A stretch of 64,000 nucleotides of DNA from an uncultured bacterium (lineage in GTDB: Bacteria; Zixibacteria; MSB-5A5; GN15; FEB-12): the NCBI GenBank assembly GCA_965372795.1, contig CBDVDR010000003.1:32001-96000 (forward strand). The letters run 5' to 3'. The first letter of the stretch is position 1, and every line of letters starts with the position of its first letter. Positions 1-64,000 of the stretch are shown here, in pieces. A program made the translations under genes and the position numbers. The notes below the pieces were generated by a model. It was given only the letters and a program-made list of their open reading frames with translations. It was not told the DNA's origin and did no database searches.

Positions 1-249
1 GGTATCAAGGGGCACCGCAATATGCCCGGCTCTCAACACCGCAAAAAATATTATTACATATTCAATCGAATTTTCATATAGAATTCCCACCCGTGATTGG
101 TTGGGAAGATCAAATGAATCAATCTGTTGAGCAACTATATCAGAATACAAAATCAGATTTTTGTATGTGATGTTGTTACTGCCATGAGTAACAGCAATGT
201 TATCTCCCGAAACAGACGCACCTTGTTTTAACAGATCAAAAAGTTCCAT
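1..249 (-). CDS. AMP-binding (acyl-CoA synthetase/adenylate-forming) enzyme, N-terminal part; runs off window start
   Basis: Own translation from ATG at 249: MELFDLLKQG...NIAVTHGSNNITYKNL...RVGILYENSIEYVIIFFAVLRAGHIAVPLDT, a typical ANL-family N-terminus; not in the ORF track. Confidence 0.8.
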   Translation of the reverse strand, partial: MELFDLLKQGASVSGDNIAVTHGSNNITYKNLILYSDIVAQQIDSFDLPNQSRVGILYENSIEYVIIFFAVLRAGHIAVPLDT

Positions 250-302
250 TATTTTAAATACTCAATCAAAAAAGTTGTTTCAATATTATATCGGAGAAAA
301 AT

Positions 303-3302
303 TTATTCATTTGATGTTTTTTTCTTACGATATCTTTTCGGTTTCAAAATCACTCCTTTATTGGAATGGCCGTTCATCCGAATTTCAACCGGGGTTTTGA
401 ATCGAATATGCTTAACATATTTCATCTTACTGACAGCTTTTCTTTTTTTCAACCAGGCCCAATCAATAAAATCATTCTCAGTATCGTTAACTGTGAAATA
501 TCCGACTCTGAATGAAGTTATATTCTGGAAAAAATGAGTCCCTTGCGAGGGTGTCACCGAAAAATCTTTGAAACTTGTTTCAACAATAACTCTCGCTTTT
601 GATATTTCATCCCATGTTACTGGAATTCCCAGCCATGGGTCAGATGAACCCCAGCGCCCTACTCCAATAAGAAGATAGGGAGTCTGATTATTGGTCATTT
701 GAATATTGTATTGATGAATCTCTTCGGCAACATCCCGACTTTTGGAGCGATCATATTTTGATTTATCAACAAAGACGATGTCATAAATTTCATCTATCCG
801 GCCATTTCCTAAAACCTGAGGAGATTGGCAAATTAAATCCTCTTTGTCAAAATCATCAACTTCCAATTCTTCCGCCTCATGACTTTTCACCAGTGGTCGT
901 ATCTGCAGGAACCCGAATTCCTTTGGTACTCCCGGTGGCGTTGACAAATTTACCGCAAATTCTATCTCTACCGGGGTGCTCATACCCCAGCTTCCCATCT
1001 CCATTAACAAATCAAGCATCTCCGGAAGAGGCATCAACTTATGTTTTAAGATCGGGGCAAAGGTAACCAGCCGAATTCCATCGCGGGAAGTACCATCAGA
1101 GATTGTATCATTTTCAGGAGAGTAAGTTGAGCCGACAAAAGACAACACTCCGTCTTCTTCGGAAACATCAAGATCAAATTGAACAAGTTCCATCACTTGA
1201 TTATAGTCCGGCTTATCATCAGGATCTTCAAACTGAACCGCATAAAAATCTTTTTGTGAATATTTTAAAGTATCTTCAACCGTCGAAAATTGATTCAGAT
1301 GTTTCGGATAGCGGGGACAAAATCGAATTGCACCCCGTCCTTCGACTACTGTTCTTCCCAAACCTAAGCCAACCGCCGCGATGCCATCTGATGTTTTCAT
1401 TGGAGGGAGAGGATAAAAATTGTGTGATCGAACTACCCCGGAAAAACTTGGATAGAATCTGTCTTTATGTCGCGCCCCAACCAGCTTCTGAATAATGACC
1501 GCCATTTTTTCTTCTTCAAGACGGTACGGAGTTGATTTAATATAATCTTTTGCATGCCGACAAAATGTTGAAGCAAATACTTTCTTAATAGCGGTTAATA
1601 ATTCATCAAGACGGATATTAGGTTCATGATGATTATTGGGCAGCATATAGGTTTCATAAATTCCGGCAAAGGGAAGGTAGCGGGAATCTTCAAGTAAACT
1701 TGAGGAGCGCACTGCAATCGGATAACGGATCAGGCTCAAAAAAGATCGGAGCTGTTCTTTATATACAATTGGAAAAGGGGCATCCACAAATTTATCAATA
1801 ATTTCCTTATCATTATCTGATTGGATAGCAAAATCACGTAGATGATTCTGTTCCAAAAATTGATCAAAAACATCACTGCCAAGAACAACCGATGGCGGTA
1901 CAAAAATCGAATAACCTTTATATTTTTCTGATACTTTAAAACTATTGATCAACGAATTGGCAAAACCCAAACCACGAGCCTTGCCTCCTAAAGAACCACT
2001 CCCTATTCGTGCGAAGCCCGAGTTAGTGTCAAATGAATCAGGATTAAAATCAGAGATGGAGCCAAGGTACTGTTCACGGCGGAAAGTGTGCAAAGAATTT
2101 ATTAAATCCTTTCTCATTTGATCGGTTGATTCATAGTCGGTAACACGACGCGGCCGAAGTTTGTGTGCCAGCCAGAATTCGGTTCGGGCTTTAAACCAGT
2201 TTGAAAAATGATTGCGTTCTGCATGATAAAGAATTGATTCATCCGGAATAGTATGCAATTTCTTTTCCAGTGATCGAAGATCATGAGCCCGGTCAACCTC
2301 AGAGCCATCGGGGAGCCGGAAAATAAAATCATCAAAACTCAAGCTGGTGCTCATGAATTCTCTTAAATCACGAAGCAGGGTCGGTGATGTTTTCAAACAA
2401 AACGAAGCTCCAATTTCATGGGCAATATCCTTGAACTTTTCAGAGTCAGATTGAAGTAATACCGGTATATCAAAATTGGATTCTTTGACTTTTTTGGCAA
2501 ATTCAATTCCTGCTTCTTCCGGCGGACAGGAATTACTTGGGAATTCAATATCGGAAATTACACCCAAAATATGTTTTTCAAATCGTGTGTAATAATCCAG
2601 CGCTTCTTCATAGGTGCCGCACAAAAGAATTTTGGGGCGAGCCCGCATTCTGAGAATACGATGCGAAGTATTAACACTCTCCGACATCAAACTCTGGGAA
2701 TGTTTTAATAATTCAGAATAGATTATCGGCATAAACGAAGAATAAAAATGAACATTATCTTCAATTAATATCAACGATTGAACCCCTGCTTTTTCAGTAT
2801 CGTAATCGACATTCATTTTATCTTCAATATACTTGATTATTGAAATAAGAATCCGATGATCACCCTGCCAGATAAATGTTTTTACAAAAACAGTGATATC
2901 ATAGTGAGTCGCCAGATCGGTTAGTTCCCGATTATCATAGGTTAACAAAACCACCGGAATTTCCATGCCAAGCTTAACAACCTTCTGGGCAAAATCTACA
3001 ACCGACATATCCATAATATTAGGGGTGGTAATAATCAGATCGAATCGTTTTTGTTCCTTGGCCATTTTAAGAGCTTCTTTGGCGCTGGACACCTGAGTTA
3101 TCGATGGAGCTTGTGACAAGTTCATAGTTTGATATTGAGAAAGAATCATTTCATAAAGCTGACCCTCTTCCTCAAGGATAAAAGAATCATACAGACTGGA
3201 GACAAGCAAAATTTCACGAACCCGATAGCGCATCAGATTTTGGAAAATTTTAAATCTATTCAGATAACTGTATTCTTTAATTAGTTTTTTGAAGTCAGAC
3301 AT
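303..3302 (-). CDS. Receiver-like domains fused to PEP/pyruvate-binding (PPDK_N, ATP-grasp) domain protein
   Basis: GSLGGKARGL, PIAVRSSSLLED, FAGIYET and MAVIIQKLVG motifs of the PEP-synthase nucleotide-binding domain; N-terminal REC-like segments (FDLIIT, ILGVISDIEFP). Confidence 0.8.
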   Translation of the reverse strand: MSDFKKLIKEYSYLNRFKIFQNLMRYRVREILLVSSLYDSFILEEEGQLYEMILSQYQTMNLSQAPSITQVSSAKEALKMAKEQKRFDLIITTPNIMDMSVVDFAQKVVKLGMEIPVVLLTYDNRELTDLATHYDITVFVKTFIWQGDHRILISIIKYIEDKMNVDYDTEKAGVQSLILIEDNVHFYSSFMPIIYSELLKHSQSLMSESVNTSHRILRMRARPKILLCGTYEEALDYYTRFEKHILGVISDIEFPSNSCPPEEAGIEFAKKVKESNFDIPVLLQSDSEKFKDIAHEIGASFCLKTSPTLLRDLREFMSTSLSFDDFIFRLPDGSEVDRAHDLRSLEKKLHTIPDESILYHAERNHFSNWFKARTEFWLAHKLRPRRVTDYESTDQMRKDLINSLHTFRREQYLGSISDFNPDSFDTNSGFARIGSGSLGGKARGLGFANSLINSFKVSEKYKGYSIFVPPSVVLGSDVFDQFLEQNHLRDFAIQSDNDKEIIDKFVDAPFPIVYKEQLRSFLSLIRYPIAVRSSSLLEDSRYLPFAGIYETYMLPNNHHEPNIRLDELLTAIKKVFASTFCRHAKDYIKSTPYRLEEEKMAVIIQKLVGARHKDRFYPSFSGVVRSHNFYPLPPMKTSDGIAAVGLGLGRTVVEGRGAIRFCPRYPKHLNQFSTVEDTLKYSQKDFYAVQFEDPDDKPDYNQVMELVQFDLDVSEEDGVLSFVGSTYSPENDTISDGTSRDGIRLVTFAPILKHKLMPLPEMLDLLMEMGSWGMSTPVEIEFAVNLSTPPGVPKEFGFLQIRPLVKSHEAEELEVDDFDKEDLICQSPQVLGNGRIDEIYDIVFVDKSKYDRSKSRDVAEEIHQYNIQMTNNQTPYLLIGVGRWGSSDPWLGIPVTWDEISKARVIVETSFKDFSVTPSQGTHFFQNITSFRVGYFTVNDTENDFIDWAWLKKRKAVSKMKYVKHIRFKTPVEIRMNGHSNKGVILKPKRYRKKKTSNE

Positions 3303-3351
3303 TTTTCTCCCGATTTTAGAGAATTAGATAAATATTGTACAGGAGTATAAT

Positions 3352-3386
3352 AAAAAACGGAGCGGATAAAATCCACTCCGTTTTTA
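3352..3386 (-). terminator. Intrinsic terminator after gdhA
   Basis: AAAAACGGAGCGGAT-aaa-ATCCACTCCGTTTTT hairpin with A/T tracts on both sides. Confidence 0.75.
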
Positions 3387-3411
3387 TATAAAAAGTGGTT
3401 TCAGAACTTTA

Positions 3412-4773
3412 TTAGACTAAGCCCTGATCCATCATAGCATCGGCGACTTTAAGGAAACCAGCGATATTAGCGCCATTTACGTAGTTACCGGGAGTACCAA
3501 ACCGTTCAGAAGCATCAACACAGGATTTGTGGATAGCTTTCATGATCTGCTGTAATTTGGCATCGACTTCTTCACGAGTCCAGCTGTAACGCATGCTGTT
3601 TTGTGACATTTCGAGACCGGATACTGCAACACCACCGGCATTTGCAGCTTTACCAGGACCATAGAGAATACCTTTATCGATGAATAGTTTTACACCATCT
3701 GGAACTGTAGGCATATTTGCGCCTTCAGAAACAACATAAATACCATTATCAAGCAGGTTCTGAGCGTCTTTTACATTAATTTCATTCTGGGTTGCACTTG
3801 GGAAAGCACAATCAGCCTTGTGGTTCCACAGTGGGTTGTAACCCAGATTAGGGTCAACCGGAGTATAAACAGCGGTTGAATACTTATCAGCATATTCTTT
3901 AATTCTGCCACGCTTTACATTTTTTAAATCCATGATAAAAGCGAGTTTTTCGCGATCAATACCGGCTTTATCATAAATGTAACCACCAGAATCAGAAGCT
4001 GTTACAACTTTACCGCCAAGATCAAGAATCTTTTCTGCGGCGTATTGATATACATTACCGGAACCGGAAACTAAGCAAGTTTTGCCTTTGATTGATTCTT
4101 TGCGAGTGGCAAGCATTTCAGCTGCAAAGTAAACTGCACCATAACCGGTTGCTTCCGGACGAATCAATGAACCACCCCAGTTGAGGCCTTTACCGGTTAA
4201 AACGCCGGTGAATTCGTTACGGAGTTTTTTATACATACCGAAAAGATAACCAATTTCACGACCGCCAACACCTATATCACCAGCTGGGATATCTGTGTTA
4301 GGTCCAATGTGACGACTTAATTCAGCCATGAAGCTCTGACAGAAACGCATGACTTCATTGTCACTTTTTCCTTTAGGATCAAAATCTGATCCACCTTTAC
4401 CACCGCCCATTGGCAGAGTGGTCAACGCATTTTTGAATACCTGTTCAAAGGCAAGGAATTTCAAAATGCCAAGATTTACTGAAGGATGAAAACGTAAGCC
4501 GCCTTTGTATGGTCCAATAGCGGAATTCATTTCAATACGGAAACCACGATTGACCTGGACTTCGCCCTGATCATTCATCCAAGGTACGCGAAACATTAGT
4601 ACGCGTTCCGGTTCTACGATTCTTTCTAAAATTTTTGCGCTGCGGTATTCAGGATGTTTTTCCAATACCAATTCAAGTGATTCGGCAACTTCTTCGACAG
4701 CCTGGATAAATTCAGGTTGAGCCTGGTTTTTTGCTTTAACCTGAGCCATAAATTGATCAAAAAATTCTGACAT
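3412..4773 (-). CDS. gdhA: NADP-specific glutamate dehydrogenase
   Basis: GPYKGGLRFHP, GGGKGGSDFDPKGKS, DIPAGDIGVG, RPEATGYG, GKAANAGGVAVS. Confidence 0.97.
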   Translation of the reverse strand: MSEFFDQFMAQVKAKNQAQPEFIQAVEEVAESLELVLEKHPEYRSAKILERIVEPERVLMFRVPWMNDQGEVQVNRGFRIEMNSAIGPYKGGLRFHPSVNLGILKFLAFEQVFKNALTTLPMGGGKGGSDFDPKGKSDNEVMRFCQSFMAELSRHIGPNTDIPAGDIGVGGREIGYLFGMYKKLRNEFTGVLTGKGLNWGGSLIRPEATGYGAVYFAAEMLATRKESIKGKTCLVSGSGNVYQYAAEKILDLGGKVVTASDSGGYIYDKAGIDREKLAFIMDLKNVKRGRIKEYADKYSTAVYTPVDPNLGYNPLWNHKADCAFPSATQNEINVKDAQNLLDNGIYVVSEGANMPTVPDGVKLFIDKGILYGPGKAANAGGVAVSGLEMSQNSMRYSWTREEVDAKLQQIMKAIHKSCVDASERFGTPGNYVNGANIAGFLKVADAMMDQGLV

Positions 4774-4955
4774 TTACAATCTCCTTTTAAAGATTCAAAA
4801 TAAATCTATTTCTCTAACTTAAAACCTGTCTAATAGTGTGTGGAATATGTCAAAAAGAAAATAAATAGCAATCGGTATAACTATGTATTTTTAAAAGGAA
4901 AAGACCTTAGCTGTTTTTAAGTATTTGGCTGTTATGTAATAAGTTAGACGGATTG

Positions 4956-5609
4956 TCAGGCTTCGATAATATGATTCCGTATACAGTATTTTACTATATC
5001 GGTAACATTCTTAGCTTTTAACTTTTTCATGATTGCCGCTCGGTGCGTTTCAGCGGTTTTGGGGCTGATATTTAAAAATTCCGCTGCTTCTTTTGTTGAG
5101 TAGCCATCGGCTAAAAGGCGTGCTAATTCTTTTTCCCGAGGGGTCATTAAGCCGCCTGAATTTCGGGTTTTCAGATGAGTGTTTACATAGGATGCGACCA
5201 TATCGGGACCGATTTCACCGGATATATAATAATCACCGAACGATGCTTTTCGCACAGCATAAATCAATTCATCATAATCACAGGTTTTCAATAGATACCC
5301 GCGACCGCCCGCTTCGAACCCATTCCGTACATTTTCTTCCTGATACGAAGCTGCAAGAAAAAGGACTTCTGTATTTAAATTAGCTTCTTTTATGCGCTTA
5401 CTGACTGTAATGCCATCCAAAACAGGTAAAATTATGTTTGTTACAAGTACATCTGGTTTTTGAGAAAAAATGAGATCCAAAGCATCATGCCCGTTACTTG
5501 CCTCGCCGACTATTTCAACTTCGCTATCAGCTTCAAATAATGCTATAACCCCTTTTCTAAAAAGAGTTTGACTATCGGCGACAATAACTTTAATAATTTT
5601 TTTATGCAT
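4956..5609 (-). CDS. NarL/LuxR-family response regulator (phospho-acceptor Asp appears replaced: PDVLVTNI)
   Basis: REC domain plus LMTPREKE...GYSTKEAAEFLNISPKTAETHR HTH. Confidence 0.9.
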   Translation of the reverse strand: MHKKIIKVIVADSQTLFRKGVIALFEADSEVEIVGEASNGHDALDLIFSQKPDVLVTNIILPVLDGITVSKRIKEANLNTEVLFLAASYQEENVRNGFEAGGRGYLLKTCDYDELIYAVRKASFGDYYISGEIGPDMVASYVNTHLKTRNSGGLMTPREKELARLLADGYSTKEAAEFLNISPKTAETHRAAIMKKLKAKNVTDIVKYCIRNHIIEA

Positions 5610-5894
5610 AATTCTTTAGAAAATATAAACAAAAATTTTGAAATAATGTCAACCGAAGTTGTGTATTTAAGTTGTATTGTGCTCATTAAAATAAGAATTA
5701 TTTTTATTTGAAATCCACAAATTGAACATAATAGCTTGATTTTTTCAGATTAATCCTCTACTATTTCATCTAATAATTACAATAGACTATGATCAAGGGA
5801 CCACAATTCTATTATTACTGTTCAATATCCTTCTGGATAATCTCGTTTATATCTCTGAGAATTAAATAAAAGTTAATGATAAATGGAGGCTTGT

Positions 5895-8732
5895 ATGAAT
5901 TTATTAAATGGGAGAAAATCTACCGTTTTATTCATTACTGCAATTTTATTAAGCTGCTTGTTCACTTCAGTTAGTTTCGCCGCTGAAACTTTGCATGGTG
6001 TTATTTTAGACACCAGTAATGACAAACCGTTGATAGGGGCTACTATCCGGATGGGTAAAACCGATGGAAGTACTGCTGCAATGGAGGCTATGACTGACAG
6101 TGAAGGAAAATATGAAATTAGTGATTTGTCTTCTGGAACTTATGATTTAATCATTACTTTTATTGGTTTCAAAAGTGAAGTACTCAAAAAAATTGTTATT
6201 GTAGATGGTGCCAACAATGAAATTAATATCTCCTTGATTCCTTCTGCAATCAATTTGGATGCTGTCTCGGTAACAGCATCACGCCGTAAAGAAAAACTTC
6301 TCGATGCCCCGGCATCTGTATCAGTTGTTACTAGCGACCAAATCCGGGAGCAGGCTGCTTTAACTCCTACCGATCATATCAAAGGATTACCGGCAGTTGA
6401 TATTGCCAAAACCGGATTAAATCAATCAAATGTCGTTGTCAGAGGTTTTAACAATATTTTCTCTGGCGCTATGTTGGTGATGACCGACAATCGTATTGCT
6501 CGGGTACCATCACTTAGATTTAATGCTTATAATTTTATTGCTACTACTAATGAAGATATTGAACGCATCGAAGTTGTCTCTGGACCGGGCTCAGCCCTTT
6601 ATGGTCCTAACAGTGCCAACGGCGTGATGCATATTATGACGCGTTCACCATTCAATTCTCAGGGTACCACAGTTACTTTGGGTGGTGGTGAAAGATCAGT
6701 CGGTCTGGGATCATTCCGTCATGCCGGTGTTCTCAATGAAAAAGTCGGCTACAAAATTTCAGGTCAATATTATCAGGGAAGTGACTGGGAACATCACGAA
6801 TCGCAGGAACCGGATTCAATTAGATTATTCCGTCCGACCTTTGAAGGTCCTGATTACACCACTGGTATAATCTCAAATGCCCGTGATTTCGATATTGAAA
6901 AAATGGCTGGTGAAGGACGTCTTGATTTTAGCCTGAATGATAACAGCATGTTGATTTTTAATGCCGGTTTCAATCGTTCCAGCAGTATCGAACTAACCGG
7001 CTTAGGTGCCGGACAGGCTATCGACTGGATCTATTCATACGGTCAGGCAAGATATACTTACAAAGATCTTTTTGTTCAAGCCTTTGTGAATATGAGTGAT
7101 GCCGGTGATACTTATCTGTTAAACACCGGTCAGTTAATCGTTGATAAATCAAAACTCTGGGTTGGACAAATTCAACACAGTTATGAATTAAGTGAAAAAC
7201 AGAGATTCACCTATGGCTTTGATGCTATTTTTACTCGCCCTCAAACGGATGAAACTATCAACGGGCGTAATGAAAATGATGATGACATCAACGAATACGG
7301 CGGATATGTTCAATCAGAAACAGTTTTAAGTGAAAGATTCAAATTTACTACAGCTCTTCGTTTGGACGAGAACAGCCGTTTGGAAGATATGGTCGTCTCT
7401 CCTCGCGCAGCATTGTCATTTAAACCGAATAGTAAAAATAATTTCCGGGCAACTTACAACCGTGCCTACGATACACCGGATAACAACAACCTGTTTTTGG
7501 ACCTGCTCTCTGTCTCTGACTTAGGTGACATCGGAAAGTCTTTTGGTTTATCACAGGGTTTTGATATCCGCGTTCAGGGAGTTCCTGAAAGTGGTTTTCA
7601 TTGGGAAATGAACGGTGATGACCCGGCGACTTTCTATTCTCCGTTTGCTGTGATGGCTGGGATGACTCCCACAACTCCAATCAACTATAATGACCCGATG
7701 TTTACCAATGTCATGTGGGCTGCCGGAAGCGGGGCAGTATATAGTGGTCTTGCTGAACAGCTAACAGCATTAGGGAAAACTCCTGAAGAAGTGAATGCAA
7801 TGATTAATATTGTTGGATCAGTTGTACCTTCTACAGTATCTGAAGTAAACAATACTCTGATGGTTTTTGATCCGAACCTGGCGACATTTGTACCTTTCAA
7901 TTCAACCGACATTAAAGACATTGACAGAATCAAGCCGACTATTACCCAGACCTTTGAATTGGGTTACAAAGGTGTCGTCAATAATAATCTGGCTTTGACC
8001 CTTGATGTTTATTATACCAAAAAGAATGATTTCATCGGACCGTTGACTGTTGAATCACCGTCTGTGTTTTTAGATCCGGCTACCCTCGGCTTAGAAGTAG
8101 GAACTGATATAGCTACTGCCTATGCAACTGCAGATCCTATTATACAGGATGCACTTTTAACGTTAGATTCAATTAAATACGGTGGAAATGGAAATGGATC
8201 CCCAGTTGATGAATTAACAGTAATGTTTGTTGGTGGTGCGGCTTCAGTTCCATTTGGTACTGTAAGTCCCGAAGGTGCTTTTAACCCGGAAGCCATCTTA
8301 GTCACCTATCGCAACTTTGGCGATGTTGATTACTTTGGTGCCGATCTTGGCGCAAAATATCACATGAATCAAAATATTGATTTTGGTGGCACTTTCTCAA
8401 TCATCTCCAAAAATCATTTTGAAGAATTTGATATTGATATGAATGCCCCGCAATATAAAGGAAGTATGTTCATTAATTACCATCAGCCTAAATGGGGTCT
8501 GAACACAGGTCTCCGTTATCGCTGGGTTGATGCTTTTCCAATGACGGGACCATTTGCAGGTGAATATGTCAATGCTTATGGGATGATTGATTTAAATGTT
8601 AATTATGATTTCCTGGCAAATACCAGATTCTCGCTGACAGTACAGAATATTATGGATTATAAACATATCGAATTTGTTGGCGCACCGAAAATCGGACGTC
8701 TGGCAATTATGAGAGTGACCCAATCCTTCTAA
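5895..8732 (+). CDS. TonB-dependent receptor with N-terminal carboxypeptidase-regulatory-like domain
   Basis: Signal peptide, VSVTASRRKEKLLDAPASVSVV plug, IERIEVVSGPGSALYG, C-terminal Phe; GGAGG RBS favours ATG 5895 over 5883. Confidence 0.92.
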   Translation: MNLLNGRKSTVLFITAILLSCLFTSVSFAAETLHGVILDTSNDKPLIGATIRMGKTDGSTAAMEAMTDSEGKYEISDLSSGTYDLIITFIGFKSEVLKKIVIVDGANNEINISLIPSAINLDAVSVTASRRKEKLLDAPASVSVVTSDQIREQAALTPTDHIKGLPAVDIAKTGLNQSNVVVRGFNNIFSGAMLVMTDNRIARVPSLRFNAYNFIATTNEDIERIEVVSGPGSALYGPNSANGVMHIMTRSPFNSQGTTVTLGGGERSVGLGSFRHAGVLNEKVGYKISGQYYQGSDWEHHESQEPDSIRLFRPTFEGPDYTTGIISNARDFDIEKMAGEGRLDFSLNDNSMLIFNAGFNRSSSIELTGLGAGQAIDWIYSYGQARYTYKDLFVQAFVNMSDAGDTYLLNTGQLIVDKSKLWVGQIQHSYELSEKQRFTYGFDAIFTRPQTDETINGRNENDDDINEYGGYVQSETVLSERFKFTTALRLDENSRLEDMVVSPRAALSFKPNSKNNFRATYNRAYDTPDNNNLFLDLLSVSDLGDIGKSFGLSQGFDIRVQGVPESGFHWEMNGDDPATFYSPFAVMAGMTPTTPINYNDPMFTNVMWAAGSGAVYSGLAEQLTALGKTPEEVNAMINIVGSVVPSTVSEVNNTLMVFDPNLATFVPFNSTDIKDIDRIKPTITQTFELGYKGVVNNNLALTLDVYYTKKNDFIGPLTVESPSVFLDPATLGLEVGTDIATAYATADPIIQDALLTLDSIKYGGNGNGSPVDELTVMFVGGAASVPFGTVSPEGAFNPEAILVTYRNFGDVDYFGADLGAKYHMNQNIDFGGTFSIISKNHFEEFDIDMNAPQYKGSMFINYHQPKWGLNTGLRYRWVDAFPMTGPFAGEYVNAYGMIDLNVNYDFLANTRFSLTVQNIMDYKHIEFVGAPKIGRLAIMRVTQSF

Positions 8733-8757
8733 TATTTTTAAGTATCTGAATAAATTT

Positions 8758-8786
8758 CCGGCAGGTGAAGACCTGCCGGTTTTTTT
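8758..8786 (+). terminator. Intrinsic terminator
   Basis: CCGGCAGGT-gaag-ACCTGCCGG followed by T7. Confidence 0.9.
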
Positions 8787-9086
8787 ATATATTTAACTAA
8801 AATCCCATATTTTTTTGCAAATTTCACGAAAAAACTCGAAATAAATTTTTTATTCCATATCCCTATGCGTAACAATCCCTTGTGGGTGGTAAAAAGGCGA
8901 TCCTCATACTATTAATGACTTGCGAAATCTTCGGTTTTCGCTATATTACTAAGCTTTTCGGTCATAGAAAGGGCATATTATGCCCAAAAATGACTAAAAA
9001 CGAGTGGATAGTTATTACCTGAACTTTAGGTAATTGGATTATATTAGTACATTAACGAATGTTAACGTACAAAATGAAGAGTTAAA

Positions 9087-10409
9087 ATGTTTGATGCGTT
9101 GTCTGAAAAATTAGAGCTGACTTTTAAGAAGCTTCGTGGTGCCGGAAAATTATCCGAACGCAATATCAAGGATTCGATGCGTGAGGTCCGACAGGCACTT
9201 TTAGAGGCAGATGTAAATTATAAAGTTGCTCGTGATTTTGTGAAAGCGGTAGAGCTTAAGGCTGTCGGTACCGAGGTGATGAAGTCTATCGAACCGGGAC
9301 AACTGATTGTTAAAATTGTTCATGAAGAGCTTGTCAAACTATTAGGAACCAAAGCCGAGCCACTGGCTCCGGTTATAAAAACTCCTACGGTTTATATGAT
9401 TTGCGGTTTACAGGGTTCCGGTAAAACAACTTTGACTGGCAAGCTGGCGTTAATGTACAAACGCAAAAATAAAAAAACATTGATGGTAGCTGCCGATATA
9501 CATCGTCCGGCTGCCGTGAAACAGCTCAAAGTATTAGCCGACTCAATTGATGTCGAGCATTTTTTCGTTGAAGGAAAACAACCTAAGGAAATCTGCCGTG
9601 AAGCAGTTAAATATGCAGAAAAGAATTTTATTGATCTGGTGATTCTTGATACCGCCGGAAGGTTGCATGTTGATGATGAGTTGATGAAAGAACTTGAAGA
9701 TATTAAAGCTTTGACCAAACCGGATGAAATTCTTCTGGTGGCTGACAGTATGACCGGTCAGGACGCGGTTAATGTTGCCAAAGAGTTTCATGACCGTTTG
9801 GATATCTCCGGCGTAGTTTTATCAAAACTTGATGGTGACGCCCGTGGCGGCGCCGCTCTTTCGATAAGACACGTAACCGGTTGTCCAATCAAGTTAGCAT
9901 CTATAGGTGAAAAATTATCCGAGCTTGAAGTATTCCACCCCGACCGTTTAGCATCACGCATTTTAGGTATGGGTGATATTGTCTCTCTGGTGGAAAAAGC
10001 CTCCCAAACGATTGACTTGGAAAAAGCTCAACAGATGCAAGAAAAGCTGCTTAAATCTAAATTTGATTTTGAGGATTTTCTTGAACAGATGCAGCAGATT
10101 AGAAAAATGGGACCCCTCGATTCCCTGATGGGAATGATTCCGGGAGCAGGAAAAGCTATGAAAGGTATGAAAGTTGATGAAAAAGAAGTCAACCGGATGC
10201 TGGCGATAATTCAATCGATGACTACCGAAGAACGACGAAACCCGAAAGTTATAGATGGCTCAAGAAAAAAAAGAATTGCAGCCGGTTCGGGTAATTCGGT
10301 TCAAGCGGTAAACCAACTGTTAAAACAGTTTAGCGGAATGCAAAAAATGTTTAATAATATGAATAAAATGAAGTTCAAAGGTCTCCCTAAAGGGATGATG
10401 CCTTTTTAG
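9087..10409 (+). CDS. ffh: Signal recognition particle protein
   Basis: GLQGSGKTT, DTAGR, KLDGDARGGAALS, Met-rich M domain. Confidence 0.98.
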   Translation: MFDALSEKLELTFKKLRGAGKLSERNIKDSMREVRQALLEADVNYKVARDFVKAVELKAVGTEVMKSIEPGQLIVKIVHEELVKLLGTKAEPLAPVIKTPTVYMICGLQGSGKTTLTGKLALMYKRKNKKTLMVAADIHRPAAVKQLKVLADSIDVEHFFVEGKQPKEICREAVKYAEKNFIDLVILDTAGRLHVDDELMKELEDIKALTKPDEILLVADSMTGQDAVNVAKEFHDRLDISGVVLSKLDGDARGGAALSIRHVTGCPIKLASIGEKLSELEVFHPDRLASRILGMGDIVSLVEKASQTIDLEKAQQMQEKLLKSKFDFEDFLEQMQQIRKMGPLDSLMGMIPGAGKAMKGMKVDEKEVNRMLAIIQSMTTEERRNPKVIDGSRKKRIAAGSGNSVQAVNQLLKQFSGMQKMFNNMNKMKFKGLPKGMMPF

Positions 10410-10434
10410 AACTTCAAAGAAGGAGGATTCTTTT

Positions 10435-10899
10435 TTGGCCGTACACATTAGACTTCGTCGGATGGGCGCAAAAAAACAGCCGTTCTATCGTATAGTGGCT
10501 GCTGACTCGCGCCGTGCCCGTGACGGACGTTTCCTTGAGATTCTAGGAACCTACAATCCAATTAAAACGCCCGCTGTAGTTCAGCTTGAAAGTGATAAAC
10601 TTACCAAATGGCTTAATGAAGGTGCAATTCCATCAGATACTGTTAACTCTCTGCTAACCCAAATTGGGTTTAATGAAATGTATCAAAAAGCCAAAAAGGG
10701 TGAGGATGTCTCAGGAATTGAACTTAAAACAACAATCAAGGAACGCCCTAAAAAAACTCGGAAAATGAAAAAAGCAGCAATTGTTGCTGAAGAAGCTAAA
10801 AAAGTAGAAGCTGAAGCAAAAGCCAAAGCCGCCGAAGAAGCCAAAGCTGCTGAAGCTAAAAAAGCTGAGGAAAAATCAGAAGATAAAACTAAAGAATAA
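10435..10899 (+). CDS. rpsP: 30S ribosomal protein S16 with Ala/Lys/Glu-rich C-terminal extension
   Basis: IRLRRMGAKKQPFYRIVAADSRRARDGRFLE; AGGAGG RBS with TTG start. Confidence 0.97.
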   Translation: MAVHIRLRRMGAKKQPFYRIVAADSRRARDGRFLEILGTYNPIKTPAVVQLESDKLTKWLNEGAIPSDTVNSLLTQIGFNEMYQKAKKGEDVSGIELKTTIKERPKKTRKMKKAAIVAEEAKKVEAEAKAKAAEEAKAAEAKKAEEKSEDKTKE

Positions 10900-10996
10900 G
10901 AATACTTGATTTTAAAATGACTTTTTCACTACAGGATTTGATTTATTAATTATGTGACGGAATCTCGATCACAAACTGAATTGAAAGGACTACGAA

Positions 10997-11230
10997 ATGA
11001 AAGACTTTATTGATTATATCTGCCGCGCCTTGGTTGACAATCCTGATGAAGTATCAGTTGTAGAAGTTGAAGGTTCGCGTACTGTTGTATACGAACTGCG
11101 GGTCGCCCAGGGTGACCTTGGTAAAGTTATCGGAAAAAGCGGTCAAACGGCTAAATCTATTAGAACTCTGTTAGCAGCCGTTTCTGCCCGTCAGGGTAAA
11201 AGAGCCGTATTGGAAATTTTAGAAGACTAA
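10997..11230 (+). CDS. khpA: KH-domain RNA-binding protein
   Basis: GDLGKVIGKSGQTAKSIR; canonical position between rpsP and rimM. Confidence 0.93.
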   Translation: MKDFIDYICRALVDNPDEVSVVEVEGSRTVVYELRVAQGDLGKVIGKSGQTAKSIRTLLAAVSARQGKRAVLEILED

Positions 11231-11241
11231 TAAATTTTATT

Positions 11242-11760
11242 GTGTCGTCTGGTGATGTTATAGCGGTTGGTAAACTCGGCCGTCCAAGAGGATTAAAAGG
11301 TGAAATTTTTGTCACATTGGGTACTGATTTCCCTGATAGATTCATTGGTATGAAAGAGATCCTGGTCAAGGGAAAAGATGGCTGGGAAAAATACTCAATT
11401 ACCGCATCAAGGATTATTGGCAAACGACCAGTCTTAAAATTTAAAGGTATAAATTCCCCCGAAGATGCTGCCCGGCTTACAAACAGAAAGCTGGGCGTCT
11501 TTCGGGATAATATGGTTGAGCTCGAAGAAGGTACTTTTTTTGTTTTTGATCTCATTGGCTGCGAAGTCCTTGATGAAAAAAGCAATCAGAGGATAGGTAA
11601 GGTTGTTGAGGTAGAACAGAATCCGGCCCATGATATTTATCATGTCAGGATTGATAATGGGGATAAAATTTTGGTTCCGGCGGTTAAACAATTTGTGCGA
11701 AATGTTGATCTTGAAAAAAAACACATAATTGTTGATCTAACCGGATTAGTTGACCAGTAA
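11242..11760 (+). CDS. rimM: Ribosome maturation factor RimM
   Basis: VGKLGRPRGLKGE, FFVFDLIGCEV, ILVPAVKQFV; synteny. Confidence 0.95.
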   Translation: MSSGDVIAVGKLGRPRGLKGEIFVTLGTDFPDRFIGMKEILVKGKDGWEKYSITASRIIGKRPVLKFKGINSPEDAARLTNRKLGVFRDNMVELEEGTFFVFDLIGCEVLDEKSNQRIGKVVEVEQNPAHDIYHVRIDNGDKILVPAVKQFVRNVDLEKKHIIVDLTGLVDQ

Positions 11761-11781
11761 AATGATTGGTCGCTTGAAAAT

Positions 11782-12540
11782 ATGAAAATTGAACTAATAA
11801 CTCTTTTTCCGGAATACTTCAAAATGCCGTTAAGGCAGTCACTCCTGGGAAAAGCGTTAGATAAAAAGCTCTTTGAAATCGAAATAATTGATCTGCGGGA
11901 CTTTGCAACCGACAAGCATAAAACCGTCGACGACACTCCCTATGGCGGTGGTGGCGGAATGGTGATGAAGGTTGAACCGATTGACAGATGTTTGCAGCAC
12001 TTAGGTTATTCTCGACAAAATGAGAAAACCGAAAAGCTGAAAGAGCGGATAATATTAACATCCGCTGCAGGAAAATCATTTGTTCAAAAGACCGCTGTCG
12101 AGTATTCTCTGCTTGATAGAATTTGTATTATCTGCGGGCATTACTTGGGTATTGATGAACGCATTATGCAGCTGTATGATATTGATGAACTATCAATTGG
12201 GGATTACATACTTACCGGAGGAGAACCGGCGGCAATGGTTATGATTGAAGCGGTTGTAAGGTTGATTCCTAAAGTGTTGGGTAATTTTGAGTCGGCTCTG
12301 GATGATTCTTATATGAATCAGATTATCGGGACTCCCTGCTATACTCGACCTGCAGAATTTGATGGAATTAAGGTTCCGAAAGAATTACTTTCCGGGAGCC
12401 ATGTGAATATTAAAAAATTCCGGCGATCCGAAGCGATTAAAAAATGTTTAATTAATCGACCGGATTTATTACTTACTGCCGATTTGGATAAAACGGAGAA
12501 AGAATTGATTAAAAAAGCCGGTTGTAAATTTGAAGATTAA
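11782..12540 (+). CDS. trmD: tRNA (guanine-N1)-methyltransferase
   Basis: VDDTPYGGGGGMV, ICGHYLGIDER, SIGDYILTGGE. Confidence 0.97.
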   Translation: MKIELITLFPEYFKMPLRQSLLGKALDKKLFEIEIIDLRDFATDKHKTVDDTPYGGGGGMVMKVEPIDRCLQHLGYSRQNEKTEKLKERIILTSAAGKSFVQKTAVEYSLLDRICIICGHYLGIDERIMQLYDIDELSIGDYILTGGEPAAMVMIEAVVRLIPKVLGNFESALDDSYMNQIIGTPCYTRPAEFDGIKVPKELLSGSHVNIKKFRRSEAIKKCLINRPDLLLTADLDKTEKELIKKAGCKFED

Positions 12541-12562
12541 GAATAATGAAAGGATATAAAAA

Positions 12563-12997
12563 ATGAAAAGAGTCGCACAAATCGAGAAGTCATACTTGAG
12601 AGATGACCTCCCGGCTTTTAAGTCTGGAGATACTCTCAAAGTGCATGTGAAAATTAAAGAAGGGGACAAAGAACGTATCCAGGTTTTCCAGGGCACCGTT
12701 ATTGGACGTCGTGGCGGCGGAACCGGTGAAACCTTTACGGTTCGCAAAGTTTCCTCAGGTATTGGCGTTGAAAGAGTATTCCCTTTTCACTCACCTAATA
12801 TTGACAAAATTGAACTCCTCCGTTCTGGTAAAGTCAGACGAAGCAAACTTTACTACCTGCGTAATTTGACCGGTAAATCAGCGCGTATTAAAGAACAAAT
12901 TGTTGACCATTCTGCTAAGAAAAAAGTTGCCAAAGCCTCCAAAGCTGAAACAGCTTCTGTTGAAACTAAAACTGCAACTGAAGAGAAATCTGAATAA
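12563..12997 (+). CDS. rplS: 50S ribosomal protein L19
   Basis: [33 protein letters not shown]. Confidence 0.98.
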
Positions 12998-13017
12998 TTT
13001 TTATTATGCTATAAAGT

Positions 13018-13048
13018 AAAAAAACACCCTTTTTAGGGTGTTTTTTTT
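13018..13048 (+). terminator. Intrinsic terminator after rplS
   Basis: AAAAAAACACCCT-tttt-AGGGTGTTTTTTT. Confidence 0.85.
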
Positions 13049-13130
13049 AAAATTATGACAACAATTCTTTTCAGAAATCTAATTTCTTTCCGATAAAATA
13101 AGTAGATAACTAGCGTTAGAAGGATTTATT

Positions 13131-13517
13131 TTGAACGATCAAATGATACATATAAAACAATGTCCCAATTGTGGAAAAAAGTTTTCAATCAATGACTTTC
13201 TTTACAACAGTGAAATCAAACCAATCGGGATGAAAATTGACGATGATTTATCAATAAATTATTACTTCTTTACACATTCGACAAAAGAATGTGATACTAC
13301 TTTTGCAATAGATGTAACAATATTCAAACAACTAATAACTGAACCAATCCCAGAAAAGCAATTGGCAGAACGAAAAGAATGTGAAGATTATTGTTGTGAT
13401 TTGTATAGTTTGTTAAATTGTAATCAACAATGCAAATTTGAACCATATCGAAAATTATTGAAAAAGATGATTGAAAATCGAACTAAAATAAATAATCCTC
13501 AAGAATCCAAAGCCTGA
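13131..13517 (+). CDS. Cys-rich hypothetical protein (possible metal binding)
   Basis: CPNC, THSTKEC and CEDYCC..C..C motifs; AAGGA RBS before TTG. Confidence 0.65.
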   Translation: MNDQMIHIKQCPNCGKKFSINDFLYNSEIKPIGMKIDDDLSINYYFFTHSTKECDTTFAIDVTIFKQLITEPIPEKQLAERKECEDYCCDLYSLLNCNQQCKFEPYRKLLKKMIENRTKINNPQESKA

Positions 13518-13518
13518 A

Positions 13519-14088
13519 TTACGAACTTAATATTGTAAAAGTTGTATTACCATATTTTCTTACCTGCAAAATTTCAAAACCGGAAAAATTGATTTTTTTT
13601 GTTTCTGATGTATCATGTTGGCACAAAATAATCCCCTCAGAAATTAACAGATTATTTTCTTTTAAAAGCAATAGGGTGCGATCTATCAACCCAACATATT
13701 GAGGCGGGGCAATCATGATAACGTCGTATTTTCTATCTCTGAGTTTAAGATTTGGAATCGCCTCAAATACATCATTGCAAAGACAGGATAAATTACCCGA
13801 AACGCCCATCTTTTTTGCCTGATTATTGATTGAATCGGCAAGCATCCTTTCCAATTCAACTCCGGTTGCTGAAGAAGCATTCCGCGAAACTGCCTCAAAT
13901 AGATAAGAACCGGTCCCGCTGAACAGATCAAGATACGCTGCTTCATCAATATACGGCATCAAAAAGTCAAATATCGACTTACGCAGCCGGCTCAAAGGCG
14001 GTCTGGTAATGCCAAGATCAGGGGCTGTTATGGATTTACCCTTCAAACTTCCGGCAATAATAGAGAATTTAAACTGTTTTTTTGTCAT
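13519..14088 (-). CDS. RsmD-family methyltransferase
   Basis: SIIAGSLKGK, TRP..RLRKSIF, LDLFSGTGS, APPQY, RKYGNT; ATG 14088 preferred to TTG 14115. Confidence 0.85.
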   Translation of the reverse strand: MTKKQFKFSIIAGSLKGKSITAPDLGITRPPLSRLRKSIFDFLMPYIDEAAYLDLFSGTGSYLFEAVSRNASSATGVELERMLADSINNQAKKMGVSGNLSCLCNDVFEAIPNLKLRDRKYDVIMIAPPQYVGLIDRTLLLLKENNLLISEGIILCQHDTSETKKINFSGFEILQVRKYGNTTFTILSS

Positions 14089-14218
14089 ATTTCCCAATTT
14101 TACAATCAATTTCAATTATGATTATATCATATTTTTGCTAATAAAACCAGTTTAAGTAGTCGATAAATTAATAAAGGTTTTTACTTTTTTAAAATTGTTG
14201 ATACGGGTAAGTTAAACT

Positions 14219-14881
14219 ATGCCAAAAAAACAAAAATCAAATATCGTCACAATTGACTTCGATTTTAATCACATCGAAGAGATGCTTATCAAAAAAGACT
14301 ATCAATCTATATGCGGTGTTGACGAGGTCGGACGCGGACCTCTGGCCGGACCGGTTGTGGCTGCTGCTGTGATATTCCCCGATAACTTGATAATTGACGG
14401 GATTGATGATTCTAAAAAACTTTCACCTGCCAAACGCGAAACTCTCTTTGATGAGATCATAAATTCAGGTGCGATATGCTCGATTGGAATTATCGACAAT
14501 GAATGTATTGACAAAATAAATATTCTCAAAGCATCTCTGATGGCAATGCGAAAAGCGGTAATTGATCTAAAAAAAACGCCCGACTTTATTTTGGTCGATG
14601 GCAATTTCACCATCCCCAACATCGACTATCCCCAATTTTCGATTATCAAAGGTGATTCAAGGTGCCACTCAATTGGAGCCGCTTCAATAATTGCCAAAGT
14701 CACCCGCGACCGCATCATGGATAAATACGAAACCCTGTACCCGTCATTCTCGTTCTCAAAACATAAAGGCTATCCAACTGCTGATCATATCAAAGAATTA
14801 AAAGCTAACGGTCCTTTAGATATTCATCGAAAATCTTTTAAACCGGTTGCCGAAATTTATAATCAATATGCCATGCTCTAA
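14219..14881 (+). CDS. rnhB: Ribonuclease HII
   Basis: GVDEVGRGPLAGPV, DDSKKL, IKGD..SIGAASIIAKVTRD, HKGYPT. Confidence 0.97.
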   Translation: MPKKQKSNIVTIDFDFNHIEEMLIKKDYQSICGVDEVGRGPLAGPVVAAAVIFPDNLIIDGIDDSKKLSPAKRETLFDEIINSGAICSIGIIDNECIDKINILKASLMAMRKAVIDLKKTPDFILVDGNFTIPNIDYPQFSIIKGDSRCHSIGAASIIAKVTRDRIMDKYETLYPSFSFSKHKGYPTADHIKELKANGPLDIHRKSFKPVAEIYNQYAML

Positions 14882-15248
14882 ACCTGATTCTGAAAAATCA
14901 AAACGAGTCCAAAAAGGCCGCATGTTTGAAAATGTGGCGGCTAATTATTTGGAAGCCGAAGGTTATGAAATCATCGCCAGAAATTACCAGGCCGGACATA
15001 AAGAGATCGACCTGATTATAAAAAAAGAAAATGAAATTATTTTTGTCGAAGTTAAATCAGCAGCCAATTTGAAATTCGGGCACCCCGCCGAAAGAGTCGA
15101 TGAAAAAAAGAAAAATAACCTGATCAAGGCTGCCCATTATTTTATCGAAGAACATAATATTATAGACTACGACCTGCGTTTTGATGTTATAACATTCTTA
15201 GATGGAAAAATCGAGCATTACCCTAATGCCTTTGAAGCTACTGAATAG
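14868..15248 (+). CDS. YraN family (UPF0102) nuclease-like protein
   Basis: GYEIIARNY, EIDLI, FVEVKS, RFDV; follows rnhB as usual. Confidence 0.92.
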   Translation: MPCSKPDSEKSKRVQKGRMFENVAANYLEAEGYEIIARNYQAGHKEIDLIIKKENEIIFVEVKSAANLKFGHPAERVDEKKKNNLIKAAHYFIEEHNIIDYDLRFDVITFLDGKIEHYPNAFEATE

Positions 15249-15633
15249 TATCAATTACTACCGTTGAATCAACCGTTAGGGTATCATTTATCTGCCTGAT
15301 CGAATCTGCAATTTTATAAAGCGAATCAACACATTTTTTCACCCGGGTTGTAAAAGGATAAAACTCCTCCGACTTTTTTTCATAATGATCAATATATTTT
15401 TTAATCTCATCCGCCTTAATATCCGAAATTTCAAGCAGTGAATCCCGATATTCGATGAACCGTTCAGGATCATTGCGATATTGGGCTGAAGCTATCCAAA
15501 TTTGAGCGGTAATTATGCTGAATTTTTCGGTATCCGATTGTAACTTTAGAGTTTTAGCGGTGTTGTAATAATTGTAAGAATAGGCAACTATTATAATAAC
15601 CACAAAAGGAGCCAGCCTTTTTACCCAGATCAA
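15238..15633 (-). CDS. Hypothetical protein with N-terminal membrane anchor
   Basis: Hydrophobic LAPFVVIIIVAYSY then helical domain; GAGG RBS upstream. Confidence 0.6.
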   Translation of the reverse strand: MIWVKRLAPFVVIIIVAYSYNYYNTAKTLKLQSDTEKFSIITAQIWIASAQYRNDPERFIEYRDSLLEISDIKADEIKKYIDHYEKKSEEFYPFTTRVKKCVDSLYKIADSIRQINDTLTVDSTVVIDTIQ

Positions 15634-15682
15634 AAAAACCTCAACTTTCCGTTGCGTGTTGACGTAGAATTCAATAAACTAT

Positions 15683-16807
15683 ATGCCACCTAACATAGAA
15701 GGTCAAGATATTATTATGGAAATAAATTTCCCGCTTAAAAGACGAAAAAGTAAAACCGTAAAAATCCGCGATCTCATTATTGGTGGCGGCTTTCCTATTG
15801 CAATCCAATCAATGACCACCTCCGACACCCGCGATACCGATGCCACCGTTAAACAAATCAATCAGCTTTTTGATGCTGGCTGTGAAATTGTCCGAATTTC
15901 GGTCTTAAACCATGATGCCAGCAGCCACCTCAAAGCAATCCGCGACCAGGTCGATAATCCTCTTGTAGCCGATATTCATTTCCAGTATAAACTTGCCCTC
16001 AAAGCCATCGAAGCCGGCTTTGACAAAATCCGTATCAATCCCGGCAATATCGGAGCAGAATGGAAAGTCCGCGAGGTCACCAAAGCGGCAAAGGACGCCG
16101 GTGTCCCAATCCGTATCGGGGTCAACTCCGGATCACTCCCTGAAGATGTTGAAAAAGAGTTTGGTCACAACGATCCGAGGGCGTTTGTCGAGGCGGCAAT
16201 GAGAGAGATTCAGATTCTTGAGGATATGAATTTTGAAGATATTATTATCTCGGTAAAATCAACCAGCACCTCAACCGCTTTCTGGGCGTATCACATGCTT
16301 GCCGAAAAATGTAACTACCCGCTCCATATCGGAATCACCGAAGCAGGCACTCTTGATACCGGAACCGTAAAATCATCGGTAGGAATCGGTGCGTTATTAA
16401 TGACTGGTATCGGCGACACCCTTCGGGTGTCATTGTCAGCAGACCCGATTCATGAAGTCCGCGTCGCAAAACAGATTCTAAAATCATGCGAGCTTAAAGA
16501 GGATGGCGTCGAGGTTATCGCTTGCCCGACCTGTGGAAGATGTCAGATCGACATGATCCCGCTTGCCGAATCTATCGAACGCAAAACCAAAAATATCAAA
16601 ACTCCGCTTAAGATTGCGGTGATGGGTTGTGCGGTGAACGGACCGGGCGAGGCGAAGGCTGCTGATGTTGGCATAGCCGGCGGTGATGGGCAGGGGATGC
16701 TTATCAAAAAGGGTCAAATTGTTGCGCGCTTTAAAGAGGATGAACTCGAGCAGAAATTACTCGAAGAGATCGAAGCCATGACCGGCGAAACCCCATTGGG
16801 TGAATAA
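15683..16807 (+). CDS. ispG: (E)-4-hydroxy-3-methylbut-2-enyl-diphosphate synthase (true start may be 15716)
   Basis: IAIQSMT, LVADIHF, RINPGNIG, IRIGVNSGS, ACPTCGR, VMGCAVNGPGE. Confidence 0.97.
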   Translation: MPPNIEGQDIIMEINFPLKRRKSKTVKIRDLIIGGGFPIAIQSMTTSDTRDTDATVKQINQLFDAGCEIVRISVLNHDASSHLKAIRDQVDNPLVADIHFQYKLALKAIEAGFDKIRINPGNIGAEWKVREVTKAAKDAGVPIRIGVNSGSLPEDVEKEFGHNDPRAFVEAAMREIQILEDMNFEDIIISVKSTSTSTAFWAYHMLAEKCNYPLHIGITEAGTLDTGTVKSSVGIGALLMTGIGDTLRVSLSADPIHEVRVAKQILKSCELKEDGVEVIACPTCGRCQIDMIPLAESIERKTKNIKTPLKIAVMGCAVNGPGEAKAADVGIAGGDGQGMLIKKGQIVARFKEDELEQKLLEEIEAMTGETPLGE

Positions 16808-17228
16808 CAGTACCAATTAACTTCTTCAATAATGTAATTACTACACGCTTTTTAACAATCGCTATTGCCTCTACACGATCTATAGTCCTGTTTTCTATCC
16901 TAAAATATTAAACATATCACTTATTTTTCTACCCAATATTCTTATAAGAAGAGACACGCAGCATTACCACATCAAGAGAAGAAACTTATTATGTTGTTAG
17001 ACAATGAGATACGTCTGCGTTGTGATGTTTTACTTAAAATATGATTTTGAAATATTACTTTTTTTAGTATATTGATAGAAGACTGAAACAGACATTTTGA
17101 GCTTGCTTATTGTACTATTATTCAATAAGTTAGTAACTTATTAGTTGAGAAAACCGAATAATATATATACAATAACAGATGGAATTATGAAAACTAAAAT
17201 GGGGTTAAGCTAAAGCTTTTAAAATTAT

Positions 17229-17921
17229 ATGCTGGATTTTTTCGATTATTTATATATTGTAACCGGTGCCCTCGGAGTTGGCAGTGTAATTTCTACCTAC
17301 AATAAATATAAAGGTGAATCCTCACCTAGTTATAGCTATTACGATGATAAACATTTGGTTGCCGACATTGTTATAGAGCTTATTAAAGATTCTAAAGACG
17401 GACATCTGTGGACAATCGCAGGTGAGCTTGATCCGTTGTTTTATATTAAAGTTAAAGATATTATTTTATATCAGATAGATAATCACAATATGTCTGTTTC
17501 TGCGATAGCTGGTCCAAATATTTGCATCGAGGATAAGCTATATGATCAATTTGAAAACAAAGAAATTGAATACTGGCAGGCACACCCGCTACTTGAAGTT
17601 ATCCATAGAAGCAAAAATAAAAATGCATCTTTATATTTAAGAAAAAAAGGTATTTCTTCATTTGAAACACATTGTTTTTGTTCATCGAAAAAAACGAATC
17701 AATGTATTTCAGAAAGAGCTCATATCGAATTAGCGCCTAGTCCGGTTATTCTTGAAGAGGGTTCAAGTTTTGGATACGGGAAGATGTTCGACAGATTTAA
17801 CGATCACATAGAAAATAAGAATGTTGAATTATGGGATCCCGAAAGTGAAAACGCAGCAGATATCAGCAAAACTTTTAAAAGGTATTCTGTATTTTATTCA
17901 GAAGCAAAGCATCTATTATAA
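17229..17921 (+). CDS. Hypothetical protein, N-terminal TM plus possible PLD-like fold
   Basis: 230-aa ORF; IELIKDSK..LWTIAGELDPLFY and VSAIAGP resemble PLD-superfamily topology (weak). Confidence 0.55.
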   Translation: MLDFFDYLYIVTGALGVGSVISTYNKYKGESSPSYSYYDDKHLVADIVIELIKDSKDGHLWTIAGELDPLFYIKVKDIILYQIDNHNMSVSAIAGPNICIEDKLYDQFENKEIEYWQAHPLLEVIHRSKNKNASLYLRKKGISSFETHCFCSSKKTNQCISERAHIELAPSPVILEEGSSFGYGKMFDRFNDHIENKNVELWDPESENAADISKTFKRYSVFYSEAKHLL

Positions 17922-17930
17922 TATCTTTGT

Positions 17931-18530
17931 ATGAAGCATAGTTTAAATAAATTTTTAAATGTATTCGCTATAGTTATATTTTTGGTTATAGTAGTGCCAA
18001 CTTTTGCAAATGCAAATAGCAATGCTGGACAAGTAGTTTCTAAAAATCTTAGTCATATAGTTTCTGATAGTTTATCAAAAGTTATAACAATGTGTTTTGC
18101 GATTATAACTCTGCTTTTAGCTTTTTATGCTCTATTTTCCAATTTTGCAATCCCGGAACATAACGAATTAGGATCATATAAAATAAGAGAATTAAAAATT
18201 TGGCTCCTGCGCCAAAAGTTTTTTTATATGCCCTTCGGAAAAGCTATATTTTTTATAATAGAATTTGTTTTATTCATTTTGCTGGTTTCTATCTTAAATG
18301 ATTTTCTTAGATTTGAGATTGTAAGGAATATTCTTGTGATCCTTCACATGTTCCTATTTATTTTTATTATTCATTTATTTTTTGGAATAAAAAGGGAAAT
18401 TATACCAGCTTATAATCATTCTGAGGCATTAAAAAAACAAGAGGCTAAACTTAGAACAAATTTGACAGAGAAGAATCGTCTTTTACTTTCAAAAATCCTT
18501 GAGTCTGTAAACGAAATTAAAAATAAATAG
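17931..18530 (+). CDS. Hypothetical multi-pass membrane protein
   Basis: About four hydrophobic segments; 9 nt after the previous gene; very AT-rich. Confidence 0.6.
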   Translation: MKHSLNKFLNVFAIVIFLVIVVPTFANANSNAGQVVSKNLSHIVSDSLSKVITMCFAIITLLLAFYALFSNFAIPEHNELGSYKIRELKIWLLRQKFFYMPFGKAIFFIIEFVLFILLVSILNDFLRFEIVRNILVILHMFLFIFIIHLFFGIKREIIPAYNHSEALKKQEAKLRTNLTEKNRLLLSKILESVNEIKNK

Positions 18531-18567
18531 TATTTCTACAGATTTAACCCCGACACAACCAATAACA

Positions 18568-18607
18568 TTCCAAATTCCCCACAGAATCACTGGTGAACCA
18601 AAACTCA
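18568..18607 (+). repeat. 40-bp direct repeat, copy 1 (copy 2 at 19823-19862)
   Basis: TTCCAAATTCCCCACAGAATCACTGGTGAACCAAAACTCA; 37/40 identical to copy 2. Confidence 0.9.
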
Positions 18608-18612
18608 ATCGC

Positions 18613-19653
18613 TTAGTTATTTCCTATATAATCTATTGATTTTTTAATTTGATTTGAGAAATCATCAGGGTATTCATGGCCTATATCCGGAAATATAACT
18701 ATTTTATTGGCAACTGCCATTTTATCAAATATAACTGACATCTCTTTTTGTCTCTCTATAGCCCAATCATTTTCGCCGCATATCATTGAAACTCTTAACC
18801 CGTTTAAACCAGCCGTATAAATTTCATCGGCGCCAAATTCTCTTGGTTTAACTGGAAAGGCAAGTATCAATCCCTGAACCGATATATGATTATTAATAGC
18901 CAAATCAATCGATACCATGCCACCGGCTGATGGTCCGCCAAGAATAACTTTTGAAGTATCAATTAAGTAATCTTCTCTGATTTTATTAAATATATTTTTA
19001 ATATCAGTTTTACCATTTTGCCCAAATCTACGTTTTGAAGAACACTTGAAATTTCTACCCTGCACATATGCTACGATATAGTTTTCGTTCAAAATCGGAG
19101 CTTGCCAATAATGATTTACGGATTGAATACTACCAACTCCACCATGAAAAACCATCAATAGGGGATATCTTTTATTTTCATCATAATTATTTGGTTTTTG
19201 AATATAATATTCAGCCTTTGAATTTTCTTTTTCCTTCTTAACTAATTCGTTATTTTGTTTCAGTAAAGCTGTATATCTTTCATCGTTTTCAAAAGACTTG
19301 GTGTATGTGGGATAAGTACGATCTCTTATTTGAAAGAAAACAGATACCCCTGAATTAATTAATCCTTCACACATTCCGAAATATTTTTCTATTTGTTCCG
19401 GTGTTGAGTATAGAGCTCCTAATTCATGTAATAAGCCTGCTTTTGACAAATTATTATCTGCTTTATAAAAAGCATCTTCAAATATTTTGATTGCGGCATT
19501 TGTGTCTGCCTCAATTATAGGAGCAGTTTTCTCATATAATTCTCGGTATTCAGTATCACTTTCAATTTGTTTTAATTCTTTAATATCCTGACTACAAACG
19601 GTCAAACTCATCGACAATGTACAAATCATAAAAATAGCTAGTTTAACAACCAT
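18613..19653 (-). CDS. Secreted alpha/beta-hydrolase (esterase-like)
   Basis: Signal peptide; YPLLMVFHGG, nucleophile GPSAGG, GEND, GHEYP. Confidence 0.82.
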   Translation of the reverse strand: MVVKLAIFMICTLSMSLTVCSQDIKELKQIESDTEYRELYEKTAPIIEADTNAAIKIFEDAFYKADNNLSKAGLLHELGALYSTPEQIEKYFGMCEGLINSGVSVFFQIRDRTYPTYTKSFENDERYTALLKQNNELVKKEKENSKAEYYIQKPNNYDENKRYPLLMVFHGGVGSIQSVNHYWQAPILNENYIVAYVQGRNFKCSSKRRFGQNGKTDIKNIFNKIREDYLIDTSKVILGGPSAGGMVSIDLAINNHISVQGLILAFPVKPREFGADEIYTAGLNGLRVSMICGENDWAIERQKEMSVIFDKMAVANKIVIFPDIGHEYPDDFSNQIKKSIDYIGNN

Positions 19654-19822
19654 CGTAATTCCTTTAATTATGTGTTAATTAAGATCAAGTACTCATAAAT
19701 TGGATTACGGCATTGATTATAAAAAGTTGCCATCAGAGACTATTTTATATAATAATATTGATAATTAAAATAAGATATTATTTGTGTTGATTTATTATTC
19801 TATATTTTCATTAAGATTTAAT

Positions 19823-19862
19823 TTCCAAATTCCCCACAAATTCACTGGTGATCCAAAACTCA
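19823..19862 (+). repeat. 40-bp direct repeat, copy 2
   Basis: TTCCAAATTCCCCACAAATTCACTGGTGATCCAAAACTCA. Confidence 0.9.
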
Positions 19863-20021
19863 TCTTCAACTATAAAAGGGAACAGTGAGTTATGCCCAAA
19901 ATAGAATCTGTAAGTCCCACTATGAGAGAATCAAACATGAATATAACAACCATACGAAGTGTGTCTTCCATGTTCTGTTGGGTCCTGATTTGCGAAAGGC
20001 AAATTGTGACCCGACAGTTTT

Positions 20022-20049
20022 GTAGGGCGGGATCCCTGTGATCCCGCCA
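20022..20049 (+). repeat. GTAG-type REP-like palindrome
   Basis: GTAG-GGCGGGATC-cctgt-GATCCCGCC-A; related copies at 48452, 51423, 53227 and 53375. Confidence 0.8.
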
Positions 20050-20079
20050 AAAATAAGGAAAACATTAAAAGTGAGCAAA

Positions 20080-20495
20080 CGAACCCAATTGATTGTACTT
20101 ATTTATCTCAGAAAGACTTACAGTGATTATTTGAGTTCACCTACAACGTCAGAATAAACCACACAAAGTGTGTCAGAATAAATCACACGAAGTGTGCGAA
20201 CCCATTTTCGCTGTACAAGGATACAATAGAACAACTTACGAGGAATTATTGATCTTTACATACAACGTCAGAATAAAACACACAACGTGTGCGAACCCAT
20301 TTTCGCTGTACAAGGAAACAACAGAACAACTTACGAGAAATCATTGATCTTTACTTACTACGTTAGAATAAAACACACAAAGTGTGTCAGAATAAATCAC
20401 ACGAAGTGTGCGAAACGAACCCAATTCTCTGTACCATCTTTTGTCTAAAAGAGTTACGAGGAAAAACAGATGAAAAATACACACGAAGTGTGTGT
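20080..20495 (+). repeat. Imperfect tandem repeat, four units (starts 95-124 bp apart)
   Basis: Units start with CGAACCCA at 20080, 20197, 20292 and 20416; each has TGTAC...TTAC and ends in CACACRAMGTGTG. Confidence 0.85.
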
Positions 20496-20547
20496 TGCAC
20501 GTTTAAGTATTTATATTATATTATGTCCATCTAACAAAGGATGAATT

Positions 20548-20994
20548 ATGAATAAAAAAGTTTCATTGATAATATTAATAATCGCTATTGCTATCACAAG
20601 CTGTACCCTCAAATCAACCGACCCCAACGATCAGACACCCCGCCAAAAATGGGAAGCTATGGAACTGGATAATTACGCCCTCGAACAGACTCGCCTATGT
20701 TTTTGTATTGATGGCGGTAGAAAAGCAATTTTGAATATTGCCAACGATTCAATCCTCTCGGGATTTTATGCTGACAACAACGAAGAGATCAATGAATCCT
20801 TTATTGTTAATCATAAATCGGTAACCGAACTGTTTGACTGGCTGGATCACTTGGCTACAATTAGCCCCCATAAACTCGAAGTAGACTATGATTCCTTAAC
20901 CGGTTATCCGACCCGTATTTATGTCGATAAGGTCGAGACAATGGTTGATGAAGAAATAGCGATAGTTACAAAATTGTTAATTCCTGAAAACTAA
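20548..20994 (+). CDS. Lipoprotein, DUF6174-like
   Basis: Lipobox ITSC; KWEA..LDNY...CFC and VDYDSLTGYPTRIYVD..MVDEE. Confidence 0.7.
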   Translation: MNKKVSLIILIIAIAITSCTLKSTDPNDQTPRQKWEAMELDNYALEQTRLCFCIDGGRKAILNIANDSILSGFYADNNEEINESFIVNHKSVTELFDWLDHLATISPHKLEVDYDSLTGYPTRIYVDKVETMVDEEIAIVTKLLIPEN

Positions 20995-22667
20995 ACAGGT
21001 TTCGCAGGGGGGACCATCACCGATTTTTCACGTTCAACCGTTACCAGTCCCGGTTTTGCCTTGCGTGGTTTCCGAACATATTTACGTTCACAATAAATAA
21101 CCGGCACCAGCGAATTTTTTCTGGCTTTGCTGTAAAAGGCTGCTACCGATGCGGTTTCTTCGATTTCAAGTTTTGATGGTACAAACGACTTATTGGGAAA
21201 TTTCAAAACAACGTGCGATCCTGGGCATTGCTGGGCATGAAACCAAAGTTCATACGGTTTGGCAAAATCAAAAGTTGTCCGGTCGTTGTCGGAACCATCC
21301 CGCCCGACAAAGATAGTTGCTCCGGTGGTCAGCTTGTACTCTTTGTAAGGAAGCCGAACGGCTGTTGGTACTAATTGAGTTCCAGCTTCTTTTGGTAAGA
21401 GAGATTGTATCTCCTGATTATATTTCATTGAAGCATTTTCAAAATTATCATCAAGCTCAGAATACATGGTCTGTAAATTTATTAATTCGCTTGAGGAAAT
21501 TTCCAATCGTCTTTGAAGCAGTTCCAGTCCTTCACGACCTTTGCGATGTTTCTTAAAATATCGCTCGGCATTTTCCGCCGGAGTCAACGCCGGTTCCAGC
21601 TTGATTTCGATTTGTATCTGAGGTTCGACAAAAATATCCTCTAAGATTATTTTGTCATTTCCCTTTTTGATATCATGAAGATTTATCTGAATCAGTTCAC
21701 CGATCTTTTTAAATTTCTCAAAATGGGTTGCTTCACCAACATCGACTTCAATTTTCTTAACTCGCCGGTCGAGTTTTTTGATCTGCCTCTTAACAGCACT
21801 CATTAGATCTTTGCGAACATCACGTTTCTCAACCGATGTCTGTCGCTGATTCACCATTGCCATCATAGCTAATGAAAGGGTCTTGAATTTCTCCGGTTGA
21901 CTATCTACTGATGTTAGCTTAAACGGATAGGCTTCAAAATTGCCATTAAAATTATAGAGGTACCCGGTTTCGGCTTGTTGAAACAATTTGCAGAGACTCT
22001 TAAATGAATCTAACAAAGTAACGAAGTTCCCCGGTTCTAATTCATCGACATCCAGAAGTTTGAGCCCGGCTCTTTGAACGATTTCTTCTGAGAGGGAACG
22101 GTTGAACCCGATAAGATTTTTTTCAATAATCCAGCTAATTTGACTTTCGGGAAATTTTTCAAAAAGCTCAGCCAATGATTCATTTGTAAGATCAGCCGGG
22201 TTAATTCTGTTTTTGGGAGGTAGAAAACTATAAACCTCTTTTTCGATATAATCCCGTTTTCTCAAAGTTGCGTTTCGATACAAATTTTCATCAAGCAGCC
22301 ACAAATTTCCGTTGGGACCGATACCTTCACAGATCAGAAAAGATTTTTTATTATTAGAAGATAACTCAATTTTAAAAATCCGATCAAAACCGACCTGTTC
22401 GATATTTTCAATAATTGCGCCTTCAAGTCTGAAAATCGGCCAGGGTTTTTCACGGGTGGTCAGTTTGATTTTCGAGGCCGGCACACAGTAAAGTCCATGT
22501 CCGGTAGGATGATATGAAAATGCCAGGGCATTGGTTTTTTTATCATTTTTTATGAAAAAATACGCTGTTCGTTCTTTTTTATAAAACTCAGTTGATACAA
22601 TTTTGCCGCCAATCAGTTCGCTTTTTAACTGTTCAACTAATGCTGTTATGTGAAACGCTGTTTGCAT
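20991..22667 (-). CDS. rqcH: NFACT/RqcH (FbpA-like) ribosome quality-control factor
   Basis: FDRIF, ENAERYFKK, VGRDGSDND, WFHAQQCPGSHVV, YVRKPRKAKPGLV. Confidence 0.9.
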   Translation of the reverse strand: MQTAFHITALVEQLKSELIGGKIVSTEFYKKERTAYFFIKNDKKTNALAFSYHPTGHGLYCVPASKIKLTTREKPWPIFRLEGAIIENIEQVGFDRIFKIELSSNNKKSFLICEGIGPNGNLWLLDENLYRNATLRKRDYIEKEVYSFLPPKNRINPADLTNESLAELFEKFPESQISWIIEKNLIGFNRSLSEEIVQRAGLKLLDVDELEPGNFVTLLDSFKSLCKLFQQAETGYLYNFNGNFEAYPFKLTSVDSQPEKFKTLSLAMMAMVNQRQTSVEKRDVRKDLMSAVKRQIKKLDRRVKKIEVDVGEATHFEKFKKIGELIQINLHDIKKGNDKIILEDIFVEPQIQIEIKLEPALTPAENAERYFKKHRKGREGLELLQRRLEISSSELINLQTMYSELDDNFENASMKYNQEIQSLLPKEAGTQLVPTAVRLPYKEYKLTTGATIFVGRDGSDNDRTTFDFAKPYELWFHAQQCPGSHVVLKFPNKSFVPSKLEIEETASVAAFYSKARKNSLVPVIYCERKYVRKPRKAKPGLVTVEREKSVMVPPAKPV

Positions 22668-22863
22668 GGCGGAAATATACGAAAAAGAAATACTTATAAA
22701 AGCTCAAATAAGCCAATTTTTTGCAACTAATAGATTGTTATATTCGTTTAATTAATAGAGCCTTTGATGTGGAGGCTTGATGAAGTTAGGGTTAGTACCT
22801 ACTCTCATTGAGACGATGGAGCACGGATGATTCATCGTCTCAAAGTTATTTTCTTAAACTAAG

Positions 22864-22893
22864 AAACGGCGAGCAAGGATGCTTGCCGTTTTT
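22864..22893. terminator. Terminator-like hairpin downstream of fumC (possibly bidirectional)
   Basis: AAACGGCGAGCA-agga-TGCTTGCCGTTT. Confidence 0.7.
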
Positions 22894-22907
22894 ATTTATT
22901 CAAACTA

Positions 22908-24299
22908 TCAAGCTTTTGGTCCGATCATATTTTCCGGACGAACAAATTTATCAAAATCTTCTTCAGTTAGAAGCTTAAGTTCAACAGCCGCCTGTTTCAA
23001 AGTTGTACCGTCAGCATGAGCTTTTTTTGCAATTTTAGCCGCATTGTCATATCCGATATGCGGATTTAAGGCTGTGACCAGCATCAAAGAGTTTTCAAGA
23101 TTCTTTTGAATGTTCTTCAAATCCGGTTCGATTCCGACCGCACAGCGATCATTGAACATATCGCAGGAATCAGCAATTAGTCTGATTGATTGTAACAAAT
23201 TATAAGCCATCACCGGTTTGTAAACATTCAACTCAAAATTACCGGAAGCCCCGCCAAAATTAACAGCAACATCATTGCCGAAGACCTGAGCACAAACCAT
23301 CGTCATAGCTTCCGGTTGGGTCGGGTTGACTTTACCCGGCATAATTGATGAACCCGGTTCATTGGCAGGAATAGAAATTTCGCCGATTCCACAACGGGGA
23401 CCAGATGCCAGCCAGCGGATATCATTGGCAATTTTCATCAAAGAGGCTGCTATTGTTTTCATTATTCCGGAGGCTTCTACAATAGCATCATGGGTGGCAA
23501 GTGATTCAAATTTGTTGGGTGACGTGACAAAATTTAATCCGGTGATATTAGCAATCTGAGCGGCAACCTTTTTGGCAAAATCTGGATGAGTGTTCAGTCC
23601 GGTTCCAACTGCTGTTCCGCCGAGGGCGAGAGGGTAGAGTCTGACCAAACAACTATCAATGCGGTCAAGTCCCAAAGTCAACGCTTCAGCATAACCAGAA
23701 AATTCCTGACCAAGCGTTAATGGGGTAGCATCCATCAGATGAGTGCGTCCGATTTTTATAATATCTTTGAAATCTTCAGATTTATTCTGGAGCGTATCGC
23801 GAAGTTTGGTAATCATCGGTATCAATCGGCGATGGATCTCTTCAACCGGGGCAACATGCATCGCTGTTGGGAAGGTATCGTTCGATGATTGAGCTTTGTT
23901 GACATCATCATTGGGATGAATCGGTTTTTTACTGCCGAGTTCACCACCGGCAATTTCAATTGCCCGATTAGCGATGACTTCGTTGGTATTCATATTAGTC
24001 TGGGTGCCGGAACCGGTCTGCCAGACAACGAGTGGGAAATGGTCATCAAGTTTTCCATCGATAACTTCATCAGCGGCTTGAACGATAAGATCGCCTTTTT
24101 CTTTGGAAAGAGTTCCCAGCTCCATATTTACCAGAGCCGCAGCTTTTTTGACGATTCCCATTCCGCGGATAATTTCACGAGGCATGGTTTCGGTGCCGAT
24201 TTTGAAATTTATCAATGAGCGAGCGGTTTGACATCCGTAATATTTATCAGTTGGGACCTGCATTTCGCCCATAGTATCAGTTTCAATCCTGTAATCCAT
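22908..24299 (-). CDS. fumC: Fumarate hydratase class II
   Basis: [29 protein letters not shown] signature; ATG 24299 with GAAGGA RBS. Confidence 0.97.
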
Positions 24300-24420
24300 A
24301 ATATATCCTTCCAATTTTCTGTTTTAACAAATCAAGAAAAGAATATAACTACTTCTCAAATGATGGCAAGATGATTTAAATAAAAGGATTTGATTGATGG
24401 GTAATATTGTCTGGTATTAT

Positions 24421-24449
24421 AAAAAACCCCTCAGCTAATGCCAAGGGGT
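24421..24449 (-). terminator. Intrinsic terminator after RRM gene
   Basis: ACCCCT...AGGGGT stem followed by a T tract on the minus strand. Confidence 0.6.
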
Positions 24450-24472
24450 ATATATTGATAAGGTCGTATTGC

Positions 24473-24754
24473 TTAGTAGCGACCGCCGCCACCGCCACCA
24501 CCGCGATTATCGTCGCGTGGGCGAGCTTCGTTTACGCGCAGGCTTCTACCGTGAAAATCTTTTCCATTGGTTTCTGCAACAGCCGTTGCTCCGGCTGTAT
24601 CATCAGTCATTTCAATAAAACCAAAGCCACGGGATTTACCGGTCATGCGATCGATAACTATTTTAGCTGAAGTTACTTCGCCGTAACCTCCAAACAATTC
24701 ACTTAAATCATTTTCGCTTACTTCAAAAGCGATGTTTCCTACATAAATATTCAT
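24473..24754 (-). CDS. RRM (RNP-1) RNA-binding protein with Gly-rich tail
   Basis: RNP2 IYVGNI, RNP1 RGFGFIEM, LRVNEARPR, GGGGGGGRY. Confidence 0.95.
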   Translation of the reverse strand: MNIYVGNIAFEVSENDLSELFGGYGEVTSAKIVIDRMTGKSRGFGFIEMTDDTAGATAVAETNGKDFHGRSLRVNEARPRDDNRGGGGGGGRY

Positions 24755-24928
24755 CTTAAAAGACTCCGTATAAAAGTTAAAATTAAAAGTGACAAATTAA
24801 AAACACCAACTACAAATAAGTCCTCCTCACAAACCCTTCAGTTCTAATAGAAATCCCGTTTCCGGCGCGAGGAAAACTTGTAGATTCAACCAGAACACAA
24901 CTGTAAAAATCATAAAACGCCAATATGA

Positions 24929-26497
24929 TCAATCCTTTTCGTTTTCAGAAATTTGCAACAATATTTTTGAAACCGGTACGGTGCCTTCTTTAGTATCTTT
25001 CATCTGAGGGAAAAACAAAACGTCCCGGATTGAATGCTGATTAGTCAGCAGCATAATAAGGCGATCAACCCCGAAGCCTAATCCGCCGGTCGGCGGCATG
25101 CCATAGGCTAGGGCAGTGATAAAGTCATCATCCAAAGGCTGAGCCTCTTCATCACCGGCTTTAATCGCTCGACCTTGTTGTATAAAACGATCAAGCTGAT
25201 CAATCGGATCATTGAGTTCACTAAAAGCATTACCCATCTCCTGATTGGCAATGAAAAGTTCGAACCTTTCGGTAAGTCCTTTTTTAGTGCGATGCATTTT
25301 GGCAAAGGGAGATATTTCGACCGGGAAATCACAGACAAATGTTGGTTGAATCAGAGTTGGTTCAACAACAGCTTCCCAAACAGCTTCTACTACTTTACCC
25401 CAGTTAATTAAACTGTCTTCATCAATACCGAGTTTCAAATCTTTAACTTTCTTTTTTGCCTCTTCATATGACAAGTCATTAAAGTCGATGTTGGTTTTTT
25501 CTTTGATGGAGTCAATCATCGGCAGCCATGCAAACGGTTTTTCAAAATCTATTTCGTGTTCGCCGAATGTGATTTTGTAAGTACCGTAAAGTTCAAAAAC
25601 GACTTTGCGAAGCATATCCTCAAACAAGGCAGCTATATCTTTATAGTCGGCAAAAGCCCAGTAAAGCTCCACCATGGTGAACTCGGGATTGTGAAGTCGG
25701 TCCATGCCTTCGTTTCGGAAATCTTTACATAATTCCCAAACTTTATCATATCCTCCAACGATCAACCGTTTGAGATAAAGTTCGTCAGCGATGCGTAAAT
25801 ACATTGGAATGTCAAGGGTATTGTGGTGTGTTGCAAAGGGTTTCGCTAATGCTCCACCATACATCGGCTGTAAAATAGGAGTTTCAACTTCAAGAAATCC
25901 ATGATTGTTCAGATAATTCCTGATAGACTGGACAATTTTTGTCCTTTTAATAAAAACTTCGCGGACTTCCGGATTTACAATTAAATCGGCATACCGGCGG
26001 CGATATCGTTGTTCGATATCAGTTAATCCGGAATGTTTATCAGGCAGGGGATGAAGGGTCTTTGTTAACAATTGCAATTTTGAGATACGAAGAGTTTTTT
26101 CACCCATTTTGGTTATGAAGAGAGTACCTTCACATCCCACAATATCACCAAGATCAATCGAGTTAAACAGATTGAACAACTCTTCACCAACAACATCTTT
26201 TCTGACATAGATCTGGATTCTATTAGAGCTGTCATGCAGATCAGCAAAGAAAGTTTTGCCCATTTTTCGTTTGAGCATAATTCTACCGGCGATTGTGACG
26301 GCAGTTTCTTTTTCAGAAAAAGAATCAAAATTTTCCAACAGTTCATTGATTTTGTGGGAGCGATCAAAACTGTAGGGATAGGGGTTAATCCCTTGTTTTT
26401 TTAATTCTAAAACTTTGTCTCTTCTGATTTTAATTAAATCAGCCAGAGGTATTTGTATCTGATCTTCCTGTGTATTTTTATTGTTCATAAAATTCAT
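24929..26497 (-). CDS. lysS: Lysine--tRNA ligase class II
   Basis: YRRRYADL, YLRIADELYLKRL, FRNEG, GMPPTGGLGFGVDRL. Confidence 0.97.
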   Translation of the reverse strand: MNFMNNKNTQEDQIQIPLADLIKIRRDKVLELKKQGINPYPYSFDRSHKINELLENFDSFSEKETAVTIAGRIMLKRKMGKTFFADLHDSSNRIQIYVRKDVVGEELFNLFNSIDLGDIVGCEGTLFITKMGEKTLRISKLQLLTKTLHPLPDKHSGLTDIEQRYRRRYADLIVNPEVREVFIKRTKIVQSIRNYLNNHGFLEVETPILQPMYGGALAKPFATHHNTLDIPMYLRIADELYLKRLIVGGYDKVWELCKDFRNEGMDRLHNPEFTMVELYWAFADYKDIAALFEDMLRKVVFELYGTYKITFGEHEIDFEKPFAWLPMIDSIKEKTNIDFNDLSYEEAKKKVKDLKLGIDEDSLINWGKVVEAVWEAVVEPTLIQPTFVCDFPVEISPFAKMHRTKKGLTERFELFIANQEMGNAFSELNDPIDQLDRFIQQGRAIKAGDEEAQPLDDDFITALAYGMPPTGGLGFGVDRLIMLLTNQHSIRDVLFFPQMKDTKEGTVPVSKILLQISENEKD

Positions 26498-26542
26498 ATA
26501 CTCCGAGAATGTGTCTACAGGTTAATACCGGGTCCTTGCTGC

Positions 26543-27067
26543 TTATGAGAATTTTTTCTTTAAGGCACGTTTAACACATACCGGTACAAGACCGGTAAAA
26601 TCTCCTCCATTGCGGGCCACATCTTTAACCAAGGTAGAGGAAAGATAGACCCAGGATAGGGAAGGCATTAGAAAAACGGTCTCTACATCCCGAGCCAGTT
26701 TGCGATTCATTAAAGCCATCTGAAATTCATATTCAAAATCTGATACAGCTCTCAGCCCGCGAATAATGGCGTCAGCTTTAAGCTGTATGGCTAATTCGGC
26801 TAACAAACCATTGAACCCAACAACTTTTATATTTGATTTTAAGGATAATTTTTTAATTGATTCGTTCATCAACATCAAACGTTCTTCAAACTCAAGCAGA
26901 GGAGTTTTGTCAACGTTTTGAGCAACAGCAACGACAAGCTCATCAAATAACCCGCCGGCTCTTTCAATTAGCGATATATGCCCGTTTGTGACCGGATCAA
27001 AGGTGCCAGGGTAAATCGCTTTTGTTTTTCTTATGTTCTTAACCAAAGAATTAAAACCAATCAACAA
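26543..27067 (-). CDS. coaD: Phosphopantetheine adenylyltransferase
   Basis: YPGTFDPVTNGH, IRGLRAVSDFEYE, SSTLVK. Confidence 0.97.
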   Translation of the reverse strand: MLIGFNSLVKNIRKTKAIYPGTFDPVTNGHISLIERAGGLFDELVVAVAQNVDKTPLLEFEERLMLMNESIKKLSLKSNIKVVGFNGLLAELAIQLKADAIIRGLRAVSDFEYEFQMALMNRKLARDVETVFLMPSLSWVYLSSTLVKDVARNGGDFTGLVPVCVKRALKKKFS

Positions 27068-27108
27068 TTAAAAACTAAACATACATATTGAGCCATATTT
27101 TTGCAAGC

Positions 27109-27969
27109 TTATTCGACACTTAACCCCAAAGAAATTAGATAGTTATGAATCGGAATTTTATTAATTTGGCTTGGGTCAGTGAAAAAACCGCTGTTAATTT
27201 TTGGTTGAGCTATTTCGATGTTAAAATACTTTTGCATTGCAATAATCAGGTTCTGATCAGCTTTTTCACCGGTAATATTGAGAGTTGAAAGAGGAAGTGT
27301 GATCCCTTTTTCAAAGATAGAGGCTAATTTAAAATTGATAATGGTTTTGAATTCAAGAGCAAATTTGTCAGGGAAATCATCTTTTTCCTGATCCAGATTA
27401 TTTATATCAAGGTAAGTCAATTCGATAGGTTGGGATTTATAAATAAAACAAATCGAAATAATCGAGTTACTTATATCAGCCAAGCAGATAAGATCACCGG
27501 CATCACGGTGGCAAAAAGCGATATATCCGTTTGCTAAAGCCAAAGACCGCAAGCAATATTTTAATTTTTTATTTTTAAGCAAGTCACTGTTGAATGATTC
27601 GGAAATGTTTTCAAGTGAATTTTTCCTGACAATATATCCCAGGATATCGTTATCATAAGCAGTGTTGATAGTTTCAAATTGGAAATTAGATTCATCCTCA
27701 AGCAATGATTGGATCATCTCAAATTTTCCCAGCTCGTTTTTATTATACTGTGCATCCTGTGGGACATAAATATGTTTAATCATTGCCAATTCATCAGAAA
27801 TCCCAATGACAATATCACCATTTTCAAGCAGCCGGTGTTCAAGGGGGAATTCTCTTTTGAGGCGAATCAGAGCTTTAATTTCCGGGCGGGCGACGCCGTT
27901 TTTTACCCGGGCAGCATAGATCAGGTCATCTCGGAGATCAAGACCGATTTTAACTATACTGCTGCTCAC
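27109..27969 (-). CDS. Hypothetical protein, degenerate PilM/GspL-like actin fold
   Basis: N-terminal KIGLDL, CLADIS, LNITGE and C-terminal YLISLGLS resemble PilM landmarks; overlaps the comEA stop. Confidence 0.5.
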   Translation of the reverse strand: MSSSIVKIGLDLRDDLIYAARVKNGVARPEIKALIRLKREFPLEHRLLENGDIVIGISDELAMIKHIYVPQDAQYNKNELGKFEMIQSLLEDESNFQFETINTAYDNDILGYIVRKNSLENISESFNSDLLKNKKLKYCLRSLALANGYIAFCHRDAGDLICLADISNSIISICFIYKSQPIELTYLDINNLDQEKDDFPDKFALEFKTIINFKLASIFEKGITLPLSTLNITGEKADQNLIIAMQKYFNIEIAQPKINSGFFTDPSQINKIPIHNYLISLGLSVE

Positions 27970-28337
27970 AGTTTATTTATTTTCAAATATGGTTTAATTT
28001 TTTCATACGATTTGGCGCCAATACCGTTTACTTCGGTTATATCAACTTTTTTCTCAAATCTGTTTTTTTGGCGGTAAGCAACAATGCGATCTGCCAGAGT
28101 TTTGCCGATACCGGGAATTAGCTCCAGTGAGTCAGCCGGGGCAGTGTTGGGATCAAGGACAAATATACCGGTAAATTCCTGATTGGCTTCATTGACCGTA
28201 ATATTAAATTTGGTTGGAATATTTGTTGGGACCGAGTTTGATTTTAACAGTAAATAACCGCCCATCAGTGTTGCAGTAATGCTTAGGGCAACAATAAATT
28301 TTAGCTGCCGGGCAGTGAAATCGAAAATTTGATTCAT
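27966..28337 (-). CDS. ComEA-like helix-hairpin-helix DNA-binding protein
   Basis: N-terminal TM; DPNTA..SLELIPGIGKTLADRIVAYR...EVNGIGAK. Confidence 0.88.
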   Translation of the reverse strand: MNQIFDFTARQLKFIVALSITATLMGGYLLLKSNSVPTNIPTKFNITVNEANQEFTGIFVLDPNTAPADSLELIPGIGKTLADRIVAYRQKNRFEKKVDITEVNGIGAKSYEKIKPYLKINKL

Positions 28338-28496
28338 AGTATAGTATGCTCCTGGGAATGAAAATAAGATTGGATAATCTAATTGTCAACTGGTGACATT
28401 AATTGAGTGAGAAATAATGGAAATAGCAAGCCATTCGATTTTGGAATAAATCAAGTGGCATAACTCAAAATAGCGAATTATGATTGTGATCAACTA

Positions 28497-29024
28497 TCAG
28501 TTATCGGAAGAATCAGGCAGAGGTAGAAATCTTCCGCAATCAGTCAAATATTGCATTATCGATGTTTCAGGTTGATCAGATATAGCAGCCAGATCGGATA
28601 ACGCTTTTTTGCTGTAGATTCCGAATAGATGTTTTTTGTTTTCGTCTTCTTTATCGGGCACTAAATAGCCCAGAAACGGCTCACCCTGATAGTTTTTGAT
28701 CAAATTAACCGGCCAGTCGAGTGGAAAATCAAAGATATCACTGGAACCGATGAAAACAGCATCGGATTTAGCATCTTCCAAAGCCGCTTCAAGGCCGACT
28801 GAGAAATGTTTTTTCTCATTTTGATCAAGAACATAGGGATAATTAAGATAATGCTCGTGGGCTTGGTCTTTTTTGATAACCAGCTTGACCTTATCGAAAA
28901 TTTTGGCGTAATGCCGATAGCCGGTTTCAAGGCGGGTAAGGTCACCTAATGGTGAAAAATCGTCCTGGTGGTTTTTTCCTCCGGCGAGGATATAGCAGTT
29001 CATTGTTTTGAATTGCTCAGTCAT
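28497..29024 (-). CDS. Degenerate MobA-like NTP-transferase-fold protein
   Basis: CYILAGG, VGLEAAL, VFIGSSD, HLFGIYSK; lacks the SRRMG motif. Confidence 0.6.
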   Translation of the reverse strand: MTEQFKTMNCYILAGGKNHQDDFSPLGDLTRLETGYRHYAKIFDKVKLVIKKDQAHEHYLNYPYVLDQNEKKHFSVGLEAALEDAKSDAVFIGSSDIFDFPLDWPVNLIKNYQGEPFLGYLVPDKEDENKKHLFGIYSKKALSDLAAISDQPETSIMQYLTDCGRFLPLPDSSDN

Positions 29025-29190
29025 AAGGAAATAGTACTCCCTTTGATATTTTGGTGATTGGTGAGGATTTTAGATTTCGGATATTTTGCATTCCAAAAGT
29101 CAACAAACGACCTTTTTTATGATTAATGCAACCAAAATTTGAATGTAGACAAGAACTTTTAGGATTATTTTAGATGATACGGCAGGGTGG

Positions 29191-29763
29191 TCACTTCTCT
29201 AAATCTTCAGTCTCATGAACCGTACCGGAAGCATTCAAAATTTTAAAAGGGAAAAGGTCCTGATCAGCTTCAAGTCCGTAGCCTTGAGCGTCAATGACAC
29301 CTTCTTTTGTGATCTTAACAAATTTATCGGATTCGATTTTTCGGGTTTTTGAACTCCAGGACAAATATTCGGTCTCCAATTTCATCGAATCAGTAGAAAT
29401 TACGACCACATTACCAAAGAGCTCAAGCCGTCCTCTTTTCTCATTTATCAGCCCGGAATCGCCAACAATCGTACTGGATAATTCACCAAGAGAATCATAA
29501 ACAATCGCATCAACCTGGTATGCCATGGTGGAATCAATTTTTTCAAATTTAATTATTTTGCCGGTTTTGATTTTTGCAGTTTTACGACTGCCATCATAGA
29601 TATAGGTCGTGGCGCCCATAAGTTCCGAATCAGGGATTAATGTGGAATCGATTTCAACCGGAGGAAATTCAATTTCAGTTTTTTCAGAACAACCGGATAT
29701 AAAGATCAGGCATAGAAGAATAAAATTTATAAAGTATTGATAATTGTTCATAACAAATATCAA
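29191..29763 (-). CDS. lptC: LPS export periplasmic protein LptC
   Basis: ISGC lipobox-like, LELFGNVVV, LETEYLSW, IESDKFVKI, GYGLEAD. Confidence 0.85.
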   Translation of the reverse strand: MIFVMNNYQYFINFILLCLIFISGCSEKTEIEFPPVEIDSTLIPDSELMGATTYIYDGSRKTAKIKTGKIIKFEKIDSTMAYQVDAIVYDSLGELSSTIVGDSGLINEKRGRLELFGNVVVISTDSMKLETEYLSWSSKTRKIESDKFVKITKEGVIDAQGYGLEADQDLFPFKILNASGTVHETEDLEK

Positions 29764-29826
29764 AGACGGATTTATGGCTTAAAAGTCAAGTGATTTATAG
29801 CGTTAGATGTTAGTGAATGGTTGATA

Positions 29827-29853
29827 AAGTCGAAACCGGTACGGTTTCGACTT
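29827..29853 (-). terminator. Hairpin terminator after PilX-like gene
   Basis: AAGTCGAAACCG-gta-CGGTTTCGACTT. Confidence 0.7.
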
Positions 29854-29876
29854 ATTTGAATTATTAAAGAATATTT

Positions 29877-31505
29877 CTATAGACCTACAAATTTCTGTTT
29901 CCATCCGACACTTTGAAAATAATCAATCATTGGGGTTGCCGGAGGATGATTGGCAGGGTTTTTTAAATCCATATCAAAAGCCCAGTCACGCACCGGTGGT
30001 TCATAGCAATTAATAGACCATTCTGAAGTGGCTTGTTTGGATCTCCAGAGACAGATAAAAGATCCTCTTAAAGTTAAGACCGCCGGATCCCAATATTCAA
30101 GGAAACGAGGTAAATTTTCAATTCCCCCGCCATAGCTTCCTGCACTTGGCGCTACATCACCGGTAATAAAACAAACGTTGATGTTGGTACTGTTGGCAAC
30201 TCTTTGATTTTTAGGAAGGTCACTCAGAGTATCATCCCAATTATCAGATAAAATCGTCAAGGCATCAGTAAGAATAGCTGCTGGCTTTTTAAGAGTGTCG
30301 TTATAACTTCCTACGGTATAAACAGGATTATAGCTGGCGATTGTTAAAGGAGCAAATAGTTCATGACCGTTTGATATTCGTAATGCAGGCCAGTGACCAC
30401 CTAACGGCTTATCATAAAAGTACAGAACTCCGTTTGTCGGCCAATAGCCTTTGCTTGAAAGTTTTGCCATATCCAATTCCATAACATCAACCCAGACATC
30501 TTCGCGGTCGTCATAAAACTGATCGTCATTGAATACTATAACACTATCATCAATCATATCCACGGTAACATCAAGCCATATACCACCGCCTAAATCTCTG
30601 AAGGCCGTTTGATTTTTAAATTTGATAGTCGCTATATTTTCATAGGAATCATCATTACCCAGCGCAGGCTCTAGCATAGAGTACGGATTATTTACGTCCG
30701 TAATCGGCAAATTTAATCGCTTTATTCCAAACGCCTGGTCTTGTACTTTACCACCCCATAAAGCACCTGCCTGATTATACCAATCCGGATGGGTTGCATC
30801 CAGCCAGGTACCGCCTTGATTCATTGATTGGTACAGTCCGACACGATCTTTTATATATACATCAGCAGTAGCTGTACCGGCATATTGTCCGTGAATTAAT
30901 CCATGGTAGATACTTCCGGCCGAGGTTAAATAGCTATCAATTCTTAATTGAGTAAAAGCTTGCAGATGAATATTACCATTTGAATGAACTCTTCCATTTA
31001 AAGCCATGTTTGGCTTTGGAGTTGCTTGAAGGTCATTTTCATAAAAAACAGCAAATTGATATATAGGAATTTGCATGGGTTGAAAATCCTGAGTGATTTG
31101 GATTTTCGCTTTTTCAATTTCATTGATTGCGGTCGATACTAAAGTAAAAGTTCTTACCGATGCATGTAACCCGGCAAAGACTCCGGACTTTAACACTTTT
31201 TCTACTACCGGACCGATATCGGATGTTTCAAAAGTTACAAAGCATTTATTCATTTCAAAATTACCGCTTGGTGATTCTTCAGGTGGTTTTCCCGTACTAT
31301 CATAGGCTGTTTGTATTATTGAGGTTGCTATATCCAGTCCTGATTCAGCGGCATAAAATGCACGGTATTCCTGCAGTTGATTAGCAGCAATTTGAACTTC
31401 ATCATCTGAAGTCGTTAAGGCTGCTAACCCGATTAAAGTAAGCATTCCAACCATAATCAATGCAATCATTGTTGCAAGCCCACTTTGTGATTTGATTTTA
31501 TTCAT
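29877..31505 (-). CDS. PilX N-terminal-domain (minor pilin-like) protein
   Basis: Prepilin-like KSQSG|LATMIALIMVGML and RAFYAAESGL; GRVHSNGNI; GGIENLPRFLEYW. Confidence 0.8.
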   Translation of the reverse strand: MNKIKSQSGLATMIALIMVGMLTLIGLAALTTSDDEVQIAANQLQEYRAFYAAESGLDIATSIIQTAYDSTGKPPEESPSGNFEMNKCFVTFETSDIGPVVEKVLKSGVFAGLHASVRTFTLVSTAINEIEKAKIQITQDFQPMQIPIYQFAVFYENDLQATPKPNMALNGRVHSNGNIHLQAFTQLRIDSYLTSAGSIYHGLIHGQYAGTATADVYIKDRVGLYQSMNQGGTWLDATHPDWYNQAGALWGGKVQDQAFGIKRLNLPITDVNNPYSMLEPALGNDDSYENIATIKFKNQTAFRDLGGGIWLDVTVDMIDDSVIVFNDDQFYDDREDVWVDVMELDMAKLSSKGYWPTNGVLYFYDKPLGGHWPALRISNGHELFAPLTIASYNPVYTVGSYNDTLKKPAAILTDALTILSDNWDDTLSDLPKNQRVANSTNINVCFITGDVAPSAGSYGGGIENLPRFLEYWDPAVLTLRGSFICLWRSKQATSEWSINCYEPPVRDWAFDMDLKNPANHPPATPMIDYFQSVGWKQKFVGL

Positions 31506-31540
31506 AATTTGGATTCTCCAAAATAAAGACGTTGGTTAAA

Positions 31541-31567
31541 TTATCGACATTTATATAATTATCTTAA
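31541..31567 (-). promoter_or_regulatory. Sigma28 (FliA/WhiG)-like promoter
   Basis: Minus strand TTAAGATA-N11-GTCGATAA versus consensus TAAAGTTT-N11-GCCGATAA, 36 nt upstream of the ATG. Confidence 0.45.
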
Positions 31568-31884
31568 TTATAAAAATATCGACTGTTATTATCCAGTATG
31601 GTTGTTTTCAATGACTTAGGGTGGTTTTGGTGTTGTTTAGGCTAATTAAAGTAGAGCTGATTAGTAAATGAACTAATCGGTGTTGGGCAGTTATATTAAC
31701 TATATTGGTAAATACCTGAGGCAATTAAATATGATTACACAGAAAAATTGAAAAATAGATTATTTGTCTTTATAACATTTGTCGCTTGAGATCATTTGAT
31801 ACGTCAGAAAATAACTTACGAAGTTTATAGAAATATATTATAATAGACCACAAATATTATTACGAGGTATGGTTTAGCTCTGCT

Positions 31885-33432
31885 ATGACACCAATAACAT
31901 TAGTTAATATTCGAAATCTAACAATAACTTATGTTAACAGTACCGTATTTAATAATTTTTCATTTTCTGTTATGGCTGGCGAGATTGTTGTTATTGTCGG
32001 TGCCAATGGTTGTGGAAAGTCTACGATATTAAAGCTTCTGATTGAAAAATTTAAAAATAATAAAAACTATTTAGAAGATAATCAGATTAAACAACAGGGT
32101 ATAATAGAATTAAAAAAAGATATTGAGCTTTCATACCTGCCTCAAAATCTGCGAAACGACTGGACCATTGATAAAACTGAATCTGACGACTATTCGAAAA
32201 TCTCTAAAGTTTCAAAGTTAAATTTAAAATACAATTTTGATGGATGTAATAATTCTATTGATAAACTTTCCGATGGGCAGCTCCAAAAGTATGCCATAAT
32301 TGATACCTTAACTTCTCAAGCCGATCTGTTTTTATTGGATGAACCGACTAATTATCTTGATATAGATGGTTTGACGGCGCTTGAAGATAATCTTTTACAA
32401 CTTAAGAATGACAACCGGGGCATTGTTATAGTAACTCATGACCGTACCCTGACTGATAATATTGCTGATCGGACAATTTACATATCGCAAAATGGTATCT
32501 ATGAATGTCATGGGGGCTACCAAACAGCCTGGTCTTTGAAAACAAGCGATCTTGATTCAAGGAAAAATCGCGCGAAAGAAATTAAACGGCGTATAAAAAA
32601 TTTACAGGAGGATGTCCGGCGAAGAAAAGGCTGGTCGAATCTCAAGGAAAAACAAAAAATCGGAGCCGGAGGTGCCAAAGCATTTATTGCCCGCAAAGCA
32701 AAAAAGATGGCCAAACGGGCAATGTCTGTAAATAAAAAAGTAGAAAAAGAGATTGAAGAACTTAAGCAGGATAAAATTCTTAAGAAGCGTGATATAAATT
32801 TATCCTTCCCTGACTATGAAATTAAGCATCGTAATGTTTTCACTGTTAAAAATTTATTTTTTTCATATTCAATTACAGACGATCAATCTAATAGCTTATT
32901 GAATAATATTACAATTGAAGCAAGTACGAATGATAAAATTTGTTTATTGGGTTGTAACGGTGCCGGTAAATCAACGCTGTTTAAATTGATAATGGAAGAA
33001 TTGGAACCTCATGAAGGCTCGGTATATCGTCATCCTCATCTTAATATGCAGTATATCAATCAGGGATTAATAGGTTATTTTAAAAAAGAAAGATTGCTTG
33101 ATAATTTTGATGGATTAGCTGAAGAATCAAAAGTTCGTCAGTATCTTGGGGCTGCCCTGTTAAGACGTGAGAAAGTTACGGACTTAATAAAAAATTTTTC
33201 ACATGGCGAATTGATGCGAGCCGCGATTGTAAAATGTATTCTTGAAAAAACTGAATTTTTACTTCTTGATGAACCGACCAGCCAACTTGATATTGAGTCG
33301 ATAGAAGTGCTTGAAAATTTATTAGTCAATTATCAGGGCGGATTTTTAATTATCAGTCATGATCGTACGTTTGTAAGTAATGTTGCTGAGAAATTATATG
33401 TTCTTGAAAACAACATAATCAAACAGATTTAA
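31885..33432 (+). CDS. ABC-F family ATPase (two NBDs, no TM domain)
   Basis: GANGCGKST / LLDEPTNYLD and GCNGAGKST / LLDEPTSQLD with a basic helical linker. Confidence 0.9.
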   Translation: MTPITLVNIRNLTITYVNSTVFNNFSFSVMAGEIVVIVGANGCGKSTILKLLIEKFKNNKNYLEDNQIKQQGIIELKKDIELSYLPQNLRNDWTIDKTESDDYSKISKVSKLNLKYNFDGCNNSIDKLSDGQLQKYAIIDTLTSQADLFLLDEPTNYLDIDGLTALEDNLLQLKNDNRGIVIVTHDRTLTDNIADRTIYISQNGIYECHGGYQTAWSLKTSDLDSRKNRAKEIKRRIKNLQEDVRRRKGWSNLKEKQKIGAGGAKAFIARKAKKMAKRAMSVNKKVEKEIEELKQDKILKKRDINLSFPDYEIKHRNVFTVKNLFFSYSITDDQSNSLLNNITIEASTNDKICLLGCNGAGKSTLFKLIMEELEPHEGSVYRHPHLNMQYINQGLIGYFKKERLLDNFDGLAEESKVRQYLGAALLRREKVTDLIKNFSHGELMRAAIVKCILEKTEFLLLDEPTSQLDIESIEVLENLLVNYQGGFLIISHDRTFVSNVAEKLYVLENNIIKQI

Positions 33433-33442
33433 AATTTAAATA

Positions 33443-34339
33443 TTAAGCTTTGGTATGATGCCGGTTGTGAATCCAAATCCACTGGTCGCGATAGGTATCT
33501 ATTATTTTTTCAAGTTCCTGAGTACATTTGTGAGTAATATTGTAAACATCTTTTTCAAAATCACCCGATGGCTCTATTGTCACTTCCGGCTTGATAATAA
33601 TTTTGTATTTGTTGTTGTCGATCCTGACACACGCCATCGGAACAAAGGCTGATCCCGTTTTCAGACCGATCATTGATTGACCCACGGGAGTATTTGATGG
33701 TTTTCCAAAGAAAGGAATAAACATATTACGCACCCGCATCGAATCGGTATCAATTAGTACACCGAGGGCTTTGCCACTATTCAACCATTTAATAATATGT
33801 TTTGGGGAGTCGGTTGTGTAAAAATTAGTTAAACCCAACGAGGTTCGGTTTTCAGTTAAAATTTTATCGAGCCGTTTTTCATACATCTCTCTGCCGATAA
33901 CCGCAATGTCATAACCAAGATTTTGAATCCAGATTGCTAACAGTTCAAAATTACCAATATGCCCGGTAACTCCCACCAAACCCTTGCCGCGTTTATAAGC
34001 ACGATCAAAATGTTCCAATCCTTCTACTTCAACCAGATTTTTGATCTGAGAATGGAAGTATTTTTTAAATCTAAGCATATCAGCCAAATTCTTACCGGAA
34101 TTTATAAAGAAGTTTTTACCAATGTGATATTTTTCAGAATCAGATAGTTTATCACCATAGCAAGTGGTTAAGTTGTTAAAGACATTTTGTTGTTCTTTTT
34201 TTAAAATTTTCCAGGCAAGGATTCCAATCGTACTTCCACAGCGAATTGCCATTGAACGGGGAATGAGATTGAATATCAAAATTGTTAGTCTGACAAAGAT
34301 AACAGTTAGACTATGTTTGATGCGTTTCTTGAGTTTCAT
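33443..34339 (-). CDS. Lipid A late acyltransferase (LpxL/HtrB family)
   Basis: VTGHIGNFE, VLID, PFFG, QWIWIHNR; in kds operon. Confidence 0.88.
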   Translation of the reverse strand: MKLKKRIKHSLTVIFVRLTILIFNLIPRSMAIRCGSTIGILAWKILKKEQQNVFNNLTTCYGDKLSDSEKYHIGKNFFINSGKNLADMLRFKKYFHSQIKNLVEVEGLEHFDRAYKRGKGLVGVTGHIGNFELLAIWIQNLGYDIAVIGREMYEKRLDKILTENRTSLGLTNFYTTDSPKHIIKWLNSGKALGVLIDTDSMRVRNMFIPFFGKPSNTPVGQSMIGLKTGSAFVPMACVRIDNNKYKIIIKPEVTIEPSGDFEKDVYNITHKCTQELEKIIDTYRDQWIWIHNRHHTKA

Positions 34340-34370
34340 GAAAAATATTATTATTTATTTTTAAGTAATA

Positions 34371-35336
34371 CTATACAAGTTTCGATTTTAAAATATCATG
34401 CAGATGGATAATTCCCAATAGTGAACCATCGGAATCTACTGTGGCAAGCTGAGTTATTGAGTGGTCTTCGAAGATTTTCAAGGCAGCATCCAAAACAGCA
34501 TCAGCATTGATTGTTTTAGGATTTTTCACCATGACATCACTGGCTGTAAGATTTTCAAAATTATCCTGAGTTTCAACTACTCGTCTTAAATCACCATCGG
34601 TGAAAATCCCAATCACTTTTTTACTATTATTAACAATGATTACACACCCAAGCCGTTTGGAGGTCATTTGCAAAATCATTTCTTTCATCGTAGCGTTTTC
34701 TGATACGATTGGAATTTCATCGTCGGTGTGATGGATTTCAAATATTTTTTTTAACAAACGCCTTCCCAATAGTCCCCCCGGGTGGAGTACCGCAAAATCC
34801 TGCGGTGAAAAATTACGAGCTTTTAAAAGGGCGACTGCTAAAGCATCCCCCATAACCAAAGCTGCGGTTGATGATGAGGTCGGTACGAGGTTATTAGGGC
34901 AGGCTTCTTTTTCTACTGAACAATCAAGAGGGATATCAGCGCGACGAAACATCTCCGAATCAACCGTACCACAAAGAGCTATAATTTTTATTCCAAGCCG
35001 TCTTGCAGTTGCAATCAGAAGTTCCATTTCGTTAAGCTGGCCTGATTTAGAGATCACCATGATAACATCATCGTTGCGAACCAGTCCCAGGTCGCCATGG
35101 AGAGCTTCGGCGGGATGCAGGAAAAACGAGGAGATACCGGTTGAATTGAAAGTTGCAACAATTTTATTGCCGATGAGCCCTGATTTCCCCATGCCGGACA
35201 CTATCACGCGTCCTTTGCAATCAAGAATAGTTTCAACAGCATCAATGAAATTATCATCAAGACGATCAGCTAATGATGCAACCATTTCTGATTCTATTTT
35301 GATGACTTCCTTTGCATATTCGATTAGTTTTTTCAT
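34371..35336 (-). CDS. kdsD: Arabinose-5-phosphate isomerase (SIS plus CBS)
   Basis: GMGKSGLIG, HPAEALHGDLG, PTSSST, HPGG.LG. Confidence 0.95.
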   Translation of the reverse strand: MKKLIEYAKEVIKIESEMVASLADRLDDNFIDAVETILDCKGRVIVSGMGKSGLIGNKIVATFNSTGISSFFLHPAEALHGDLGLVRNDDVIMVISKSGQLNEMELLIATARRLGIKIIALCGTVDSEMFRRADIPLDCSVEKEACPNNLVPTSSSTAALVMGDALAVALLKARNFSPQDFAVLHPGGLLGRRLLKKIFEIHHTDDEIPIVSENATMKEMILQMTSKRLGCVIIVNNSKKVIGIFTDGDLRRVVETQDNFENLTASDVMVKNPKTINADAVLDAALKIFEDHSITQLATVDSDGSLLGIIHLHDILKSKLV

Positions 35337-35863
35337 TTTATATAATCTACCGGATTAAAATCTTTGGCTTTGAAATAACATTCGAGGATTTCCCGAACGG
35401 CACCAACACCGCCATTTTTTTCGGTTTTATAATTTACTATTTTAAGCAGTTCCTCCGAAGAATCATTCACAGCAATAGACAGACCGACTTCTTTTGCAAG
35501 AGGGATATCAAGGATTTCGTTACCGACAAAAGCAACATCAGAGAATTCTATTTTTAATTCTTGAAGCAACGGTTTTATCATTCCGACTTTGCTTTTCTTT
35601 CCCTGAAAAACATGTTTAACACCGAGGTCTTCCATTCTGGTTATGGTAGCCGGAGAGTATCGTCCTGAAACTATGGCAAGTTCCAATCCGGTTCGCATCG
35701 CCAGAACCATGAAAAATCCATCTGAGATATTAAATTTTTTCATTTCAAATCCATCCGGACCGAAATAAATAGAATCATCAGTTAGTACGCCGTCAACATC
35801 AAGCGCCAGTAATTTTATAGTTTTAAATTTATCAATAAATTGATCTTTAGTTAATAAGCTCAT
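35333..35863 (-). CDS. kdsC: KDO 8-phosphate phosphatase
   Basis: DVDGVLTD, GGVGAVRE. Confidence 0.93.
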   Translation of the reverse strand: MSLLTKDQFIDKFKTIKLLALDVDGVLTDDSIYFGPDGFEMKKFNISDGFFMVLAMRTGLELAIVSGRYSPATITRMEDLGVKHVFQGKKSKVGMIKPLLQELKIEFSDVAFVGNEILDIPLAKEVGLSIAVNDSSEELLKIVNYKTEKNGGVGAVREILECYFKAKDFNPVDYIK

Positions 35864-36657
35864 TCGGCAGCCTCTTTAATTTTTAAAATACTTTCCAGAA
35901 ATTCATCCATCTTCTCAAGCGGCAGCATAGCTCCCGCATCTGAAAGCGCTTCGTTTGGGTTAGGATGGGTTTCAACAAAGATGCCATCAAGACCAATCGC
36001 CATCGCAGCTTTTGCCATCGGAATTATAAATTGAGGTTGTCCGGTTGAAACGGCTCCACCGCCGCCGGGGAGTTGAAGTGAGTGAGATGCATCATAGATT
36101 ACTTTATGCCCTGATTCTTTCATTATCATAAACGATCTAAAATCGACAATCAGATTACGATAACCAAAAGAGGAACCCCGCTCGGTTAGCATGATTTTTT
36201 TACTGTCAACTTTATTAGCAATTTTTGCCATATCTTCAGGAGCAAGAAATTGTCCTTTTTTGATATTGACCCATTTTCCGGTTTCGGCAGCTTCAATGAC
36301 CAGATCAGACTGCCGGCAAAGAAAGGCTGGAATCTGGAGGATATCGGCAACTTTGGCGACACTTTTGATTTCAGATGTTTCATGAATATCGGTCAGAATT
36401 GGAAGGTCAAATTTCTTTTTTATATTTTCAAGAATTTGCAAGCCGTTATCGATACCGGGTCCGGTATATGAACCGGCTGATAAGCGGTTGGCTTTTTTGT
36501 ATGAACATTTGAAAACAAAGGGTAAGTCATATTTTTCTGCCAGAATTTTTACATGTTCGGCAACCTGAAAGCATATTTCTTCGGTTTCAATAACGCATGG
36601 TCCGGCAATCAGGAAAAATTCGCCCTTTTCGATTCGGTCTAATATTTTATTTTTCAT
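35860..36657 (-). CDS. kdsA: KDO 8-phosphate synthase
   Basis: IAGPCVIE, KANR, QIPAFLCRQ, KKGQF, ERGSSFGY. Confidence 0.96.
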   Translation of the reverse strand: MKNKILDRIEKGEFFLIAGPCVIETEEICFQVAEHVKILAEKYDLPFVFKCSYKKANRLSAGSYTGPGIDNGLQILENIKKKFDLPILTDIHETSEIKSVAKVADILQIPAFLCRQSDLVIEAAETGKWVNIKKGQFLAPEDMAKIANKVDSKKIMLTERGSSFGYRNLIVDFRSFMIMKESGHKVIYDASHSLQLPGGGGAVSTGQPQFIIPMAKAAMAIGLDGIFVETHPNPNEALSDAGAMLPLEKMDEFLESILKIKEAAE

Positions 36658-36776
36658 GTTGAGAATATAAACAATATCAGGTTTATTGTCAGTAAGGAAA
36701 TAAAACGGAATTTTTTGATAAAGTTAAGTAATGAATATCATTTGCCACGCAATCAGCCAGATGTTATAATAATCAT

Positions 36777-37718
36777 ATGGCTGAAAAGAAAATAAAAGAG
36801 TTTGCCTTAAATGATGTTATAACCGGCTTTTTTATTGTCCGTAAAGCTGATATCAGGGAATACACCAAAGGAAATTATCTAACAGCCGAACTGGGCGATA
36901 ACAGCGGCAGAATAAATGCCGTTTATTGGGAGCCGGATACCTTCTGTCTTACGGAACTTGAAGCGGGGTATGTGGTCAAAGTTCGGGGTACTGTCGGTGA
37001 ATTTCGTGATAAATTGCAGCTTACTATCGTTCGGATTCGATTAGCAACGGAAGATGAATATTCGCTTGATGAATTGCTGCCGCATTCAAAGCAAACCCAC
37101 GATGAACGAAAATCCCGTATTTTGAATCTGACTGAAAAGATCGAAAACCAATATATCAAAACGCTGGTTGAATCATTTTGGAATGATGAAAAATTCTTTG
37201 ATAAATTTCTTAAGGCTGCTGCCGGAAAACTTTGGCATCATGCCTATATCGGCGGACTGTCAGAACACAGCGCGAACCTTGCCGAGTTGGCAGTTAGAGT
37301 CTCAGTAGGGTATGAATATCTGAATAAGGATTTGCTGATCTTTGGCGGTCTGTTTCATGATATTGGAAAACTTGCAACCTACACAACCGATATGGTGATT
37401 GATTTTACTGATGAAGGTCGTTTGATCGATCATATCTGTATTGCCGATGCCTGGATTGTTGAGCGCGCCAAACTGATTGAGAATTTCCCCGACAAACTTC
37501 TAATGAAACTTCGTCATATAGTTTTATCACATCAGGGAGAATACTCAACTCCGGTAGTTCCCAAAATTCCCGAAGCCTTTGTTATTTACTACTGTGATGA
37601 GATCGACAGCAAGATGGGTGCTTTGGAACGAATTCGGGAAAAAGTCGGCGGTAAGGGCTGGTCGGATTACATCAATTTGATACAGCGTCATGTTTATTTT
37701 GGAGAGGGTGACGATTAA
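36777..37718 (+). CDS. YhaM-family 3'-5' exoribonuclease (OB plus HD)
   Basis: N-terminal OB fold; HHAYIGGLSEH, FHDIGK, HIVLSH. Confidence 0.88.
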   Translation: MAEKKIKEFALNDVITGFFIVRKADIREYTKGNYLTAELGDNSGRINAVYWEPDTFCLTELEAGYVVKVRGTVGEFRDKLQLTIVRIRLATEDEYSLDELLPHSKQTHDERKSRILNLTEKIENQYIKTLVESFWNDEKFFDKFLKAAAGKLWHHAYIGGLSEHSANLAELAVRVSVGYEYLNKDLLIFGGLFHDIGKLATYTTDMVIDFTDEGRLIDHICIADAWIVERAKLIENFPDKLLMKLRHIVLSHQGEYSTPVVPKIPEAFVIYYCDEIDSKMGALERIREKVGGKGWSDYINLIQRHVYFGEGDD

Positions 37719-37719
37719 C

Positions 37720-38460
37720 GTGGCAAACGATAATGATTCAAATATTATCTTAGAGACAAAAAATCTTACCCGCAAAGTTTCCCATAACAATTCTTATAAA
37801 AAAATTATTGATGATTTTAGTTTTTCATTTGAAAGATGCAAGGTCTATACCATCATTGGTCCATCCGGTGCCGGGAAATCTTCGTTGCTAAGACTTTTGA
37901 ACCGACTTGACGAACCGAGCGAAGGACAAGTTTTTTTTGAAGGAGAAGATTATAAATTGATCTCGCCATGTGAACTGCGTAAAAAAATCGGGTTTCTTTT
38001 TCAAACACCTCATCTTTTTGAAGGAACCGTTAAAGATAACCTCCGCTATATTGATCAAACTTTGTCTGATGAATATATCGAAAAGATCGCTAATCAAGCT
38101 CATATCAAACCTGATCTGATTGAATCGGATGCTTCTTTATTATCGGTCGGGGAGAAGCAGCGCGTTGCTCTGGCAAGGATGCTGACTTTGAATCCGGAGA
38201 TAATTTTACTGGATGAACCAACCTCGGCGCTCGATCCATCCTACACCAAAGCTATTGAAAATCTTATTAAAGAGATTGTAGACAATTGTAAGTCGACTGT
38301 GATTTTTGTCAGCCATAATCCCGAACAGGCATTGCGAATGGGTGGTGAAGGATTGTTGATGGTCAACGGCAGGCTTATTGAAAGCGGTGCGATTGAACAG
38401 TTGGTAAACAACCCTCAGTCAGAAGAGGGCAAGCAATATCAATCGAGGCAGTTAATATGA
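37720..38460 (+). CDS. ABC transporter ATP-binding protein (FetA/YbbL-like)
   Basis: GPSGAGKS, LSVGEKQR, LLDEPTSALD; GTG 37720 preferred. Confidence 0.88.
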   Translation: MANDNDSNIILETKNLTRKVSHNNSYKKIIDDFSFSFERCKVYTIIGPSGAGKSSLLRLLNRLDEPSEGQVFFEGEDYKLISPCELRKKIGFLFQTPHLFEGTVKDNLRYIDQTLSDEYIEKIANQAHIKPDLIESDASLLSVGEKQRVALARMLTLNPEIILLDEPTSALDPSYTKAIENLIKEIVDNCKSTVIFVSHNPEQALRMGGEGLLMVNGRLIESGAIEQLVNNPQSEEGKQYQSRQLI

Positions 38461-39218
38461 CATCACCCGGTCTTGTACAAGTATTAATTTCATTTCTGTT
38501 AGTCTTTGTGGCAGTAGCTGTGACGCGGTGGTGGAAAATTCCGGTCGCAAAAGATTTATCATTCGGATCGGTGCGGGCATTTATTCAATTGATCGCGGTT
38601 GGGTATGCCTTGGAATATATTTTTGCGATGGAATCATTCTGGTTTATTAGTTTAGCATTAATGATAATGATTCTGGTCGGATCATATACAGCCGCCGGTC
38701 GAGTCAAATCTGTCTCCGGGTCATTTATAATCTGTTTTGTTGCGATATCATCCGGTTCTTTGTTAACTCTTTTTTTAATGCTGATGTTGAATATCATAAG
38801 TTTTGAAGCGCGATATATTATTCCTTTGGGCGGGATGATTATCGGTAACTCGATGAACGCCTCGTCAATATCGATTGATCGGCTATCCTCAGACCTTCGA
38901 AATAACCGGCTGGGAATAGAAACTTCGTTGTCGCTTGGGAAAACCTGGCGGTCGGCATCATCAAATTATTTGAATCAGGCAGCCAATGCCGGACTAATTT
39001 CAATATTGAATTTTGTGAAAACAGTTGGAATCGTAGCTCTGCCGGGAGCAATGACCGGGATGATTTTAGCCGGGGCTAATCCGATTGATGCTGTCTATCT
39101 TCAGATTATAGTTGTCTTCATGTTGATGTCCTCAGTTACGCTGACCTCGGTAATTTCGGTTGCCTTGACGGTTCGCAAGTTTTTCACCCGCAATCATCAG
39201 TTGTTGATAAGTTCGTGA
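38457..39218 (+). CDS. fetB: ABC permease FetB/YbbM (UPF0014)
   Basis: RAFIQLIAVG, YIIPLGGMIIGNSM, GIVALPGAMTGMILAG. Confidence 0.9.
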   Translation: MTSPGLVQVLISFLLVFVAVAVTRWWKIPVAKDLSFGSVRAFIQLIAVGYALEYIFAMESFWFISLALMIMILVGSYTAAGRVKSVSGSFIICFVAISSGSLLTLFLMLMLNIISFEARYIIPLGGMIIGNSMNASSISIDRLSSDLRNNRLGIETSLSLGKTWRSASSNYLNQAANAGLISILNFVKTVGIVALPGAMTGMILAGANPIDAVYLQIIVVFMLMSSVTLTSVISVALTVRKFFTRNHQLLISS

Positions 39219-39371
39219 CGGATAAGGCCTTAGGGTGGCGATTCGTAAATTCATATAATAAAAATATTAGTCTTGTCTTTTTGGAGAAAATCCATTTATT
39301 AGGGGGAGATTCCTGTGAGAATTATTTCTTACAGGTCTTATTCTGCTTTTTGCAGAAACAGAATATTACAC

Positions 39372-39458
39372 GGAGAGGTGTCCGAGTTGGCTTAAGGAGC
39401 ACGCCTGGAAAGTGTGTATAGGTAACCCCTATCCAGGGTTCGAATCCCTGCCTCTCCG
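39372..39458 (+). tRNA. tRNA-Ser (GGA), CCA not encoded
   Basis: GGAGAGG acceptor / CCTCTCC-G, anticodon loop CTGGAAA, long variable arm, GTTCGAATCC T-loop. Confidence 0.96.
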
Positions 39459-39649
39459 CATACAAGGTTTGTTTTACACTGGCACACTTTGGTTAGGGTT
39501 TTATCAATATTTATTATAGAAAAGTTGGGAGTAACCCACTAATCACACTATCTATCAAATTAAGTAGCTTTGTTGATGTAGATTGACAAGAACACAGAAT
39601 ATCTGTGCATTTTGATAAGTATTATTTTATGATGATTCTTACTGAACAG

Positions 39650-39678
39650 TTTGTGCCTGCATTATTTGCAGGCACAAA
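39650..39678. terminator. Stem-loop downstream of the convergent tRNA and lipoprotein genes
   Basis: TTTGTGCCTGCA-ttatt-TGCAGGCACAAA. Confidence 0.6.
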
Positions 39679-39690
39679 GCAATAATAATT

Positions 39691-40284
39691 TTAGTGTGAA
39701 ATGCCAAATTTGGAAAAGTGGCTAATTTCAAAGGTTACTTTTCCTTTGAAGATTTTTGCTTCCTGCTGAAGTAGCCATTCACCTGTCTCAGGATCATGGT
39801 AATAAAGCTTTACTACCCCTTTATGTTTTGGAGCTCTTAATGCATTAAGAGAAGCAGCATTTACTATAATTTTAGCTGATGGGGAAAAGAATAAGCCATC
39901 AGGACCAAAATCGAATTCAAATACAGTAACGATGTCATGAGAGGTGCTCTTAGCAGTACAAGTTGTAATATCAATCACAACATCTTCGTTGATAGCTCCG
40001 GGTTCAAATTGGATTCTATTTTTTGGTCCGCCCCATCCAAGTTGAATTTCCCCACCATCTGCAACTGTAATAAGTCCTGAAGATTCATAGCATTTTTGAG
40101 TTTTATCTTGTTCGACAAATTTACTTGCCTGAGATAAAACAGGTCCATCAGCCAGAAGATCTGGCTGTAACGGATTTTGGCTACAACCAATAATCCCAAT
40201 TAAAGCCAAGATAATCAAAATATTAATTGGCAGAAACTTTCCTGTCAACTTTGGCTTTCTAAAAACATTGTATCTGCTATTCAT
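39691..40284 (-). CDS. Lipoprotein with ZU5-like beta domain
   Basis: Lipobox IIGC; GGEI..RIQFEPGAI, FDFGPDGLFF, LYYHDPETGEW, ISHFSKF. Confidence 0.7.
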   Translation of the reverse strand: MNSRYNVFRKPKLTGKFLPINILIILALIGIIGCSQNPLQPDLLADGPVLSQASKFVEQDKTQKCYESSGLITVADGGEIQLGWGGPKNRIQFEPGAINEDVVIDITTCTAKSTSHDIVTVFEFDFGPDGLFFSPSAKIIVNAASLNALRAPKHKGVVKLYYHDPETGEWLLQQEAKIFKGKVTFEISHFSKFGISH

Positions 40285-40331
40285 ACGATATCTCCTAAAT
40301 TAAATATTCATAATATTCTATGAATAATAGT

Positions 40332-40347
40332 AGCAAAATGATTACCA
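40332..40347 (-). promoter_or_regulatory. Possible sigma54 -24/-12 promoter for the lipoprotein gene
   Basis: Minus strand TGGTAATCATTTTGCT (GG-N10-GC), about 48 nt upstream of the ATG. Confidence 0.4.
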
Positions 40348-40510
40348 ATTATGGGGAAAGTCCAATATTTGTCTTGTTACTCATAGTGTGCCAGTAGGTT
40401 AAAATAATAATAAATTTTTTCAATATGAAACAGGAGATTTGAAATTTTAAATGAATAGTTAAAAATATGGGATGAATCCTATATGATGTAGGGAATAGAC
40501 TTCACAAAAA

Positions 40511-43500
40511 TTAGACCATTTTACTAATTGTTTTGGAAAAATATTGATAATAACAGGAGTTGATTATTTTTTTCCAGCTATCTTTTCCGTTATCGATAAT
40601 GTATTGATGACTGATGTCTGAGATAATCCTGTTGGCTTTGTCTTTAAATGAGTTGTCATTTTCATAAAGCCGTACTGAAGACTTCAAAATTAACTCAAAA
40701 ACATTCTGTTGCTGGCCATATGAAAGTGTTTCGTGATAACAACTAATGGCGTCGGATAGGTTGTTCCTCAAGCGATTTGTTTCTCCTTTAATAAAACCAA
40801 TTTCGTTCATAACGAGAATTGAATTAATACTAACCGCTTTTTCCATGGTTTGATCAATTAGGTAATTGATTTCATCTAGATACCGCTCTCCAATAAACAG
40901 TCTACACAAACCTATTGCTGAGCGCATGAAATATTCTGATGAATCAATTTCGTTTGCAAGCTTAATAGCTTCCTTATATTTAATTTTCGCTTTATCAATA
41001 TTTCCGGTATAGAATAAAACCTCACCCAAACGAATCTGACATTCGGCAAAGAGCTCTTTGTCATCAACTTCTTTTGCGAACTTAATTACTTCGAGAAATT
41101 TCGCTTCGGCATCTTCATGCTTCCCTTCGATTAAATCAATATCGCCCAGATTCCCAATTACATAATTGTGGGCATGCGTATCATTAAGTCGGGTAAATAT
41201 TTTGTCAGCGTGTAAGATTAGTTTTCGGGATGAACTGAAACGGCCCAGAATTTTTTGTATGCTTGACAGATTTCCGGAAACATAAGCCTCATCGCGGCGA
41301 TCGCCAATCTGTTTTGTTATTTCCAGAGCATGTCTCATTAATTGTTCGGCTTCCAAAAAATCTCCCTGCTCCCATTTAATTATAGCTAAATTATTAGATG
41401 TTTGTGAATGTACAATCATCCCATTGACATCTTTTCCATATTGTAAACTAAGTTCATAATTTTCTGCTGCCTCATTAAGTTTTCCTTCACCCCACAATGC
41501 CAGACCAAGTTTATTATAAGCATCAGACAGACCTTGGTAATCATCGATGTCTTTGTAAGAATTAATAGATTGTTGGCAACACTCTTGAGCCATTGTAAAA
41601 TTCCCGGAACGCCTCTCTACTTCGGCTAGTATTGTATGAATCCGAGCTGTCAATTTAGAATAATCTTGAATATCTGGGTATTTTAATACGTTTTCTAAAG
41701 CTTCCCGGCATTCATTATATTTTGATTGTTGCCAATCGAGTTGTGCTTTTTCAATAATTGCCGATGTTTTTTGGGAATCGTTATTATCTTTCTCAGCTAA
41801 TTCCTTCCAGGATTTTATCAACTTGTATGCCTTGTCCAAATCACCTTCCAAAACAAGGTATGAACTATAACTCTCATAGTAGTTATAAATATCAGAAGTT
41901 TGGATATCGTTATGTTCTATTGATTCGAGCGAGACTTCACATTGTTTAAACATACGTGATGCTTCACTAAGAGAGAATAGACGGAGAGCATCTTTAGCAG
42001 TTATGAGTGAAAAGGTATATGCTTTCTGCCATTGCTTGGATTTGAAGTAATGATTTGCCAATACTGCAGGAGAGAATGTTGCTTCAGATGATTCGTAGTA
42101 ATTGGCCACTTTCCTATGAGAAGTCAGTAGAAATGATTCGGGAAGGCAAGAGTAAATTATTGTTTGGAATTTTTTATCTGCGAAACTGAATAGTCTGTTT
42201 TCAGAATCGTACTCCAATACTTCATCCTTTTCCAAATTATCAAGCTTATTCCTCAAAGCATTCTTATCTTTATTATCAGTGGTGGTGCTTAATGCGTCCA
42301 AGCTGAACATAGTTTCAAATACAGCAGCCGATTTCAGCAATCTCTTATCAAGTTCGGGTAAAAGATCGAATCTCGAAAGATATATGTCATTAATGTTGGC
42401 AGGTATTTCTGCATCATCAAATGACTCAATTAATTCATACTTGCCAGTAAAGCTGTTTAGTTCAAGTTTGTCCTGTTTATGTAGATGATTAATAAACTCG
42501 GATATGAATTGAGGATTACTTTTCGATATATCGACTAGTTTTTCTGTAAGTTCTAATTCTCTTTTGCCATCACCAAATTGATTTTTAAAATAACTCATCC
42601 ATTCACTGTCAGTGGGTGGGGCTAATTTTAGATGCGTTATTTTTGTGTTCGATAGTTTGCCGATATTCGTATCATCTCTTAAAATTAGGATGAAAATTCC
42701 AGGAAATTGTTTAGGCGAATTTAACAGATGAAGAAGAAACTGTCTTGAATAGTCATTAATTTGATCAAAATCATCAATGATGACAACAACTGGATCAGTA
42801 ACAATTGAAGCTGTCAGCATGCTATAGAGTCCAATGGTCTTCTGATTTTTTTGTTTTTGTGATAAACCTTTACTCCAAATATTATCTTCAACTGGAACAT
42901 CAATAAAATCGCCGATCAGGGGAAGCCATTTTGATTCTATAATTTCAATTGCAAAATCTTTAAGTGATTGATAATGTTTTTTTTGAAAAATCGAGAATAG
43001 GTCATTGAGTAATTTTTTAAGAATCCAGTTTTCACCATATAGAAATGAACGACGTCCCTCAATTGTTATAGAGGGGATTTCATCATTACTTCTGATTGCA
43101 CTTTCAACCAGTGTGCTTTTTCCAACGCCAGCCTCACCGGTAATAACCATTCTCTTAATTTGCGATAAAGGAGTGGGGCTCATAAACCTTTTTAATTGTT
43201 GGTATTCTGTTTTCTGACCGATGATAGTATCGCTTTCGGTATGGCAACTTATCAGTTCGATGATCTCCCGAAATTGATGACATAAAACTTCATTACCGAT
43301 TCCCTTGAGAGATAATTTTTTATTATCAGTTTTGATATTTTCTGGTAGTATCATTCGTAGCTCATTATCTATCAGAACCTGTCCCCAAGATGCGTTAGCC
43401 ATTAATCGTGCGGACATATTAGCTGCCTCACCCATGACAGTATATTCTTTTCGTTTATCTGTTCCAACATCACCACAAAACAGCGAGCCGTTCGCAAGTC

Positions 43501-44566
43501 CAATTTTCAGGTCAAAATCAACATCAATAAGTCCCAGTAATTTTGTGGCACAATGCAAAGCATTCAGTTCATCATCTTCACGCTTTTTAGGAGCACCGAA
43601 TAAAACCAGTAATTTATGACCGTCATAAAAGGGATCAATTCGGGTGATACTCCCGCCGCTTTGAGATATGATTTCAAAAACAGATAAGAGCTTTTTATTG
43701 ATTAATTTTATTTCGTAATCAGCTTGTTCCAATTCATGGTTAACAGATGATCTAAAGTTGGCAAATAGAACCGTCACATCACGAAATTCGGATTGTGAAA
43801 TTTTCATTTTGGAAGTTATTTTGGCTCTTTCTATAAGGTCTTTAGGAAGATACTGTTCGAGTCGCACATCGTGATACATTTCTTCTTCTGAAGATGTTTG
43901 TTTGGAAATGAATATGTCCTTAGAAAACTCTTCAGTATTCTCCAAGAGATAGAAACCATCTTCTACTTGAGATAGTGAGTCATATTGTGGTAACACGCAG
44001 GCAAGATTTTTTCCTATAACCATTTGATTTATTTTGGCAAGGTCACAGGCGTGCATAACATCAGTAATCATTGAACCATAAGGTTCTGCTTCCAATCTAT
44101 AATTTACTTTACCCATTGATGCCAGACTAAAGGAACCTATCTCTGCTCCAATATGAATTTTTAAAGGAGAGTTTTGTAAATCTGATGAAGTCTTATTCAA
44201 ATTTTCGACAGTGCTTAGGGCATGATGAAAAAACTTAGTTATATCAACCGTTTTTGGAAAATATATCCAAACGGCATCTCCGGCAAACTTGAGAATATCT
44301 CCCTGATAATGAAATATCAAATCTGAGACTGATTTAAAAAACTCATTAAGAATATGTGTCAATTTTTCAGGACCAAGTTTTTTATCAATGGATAATTTGC
44401 GAGTAAGCTCTGTGAATCCGGAAGCATCCAGACAGGCTACAATGCCTTCATGGTGAGTGAAATTGTGAAACTTTCCCGATAGGGAATTACTATACCACTC
44501 TATTAATATCTGAGGTAGATGAGGATTAACAAATGCCTTCGCATTGGAAATTTGTTTAACCACCAT
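40511..44566 (-). CDS. Class III nucleotide cyclase (tandem domains) plus STAND P-loop NTPase plus TPR repeats
   Basis: LDASGFT and KFAGDA in domain 1; LFGAP and EYTVMGEAANMSARL in domain 2; Walker A GEAGVGKS, Walker B IIDDFD; C-terminal TPRs. Confidence 0.9.
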   Translation of the reverse strand: MVVKQISNAKAFVNPHLPQILIEWYSNSLSGKFHNFTHHEGIVACLDASGFTELTRKLSIDKKLGPEKLTHILNEFFKSVSDLIFHYQGDILKFAGDAVWIYFPKTVDITKFFHHALSTVENLNKTSSDLQNSPLKIHIGAEIGSFSLASMGKVNYRLEAEPYGSMITDVMHACDLAKINQMVIGKNLACVLPQYDSLSQVEDGFYLLENTEEFSKDIFISKQTSSEEEMYHDVRLEQYLPKDLIERAKITSKMKISQSEFRDVTVLFANFRSSVNHELEQADYEIKLINKKLLSVFEIISQSGGSITRIDPFYDGHKLLVLFGAPKKREDDELNALHCATKLLGLIDVDFDLKIGLANGSLFCGDVGTDKRKEYTVMGEAANMSARLMANASWGQVLIDNELRMILPENIKTDNKKLSLKGIGNEVLCHQFREIIELISCHTESDTIIGQKTEYQQLKRFMSPTPLSQIKRMVITGEAGVGKSTLVESAIRSNDEIPSITIEGRRSFLYGENWILKKLLNDLFSIFQKKHYQSLKDFAIEIIESKWLPLIGDFIDVPVEDNIWSKGLSQKQKNQKTIGLYSMLTASIVTDPVVVIIDDFDQINDYSRQFLLHLLNSPKQFPGIFILILRDDTNIGKLSNTKITHLKLAPPTDSEWMSYFKNQFGDGKRELELTEKLVDISKSNPQFISEFINHLHKQDKLELNSFTGKYELIESFDDAEIPANINDIYLSRFDLLPELDKRLLKSAAVFETMFSLDALSTTTDNKDKNALRNKLDNLEKDEVLEYDSENRLFSFADKKFQTIIYSCLPESFLLTSHRKVANYYESSEATFSPAVLANHYFKSKQWQKAYTFSLITAKDALRLFSLSEASRMFKQCEVSLESIEHNDIQTSDIYNYYESYSSYLVLEGDLDKAYKLIKSWKELAEKDNNDSQKTSAIIEKAQLDWQQSKYNECREALENVLKYPDIQDYSKLTARIHTILAEVERRSGNFTMAQECCQQSINSYKDIDDYQGLSDAYNKLGLALWGEGKLNEAAENYELSLQYGKDVNGMIVHSQTSNNLAIIKWEQGDFLEAEQLMRHALEITKQIGDRRDEAYVSGNLSSIQKILGRFSSSRKLILHADKIFTRLNDTHAHNYVIGNLGDIDLIEGKHEDAEAKFLEVIKFAKEVDDKELFAECQIRLGEVLFYTGNIDKAKIKYKEAIKLANEIDSSEYFMRSAIGLCRLFIGERYLDEINYLIDQTMEKAVSINSILVMNEIGFIKGETNRLRNNLSDAISCYHETLSYGQQQNVFELILKSSVRLYENDNSFKDKANRIISDISHQYIIDNGKDSWKKIINSCYYQYFSKTISKMV

Positions 44567-44915
44567 AAATATATATCCTGATGACTAAAAGTGTCATAAT
44601 ATGAATAGCCTGATCCAAATAATAAGCTTGCTTGCTGTTATTAAATTTCTGGGACTTAATAAAATCCTGAATCCAATGAATTACATAAACGCCTACCATT
44701 ACCAGAAGTGTTGTCAGGCTCATGAAGCTATTATTCTCATGAAGGCTAAGTCCATACGCCAGAAATAAAGTCAGAACAATAATGTAAATTAATACATGCA
44801 AAGACAAAAATACTTTTGATTTGCCCTTGTTCTTAGCCATATTATCCGACTGTAGGGCAAAGTCGCCTATATAGTGTCCAAATAATAAAATGAGTAGTAA
44901 ATCCGGCACAATCAC
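44556..44915 (-). CDS. DUF3307-family small membrane protein
   Basis: GHYIGDFALQSDNMAKNK, LHVLIY, HWIQD, LDQAIH. Confidence 0.85.
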   Translation of the reverse strand: MIVPDLLLILLFGHYIGDFALQSDNMAKNKGKSKVFLSLHVLIYIIVLTLFLAYGLSLHENNSFMSLTTLLVMVGVYVIHWIQDFIKSQKFNNSKQAYYLDQAIHIMTLLVIRIYIYGG

Positions 44916-44924
44916 TCCATCAAT

Positions 44925-46397
44925 TTACGGTAAACGAATTATAATAACTGGGTAATTATCTTTATTATTTTCTATCACAAATTCTCCCTCATGATGATGA
45001 ATTATCTGCTCAATATAATCCCAGCCAAAAATGCTATACTGGTTTAAAGCTTTTCTGACATTTTCAGGTTCCAAAATAGCAAGATGGGGAATAATTCTGA
45101 TTTCAGAAAATCTACTATCCGGCGAACGGCATAAGTCGATTTTTATTGAATATTGAATATCCTTTTCTAAGTTGAGCAAAGCGTCCGAAGCCGAGTTTAG
45201 TAAACTAAATATCATATTCTGAAGTGATACCTCATTCATATGAACTCGACTCGGAAAATCTTTATGCACATCCAGACTAAATTCAATATTTTCAACTTCC
45301 TTCATCGACTGCCAATGTTTCAGAATGGTCTTCATCAAAACACGAATATCTATAAATGTAAAATTTGATTCTGTTTTATAAGTGTCAACTAAATGACGGG
45401 AATCATTTTTCAGATCCATGATAGTGCAGTTGACTTCTCGATTGGAACTTTCGATACCTTTGGTATCGTTATCTGAAATATCTTTTGACAAATTATCAAT
45501 ATTACTTTTGAGGATATCTATCTCGACAAAAAACTGTTTAGCCAATTCATAGGTAGATTGCTTGGTATTTAAATACCGGTCTTCAATTGCTTTAATACTT
45601 GTAAATCCCGAAATTTCTGTCAAGTCCTGTCCCATTACGAGATAGAGTAATTCGTCTCTATAGGTTGTTAAAATGGTACAGGTCAAAAACGCCGGAAATT
45701 CCTCGCCGACCCGCAAGCCGTTTACTTTACCACTCCAGGTGTTTTGCAATTCCTGCTGACAGTCTGAAAAATTGAAATGACTGAAAAGGTCATCAATTTT
45801 ATATTTTTTATCTTTATTGAGGCCAAATATCCTGATGGCTGACTTATTCATATTAAAAATGTCGCCAGATTTAGTTACGAGAAGAATTGCTGATGGTGAT
45901 TGATCAATTACCGAATCAAGAAAACAGTTGAGTTCATTCAATCTTTGATTGGTTTCCGTTAGCTCAAGATTATTCTTCTCAAGATCCATTACTCTTGATG
46001 AATCAGACTCGCGTAGCTTGTTACTTAAACTCTCTAGGACATTTATTGCAAATGAGGGTTTTTCCTTGATGATTTTTTCAAAATTACTCTTGGTTATCTC
46101 CAGAACTTCACAAGCAGTCTTGGATATGACAGATGCAAATCGTGGAGACTCTTCAACCAAGGCCATCTCGCCAATGAATTCACCGGCACTACGAGTTGCA
46201 ATTGTTACTGGCTGGTTTGTTTCTGAGCTTAATTTAGTGATTTTAACATCGCCCCTAAGGATTAATAACATGGTAGTACCAATATTACCCTCAGAAAATA
46301 TTATATCACCCGGACTGTATTTCGAGTATTTTCCGGCTAACTTAACCAGAAATAAATCAAGTGTGGAATTTTCCAACCAAGTTTCTTCATTATTCAT
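44925..46397 (-). CDS. cNMP-binding plus PAS plus degenerate histidine-kinase-like protein
   Basis: IFSEG, GEFIGEMALVEESPRFASV (cNMP); VIDQSPSAILLV (PAS); eroded H/N/G boxes. Confidence 0.8.
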   Translation of the reverse strand: MNNEETWLENSTLDLFLVKLAGKYSKYSPGDIIFSEGNIGTTMLLILRGDVKITKLSSETNQPVTIATRSAGEFIGEMALVEESPRFASVISKTACEVLEITKSNFEKIIKEKPSFAINVLESLSNKLRESDSSRVMDLEKNNLELTETNQRLNELNCFLDSVIDQSPSAILLVTKSGDIFNMNKSAIRIFGLNKDKKYKIDDLFSHFNFSDCQQELQNTWSGKVNGLRVGEEFPAFLTCTILTTYRDELLYLVMGQDLTEISGFTSIKAIEDRYLNTKQSTYELAKQFFVEIDILKSNIDNLSKDISDNDTKGIESSNREVNCTIMDLKNDSRHLVDTYKTESNFTFIDIRVLMKTILKHWQSMKEVENIEFSLDVHKDFPSRVHMNEVSLQNMIFSLLNSASDALLNLEKDIQYSIKIDLCRSPDSRFSEIRIIPHLAILEPENVRKALNQYSIFGWDYIEQIIHHHEGEFVIENNKDNYPVIIIRLP

Positions 46398-46700
46398 ATA
46401 TCAATTATCGACAATATCTTAGGGATAATTAGTGAATAATCATTTGAGTAACTTCAAGACTTCAACAGATAAAGGAGAACAATTATGTTTGAAGACTATT
46501 AGTTGCCATAATAATTGTATGTGTCTTAATACCTCTTTCTTTGTTGGCTACACTTTCACCAGCTTCACACCCTCTTTTCGATGACTATGCCGTTCATGAA
46601 ATACACTTGACTTTTCATCAAATTGATTGGTGAGATTCGCTTGTAATTAACTACGAAGGTTATTCAGATCAACCATACTTAGAAGCGGAATTCAGCTGGG

Positions 46701-46790
46701 TTGATATCAACCAAAGCGAGTAGTTATCCAAGCTGGAGTCCGTATGTTTATATCTTGAATAATCCATTGAAGAATAATGATCCAGATAGA
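46701..46790 (+). pseudogene. RHS-repeat-associated core C-terminal remnant
   Basis: ASSYPSWSPYVYILNNPLKNNDPD matches the RHS end motif YPxxSPYxYxxNNPxxxxDPxG; no upstream RHS body. Confidence 0.65.
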
Positions 46791-46846
46791 GCCTATACGG
46801 TAAATTATAGACGTGCTTTGCTATCAAATGGGCGTTTTGAGACTAT

Positions 46847-47019
46847 TTTTTCTAACAATTTTCTAACAAACTACTTCACTGAAGTTAACTCAACTTGATC
46901 GAACTTAACCCAACTTGACTCTACTTAAGGTTTCACATTTCATCTGATTACGGCTATTTTTATGCCATTCAAGAAGTTGTCGAAAATGCCATGCGTCGAA
47001 TCCCTGCCTCTCCGCATAC
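46847..47019 (+). repeat. att-like module A, copy 1: arm-like repeats plus tRNA-Ser 3' end
   Basis: TTTTCTAACAA twice, a 10-bp-period AACTT run, then the tRNA 3' copy; homologous to 51113-51273. Confidence 0.8.
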
Positions 47020-47104
47020 TTCGTATGTTTTACACTGGCGAAACAGGTCAGGGCTTTTTCATGCTTAAAATCATATAAGTTCGATATGTCTCCCAAGTAG
47101 CCGC
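47015..47104 (+). repeat. Module B, copy 1 (copy 2 at about 48306-48396; diverged copy after the tRNA at about 39459-39540)
   Basis: CATACTTCGTATGTTTT...TCAGGGCTTTTTCATGCTT.AAATCATATAAGTTCGATATGT. Confidence 0.8.
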
Positions 47105-47414
47105 TTTATTTAATAAGCTTTATTAATTTGATAATTCCCCAAATTATTATTAAGATTTTTCATAATTATATGTTAGATATCTGTCCAAAATTCTTCCCTT
47201 TTTAATATTTCATTTTAAAAGGTTTACAATTGGTAGAGAATAAATTACGTTGAAAATCTAGATTTTGTTAGAGGTTAATTCACCTAAGAATTATTTTCTC
47301 AACCACAAAATGCAGAAGAGTACCCATGCTAAGCAACAGGGTATAGTACGAGGGTATATAAATGTAAACTGTCGAGTGATATTACTCGACAATAATTTAT
47401 ATGAAAGGGAGGTT

Positions 47415-48125
47415 ATGAAAAATCCAATCTATTTTCTTTTGATTACACTTATGTGTGGATATTGTCTTTCATTTTCTCAAGATGCAAACTCTCAAAAATC
47501 TGAGATTGTCAAATTACCCCAGCCGAAATATGACAGTGATATTTCAGTTGAAAAAGCCCTATTAAATCGGCGTTCCATCAGGTCATATTCGCAAACGCCA
47601 ATGACAATTGAACAAATTTCACAGCTTTTGTGGTCGGCGTATGGTATTACTAAAATAGATAGTTCTCAAGAATACTATCGAGGTGGTTTTAGAACAGCAC
47701 CTTCGGCAGGAGCACTGTATCCATTGGAAATCTATATTGTTGCCGGAAATGTTTCCGGATTGCAAAAAGGAATATACAAGTACAATTCTGTCAAACATCA
47801 TCTTGAAATGGTTGTATCCAGCGATAAAAGAGATGAACTCAGTAAAGCAATCGTTAAAGGCTACAGGATTCAAGAATCCTCTGTCGTAATAATTTACTCA
47901 GCAATATTTGAAAGAACAACGCAAAAATACGGACAGCGAGGTAGAGAGCGATATGTTTGGATTGAAGCCGGTCATTCAGCACAGAATTTGTATTTACAAT
48001 CGTATGCTTTGGGGGTTGGGATGTGTGTCAACGGAGCTTTTAATGATGAAGTTATTAGTGAAGTTTTGCAGCTTCCTGTAGGAGAAGAACCTGTTTATCT
48101 TATTACGGTGGGAGTTAAAAAATAA
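47415..48125 (+). CDS. SagB/ThcOx-family nitroreductase-like protein with N-terminal signal
   Basis: RRSIRSY, QLLWSAYG, RTAPSAGALYPLE, EAGHSAQNLYL; GGGAGG RBS before ATG 47415. Confidence 0.9.
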   Translation: MKNPIYFLLITLMCGYCLSFSQDANSQKSEIVKLPQPKYDSDISVEKALLNRRSIRSYSQTPMTIEQISQLLWSAYGITKIDSSQEYYRGGFRTAPSAGALYPLEIYIVAGNVSGLQKGIYKYNSVKHHLEMVVSSDKRDELSKAIVKGYRIQESSVVIIYSAIFERTTQKYGQRGRERYVWIEAGHSAQNLYLQSYALGVGMCVNGAFNDEVISEVLQLPVGEEPVYLITVGVKK

Positions 48126-48451
48126 TCCTAACTTTTTTGATAAACAATACAGGTATATTGAAACCTAAACCTATAATTTCACGAAAGTTAGATATATATC
48201 ACAAGTTCCCCGCCATTAAATAATGGCTTTATCAAAATCAATATGATTTCTATGTATTTACTTTTCAGCAAATATAAAAGTTCGATATGTATCCCAAGTA
48301 GCCCGCATACATCGTATGTTTTTCCCTGGCGAAATTTGATCAGGGCTTTTTCATGCTTGAAATCATATAAGTTCGATATGTATCCAAAGTAGCCCGCTAA
48401 TAAAGATTGCAGGTGTTTAATAATTGATATAAATTAAAGATGAGAGTTAAA

Positions 48452-48479
48452 TGGCAGGATCACAGGGATCCTGCCCTAT
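48452..48479 (-). repeat. REP-like palindrome
   Basis: Reverse complement ATAGGGCAGGATCCCTGTGATCCTGCCA. Confidence 0.8.
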
Positions 48480-48511
48480 TTGAACTGGATAACCTTAAAC
48501 TAAAAAAAACT

Positions 48512-48886
48512 ATGAAAAACGAGAACAAACAAGATGAACGTATTGCAAAAATGATATTTGCTTCTGTATATCCACATTATCTTAATAAAATCGAGAAAAA
48601 AGGCAGAACAAAAGAAGAATTGCATCAAGTAATTGAGTGGTTAACCGGTTTTGACGAAAAAAAATTACAAAAGCTCGTTGAAAAAAAGGTAACTTTTGAA
48701 ATATTTTTTAAGAATGCTAATTTAAATTCTAATGCTCACCTTATTACTGGTGTTATCTGCGGTTATCGCGTGGAAGAAATCAAAAATCCGTTAACGCAAC
48801 AAGTAAGATATTTGGATAAGTTGATAGATGAATTGGCGAAAGGCCGAAAGATGGAGAAGATTTTGCGAGTTGATTCGAATATCTGA
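48512..48886 (+). CDS. DUF2200 family protein
   Basis: [42 protein letters not shown]. Confidence 0.88.
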
Positions 48887-48990
48887 TTAATGATTGGATA
48901 ACATTATAATTCAATTTCATAAGCTATACATAATCTATTAAATATAGCAGCTTACAAAATCAACTCTTTTGAATACATTCCACTCCGCAT

Positions 48991-49158
48991 ACTTCGTCAC
49001 GGTGAGTATGAATTCCCACAGTTCAATTTCAAGTACTTTAGATTAGTTGACATCAGGAAATGGGTTGCTTAAAATTGATAAGGATTATGAATGGTAAATG
49101 GGATAGATAGTAAGGGGCAGACGAGCACACGAAGTGTGGTTGGCGTCTGCCGCCCACG
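48991..49158 (+). repeat. Module D, copy 1 (about 168 bp; copy 2 at 50360-50527; partial copy at 53266-53370)
   Basis: Near-identical ACTTCGTCACGGTGAGTATG...TTAGATTAGTTGACA...GGGGCAGACG...CGTCTGCCGCCCACG. Confidence 0.9.
49047..49075 (+). promoter_or_regulatory. Sigma70-type promoter inside module D
   Basis: TTGACA-N17-TAAAAT. Confidence 0.7.
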
Positions 49159-49186
49159 GAAATCGTTATTATCTCGGAGGAAACAA

Positions 49187-50161
49187 TTGAAAGCTATCGT
49201 ACGCACCAAATACGGATCGCCGGATGTACTTGAACTACGGGAAATTGATAAGCCCGATCTGATGGACAATCAAGTACTCATAAGAGTGCATGCGGCGGCG
49301 GTGAACCCACTTGACTGGCACGTTCTTCGTGGCGAACCGTTTCTGGTACGACTAATGGGCTTTGGACTCCTGAAACCGAAACACCAGATACTCGGTGCCG
49401 ACATGGCTGGCCGGGTTGAGGCTGTTGGCAAGAATGTAATTCAGTTTAAGGCGGGTGACGAAGTCTTTGGCTCGAGCATGGGTGGATTTGCAGAATATGC
49501 GTGTGTTCGCGAGGACAAATTGGTGCTGAAGCCGACAGCCATGACTTTTGAGCAGGCGGCGGCCGTGCCATTAGCGGGAATTACGGCGTTACAGGCTCTT
49601 CGTGATCACGGACGACTGCAATCAGGACAACATGTCTTGATCAATGGCGCATCCGGTGGAGTGGGGACATTTGCGATACAGATAGCTAAGGTGCTAGGAG
49701 CGCAAGTAACCGGAGTGTGTAGCGGAAAAAACTTCGAGATGGTTCGGTCGATTGGCGCAGATCACCTGGTAGATTATAATAAAGAAGACTTCTGGTTGAG
49801 CGGGAAGGTGTACGATCTGATCGTAGACAATGCCGCATTTCATTCAATACGAAAGCCTCTGCGCGTGCTAAAAGCAACCGGTATATATGTCGGAGTTGGC
49901 GGTTCTTCATCAACTTCGAGTATTCTACAATCGCTGATTTTCAATCCTCTTATTGCAAGGATGAAGGATCGAAAAGTTATTTCATTTATGGCGAACCTGA
50001 ATCAGTTAGATTTGGTCTTCATAAAGGAGCTTTTGGAGGCCGGCAAAATAACGCCTGTAGTAGATAGGAAGTACCCTTTGAGTGAAACTCCTGAGGCACT
50101 ACGATATGTTGAAAAAGGACACGCACGAGGAAAAGTAGTCATTACCTTTGATGAGAAATAA
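49187..50161 (+). CDS. NAD(P)-dependent alcohol dehydrogenase / quinone reductase (MDR family)
   Basis: MKAIV..YGSPDVL, VNPLD, VLINGASGGVG, GHARGKVVI; GGAGG RBS before TTG 49187; visibly more GC-rich than its flanks. Confidence 0.92.
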   Translation: MKAIVRTKYGSPDVLELREIDKPDLMDNQVLIRVHAAAVNPLDWHVLRGEPFLVRLMGFGLLKPKHQILGADMAGRVEAVGKNVIQFKAGDEVFGSSMGGFAEYACVREDKLVLKPTAMTFEQAAAVPLAGITALQALRDHGRLQSGQHVLINGASGGVGTFAIQIAKVLGAQVTGVCSGKNFEMVRSIGADHLVDYNKEDFWLSGKVYDLIVDNAAFHSIRKPLRVLKATGIYVGVGGSSSTSSILQSLIFNPLIARMKDRKVISFMANLNQLDLVFIKELLEAGKITPVVDRKYPLSETPEALRYVEKGHARGKVVITFDEK

Positions 50162-50193
50162 CAGCAAAATTTTCTGAGAGTGAGGTCCACCCC

Positions 50194-50311
50194 GCCATTT
50201 TAAATGGCATGACCTGACGGCATATTGATAATGCTGTTTTTATATGTGAAAAATCCAACTATGTTGGTTCGATATGTATCCCAAGTAGCCCGCATACTTC
50301 GTATGCTTGAT
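50194..50311 (+). repeat. Module C, copy 1 (copy 2 at about 51270-51387; diverged copy at about 48212-48310)
   Basis: GCCATT..AAATGGC.TGACCTG...ATCCAACTATGTTGGTTCGATATGTATCCCAAGTAGCCCGCATACTTCG. Confidence 0.85.
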
Positions 50312-50359
50312 TCCTTCGGACTGCGGGGAGATATTTTATTAGAAATATGAATTTGAGAA

Positions 50360-50527
50360 ACTTCGTCACGGTGAGTATGGATTCCCACGGTTCAATTTCA
50401 AGTACTTTAGATTAGTTGACAACAGGAAATAGGTTGCTTAAAATTGATAAGGAATATGAATGGTTGATGGGATAGATAGTAAGGGGCAGACGAGCACACG
50501 AAGTGTGGTTGACGTCTGCCGCCCACG
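50360..50527 (+). repeat. Module D, copy 2, with promoter TTGACA-N17-TAAAAT at 50416-50444
   Basis: Direct alignment with 48991-49158. Confidence 0.9.
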
Positions 50528-50592
50528 AAATGTTAGTAGAGGAATTAATCGTGCACTTAATGGGGAATTTAATAAAATTGAGATAATTATTT

Positions 50593-51048
50593 ATGACTAA
50601 AATAAGAATTGTTTTAATGATGATCTTTTTATCAATGCTTATCTCTTGCAGTAAAAAGCAAGTTGTTTTAAAGACAAAAATCGATAGATATCATTTTACT
50701 GTTATAAGGGAGCATATGCCTTTAACCGTTGATGATAATCTTTTTTTATTTGTATCGACAAATAATTATTATGATCTAGATATTATTAATCAGACTAAAT
50801 TTATTGAAGCAGAAATAGCAGATTCAATGTCAGTTATTAAATTAGATAATGATTCATTCAGGGTTTATTTGTATGTTTATGGGCATATGTGGGTAGAACC
50901 TAAAGAATCCTTAAAGATGTCTTTGGAGGAGTATGAGAAATCTTTACCATTGATACCAGTAGATTCGATAGATCTAAATCTTAGAACAAACCCCAAAACA
51001 ATTAAATGGAATTTTGAAGATACTTGGGAAAAAAGAAAGAAAATCTAA
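50593..51048 (+). CDS. Hypothetical lipoprotein
   Basis: MTKIRIVLMMIFLSMLISC lipobox. Confidence 0.7.
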   Translation: MTKIRIVLMMIFLSMLISCSKKQVVLKTKIDRYHFTVIREHMPLTVDDNLFLFVSTNNYYDLDIINQTKFIEAEIADSMSVIKLDNDSFRVYLYVYGHMWVEPKESLKMSLEEYEKSLPLIPVDSIDLNLRTNPKTIKWNFEDTWEKRKKI

Positions 51049-51112
51049 AATTACATTCCTTTCTCATAGGTTTGGTCAGAAGCCGTGTGCACCTGACAAT
51101 TCTAATTTTTAC

Positions 51113-51273
51113 TTTTTCTAACAATTTTCTAACAAACTACTTCGCTGAAGTTAACTCAACTTGATCCAACTTGACTCTACATAACATTCTGAAACTCATC
51201 GCATTACGCGTAATATGATGCAGTTCAAAAAGTTACAGAAAATACCGCATGGCGAATCCCTGCCTCTCTGCCA
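51113..51273 (+). repeat. att-like module A, copy 2, ending in tRNA-Ser 3' copy CGAATCCCTGCCTCTCTGCCA
   Basis: Alignment with 46847-47019 and with the tRNA 3' end. Confidence 0.8.
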
Positions 51274-51422
51274 TTATAAATGGCTTGACCTGGCAGCATA
51301 ATTAAGATACAGTTTTTTTATGAGATATATCCAACTATGTTGGTTCGATATGTATCCCAAGTAGCCCGCATACTTCGAATGTTTGATATAAACTTTAATA
51401 TATATTCGAGATGATTTTTTGA

Positions 51423-51450
51423 TGGCAGGATCACAGGGATCCTGCCCTAC
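51423..51450 (-). repeat. GTAG-type REP-like palindrome
   Basis: Reverse complement GTAGGGCAGGATCCCTGTGATCCTGCCA. Confidence 0.85.
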
Positions 51451-51794
51451 TTGAGCTAATTGAACTTATAAAGACATACCTGTAAAATCTACTCTGAAAT
51501 TATTAATTTCTTTTATGCAAAATGACAATAATGACACCTTTGTAACATAGGTTATATTGGTCGCATATAATATTTGGATAAGGTAGAGTTCTATTAAAAT
51601 AAAATAATATAGAATAAGTTTTGTCAGCCTCTGTTCTTTCATCGATGTCACACAAAATAATAACTAATGCAGGCAATGTTATAACGAAACAATTATTCAA
51701 AGTAGTATGAGTAAATACCCACAATTTGGTAATGAAAATATGACAAAATTATTAAAAAGTAAAAAGAGATAGCTAATTATCAGGAGGTATTGCT

Positions 51795-52283
51795 ATGGGT
51801 TGGTTCACAAAGATTTTTTCTGGAAGCGTTGGCACATTAGTTGAAAAAGTTGGGGGAGTGGTTGATGGTTTTCATCTAAGTGGAGAAGAAAAACAGAAAT
51901 TCAAAGTTGAGATGGAGGCTTTACTTCAAAAACGAGATTCTGAAATTGAAGAGACAATAAGAACGCAATTACAAGCAAAAGAAAGAATTCTGGTTGCTGA
52001 ATTAACTCAGGGTGACAGTTATACTAAACGTGCCCGTCCCACCGTTGTCTATGCCGGATTAGGCTTTATTTTCTATATTTATTGTTTAGTACCTGTTGTT
52101 GCGCAAATTTTTAATGCACAAATGCCTATGATGGAACTTCCCACCGCCTTTTGGGCAGGTTGGTCGGGAATTGTGGCAACCTGGAGTATAGGCCGAACCG
52201 TGGAAAAAAGAGGTGGCGGGAATCGAGTTACCAGAGCAATAACAGGCAGTCGTCTTTTTGATGATGATGCGCCCGAAGGATAA
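51795..52283 (+). CDS. Holin-like protein (GTA 3TM-holin type)
   Basis: LVEKVGGVVDGFHLSGEEK, IL.AE..GDSYTKRARP followed by TM segments, GRTVEK; AGGAGG RBS. Confidence 0.75.
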   Translation: MGWFTKIFSGSVGTLVEKVGGVVDGFHLSGEEKQKFKVEMEALLQKRDSEIEETIRTQLQAKERILVAELTQGDSYTKRARPTVVYAGLGFIFYIYCLVPVVAQIFNAQMPMMELPTAFWAGWSGIVATWSIGRTVEKRGGGNRVTRAITGSRLFDDDAPEG

Positions 52284-52291
52284 ATTTTATT

Positions 52292-53119
52292 TTGATAATT
52301 AAAGATCATAAACTGGAAGGTGATAAAGTCACTTATCAAGGGTCGCCAAATTTTGGAGCCAAATTTGATAATAATGATCTGGATACAATAATAATTCATT
52401 ATACGGCAGGTTCATCGGCGGAGTCATCAGTTAGAACGTTATGTAACCCAGATTCAAAATCCTCGGCACATCTGGTAATAGGTCGGAACGGTTCAATATT
52501 TCAATTAGTACCCTTTGATACTATATCCTGGCACGCTGGCAAAAGTAGTTATTCCGGCCGTCATGGTTTCAATAAGTATTCTATTGGGATTGAAATAGAT
52601 AATGCCGGAAAATTATCACACAGCGGTGATAAGTATGTTTCCTGGTTTGGGAAGAATTATAAAGAAAATGAAGCCTTAAAAGCTATTCATAAAAATGAAA
52701 CAGAATCCGGTTATTGGCATATTTATAATGAAATCCAACTCAGCTTGGTTCAGGAAATTTGTTCGCTTCTTATAAGTAACTATGGAATTAAAAGTATTTT
52801 AGGTCATGATGAAGTCTCACCGGGGCGAAAAATAGATCCCGGTCCTGCCTTTCCAATTGATAAAATAAGAGAACATTTACTTTTTAGTGATCGCAGTAGT
52901 GATCGCCCGATTGAAGTCCCTATCAATAAAAACCAAGGAATAATTACAGCATCTAAATTGAATTGCAGATCAGAACCATATATTAGTTCCAAAATTGTTA
53001 GGGAACCTCTATCGAAAGGTGATATTGTTGAGATTCTTCATGAAAGTGATGGCTGGTATAAGATAGAATCCAAAATTTATGTCTGGGTAAAGAAGGATTA
53101 CGTCAAAACTATAAAATAG
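52292..53119 (+). CDS. N-acetylmuramoyl-L-alanine amidase (Amidase_2) with C-terminal SH3b
   Basis: IIIHYTAG, SAHLVI, SWHAG, SIGIEIDN, GHDEVSPGRKIDPGPAF; LNCRSEP...GWYKI; no signal peptide. Confidence 0.92.
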   Translation: MIIKDHKLEGDKVTYQGSPNFGAKFDNNDLDTIIIHYTAGSSAESSVRTLCNPDSKSSAHLVIGRNGSIFQLVPFDTISWHAGKSSYSGRHGFNKYSIGIEIDNAGKLSHSGDKYVSWFGKNYKENEALKAIHKNETESGYWHIYNEIQLSLVQEICSLLISNYGIKSILGHDEVSPGRKIDPGPAFPIDKIREHLLFSDRSSDRPIEVPINKNQGIITASKLNCRSEPYISSKIVREPLSKGDIVEILHESDGWYKIESKIYVWVKKDYVKTIK

Positions 53120-53226
53120 ATTAGTTTCGTCTAAATTGTAAAATCTAATCAAACAGGTTGTGTCTGGGAATCCCTCATTAAGATTGCAGGTGTTTACAAT
53201 TAATACAAATTCAAGAAAAATAAAGA

Positions 53227-53402
53227 TGGCAGGATCACAACGATCTTGTCCAACTTGGAATGATCTTTAGATTAGTTAACAACAGGAAATGGGTTACTTA
53301 AAATTGATAAGGATCATTAATGGTGATGGGATAGATAGAAAGGGGCAGACGAGGTCGTCTGCCGCCCACGGAGATGGCAGGATCACAGGGATTCTGCCCA
53401 AC
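53227..53402. repeat. Two REP-like copies (53227-53254, 53375-53402) flanking a partial module D
   Basis: TGGCAGGATCACA...CCAACTTGGAATGATCT occurs twice around the module D core. Confidence 0.8.
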
Positions 53403-53488
53403 TTGGAATGATCTGTAAAGTCAATTATTACAAAAGATCACATCTTAAATTCAAATAACTTCATATAAAATTAGACTTCGTGATTCAG

Positions 53489-53542
53489 GAACGATTGTTC
53501 CCCGTTAGTTCATCGAAATCACAATATCTGAACGATAGTTCA
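53489..53542. promoter_or_regulatory. Pair of GAAC-N4-GTTC palindromes (candidate regulator sites)
   Basis: GAACGATTGTTC at 53489-53500 and TGAACGATAGTTCA at 53529-53542, 41 bp apart. Confidence 0.55.
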
Positions 53543-53573
53543 TTTCCTGTTCATGTGTACCAACAACTTACCT

Positions 53574-53589
53574 TGGCACAGTTTCTGCA
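53574..53589 (+). promoter_or_regulatory. Sigma54 (RpoN) -24/-12 promoter
   Basis: TGGCACAGTTTCTGCA with GG-N10-GC spacing, upstream of an operon that abuts a sigma54 activator gene. Confidence 0.82.
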
Positions 53590-53747
53590 TAGTTAACTGT
53601 AAATGTTAACACTAAACAAAATCAAATTATCACACAGGGAGGGTAAGGAATGGTAGAACTTTCGAAAGGGTGATTATTAAAATCGCCAATGAATGTAGGG
53701 AATAAATTTTTGAACAATAAAACAAACTAATGTGAAAGGATTTTATT

Positions 53748-54395
53748 ATGCATGATTTGGATCAGGTCTCATTGGAAATGGATGATTACGAAACAGAGTA
53801 TCTTGAAGATGATGCTGAAAATTTTGCTGATGAGTATGGTTTTGATGATGAGAGTCCCTTTGATGATGCAGAAGAGATGGAGTTAGCTTCTGAGTTGTTA
53901 TCTGTATCAAACGATGAAGAATTGGAATATTTCCTGGGTAGTCTCATCAAGCGAGTATATCGCGGTGTTAAGAAAGTTGCCAGAAGTCCAATTGTCAGAG
54001 CTATTGCAAAGGTAGCAAGACCGCTGGTCAAGAAAGCATTGCCATGGGCTGGCCGCGCAGTGGGAACCTATTTTGGTGGACCTGCCGGTGGTGCTCTTGG
54101 TGGAAGATTGGCATCGTTTGCAGCCTCTAAATTAGAAATTGATCTGACCGGACTTACTCAGGAAGAAGCAGAATTTGAAGTTGCCCGTAAGATGGTAAAA
54201 TTGATTGGTGCTGCGGCTAAGAAAGCTGCTACTATGCCTCAAACAGGATCACCCGCTGCGGTTGCATCTACTGCTATAAAATCAGCTGCTAAGAAAATCG
54301 CTCCCGGTTTAGTACAAAGTGCTCATAAAGCATTTGGATCAAGAAGCGGTCGCTGGGTTCGTCATGGACGTAAAATTATCATCCACGGAGCATAA
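53748..54395 (+). CDS. Hypothetical protein with alternating acidic and cationic amphipathic blocks
   Basis: 26 D/E and no K/R in residues 1-60; then 14 K/R and no D/E with GGPAGGALGG; AAAGGA RBS. Confidence 0.85.
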   Translation: MHDLDQVSLEMDDYETEYLEDDAENFADEYGFDDESPFDDAEEMELASELLSVSNDEELEYFLGSLIKRVYRGVKKVARSPIVRAIAKVARPLVKKALPWAGRAVGTYFGGPAGGALGGRLASFAASKLEIDLTGLTQEEAEFEVARKMVKLIGAAAKKAATMPQTGSPAAVASTAIKSAAKKIAPGLVQSAHKAFGSRSGRWVRHGRKIIIHGA

Positions 54396-54406
54396 GGAAT
54401 TATCAA

Positions 54407-55756
54407 TTGATACGCAATTCTTCAAAATATCTCTTGGATCAAGAAGCTCACGCTCTTTTATCACGACTTGATAGTGTAAAGCCGTTTTCTATGCACATGC
54501 CGATGGTCATGGCGGCGGCTATATCTCCAGCGGCTATGTCGGCGATAGAAAACATGATTCAAGTTCAGGGTAAGCGATTGAGGACGATGATCAAATCTTT
54601 TATCATCTGGTTAAAATCATCAGAAGGTCAAAGATCATCTCCTCAAATAGCCCAAAAGAAATTCACACTGTTGAGATTACGCTTTGGCATTATCTTGTCG
54701 CAGTTTGATATCTTTGCGGAAGCTGTTACCCAGCGAAGTGAACATGAGTATGGAGTGAGTTTATCGGCTTTGGATGTTCTTGCCGAGGATGCTTTGAAGA
54801 TTGACGGGTTCAGTTTTGATGAACCACCGATGATTTGTTATTTGGATCGTGGTTTGGGTGCGGCAATTCGCCGCGCCCAGACTAAGTTACCGGGTGGCAC
54901 TAAAAATCCGGTTTCTATTATCCGTGTTCCGCGTGAAAGAATGATCGGATCTGCTGTTGCCAGTTCGATTGTTCATGAAGTTGGCCATCAAGCGGCAGCA
55001 ATATTGGATCTTGTACCGGCTGTTAAGAAAACTTTTTCTAAAATGGTGGCACAGGATAAACAACATGCTGATATATGGTCAGTTTATCAACGATGGACTT
55101 CAGAAATGCTTGCCGATTTTTGGAGTGTGGGAAAAGTAGGCATTACCGGTTGTTTGGGCATTATGTCTGTTGTCAGTCTGCCCCGACCATTGGTATTCCA
55201 TTTTTCCGAACGTGACGTACATCCAACCCCCTGGTTAAGAGTCAAGCTTAGCTGTGCAATGGGTAATCTATTATACCCTCATCCTCAATGGATGAAATTA
55301 GCCGGTATGTGGGAAGAATTGTTTCCATTGGATGGACTTGATTCAAAAGTACGTCTCAAAATTGAACGGTTACAACGCTTTATTCCTCAAGTTGTATCTT
55401 TGATTGGGAGCCATAAATGTAATAAATTAAATGGGAAACAATTAAAAGAAATAATGCCTGTCGAGTCCCGACAACCAGATCAGTTACTTTCCAGATTTTC
55501 AAAATGGAAAGGACAGACGCAACTGATGAACGAAGATCCTCCGACCTTAACATTTGCTGTAATTGGGCAGGCGAAATTCAACAGACTATTAAACCCGATG
55601 GATGAAAGTCCTCTTTTAGACAGCATTTTTAAGTACTGGGCGTTGAAAAGGGCAATCAATACCGGGCGAAAATGTACTATGGGAGACTTACAGACGAAAA
55701 AAATGAATAATCGTGAGTATATGTTATCTAGAAAGGAGATTAACTATGCCAATTGA
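54407..55756 (+). CDS. HEXXH-motif protein (putative gluzincin-like metallopeptidase)
   Basis: SSIVHEVGHQ, downstream WTSEMLADFW and DVHPTPWLRV. Confidence 0.75.
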   Translation: MIRNSSKYLLDQEAHALLSRLDSVKPFSMHMPMVMAAAISPAAMSAIENMIQVQGKRLRTMIKSFIIWLKSSEGQRSSPQIAQKKFTLLRLRFGIILSQFDIFAEAVTQRSEHEYGVSLSALDVLAEDALKIDGFSFDEPPMICYLDRGLGAAIRRAQTKLPGGTKNPVSIIRVPRERMIGSAVASSIVHEVGHQAAAILDLVPAVKKTFSKMVAQDKQHADIWSVYQRWTSEMLADFWSVGKVGITGCLGIMSVVSLPRPLVFHFSERDVHPTPWLRVKLSCAMGNLLYPHPQWMKLAGMWEELFPLDGLDSKVRLKIERLQRFIPQVVSLIGSHKCNKLNGKQLKEIMPVESRQPDQLLSRFSKWKGQTQLMNEDPPTLTFAVIGQAKFNRLLNPMDESPLLDSIFKYWALKRAINTGRKCTMGDLQTKKMNNREYMLSRKEINYAN

Positions 55757-57638
55757 ACTTATTTACTCGTCAGGACCATTTTTTGAAGAGGAGATCTTTG
55801 AGATTGTGATCTCAGGTCATGAAAGTGGGAATGAGTATAATATAATCGTTGAAGGACCTTCAAAAAGTTTAAAATGGGAATGGACTCAGAATTCCGGGAG
55901 ATTTGATTGGCCCAGGATTGATAGTTCCGGAAATAATACCCAGGATTTAATTGGCACTCAAATCCCAATTGCAACTTTTAAGTCAAATTATGGTGCTTAT
56001 GCACCTGCGGGTTCTTATCAGGTTACAGTCCAATTAATAGATAAAAAGGCAAGAAATAAAGCGTCTAAAATTATTGAAACTATTGTAAGCGACTTTCAGA
56101 TTCAGATTCAATTGCCACCCACGAATGTTCAACCTCCGGCACAGGCGAATGCAGCAATTGATGCCATGCAAAATATTAATTCTACATTAGAAAAGGCTGG
56201 AAGTACACGTTTGCTTCCTCCGGGGCATGAAGTCACTGAGAATTTAGCCCTATGGGGGGTGATTAAAGGATCGGTTATTGAATTTGATAAACTTGAGAAA
56301 AAGCTGCTTGAAGTAATGTGTAATGAACAAATAAATGATCATGAAAATGATCATGATAAAATTCCCGAAAAAATTACTTCAAAACGCCAGTCGTTAAAAG
56401 ATATTAATTTAGCTAAAAATTTAAGCAATAATAAAGATCGAACCAATAAAGATATTTATTGGGATGCGAATTCTTATGAAACATTAAAAAATCAAACCGA
56501 TATTTTTCTGCTTGAAGAAGTTGGTTCCGAATGGGATGTTAAAAAAATAGCTGAAGTAATTCAAAAGAAGCTCAAGAAATATATTGACCATCCATCAGTC
56601 ATTTCGGAATCAAAAATCCAGGAATGGATTGAAAATTATAAGTGTGAAAACCTTGATTGCTATGTATTTCCATATCTTTGTGACATCAAAGAAGTCAAAG
56701 ATATGCCTGAGCCGGATGAATCAAACTGTAAGGGGGTTTTACAACAAAGAATGTGTCATCCCTTATTAGTTGAGCTAATCTGGTGTTATTGGCATGAAGA
56801 ATCAATGCTTTCTCAGGCAATGAAAGCAATCAACTTGCGTTTTCAAAATAAACGTATGAAAAAGGGTCCTGATGCGCTTAGTGCTCTGAATACAAATCCT
56901 TTAAGAAAGTTAAGCAATCTTCTCTGGGGTCATATTCAAGAAGAACAAAAACGCTTAACAGTAAAAAGGAGAGCATACGAGTATGACCATCATTATGGTA
57001 TAACATTGCATGGTGATGCGGTTGGAACATTTATGCCGGCCGATAGTCGTACCAGATTTCTTGAATCATTTCATCGCTTACTTCATCTTTGTACTAACTT
57101 TTACAAAGAATTTGATGATATGACAATTCAGGCTGACGGATTTCCAATTAAAAGCGCCTTGCGTGAAGTTCACATGAATCTCGCCGAAGGTGCTCATAAT
57201 CAATATGGTGATATGCCCTGGATTGCAAAAAGAGAAATGCTAATTGAACAATTTATACTTTCCCGTCCGGAAATGAGAGAATTTTTGGGTGGCAGAGTGA
57301 TGGTTCCTTATAAAGAAGGATGGATGGAAGCAGTTGACACTATGAAACGTTTACAGGGGTGGACTGATACCAGTGTCGAACAATTTGCCTCACTGGGACG
57401 CCTTGGTGAACAAATTATACTTTCAATTCGATATGGAAACTGGAATGCAGAAGGAATTAATGCTGATCATGCTTACCAATGGGCAGCCTTTTGGAGAGAT
57501 GAAATTCAGGATTATATCCACTCTTACCGGTCTGTGTCAGGTGTTGATTTAACTGAACCAAGTCAGGTGGATGGAACTCAACCATCGGTCCATCTAAAAA
57601 CCAGATTAGATGCCCAACAAAAGAAAGTTGCCGGTTAA
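55746..57638 (+). CDS. Hypothetical protein, 630 aa, no recognised catalytic motif
   Basis: AAGGAG RBS before ATG 55746, overlapping the previous stop; Trp/His-rich helical C-terminal half. Confidence 0.8.
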   Translation: MPIELIYSSGPFFEEEIFEIVISGHESGNEYNIIVEGPSKSLKWEWTQNSGRFDWPRIDSSGNNTQDLIGTQIPIATFKSNYGAYAPAGSYQVTVQLIDKKARNKASKIIETIVSDFQIQIQLPPTNVQPPAQANAAIDAMQNINSTLEKAGSTRLLPPGHEVTENLALWGVIKGSVIEFDKLEKKLLEVMCNEQINDHENDHDKIPEKITSKRQSLKDINLAKNLSNNKDRTNKDIYWDANSYETLKNQTDIFLLEEVGSEWDVKKIAEVIQKKLKKYIDHPSVISESKIQEWIENYKCENLDCYVFPYLCDIKEVKDMPEPDESNCKGVLQQRMCHPLLVELIWCYWHEESMLSQAMKAINLRFQNKRMKKGPDALSALNTNPLRKLSNLLWGHIQEEQKRLTVKRRAYEYDHHYGITLHGDAVGTFMPADSRTRFLESFHRLLHLCTNFYKEFDDMTIQADGFPIKSALREVHMNLAEGAHNQYGDMPWIAKREMLIEQFILSRPEMREFLGGRVMVPYKEGWMEAVDTMKRLQGWTDTSVEQFASLGRLGEQIILSIRYGNWNAEGINADHAYQWAAFWRDEIQDYIHSYRSVSGVDLTEPSQVDGTQPSVHLKTRLDAQQKKVAG

Positions 57639-57655
57639 AAGGAATAAGAAAATAG

Positions 57656-58762
57656 ATGCTGGATTTTACTTCGGCTCTTTATCTGGGAATGAAGCACCCG
57701 AGCTGGTCTCTGCCATCATGGGACCAGCTTACTTTGGGTGTTCCGGGAATTCTTTATGAGCCGCCAATTGTAACCAAATTATCTGGTGAACTATCAAGAC
57801 TAATTGGTTGTAGATGCGCAACTTTTGCACCCTCAACCTTACATCTCTTTTGGGATTTGTTTAACTCGCTCCGAGCCTACAATGTAAAAATATTTTATGA
57901 TTCCGGAATTTACAATATTGCACGGTGGGGAATAGAGCGGGCTGAATATAAAGGTATTAAAGCCTTTCAATTTTCGCATCATGATCTGTTCTCTCTGCGA
58001 CTATTGCTTCAGGAACAAATTAGTGGAAGGTGCAAGCCGATAATAGTTTGTGATGGTGTTTGTCCGACCTGCGGAGATTATGCTCCCCTTAATGATTATT
58101 ATGAAATCATTCGGGATTTTGGAGGACAATTGATAATTGATGATACCCAGGCATTGGGAATTTTGGGGAAATCTCCTTCGGGAAGTAATCCTTTTGGACA
58201 CGGAGGGGGTGGCAGTTTGCAATATCATAATATCGGAGGACCGGAAATTGTTGTAATCGGATCTTTGGCAAAAGGTTTTGGTGTACCGGCGGCTGTGATG
58301 GCATCAGGAAAAAAAATGATGAAAAATTTTAAAAATAAAAGTAAAACCAATATTAGCTGCAGTCCGGCATCATTGGCGGATTACAGCGCAATTTCACGAG
58401 CCTTGATATTGAATAAAAATTGCGGTGAAAAACTCAGAACAAAACTTTTAAGAAATATCATCTTCTTCAATACTATTATAAATAAAAATTCAAACCTGTC
58501 TGATAATATATTTCCAATTCAATCCATCAATTTTCAAAATAATAACATGGCTTATGATACGTTTTTACAACTTAAGCAATCAGGAATAACAACTGTTTTG
58601 AGTGAAAATGAATTTAAAAATCCCTGTATCAAATTATTAATTACATCATCGCATACTCAAAAAGAGTTATATAAAACAGCTTCAATAATAAATAAAATTA
58701 TGAATCGAAATTCTTACCATTTTCAAAGTAGCGGAGGGTTGTATGGCAGTGTGTCGATGTAA
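57656..58762 (+). CDS. PLP-dependent class II aminotransferase (alpha-oxoamine synthase/BioF-like)
   Basis: LDFTSALYLG, FSHHD, VCDGV, IDDTQALGILG, GSLAKGFG (PLP lysine). Confidence 0.85.
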   Translation: MLDFTSALYLGMKHPSWSLPSWDQLTLGVPGILYEPPIVTKLSGELSRLIGCRCATFAPSTLHLFWDLFNSLRAYNVKIFYDSGIYNIARWGIERAEYKGIKAFQFSHHDLFSLRLLLQEQISGRCKPIIVCDGVCPTCGDYAPLNDYYEIIRDFGGQLIIDDTQALGILGKSPSGSNPFGHGGGGSLQYHNIGGPEIVVIGSLAKGFGVPAAVMASGKKMMKNFKNKSKTNISCSPASLADYSAISRALILNKNCGEKLRTKLLRNIIFFNTIINKNSNLSDNIFPIQSINFQNNNMAYDTFLQLKQSGITTVLSENEFKNPCIKLLITSSHTQKELYKTASIINKIMNRNSYHFQSSGGLYGSVSM

Positions 58763-59969
58763 TAAAAGACAAAATGAATTTTTAGATGATGAGTGGATTG
58801 GAAGTTATAACCTGGAGCAATATAATATTCTGAATAAACAACAAATAGATCCGGAAATATTGTTATCTGAAAATGAGTTTACCGAAACGGAGATGTCCAA
58901 TGAATCAGAAGATGAATTAGAAAATGAATTTGCAATTACAAATGAGATATCATCAACTCGCAACCGTACTTATGTGAAATGGGTTCAACATTCTCTAAAT
59001 AAAATATTGGGCATAAGACTTGGGGTCGATGGCATTTATGGAAGAAATACAAAACAAGCATTAAAATATTTTCAAACATTTGCAGGTATTTCTGTTGACG
59101 GGATTGTTGGCTCTCAAACAGAAAAAGCACTTACTGAATATAGTACTATAAAAAAGCCAGTTGCTATATCTTCATCCCGTTCACATCAAGTTGATTCAGT
59201 TCGTTGGTGTCCTGTAAAAAGTAAAAGAGCAACTTTGAAATGCACATCTCCCGGAACAAAAAAATGTCCAGCTATATCAAAATTATTATGTGTACCTCAT
59301 ATCAATCAAATCCCACTTGAGTATGTCTCAGGAGTAGGGGTTGATCGCAAAACAGGTTTGCAGGTTATTACTCGCAGAACAACAAGGACAAATTTCAAAA
59401 TGACGTCCGGTGTATATAAAGGATTGGCTGGATTTGTGATATATATGAAGAAATTTGGAATACCGGTTGAAGCAATACTATCTCAAGGGGCGCATCTTTG
59501 CCGCTGTGTCGGTAGAACTAACAGATTATCACAACACTCATATGGCAATGCGTTTGATTTTGCCGGAGTCAGATGGGCACTGATAAACAAACCTCCCAGT
59601 CGTTTAAGGGAAACAATCGTTCATAATTATTGGAATATAGAGCAACGCGGGCTGCTCAGGAGGATAAATGCATGCCTCCGTTTAAACTTCAGTCTGGTTC
59701 TTGATTATAATTATAACTCCGATCATTTTTCTCATTTTCATGTCGAGGCGGGGAGTGGTATGAACCCCCGAAGCAGGAGTACGATCCTATTTGTTCAAGA
59801 GGCGCTTGGACATATTCTTCAACGAGATATATCTGTTAATGGGAGGATGGATGCTTATACCCAGCAGGCGATAATTGATTATTCCGGGAATGATGAAAGT
59901 GTAATTTCCAACAGCACTGAATTAAATAGTATTTTCAAAAACTTGTTTTCAGAAATTGCTGCCGGATAG
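58743..59969 (+). CDS. Acidic leader plus peptidoglycan-binding domain plus extensin-like/M15-type Zn peptidase
   Basis: VKWVQHSLN..VDGIYGRNTKQALKYFQ..VDGIVG.QT; CR...RLSQHSYGNAFD and HFSHFHVE; second degenerate PG-binding repeat. Confidence 0.8.
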   Translation: MAVCRCNKRQNEFLDDEWIGSYNLEQYNILNKQQIDPEILLSENEFTETEMSNESEDELENEFAITNEISSTRNRTYVKWVQHSLNKILGIRLGVDGIYGRNTKQALKYFQTFAGISVDGIVGSQTEKALTEYSTIKKPVAISSSRSHQVDSVRWCPVKSKRATLKCTSPGTKKCPAISKLLCVPHINQIPLEYVSGVGVDRKTGLQVITRRTTRTNFKMTSGVYKGLAGFVIYMKKFGIPVEAILSQGAHLCRCVGRTNRLSQHSYGNAFDFAGVRWALINKPPSRLRETIVHNYWNIEQRGLLRRINACLRLNFSLVLDYNYNSDHFSHFHVEAGSGMNPRSRSTILFVQEALGHILQRDISVNGRMDAYTQQAIIDYSGNDESVISNSTELNSIFKNLFSEIAAG

Positions 59970-59994
59970 AAACAATATTTATGAATGACTCAGC

Positions 59995-60759
59995 ATGATA
60001 AATTTAAATAAAAATTCAAAAAATATCCCAGTCATAGATTCTCATTGTCATTTTGGATCTGGTGAAGGCTTAACCCACCATTGGAACACAAGGGCAAATT
60101 TAAGCAAGTATAAACCCAGAGCAAGAGCTGCCGGAATAATTCGCACTGTTTTATTCCCGGTTATTACTACCGATTGTTTAAAAGCAAACAGAGAAGTTGG
60201 TCTGTTTATTAAAAAAAATCCAAATAAGTATTTTGGTTTTGCTATGATTCATCCCGTCATTGATAAAAATAGAGTGTTCAAAATGATTGAAGAATCGGTT
60301 GTGAAATTTGGTTTTTGTGGAATTAAAGTTCATCGCCATAGCGGTAGTATTACCAGAGAAATCTGTGAAGTTGCTCAATATTTTTCGATACCAATATTAT
60401 ATGATGTGATGGATGATGCCGGGTCGATTGAATTTTTTGCAAATGAATATCCGGAGGTGAATTTTATTATACCTCATCTAAGTTCTTTTGGAAATAATTG
60501 GAAAGCTCAAAAAAGTTTTATTCCATATCTGACAGAATACCCTAATGTGTTTACTGATTCTTCAGGTGTTCAATGGTTTGATTTGTTGAAGGAAGCTTTT
60601 GAAAAAGCTGGTGCTGAAAAAATACTTTTTGGTTCGGACGGTCCCTGGCTACACCCTGCTGTTGAACTTTCGAAAATAATGTTGTTAACAACAAATCGGG
60701 AAATGTTATATTTAATGTTAATTCAAAATATTCTCAGACTTACAAATCAAAAACTATAA
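59995..60759 (+). CDS. Amidohydrolase_2 family metallohydrolase
   Basis: IDSHCH, GIKVH, FIIPHL, NVFTDSS, KILFGSDGP. Confidence 0.9.
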   Translation: MINLNKNSKNIPVIDSHCHFGSGEGLTHHWNTRANLSKYKPRARAAGIIRTVLFPVITTDCLKANREVGLFIKKNPNKYFGFAMIHPVIDKNRVFKMIEESVVKFGFCGIKVHRHSGSITREICEVAQYFSIPILYDVMDDAGSIEFFANEYPEVNFIIPHLSSFGNNWKAQKSFIPYLTEYPNVFTDSSGVQWFDLLKEAFEKAGAEKILFGSDGPWLHPAVELSKIMLLTTNREMLYLMLIQNILRLTNQKL

Positions 60760-60797
60760 TAATTTATTCTTTGTAAAAAAAATATTGCTTCAAAATT

Positions 60798-62240
60798 TTA
60801 ACTAATAATATTTTTTAGGGTTTCATATTTTTTTTCAAGCTGTTGTGCCCATCGTTTTGAGCACTGCAGTTGATTGGCCGCATCCGAAAGTATTTTTTCC
60901 TTTTTAATCTGATTTCCATTTTGTTTTTTAAGTACATCATTTATTACAATTTGCAAAGCCATCTCTCTGATTTTTTCAATTATAAGTGTCAGTCCATTAC
61001 CGCTAAATAGTGCCCGTCTTAAAGAGGATTCCAAATCTCTATCGGGCCAAAGGATATCCTCTTCTGAATCACTTAGAAAATCCTCTTCAGGGATACAACC
61101 AATTGATAGAAGGGTTCTGTCACTTGCAAGATGAGCAATTTTGAGAACCAGATGTTTTAATTCTCTAACATTTCCGGGATAATTTCTGTTATATAAAAAA
61201 TCCATCACATGTTGATCTAAAACAAACGCCGTAGATTTATTATTGAACTGATTTAGAAAATGCTCTACTAGCAATAAAATATCATCTCTCCGTTCACTTA
61301 GAGAAGGTAATTTGAATAACCAGTTTGTGATGCGAAAATATAAATCGCTTCGAAAATTCCCCTGAGCAACATCCTTTTTGATATCTCTATTAGTTGCACT
61401 AATTAATCTAAATTTGGTTTTTCTCCAAACACTTGAACCGACTCTTTGATATGTTCCCTCCTGCATTACGCGTAATAGTTGAGACTGCAACGTCAGCGGT
61501 AAATCACCTATTTCATCTAAAAATAGGGTGCCTCCATTAGCAATTTCAAAAGCACCTTTTCTTGAGTTTACAGCTCCTGTAAAAGCTCCTCTTTCATGTC
61601 CAAAAAATTCACTGCCAGAAAGTTCGGGGACAATAGTGGTGCAGTCTAAAATTACATATTTACCTTTATTTTGTTTGGGATCCAAATCGTGAATTAGATT
61701 GGCAATTACTTCTTTTCCTGTCCCGCTTTCGCCGGTTATCAAGATCGAATCCAGAGTAAAATAAGCAACCTCTACAACTTTTCTAATTACATTTTTCCAT
61801 AGTTTATTATTACCAATAACGGCATTTTTTGAACAAGAAATTTTTAAAAGCTCTTCAACTTTTGACCAGCGTTTTATTCTATAAAATATCTCATCTGGTG
61901 TAATAGATTCTGATTCCCAGGATAAAAAATCTACCGATCCGGCACGAACAACTTTTTTTGCAAACTGATAATTTTGTTTATTATCCTTCAGCCCTATAAC
62001 CAGTACGCTTGAGTATATTTGCAAACTGCTAATAGTGGTGAATAATTCGTCATTTAGATCATCACAAAATAAAACATTTAAACAGTTATCACTTACAGTT
62101 AATTGTTTTGTAGATTCAATCTCTTCCAAACCAAATTTAAGGAATTTGTTACGAACAATATTTTCAATCAAACTATTTGGTTTACAAAAAAAATGAAGTT
62201 TGATGATAAATAAATTATTATATGAAAACAATAAACACAT
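60798..62240 (-). CDS. Sigma54-dependent transcriptional activator (bEBP) with atypical N-terminal domain
   Basis: [52 protein letters not shown]. Confidence 0.95.
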
Positions 62241-62893
62241 AATCTATTTCGTTTATTTAATTATTCTTTGAACAATCTTAGTTATGAATTCTAGTTGCGT
62301 TGTTAACGTCACCATACTATATACGCTGCCTATTATCAATTGATTATGAAAAAAAAATATAAAATGAATAGATATTGTCTATAATAAAAAAGAATGAAAT
62401 GTCATTGGATGAACTAAAATGTTCAGTGATTTTGTGTGTCGATGAATTTTACTTGAGCCAGTATTTTCTTACTGAAAATGTTGAGTGTGATTGTTATTTT
62501 GGACTTTCAGTTCAGATATTTATTGTCAAATAATATTATTTTAATAAATATTATAATAGAATGACAAAATTGACACCATTGCAAATTATATTACTCTATA
62601 TAAATTGAATAATATCGTTTAACATAGAATTGCATAAGTAATATTCTATAATGCCAATATCCATTGGCCTTCCTAAATTTTAATTTTCGAAATTGTATTT
62701 AAATCGTTAACCCAAAATCTATTTTTTAGAGGTTTTGCAAAGCATCAATAAATATGAATTTCATATCAGAGCTCATACGAGAAAGGTATGTCTTTGATTA
62801 ACATAACACTAGGATGTTATAACATTTAAACATGGAGGTAGTTGCATTTATTGATTAACAGCAGTTTTTAAACTTTTTGTAGGGAGTCAAGAA

Positions 62894-64000
62894 ATGTACA
62901 AAAAAATGTTTCTTGTATTGTTTTTTGTGGTGATTCTTGCTATGTCGGTAATTGCCGATAAAGACACCAAACAATCATGGGCGGCATCACCGTGCGCCAC
63001 TTGTCAAATTGATATCCCCGAAGTAACAACTATTCATGACCAGTTAGGATATGGAATTATGTCCGACCACATCGTAACTGGTAGTTCCAGCGGGATATTT
63101 GCATCTTATGTCGATGTTTCATTTAGAATTCCAGATACAGATGCATCAGTCACCATTAATTTCCGGGAAGTGTACTTATTTGATGCAACTTATACTGTAA
63201 GTCAAGAATCAGTTGATGGATATGATTGGTTTCATATCCATATTACATCACATGCTCGAATATATGACGATACACCAATATTCAGATTTCAGGTTGTTAA
63301 AATGGGTTGTGTAGCTGAAACGCATGATCTTCCAATTGAGCTCGCACAATCTTCTTTTGGGCAAAACCAATTTGGTGTCTCCGGTGATACATACACAATT
63401 GGTATTAAAAACAATGGAGCTCAAAAGATTGAAGAACCTAATGTATATGTCCATGTAATTCCGGATGGTGAAGACTGGACTTATATATATGAGAGTTATG
63501 TCGGTGCCATAGTAAGTGTGCCTGTTTATTTCCAATGTAATCTTGATTACCCGGGTGGATTTGAAGTAACAGTCTCTCATAATACTAATTTAATTTTTGA
63601 TTCATGGACCCCCTCCTATTACTCCTACAATGCAACTGTAGATGCATCAGTAGAGGGTGAAGTGACATTCACTATGGGTCCAAATTCACTTAGCGTGACC
63701 GAGCCGGATTTTCCTGATACTAGATTTTTAACAATTGATTTTAAAATTGACGATGATGTAACCCCAGGCTCGGAGTTTTATTTAGGAATAGTTGAAGACT
63801 ACAGGTTTACTACTTGTGACGATTATGAATATTTCGATCATTATGATCAGGATGTTGTTAGGGTAAATACAGCACTTGAAGAGATTACTGTTAAGTTGCA
63901 AAGTATGGCAGTATATAATGATGATATGGGTTTTGCGTGGGGTGTATCAATCAATACGCCGGTTCCTATTAAAACTGATGCTCCTGATGAGGAGTATAAT
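62894..64000 (+). CDS. Secreted beta-rich (cohesin-like) protein, truncated by window end
   Basis: Own translation: GGGAG RBS, MYKKMFLVLFFVVILAMSVIA signal, 369 codons without a stop; VGAIVSVPVYFQ..GGFEVTVSH resembles cohesin strands. Confidence 0.75.
   Translation, partial: MYKKMFLVLFFVVILAMSVIADKDTKQSWAASPCATCQIDIPEVTTIHDQLGYGIMSDHIVTGSSSGIFASYVDVSFRIPDTDASVTINFREVYLFDATYTVSQESVDGYDWFHIHITSHARIYDDTPIFRFQVVKMGCVAETHDLPIELAQSSFGQNQFGVSGDTYTIGIKNNGAQKIEEPNVYVHVIPDGEDWTYIYESYVGAIVSVPVYFQCNLDYPGGFEVTVSHNTNLIFDSWTPSYYSYNATVDASVEGEVTFTMGPNSLSVTEPDFPDTRFLTIDFKIDDDVTPGSEFYLGIVEDYRFTTCDDYEYFDHYDQDVVRVNTALEEITVKLQSMAVYNDDMGFAWGVSINTPVPIKTDAPDEEYN

Follow-up and report, generated by a model that had tools for sequence, protein, structure and literature searches.

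A charge-segregated glycine-zipper protein at the head of a widespread operon with a predicted sigma-54 promoter

In α-defensins, cathelicidins and frog-skin peptides, an anionic propiece balances the cationic membrane-active part, and proteolysis activates the peptide. We found a similar balance in the product of the first gene of a bacterial operon (the lead gene; Table 1), which lies in a window of 64,000 nucleotides, i.e. the whole stretch of DNA that was analysed. As in the anionic-propiece precursors, the acidic region of the lead protein balances a basic body (Spearman 0.91, see below). However, those precursors are eukaryotic and secreted, with a signal peptide and a short mature part, whereas the lead protein is bacterial and apparently cytoplasmic, with a ∼150-aa body that is predicted to fold and an acid-to-base junction inside a predicted helix. 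Another comparison is with PspA/Vipp1 (bacterial ESCRT-III), which combine sigma-54/PspF control, a membrane-directed helical protein and electrostatic autoinhibition. The lead protein resembles them in its predicted sigma-54 dependence, its helical structure and its logic of electrostatic autoinhibition. In contrast to PspA/Vipp1, its acidic part is N-terminal (the opposite polarity), and its neighbours are lytic enzymes rather than stress-response genes. The operon is also reminiscent of the holin–endolysin cassettes of phages and tailocins, as a signal-less peptidoglycan hydrolase is encoded beside a small, presumed membrane-breaching protein. Holins, however, contain at least one transmembrane helix, while the lead protein has none (maximum hydropathy 0.84). 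Moreover, there was no PHROG match for the core proteins, no phage homologue of the HEXXH protein and no viral fold match, and the operon adds a predicted sigma-54 switch and three core genes that are orphan or enzymatic.

Glycine-zipper toxins and motifs have been described in CdzC/CdzD of Caulobacter (PMC5380434) and in the T7SS effector TelE (PMC10434224), and in the T6SS effector Tde1 an N-terminal zipper is reported to carry an enzyme across a membrane (PMC10240207). As far as these accounts go, the likeness is that conservation is strongest in a repeated GxxxG zipper, within a small protein or segment that acts, or in our case may act, on membranes. Unlike CdzC/CdzD, Tde1 and TelE, to which it has no sequence homology, the lead protein has 215 residues, is helical and soluble-looking, bears a tuned acidic tail and has its zipper in a segment that contains Arg and is not hydrophobic; its operon is under putative sigma-54 control with no T1SS, T6SS or T7SS genes nearby. 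Finally, activatable cell-penetrating peptides are synthetic polyanion–linker–polycation hairpins that are opened by a protease (PMC3694763). In the terms of that account, the acidic run and poly-Arg leader found on enzymes of the operon have exactly this layout; the peptides, however, are engineered, and any crossing of membranes by the operon's proteins is putative. Our literature search found neither a natural bacterial counterpart of these peptides nor a description of the operon.

Table 1. Features of the operon and its surroundings (positions in the window)
Feature	Position	Strand	Details
Two dyads, GAACGATTGTTC / GAACGATAGTTC	53489..53541	+	41 bp apart; candidate activator-binding sites
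Sigma-54 promoter (predicted), TGGCACAGTTTCTGCA	53574..53589	+	-24/-12 elements; sequence match, 174 nt before ATG
Lead charge-segregated glycine-zipper protein	53748..54395	+	Operon gene 1; ATG start; 215 aa
Acidic N-terminal region	53748..53930	+	Residues 1-61; 26 D/E, 0 K/R
Junction motif, ELLSVSNDEELEYFLG	53889..53939	+	Residues 48-64; most conserved motif, at the acid-to-base junction
Cationic amphipathic helix, PIVRAIAKVARPLVKKA	53988..54038	+	Residues 81-97; AlphaFold2 helix 81-97
Glycine zipper, GxxxGxxxGxxxGxxxG	54051..54101	+	G102, G106, G110, G114, G118
Second acidic patch	54135..54185	+	Residues 130-146; 6 D/E, contains EAEFE; family consensus GLELEGLSPEDQEFEVA
C-terminal cationic Arg/Trp β-hairpin, GRWVRHGRKIIIH	54348..54386	+	Residues 201-213; predicted strands 202-206 and 209-213
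Orphan HEXXH protein, probable gluzincin metalloprotease	54407..55756	+	Next gene; 449 aa; VHEVGHQ
Orphan 641-aa protein	55713..57638	+	Variable Ig-like N-terminus, conserved helical C-terminal domain
Divergent BioF/Kbl-type PLP-dependent acyltransferase-like protein	57656..58762	+	Aminotran_1_2
Signal-less cell-wall enzyme in the variable slot	58743..59969	+	Acidic N-terminus, PG_binding_1, Extensin-like_C
Amidohydrolase (PF04909)	59995..60759	+	In 36/50 complete loci
Sigma-54 enhancer-binding activator (dedicated)	60798..62240	-	Convergent with the operon; Sigma54_activat 1.3e-57

Charge layout, conservation and predicted fold of the lead protein

The start of the 215-aa ORF is fixed by the conservation of M1/H2/D3 in the alignment of homologues. 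Residues 1-60 contain 26 D/E and no K/R and continue into ...DEELEY (residues 56-61). Residues 62-129 (FLGS...SKL) are free of acids and contain 14 K/R, 13 of which lie in residues 62-120, i.e. as far as GGPAGGALGGR. After the second acidic patch, residues 147-214 again contain 14 K/R and no D/E, and the C-terminus is SGRWVRHGRKIIIHGA. Among the 60 charged residues the sign of the charge switches three times, compared with 29.9 ± 3.8 switches in shuffled sequences (minimum 13), and none of 200,000 shuffles came down to three, so the charge segregation is far beyond chance. The N-terminus (MHDLDQVSLEMDD...) contains no hydrophobic stretch and no signal peptide, and no 19-residue window of the protein reaches a hydropathy of 1.6. 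As judged from these properties, the lead protein would be made in the cytoplasm, with neither a signal peptide nor a transmembrane segment.

At E ≤ 1e-3 the lead protein had 670 homologues, and the family comprises 2636 representative clusters at 50% identity. With a search pattern taken from the second acidic patch (residues 130-146), we retrieved 228 genome loci (species loci), from many phyla, that carry the family. Cultured carriers include, for example, Paraburkholderia phymatum, Nitrosomonas halophila and Corallococcus. The four-block charge layout is a trait of the whole family: in the 118 homologues that we compared, the N region (50-99 residues long) had a median of 27 D/E and 1 K/R, the first basic block was acid-free in 110, the second acidic patch was 17 residues long in every case (5-8 D/E each), and the second basic block had a median of 14 K/R. 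The ∼150-aa body is 40-60% identical across phyla and the acidic run is the variable part. Within the N region, a conserved MHD(L/I)D start is followed by this run, which is always acidic but varies in length and sequence, and then by a conserved PFD..EEMELAxELL.

The lead protein matched no family in Pfam (none at E ≤ 0.01), NCBIfam, PADLOC, PHROG or PDB, and a search of the ESM Atlas returned unnamed clusters only. JGI calls some relatives DUF697, a name that occurred solely as a source label and to whose Pfam model the lead protein has no match. TRI4_N (PF23135) matched the lead gene neither in the Pfam scan nor in the search of its own genome; among multi-module relatives, two were barely over the TRI4_N cut-off of 27.8 bits (28.0 and 30.0) and four others were under it, the matches covering the ELLEIxDExELDxF motif. 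Papers retrieved on TRI4 were all unrelated. A form lacking the acidic part was not found among proteins of 30-117 aa (0 matches). Of 61 loci with the motif, 21 (including two doubtful ones) had two or three tandem paralogues of the lead gene. Several modules (2-4) can also share one ORF, as 27 of 68 longer forms carried at least two junction motifs. Exactly one hairpin, at the C-terminus, was found in 57 of the 68, which is what a repeat protein with a single terminal element would show.

We then compared the charge of the N-terminal tail with that of the body across the 118 homologues. The net negative charge of the tail (14-47) followed the net positive charge of the body (9-32) with a Spearman coefficient of 0.91, and the whole protein stayed near neutral (median net charge -6). 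In nearest-neighbour contrasts (n = 59) the Pearson coefficient was 0.83 and the slope 0.77, and the signs of the tail and body contrasts agreed in 35 of 45 informative pairs (p = 2.5e-4). The correlation, initially obtained with a regex split of tail and body, stood both when the two were split by alignment column and in the sister contrasts. This covariation, which is what is new here in a widespread yet unstudied operon, supports the idea that the acidic N-tail acts as a charge mask of the basic body. It fits equally well, however, with any function that requires a near-neutral, soluble protein.

AlphaFold2 folded residues 40-215 into one helical domain (pTM 0.68), with a pLDDT of ∼50 over residues 1-33. 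Both acid-to-base boundaries lie in the middle of helices, ELEYFLG in helix 56-70 (pLDDT >90) and EAEFEV in helix 138-162 (pLDDT ∼90 or higher). The mid-helix position of the junction leaves no exposed linker for a protease in the model, and the acidic helices may be permanently within the fold. The second acidic patch is a highly conserved helix of fixed length and not a spacer. In the junction motif, E58 and F62 were kept in all homologues, L59 in 111, L63 in 108 and G64 in 116 of the 118.

The basic body is predicted to combine three elements: an amphipathic helix with a hydrophobic moment of 0.73 and a net charge of +5, a zipper of five glycines, and the cationic Arg/Trp β-hairpin. The zipper glycines G102, G106, G110, G114 and G118 were kept in 114, 118, 113, 118 and 117 of the 118 homologues, respectively. 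The zipper is not a hydrophobic, membrane-inserting helix: the best 19-residue hydropathy around it was 0.64-0.66, it is flanked by R103 and R120, and its pLDDT was 60-64. In the hairpin, G201 and W203 were invariant, R202 was kept in 112 and R205 and G207 in 117 of the 118 homologues. Searches with the model of the lead protein gave nothing at E ≤ 0.001 with Foldseek against PDB (a CdvB2 row at E 2.0 is noise), no significant match in the wide VIA search (best Z 5.1, histone doublets) and no match among the viral folds of BFVD; a PDB profile search with the protein returned designed helical repeats only (E ≥ 0.035). A duplication of two acid-base halves was also considered, and homology of the halves is not demonstrable (hhalign E 0.017, probability 2.7%).

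A sequence-only reading of this ORF had proposed most of these elements. Its counts and its succession of acidic, basic, acidic and basic blocks were reproduced, and the zipper and the cationic amphipathic part to which it had alluded correspond to the nearly invariant glycines and to helix 81-97. Of the boundary motifs, whose conservation it had named as a check, the first one keeps E58 and F62 in all homologues and L59 in most. Its suggestion that an acidic propiece neutralises the cationic part agrees with the covariation of the tail and body charges.

Operon partners, variable slot and predicted regulation

The adjoining gene encodes the HEXXH protein that the sequence-only reading had also mentioned. 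It was present in 79 of 80 loci and in all 50 complete loci, and H190, E191, H194 and E233 were invariant in 51 sequences. Its AlphaFold2 model was confident (pLDDT 91.8). In the VIA search, the sole protease-like fold match was BepA (M48), and it was weak (Z 7.7, rmsd 4.6, 148 residues aligned); the VIA list consisted mostly of generic three-helix bundles aligned to residues 1-110. Foldseek found nothing at E ≤ 0.001 (BepA ranked 16th, probability 0.33), Pfam had no match in the 51 members, and we found no phage homologue. Six plasmid or chromid records matched the HEXXH protein, four of them over at least 80% of the query, all without useful annotation. Complex prediction for the lead and HEXXH proteins, run without controls, gave no answer (scores 0.01 and 0.00). 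In locus L041 an apparent fusion of a paralogue with the HEXXH protein turned out to be an out-of-frame run-through of the ORF.

The 641-aa protein was present in 73 of 80 loci and in 50 of 50 complete ones. CarboxypepD_reg or Ig-like domains matched a few members, the conserved part had no Pfam match, and the ESM Atlas gave nothing useful (score 0.76). The homologues of the HEXXH protein were net positive (51/51) and those of the 641-aa protein net negative (38/39). PDB profile searches with these two proteins yielded 0 matches, and Pfam, NCBIfam, PADLOC and PHROGs contained no family for the three core proteins (the lead protein, the HEXXH protein and the conserved part of the 641-aa protein). 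As these three obligatory proteins are absent by sequence from all four collections and from PDB, each represents a new family. The BioF-like protein, found in 42 of the 50 complete loci, is divergent (68.5 bits with the bioF model versus a cut-off of 426). Among the core proteins, a 19-residue hydropathy of 1.6 was reached only within the BioF-like enzyme, in an internal segment at its PLP lysine, which indicates that classical membrane machinery is not encoded in the operon.

The core genes are followed by a variable slot. Pfam matched 41 of 64 slot ORFs of related loci, among them 10 peptidoglycan hydrolases, 15 trypsin-like proteases, PG_binding_1/OmpA proteins and an LCAT-like lipase. The cell-wall enzyme in the slot of the window has no signal-peptide-like stretch, and its leader has 10 D/E within 20 residues. 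Of 39 slot proteins, none had a signal-peptide-like start, 21 had an acid-rich leader and 9 had a poly-Arg/Lys run, which often begins abruptly after acid (e.g. ...SELEI|RRRRR). In one natural fusion (P0179) an enzyme-type leader and PG_binding_1 are joined to a full lead-protein module. The ELLxV...ELDQFL motif, which we also considered as a feature of the wall enzymes, is confined to paralogues of the lead protein, with one doubtful match in locus L010.

The sigma-54 motif upstream of the lead gene is the sole match on the + strand of the window. Of 79 loci, 34 had a similar motif 5′ of the homologue, whereas the background frequency is 0.0125 per 400 nt. At the equivalent place, 13 other loci have two dyads of the GCGAAG-N4-CTTCGC type, mostly spaced by 40-43 bp, and their dyads and those of the window have a GAA-N6-TTC core in common. 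Rfam had no match in the intergenic region upstream of the lead gene, and a search for sequencing runs covering 53400-56400 listed none. Of 80 loci, 49 had a homologue of the activator, which in nearly every case followed the amidohydrolase directly and lay on the other strand. The N-terminal part of the activator aligns with the receiver regions of NtrC1/LuxO. The promoter, the paired dyads and the activator together argue for regulation of the operon by sigma-54. The lead gene, the genes for the HEXXH and 641-aa proteins and those for the signal-less hydrolases, proteases or lipases would be co-transcribed from the predicted promoter.

Possible functions of the operon

The reading that we tentatively prefer, although we give it a little less than an even chance, is that the lead gene encodes a self-masked, membrane-active pro-protein heading a sigma-54-switched envelope-attack operon. 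With the tail in place, the body would be neutralised, soluble and harmless to the producer. Firing of the activator would lead to removal or displacement of the mask, most plausibly via the HEXXH protein; the unmasked polycation could then bind anionic membranes, where the glycine zipper would oligomerise. Through the resulting lesion, the signal-less enzymes would reach the cell wall, either the producer's own or, after release, a neighbour's. Several observations count against this reading: the single predicted domain has its acid-to-base junction in the middle of a helix, the zipper segment carries Arg and lacks the hydrophobicity of classical membrane-embedded zippers, and the likeness of the HEXXH fold to a protease is weak (the match to BepA). 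In addition, self-masking gives no role to the 641-aa protein, the BioF-like enzyme or the amidohydrolase.

The single confident domain that takes in the junction also suits an uncleaved structural or scaffolding subunit, the charge-zippered subunit that the sequence-only reading had given as its second option. The acid and base blocks of adjacent molecules, together with the enzyme leaders, would zip electrostatically into an assembly, coat or condensate that stores or organises the lytic enzymes until release. The first-gene position points the same way, tandem paralogues and multi-module ORFs suit a high-copy building block, and the acid-then-base leader layout common to the enzymes and the conserved charge balance are consistent with it. 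However, no search matched the fold to a known scaffold, capsid or filament protein (neither VIA nor Foldseek PDB nor BFVD), and a scaffold would not account for the invariance of the zinc-site residues in the HEXXH protein, its obligatory partner; we regard such a subunit as unlikely, though less so than the other rivals. Sigma-54 control with a dedicated activator would also suit a protective protein that, like PspA, seals the producer's membrane, or that confers immunity by neutralising poly-Arg leaders during the synthesis of the lytic enzymes. The layout of basic amphipathic helices and an oppositely charged autoinhibitory tail resembles ESCRT-III/PspA logic, and the acidic tail might serve to titrate the poly-Arg leaders. 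Such a role is nevertheless improbable, as we found no likeness to PspA/Vipp1/ESCRT-III in sequence (Pfam) or fold (only the CdvB2 noise in Foldseek), and as glycine zippers and Arg/Trp hairpins belong to proteins that damage membranes rather than to those that seal them.

In HMGB1 and phage ssDNA-binding proteins, an acidic tail competes for the binding surface, and an Ala/Lys-rich, basic helical body with a tuned acidic tail could likewise bind DNA, RNA, polyphosphate, LPS or teichoic acid. Histone doublets indeed top the VIA rows (1f1e, Z 5.1; 7n8n, Z 5.0), but these scores are under the noise level of VIA for helical proteins. As the neighbourhood is wholly envelope-directed and has no nucleic-acid enzymes, and as the invariant zipper would have no role, we consider a polyanion binder improbable too. 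The sequence-only reading had given, as its first option, a polyprotein that yields two membrane-active peptides. In its strict form, such a polyprotein or RiPP-like precursor would be cut at the E-L-E junctions into at least two peptides, and the HEXXH, PLP and amidohydrolase enzymes would recognise the conserved ELLxVxDExELDQFLG as its leader. Multi-module ORFs resemble multi-core precursors, the tandem paralogues are precursor-like, the operon has modifying-enzyme-like genes, and the spacing E58-L59-x-x-F62-x-G64 is that of double-glycine leaders; one relative also came close to the type-A lantibiotic leader model, below its threshold (E 5e-4, 20.2 bits; cut-off 21.7). The conservation, however, is the reverse of that in RiPPs, since the ∼150-aa "core" is conserved and the leader-side acidic run is variable. 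G64 is followed by K in 57, S in 30, N in 15, G in 8, D in 6 and R in 2 of the 118 homologues, so there is no conserved GG/GA/GS site, and neither a C39 peptidase nor an ABC exporter was among the Pfam matches of the operon genes in the window and the 64 slot ORFs. Both boundaries fall in the middle of helices that are predicted with confidence and belong to one domain, the length of the second acidic patch, a structural helix, is fixed, the halves are not demonstrably homologous and most of the longer forms have exactly one C-terminal hairpin. The two-peptide proposal is not supported by these results, and we consider a strict precursor very unlikely.

Our preferred reading of a self-masked pro-protein can be extended to the whole operon. 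The operon would then be a new kind of system for protein delivery or lysis that lacks membrane-embedded machinery and would correspond in nature to activatable cell-penetrating peptides. Its lead protein and enzyme leaders would be polycations masked in cis by tuned polyanions, which the obligatory HEXXH protein unmasks on a sigma-54 signal; with the help of the glycine zipper, the freed polycations would carry signal-less wall hydrolases, proteases and lipases across the producer's membrane or, after release, across a competitor's outer membrane. This extension is speculative and, in our estimate, unlikely. If these proposals are true, more than 12 phyla share an unrecognised, horizontally spread envelope-breaching module, and the route by which signal-less wall enzymes outside prophages get to their substrate would be explained. 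The acidic tail would be an electrostatic safety catch, tuned residue-for-residue to the basic weapon, with no immunity protein or holin, which would be a new principle for bacterial lysis and antagonism. It would also offer natural designs for protease-activated membrane-crossing tags and for lysins that penetrate the outer membrane.

A true holin/amidase pair is located directly upstream of the lead gene in the window, and the GTA_holin_3TM gene upstream scores 2.17 by the same 19-residue hydropathy measure that was applied to the core proteins.

Charge pattern and charge covariation of the target family

The target, a charge-segregated glycine-zipper protein of 215 aa with the N-terminus MHDLDQ, had been described in the sequence-only reading as four blocks of alternating charge, and recounting bore this out: residues 1-60 contain 26 D/E, lack K/R and lead into DEELEY, the acid-free first basic block has 14 K/R (residues 62-129), the second acidic patch with EAEFE has 6 D/E (residues 130-146), and the basic tail (residues 147-214), with the C-terminus SGRWVRHGRKIIIHGA, has 14 K/R and no acid. 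The sign of the charge switches 3 times among the 60 charged residues, compared to 29.9 ± 3.8 times in shuffled sequences (0/200,000 shuffles reached 3). Minus-strand ORFs over this region were rejected as shadows because hundreds of homologues conserve the plus frame end to end, starting with M1/H2/D3. The family consensus runs from MHD(I/L)DRT through an acidic run of variable length to PFDExEEMELAxELLxVxDExELDQFLGxLIK, a basic block with the end KKALPxAGxAxGTxFGGPAGGAIGG, then GLELEGLSPEDQEFEVARRxVRLAG, AAKKHAPGL and the C-terminal RSGRWVRRGRKIILxGV. Conservation in the family peaks where acid gives way to base (E58 and F62 invariant, L59, L63 and G64 in 108-116 of 118 homologues); the zipper (G102/106/110/114/118, Gly in 113-118/118) and the C-terminal G201-R-W203-x-R205-x-G207 are also strongly kept. 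The motif MHD(L/I)D(R/Q)(T/V) of residues 1-7 is retained across phyla while the acidic run that follows it varies, and it recurs internally at fused modules (in the long relative P0126); none of the readings considered gives it a role.

The main new result is the charge covariation of the acidic N-tail (residues 1-61) and the remaining body. With the 118 aligned homologues split at the F62 column, the net negative charge of the N-tail (14-47) tracks the net positive charge of the body (9-32; Spearman 0.91), with the protein as a whole remaining close to neutral (median -6). Because the homologues are related, they were also compared as 59 non-overlapping pairs of nearest neighbours, in which the tail and body charge differences correlated with a Pearson coefficient of 0.83 (slope 0.77) and had the same sign in 35 of the 45 informative pairs (p = 2.5e-4). 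The N-tail is free in length (50-99 residues) and in sequence, and its charge is held to that of the body. No short homologue (30-117 aa) was present among 26 candidates, so the body was not found without a tail. Tail-body pairing and charge tracking are what a cis-acting electrostatic mask would predict; a need for solubility alone would fit them as well.

The operon, its variable slot and its regulation

The four conserved genes downstream of the target homologue, from the HEXXH protein to the amidohydrolase, were counted by BLASTP (E≤1e-5) in 80 related loci, the best 80 of 228; many are incomplete, and the complete set comprises the 50 loci with at least 9 kb downstream. No gene upstream of the target homologue is conserved in the related loci, and therefore the target gene is the first in the operon.

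Features of the operon and its surroundings, with the related loci in which operon genes were found
Feature	Position	Strand	Related loci	Complete loci
Cyclase-AAA_16-TPR and cNMP-binding/PAS proteins	40511-46397	-		
Holin/amidase pair	51795-53119	+		
46-nt repeat, first copy	53224-53269	+		
GC-rich hairpin	53344-53363			
46-nt repeat, second copy	53372-53417	+		
Sigma-54 promoter	53574-53589	+		
Target	53748-54395	+		
MHD motif of target	53748-53768	+		
HEXXH protein	54407-55756	+	79/80	50/50
641-aa protein	55713-57638	+	73/80	50/50
BioF/Kbl-like PLP enzyme	57656-58762	+	57/80	42/50
Slot gene	58743-59969	+		
PF04909 amidohydrolase	59995-60759	+	44/80	36/50
Sigma-54 activator (convergent)	60798-62240		49/80	41/50

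Residues H190, E191, H194 and E233 of the HEXXH protein are invariant in the family alignment, and its model is confident (pLDDT 91.8), with BepA (M48) as the sole protease-like structural match (Z 7.7, residues 103-411). In the 641-aa family the C-terminal domain is a conserved orphan and the N-terminus is variable, being Ig-like in a few members; the annotated GTG start lies 44 nt inside the HEXXH gene, and therefore the true start may be later. Net charge is positive in 51/51 HEXXH homologues (median +14) and negative in 38/39 homologues of the 641-aa protein (median -9), which hints, and only suggestively, at electrostatic pairing of the former with acidic tails and of the latter with basic bodies. 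Every NCBIfam score of the BioF/Kbl-like enzyme is far under its cut-off, suggesting a non-canonical reaction. This enzyme retains the PLP lysine context GSLAKGFG; its DDTQALG stands in what we take to be the place of the canonical AONS DDAHG, with His changed to Gln. The conserved operon proteins have no signal-peptide-like N-terminus and no hydropathy window of at least 1.6 except the internal PLP-lysine stretch of the BioF-like enzyme.

The slot that follows the PLP enzyme and precedes the amidohydrolase is variable. Among 64 ORFs found there in related loci, 41 had a Pfam match: trypsin-like proteases (15/41), peptidoglycan hydrolases (10/41; Amidase_2, Muramidase, VanY, Glucosaminidase, GH25, M23), PG_binding_1 proteins (6/41, of which two also carry OmpA and one an LCAT-like lipase domain), M20 peptidases or fragments (6/41), OmpA-only proteins (3/41) and a class-V aminotransferase (1/41). 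The window's own slot gene encodes PG_binding_1 and Extensin-like_C. Leaders were compared in 39 slot enzymes (38 of the 41, excluding two M20 fragments and the aminotransferase, plus the window's own). None was signal-peptide-like; 21/39 were acid-rich (at least 8 D/E within 20 residues), 9/39 poly-basic (at least 8 K/R within 20 residues), and 10/39 carried an E-PF-E motif similar to the conserved PF(D/S)E of the target. Poly-basic runs often begin abruptly after acid (...DSELEI/RRRRRGRR, ...SELEDEVG/RRRPRPRK, ...AESAY/RRRRRRRRRR, with the slash marking the junction), and ELE occurs in three of the nine slot-leader junctions compared. As these leaders too run from acid to base, the layout is a hallmark of the whole system and not of the target alone. 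CxCxxC, perhaps a zinc knuckle or else a tag for recognition, was present in 11/39 leaders from different phyla (e.g. L017:14764, L049:13401, L052:7552, L078:16171; CSCVQCQ and CNCSKCQ are examples) and directly before the module in the long relative P0179.

Upstream of the target lies a near-consensus sigma-54 promoter, TGGCACAGTTTCTGCA, the sole plus-strand match in the 64-kb window. The pattern was found upstream of the homologue in 34/79 loci, mostly 58-100 nt from the ATG, against a background of 0.0125 per 400 nt. It is preceded by two dyads, GAACGATTGTTC and GAACGATAGTTC, with a spacing of 41 bp; in thirteen loci from several phyla paired GCGAAG-N4-CTTCGC-type dyads occupy the same place, mostly at 40-43 bp, and share the GAA-N6-TTC core with those of the window. 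The convergent gene encodes a sigma-54 enhancer-binding protein whose N-terminal part can be aligned to the receiver domains of NtrC1 and LuxO, and its homologues are equivalently placed.

Possible readings: masked pro-protein or intact scaffold

The AlphaFold2 model of the target (118 sequences; pLDDT 77.8, pTM 0.68) has disordered residues 1-33, then eight helices (40-51, 56-70, 81-97, 99-110, 112-128, 138-162, 169-184 and 186-196) and a final C-terminal beta-hairpin. The pLDDT is 92-96 at residues 41-70, 87-94 at 131-180 and just 60-64 over the zipper. Helix 81-97 combines strong amphipathicity with a positive charge (muH 0.73, charge +5); no 19-residue hydropathy window exceeds 0.84, and therefore the target has no transmembrane helix. 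The E-(L/F)-E motifs, which had been taken for boundaries, both fall within confident predicted helices and not in linkers. A single predicted domain with mid-helix junctions argues against simple cutting at E-L-E and also against the sequence-only proposal of two separate peptides.

Longer relatives (68 proteins of 378-2000 aa) contain 2-4 junction motifs in 27/68 cases and exactly one GRW hairpin in 57/68 (none in 10, two in 1); P0122 has four consecutive modules with a single terminal hairpin and P0129 has two modules. In P0179 an enzyme-type leader (acidic, then Arg/Pro-rich) is fused to PG_binding_1, an unknown domain, CxCxxC and a complete module. Two or three adjacent paralogous target-type genes occur in 21/61 motif-bearing loci (two of the 21 are doubtful). 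These multi-module forms would fit a polyprotein or a repeat protein alike and do not settle cleavage. The ELLEIxDExELDxF motif of the multi-module relatives P0126 and P0129 scores just above the Pfam TRI4_N (PF23135) cut-off (28.0 and 30.0 vs 27.8 bits).

Operon structure, regulatory elements, sequence composition, conservation and charge covariation are observed. As the best fit to them, we tentatively read the target as a self-masked, membrane-active pro-protein, a possibility that falls a little short of probable. The body would attack through its cationic amphipathic helix, glycine zipper and Arg/Trp hairpin, and the tuned acidic tail would neutralise it. On a sigma-54 signal the target would be made together with envelope-degrading enzymes otherwise without a way out of the cytoplasm; the obligatory zinc (HEXXH) protein would be the natural candidate for unmasking, and the cell acted upon might be the producer itself or a competitor. 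This gives no role to the 641-aa protein, the PLP enzyme or the amidohydrolase, and a serious rival is that the target works as an intact scaffold, with which the single folded domain and mid-helix junctions of the model would agree. The masked pro-protein would most resemble glycine-zipper membrane toxins and translocation motifs in its working, and also antimicrobial precursors with anionic propieces, and the poly-Arg leaders of the slot enzymes resemble synthetic activatable cell-penetrating peptides, with membership in none of these groups. The operon resembles holin-endolysin cassettes without belonging to them. The literature searches turned up no account of either the family or the operon.

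Distribution and neighbouring features

The target matched no family in Pfam, NCBIfam, PADLOC or PHROG, had no PDB relative in a sequence profile search and gave no convincing match in fold searches. Of 1685 word-sharing candidates, 670 are homologues at E≤1e-3, and the family counts 2636 clusters (50% identity, E≤1e-3), 1278 of them at ≤1e-30. A relative is encoded in 228 of 531 pattern-matched stretches from one-genome-per-species contigs, and the best 80 of these 228 loci include Desulfobacterales, Entotheonella, Chloroflexota, Bacteroidota, Nitrospirota, Acidobacteriota, Myxococcota, Actinomycetota, Alpha-, Beta- and Gammaproteobacteria, Verrucomicrobiota and Clostridia. The family is common, yet patchily distributed: the gene, present in one copy in the source genome, is absent from 40/40 related genomes (1 from its genus, 23 from its family and 16 from its order). 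GC content is slightly higher across the operon (0.42 at 54-56 kb vs 0.34-0.40 in the flanks). The HEXXH protein has homologues on four megaplasmids or chromids of rhizobia or Paraburkholderia, and none in the phage records searched.

Directly upstream of the sigma-54 promoter are two genes, one for a GTA_holin_3TM holin of 162 aa with a hydropathy of 2.17 and one that is endolysin-like with Amidase_2+SH3, with no further phage genes among the Pfam matches of the neighbourhood. The holin gene was found in 0/80 related and 0/50 complete loci, the amidase gene in 1/80 (there inside the operon) and 0/50; the pair may have been added locally, supplying a classical route of exit, or may lie here by chance. 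Elsewhere in the window, a 1351-aa adenylate/guanylate cyclase-AAA_16-TPR (STAND-like) protein adjoins a cNMP-binding/PAS protein, with no ground for a link to the operon. Upstream of the dyads, in an intergenic region that has no Rfam match, the GC-rich hairpin stands between two direct repeats of 46 nt, which are 87% identical and 148 nt apart. The 3.35-Mb genome contains no other copy of these repeats, which may represent additional regulator sites or be left over from insertion of the island.
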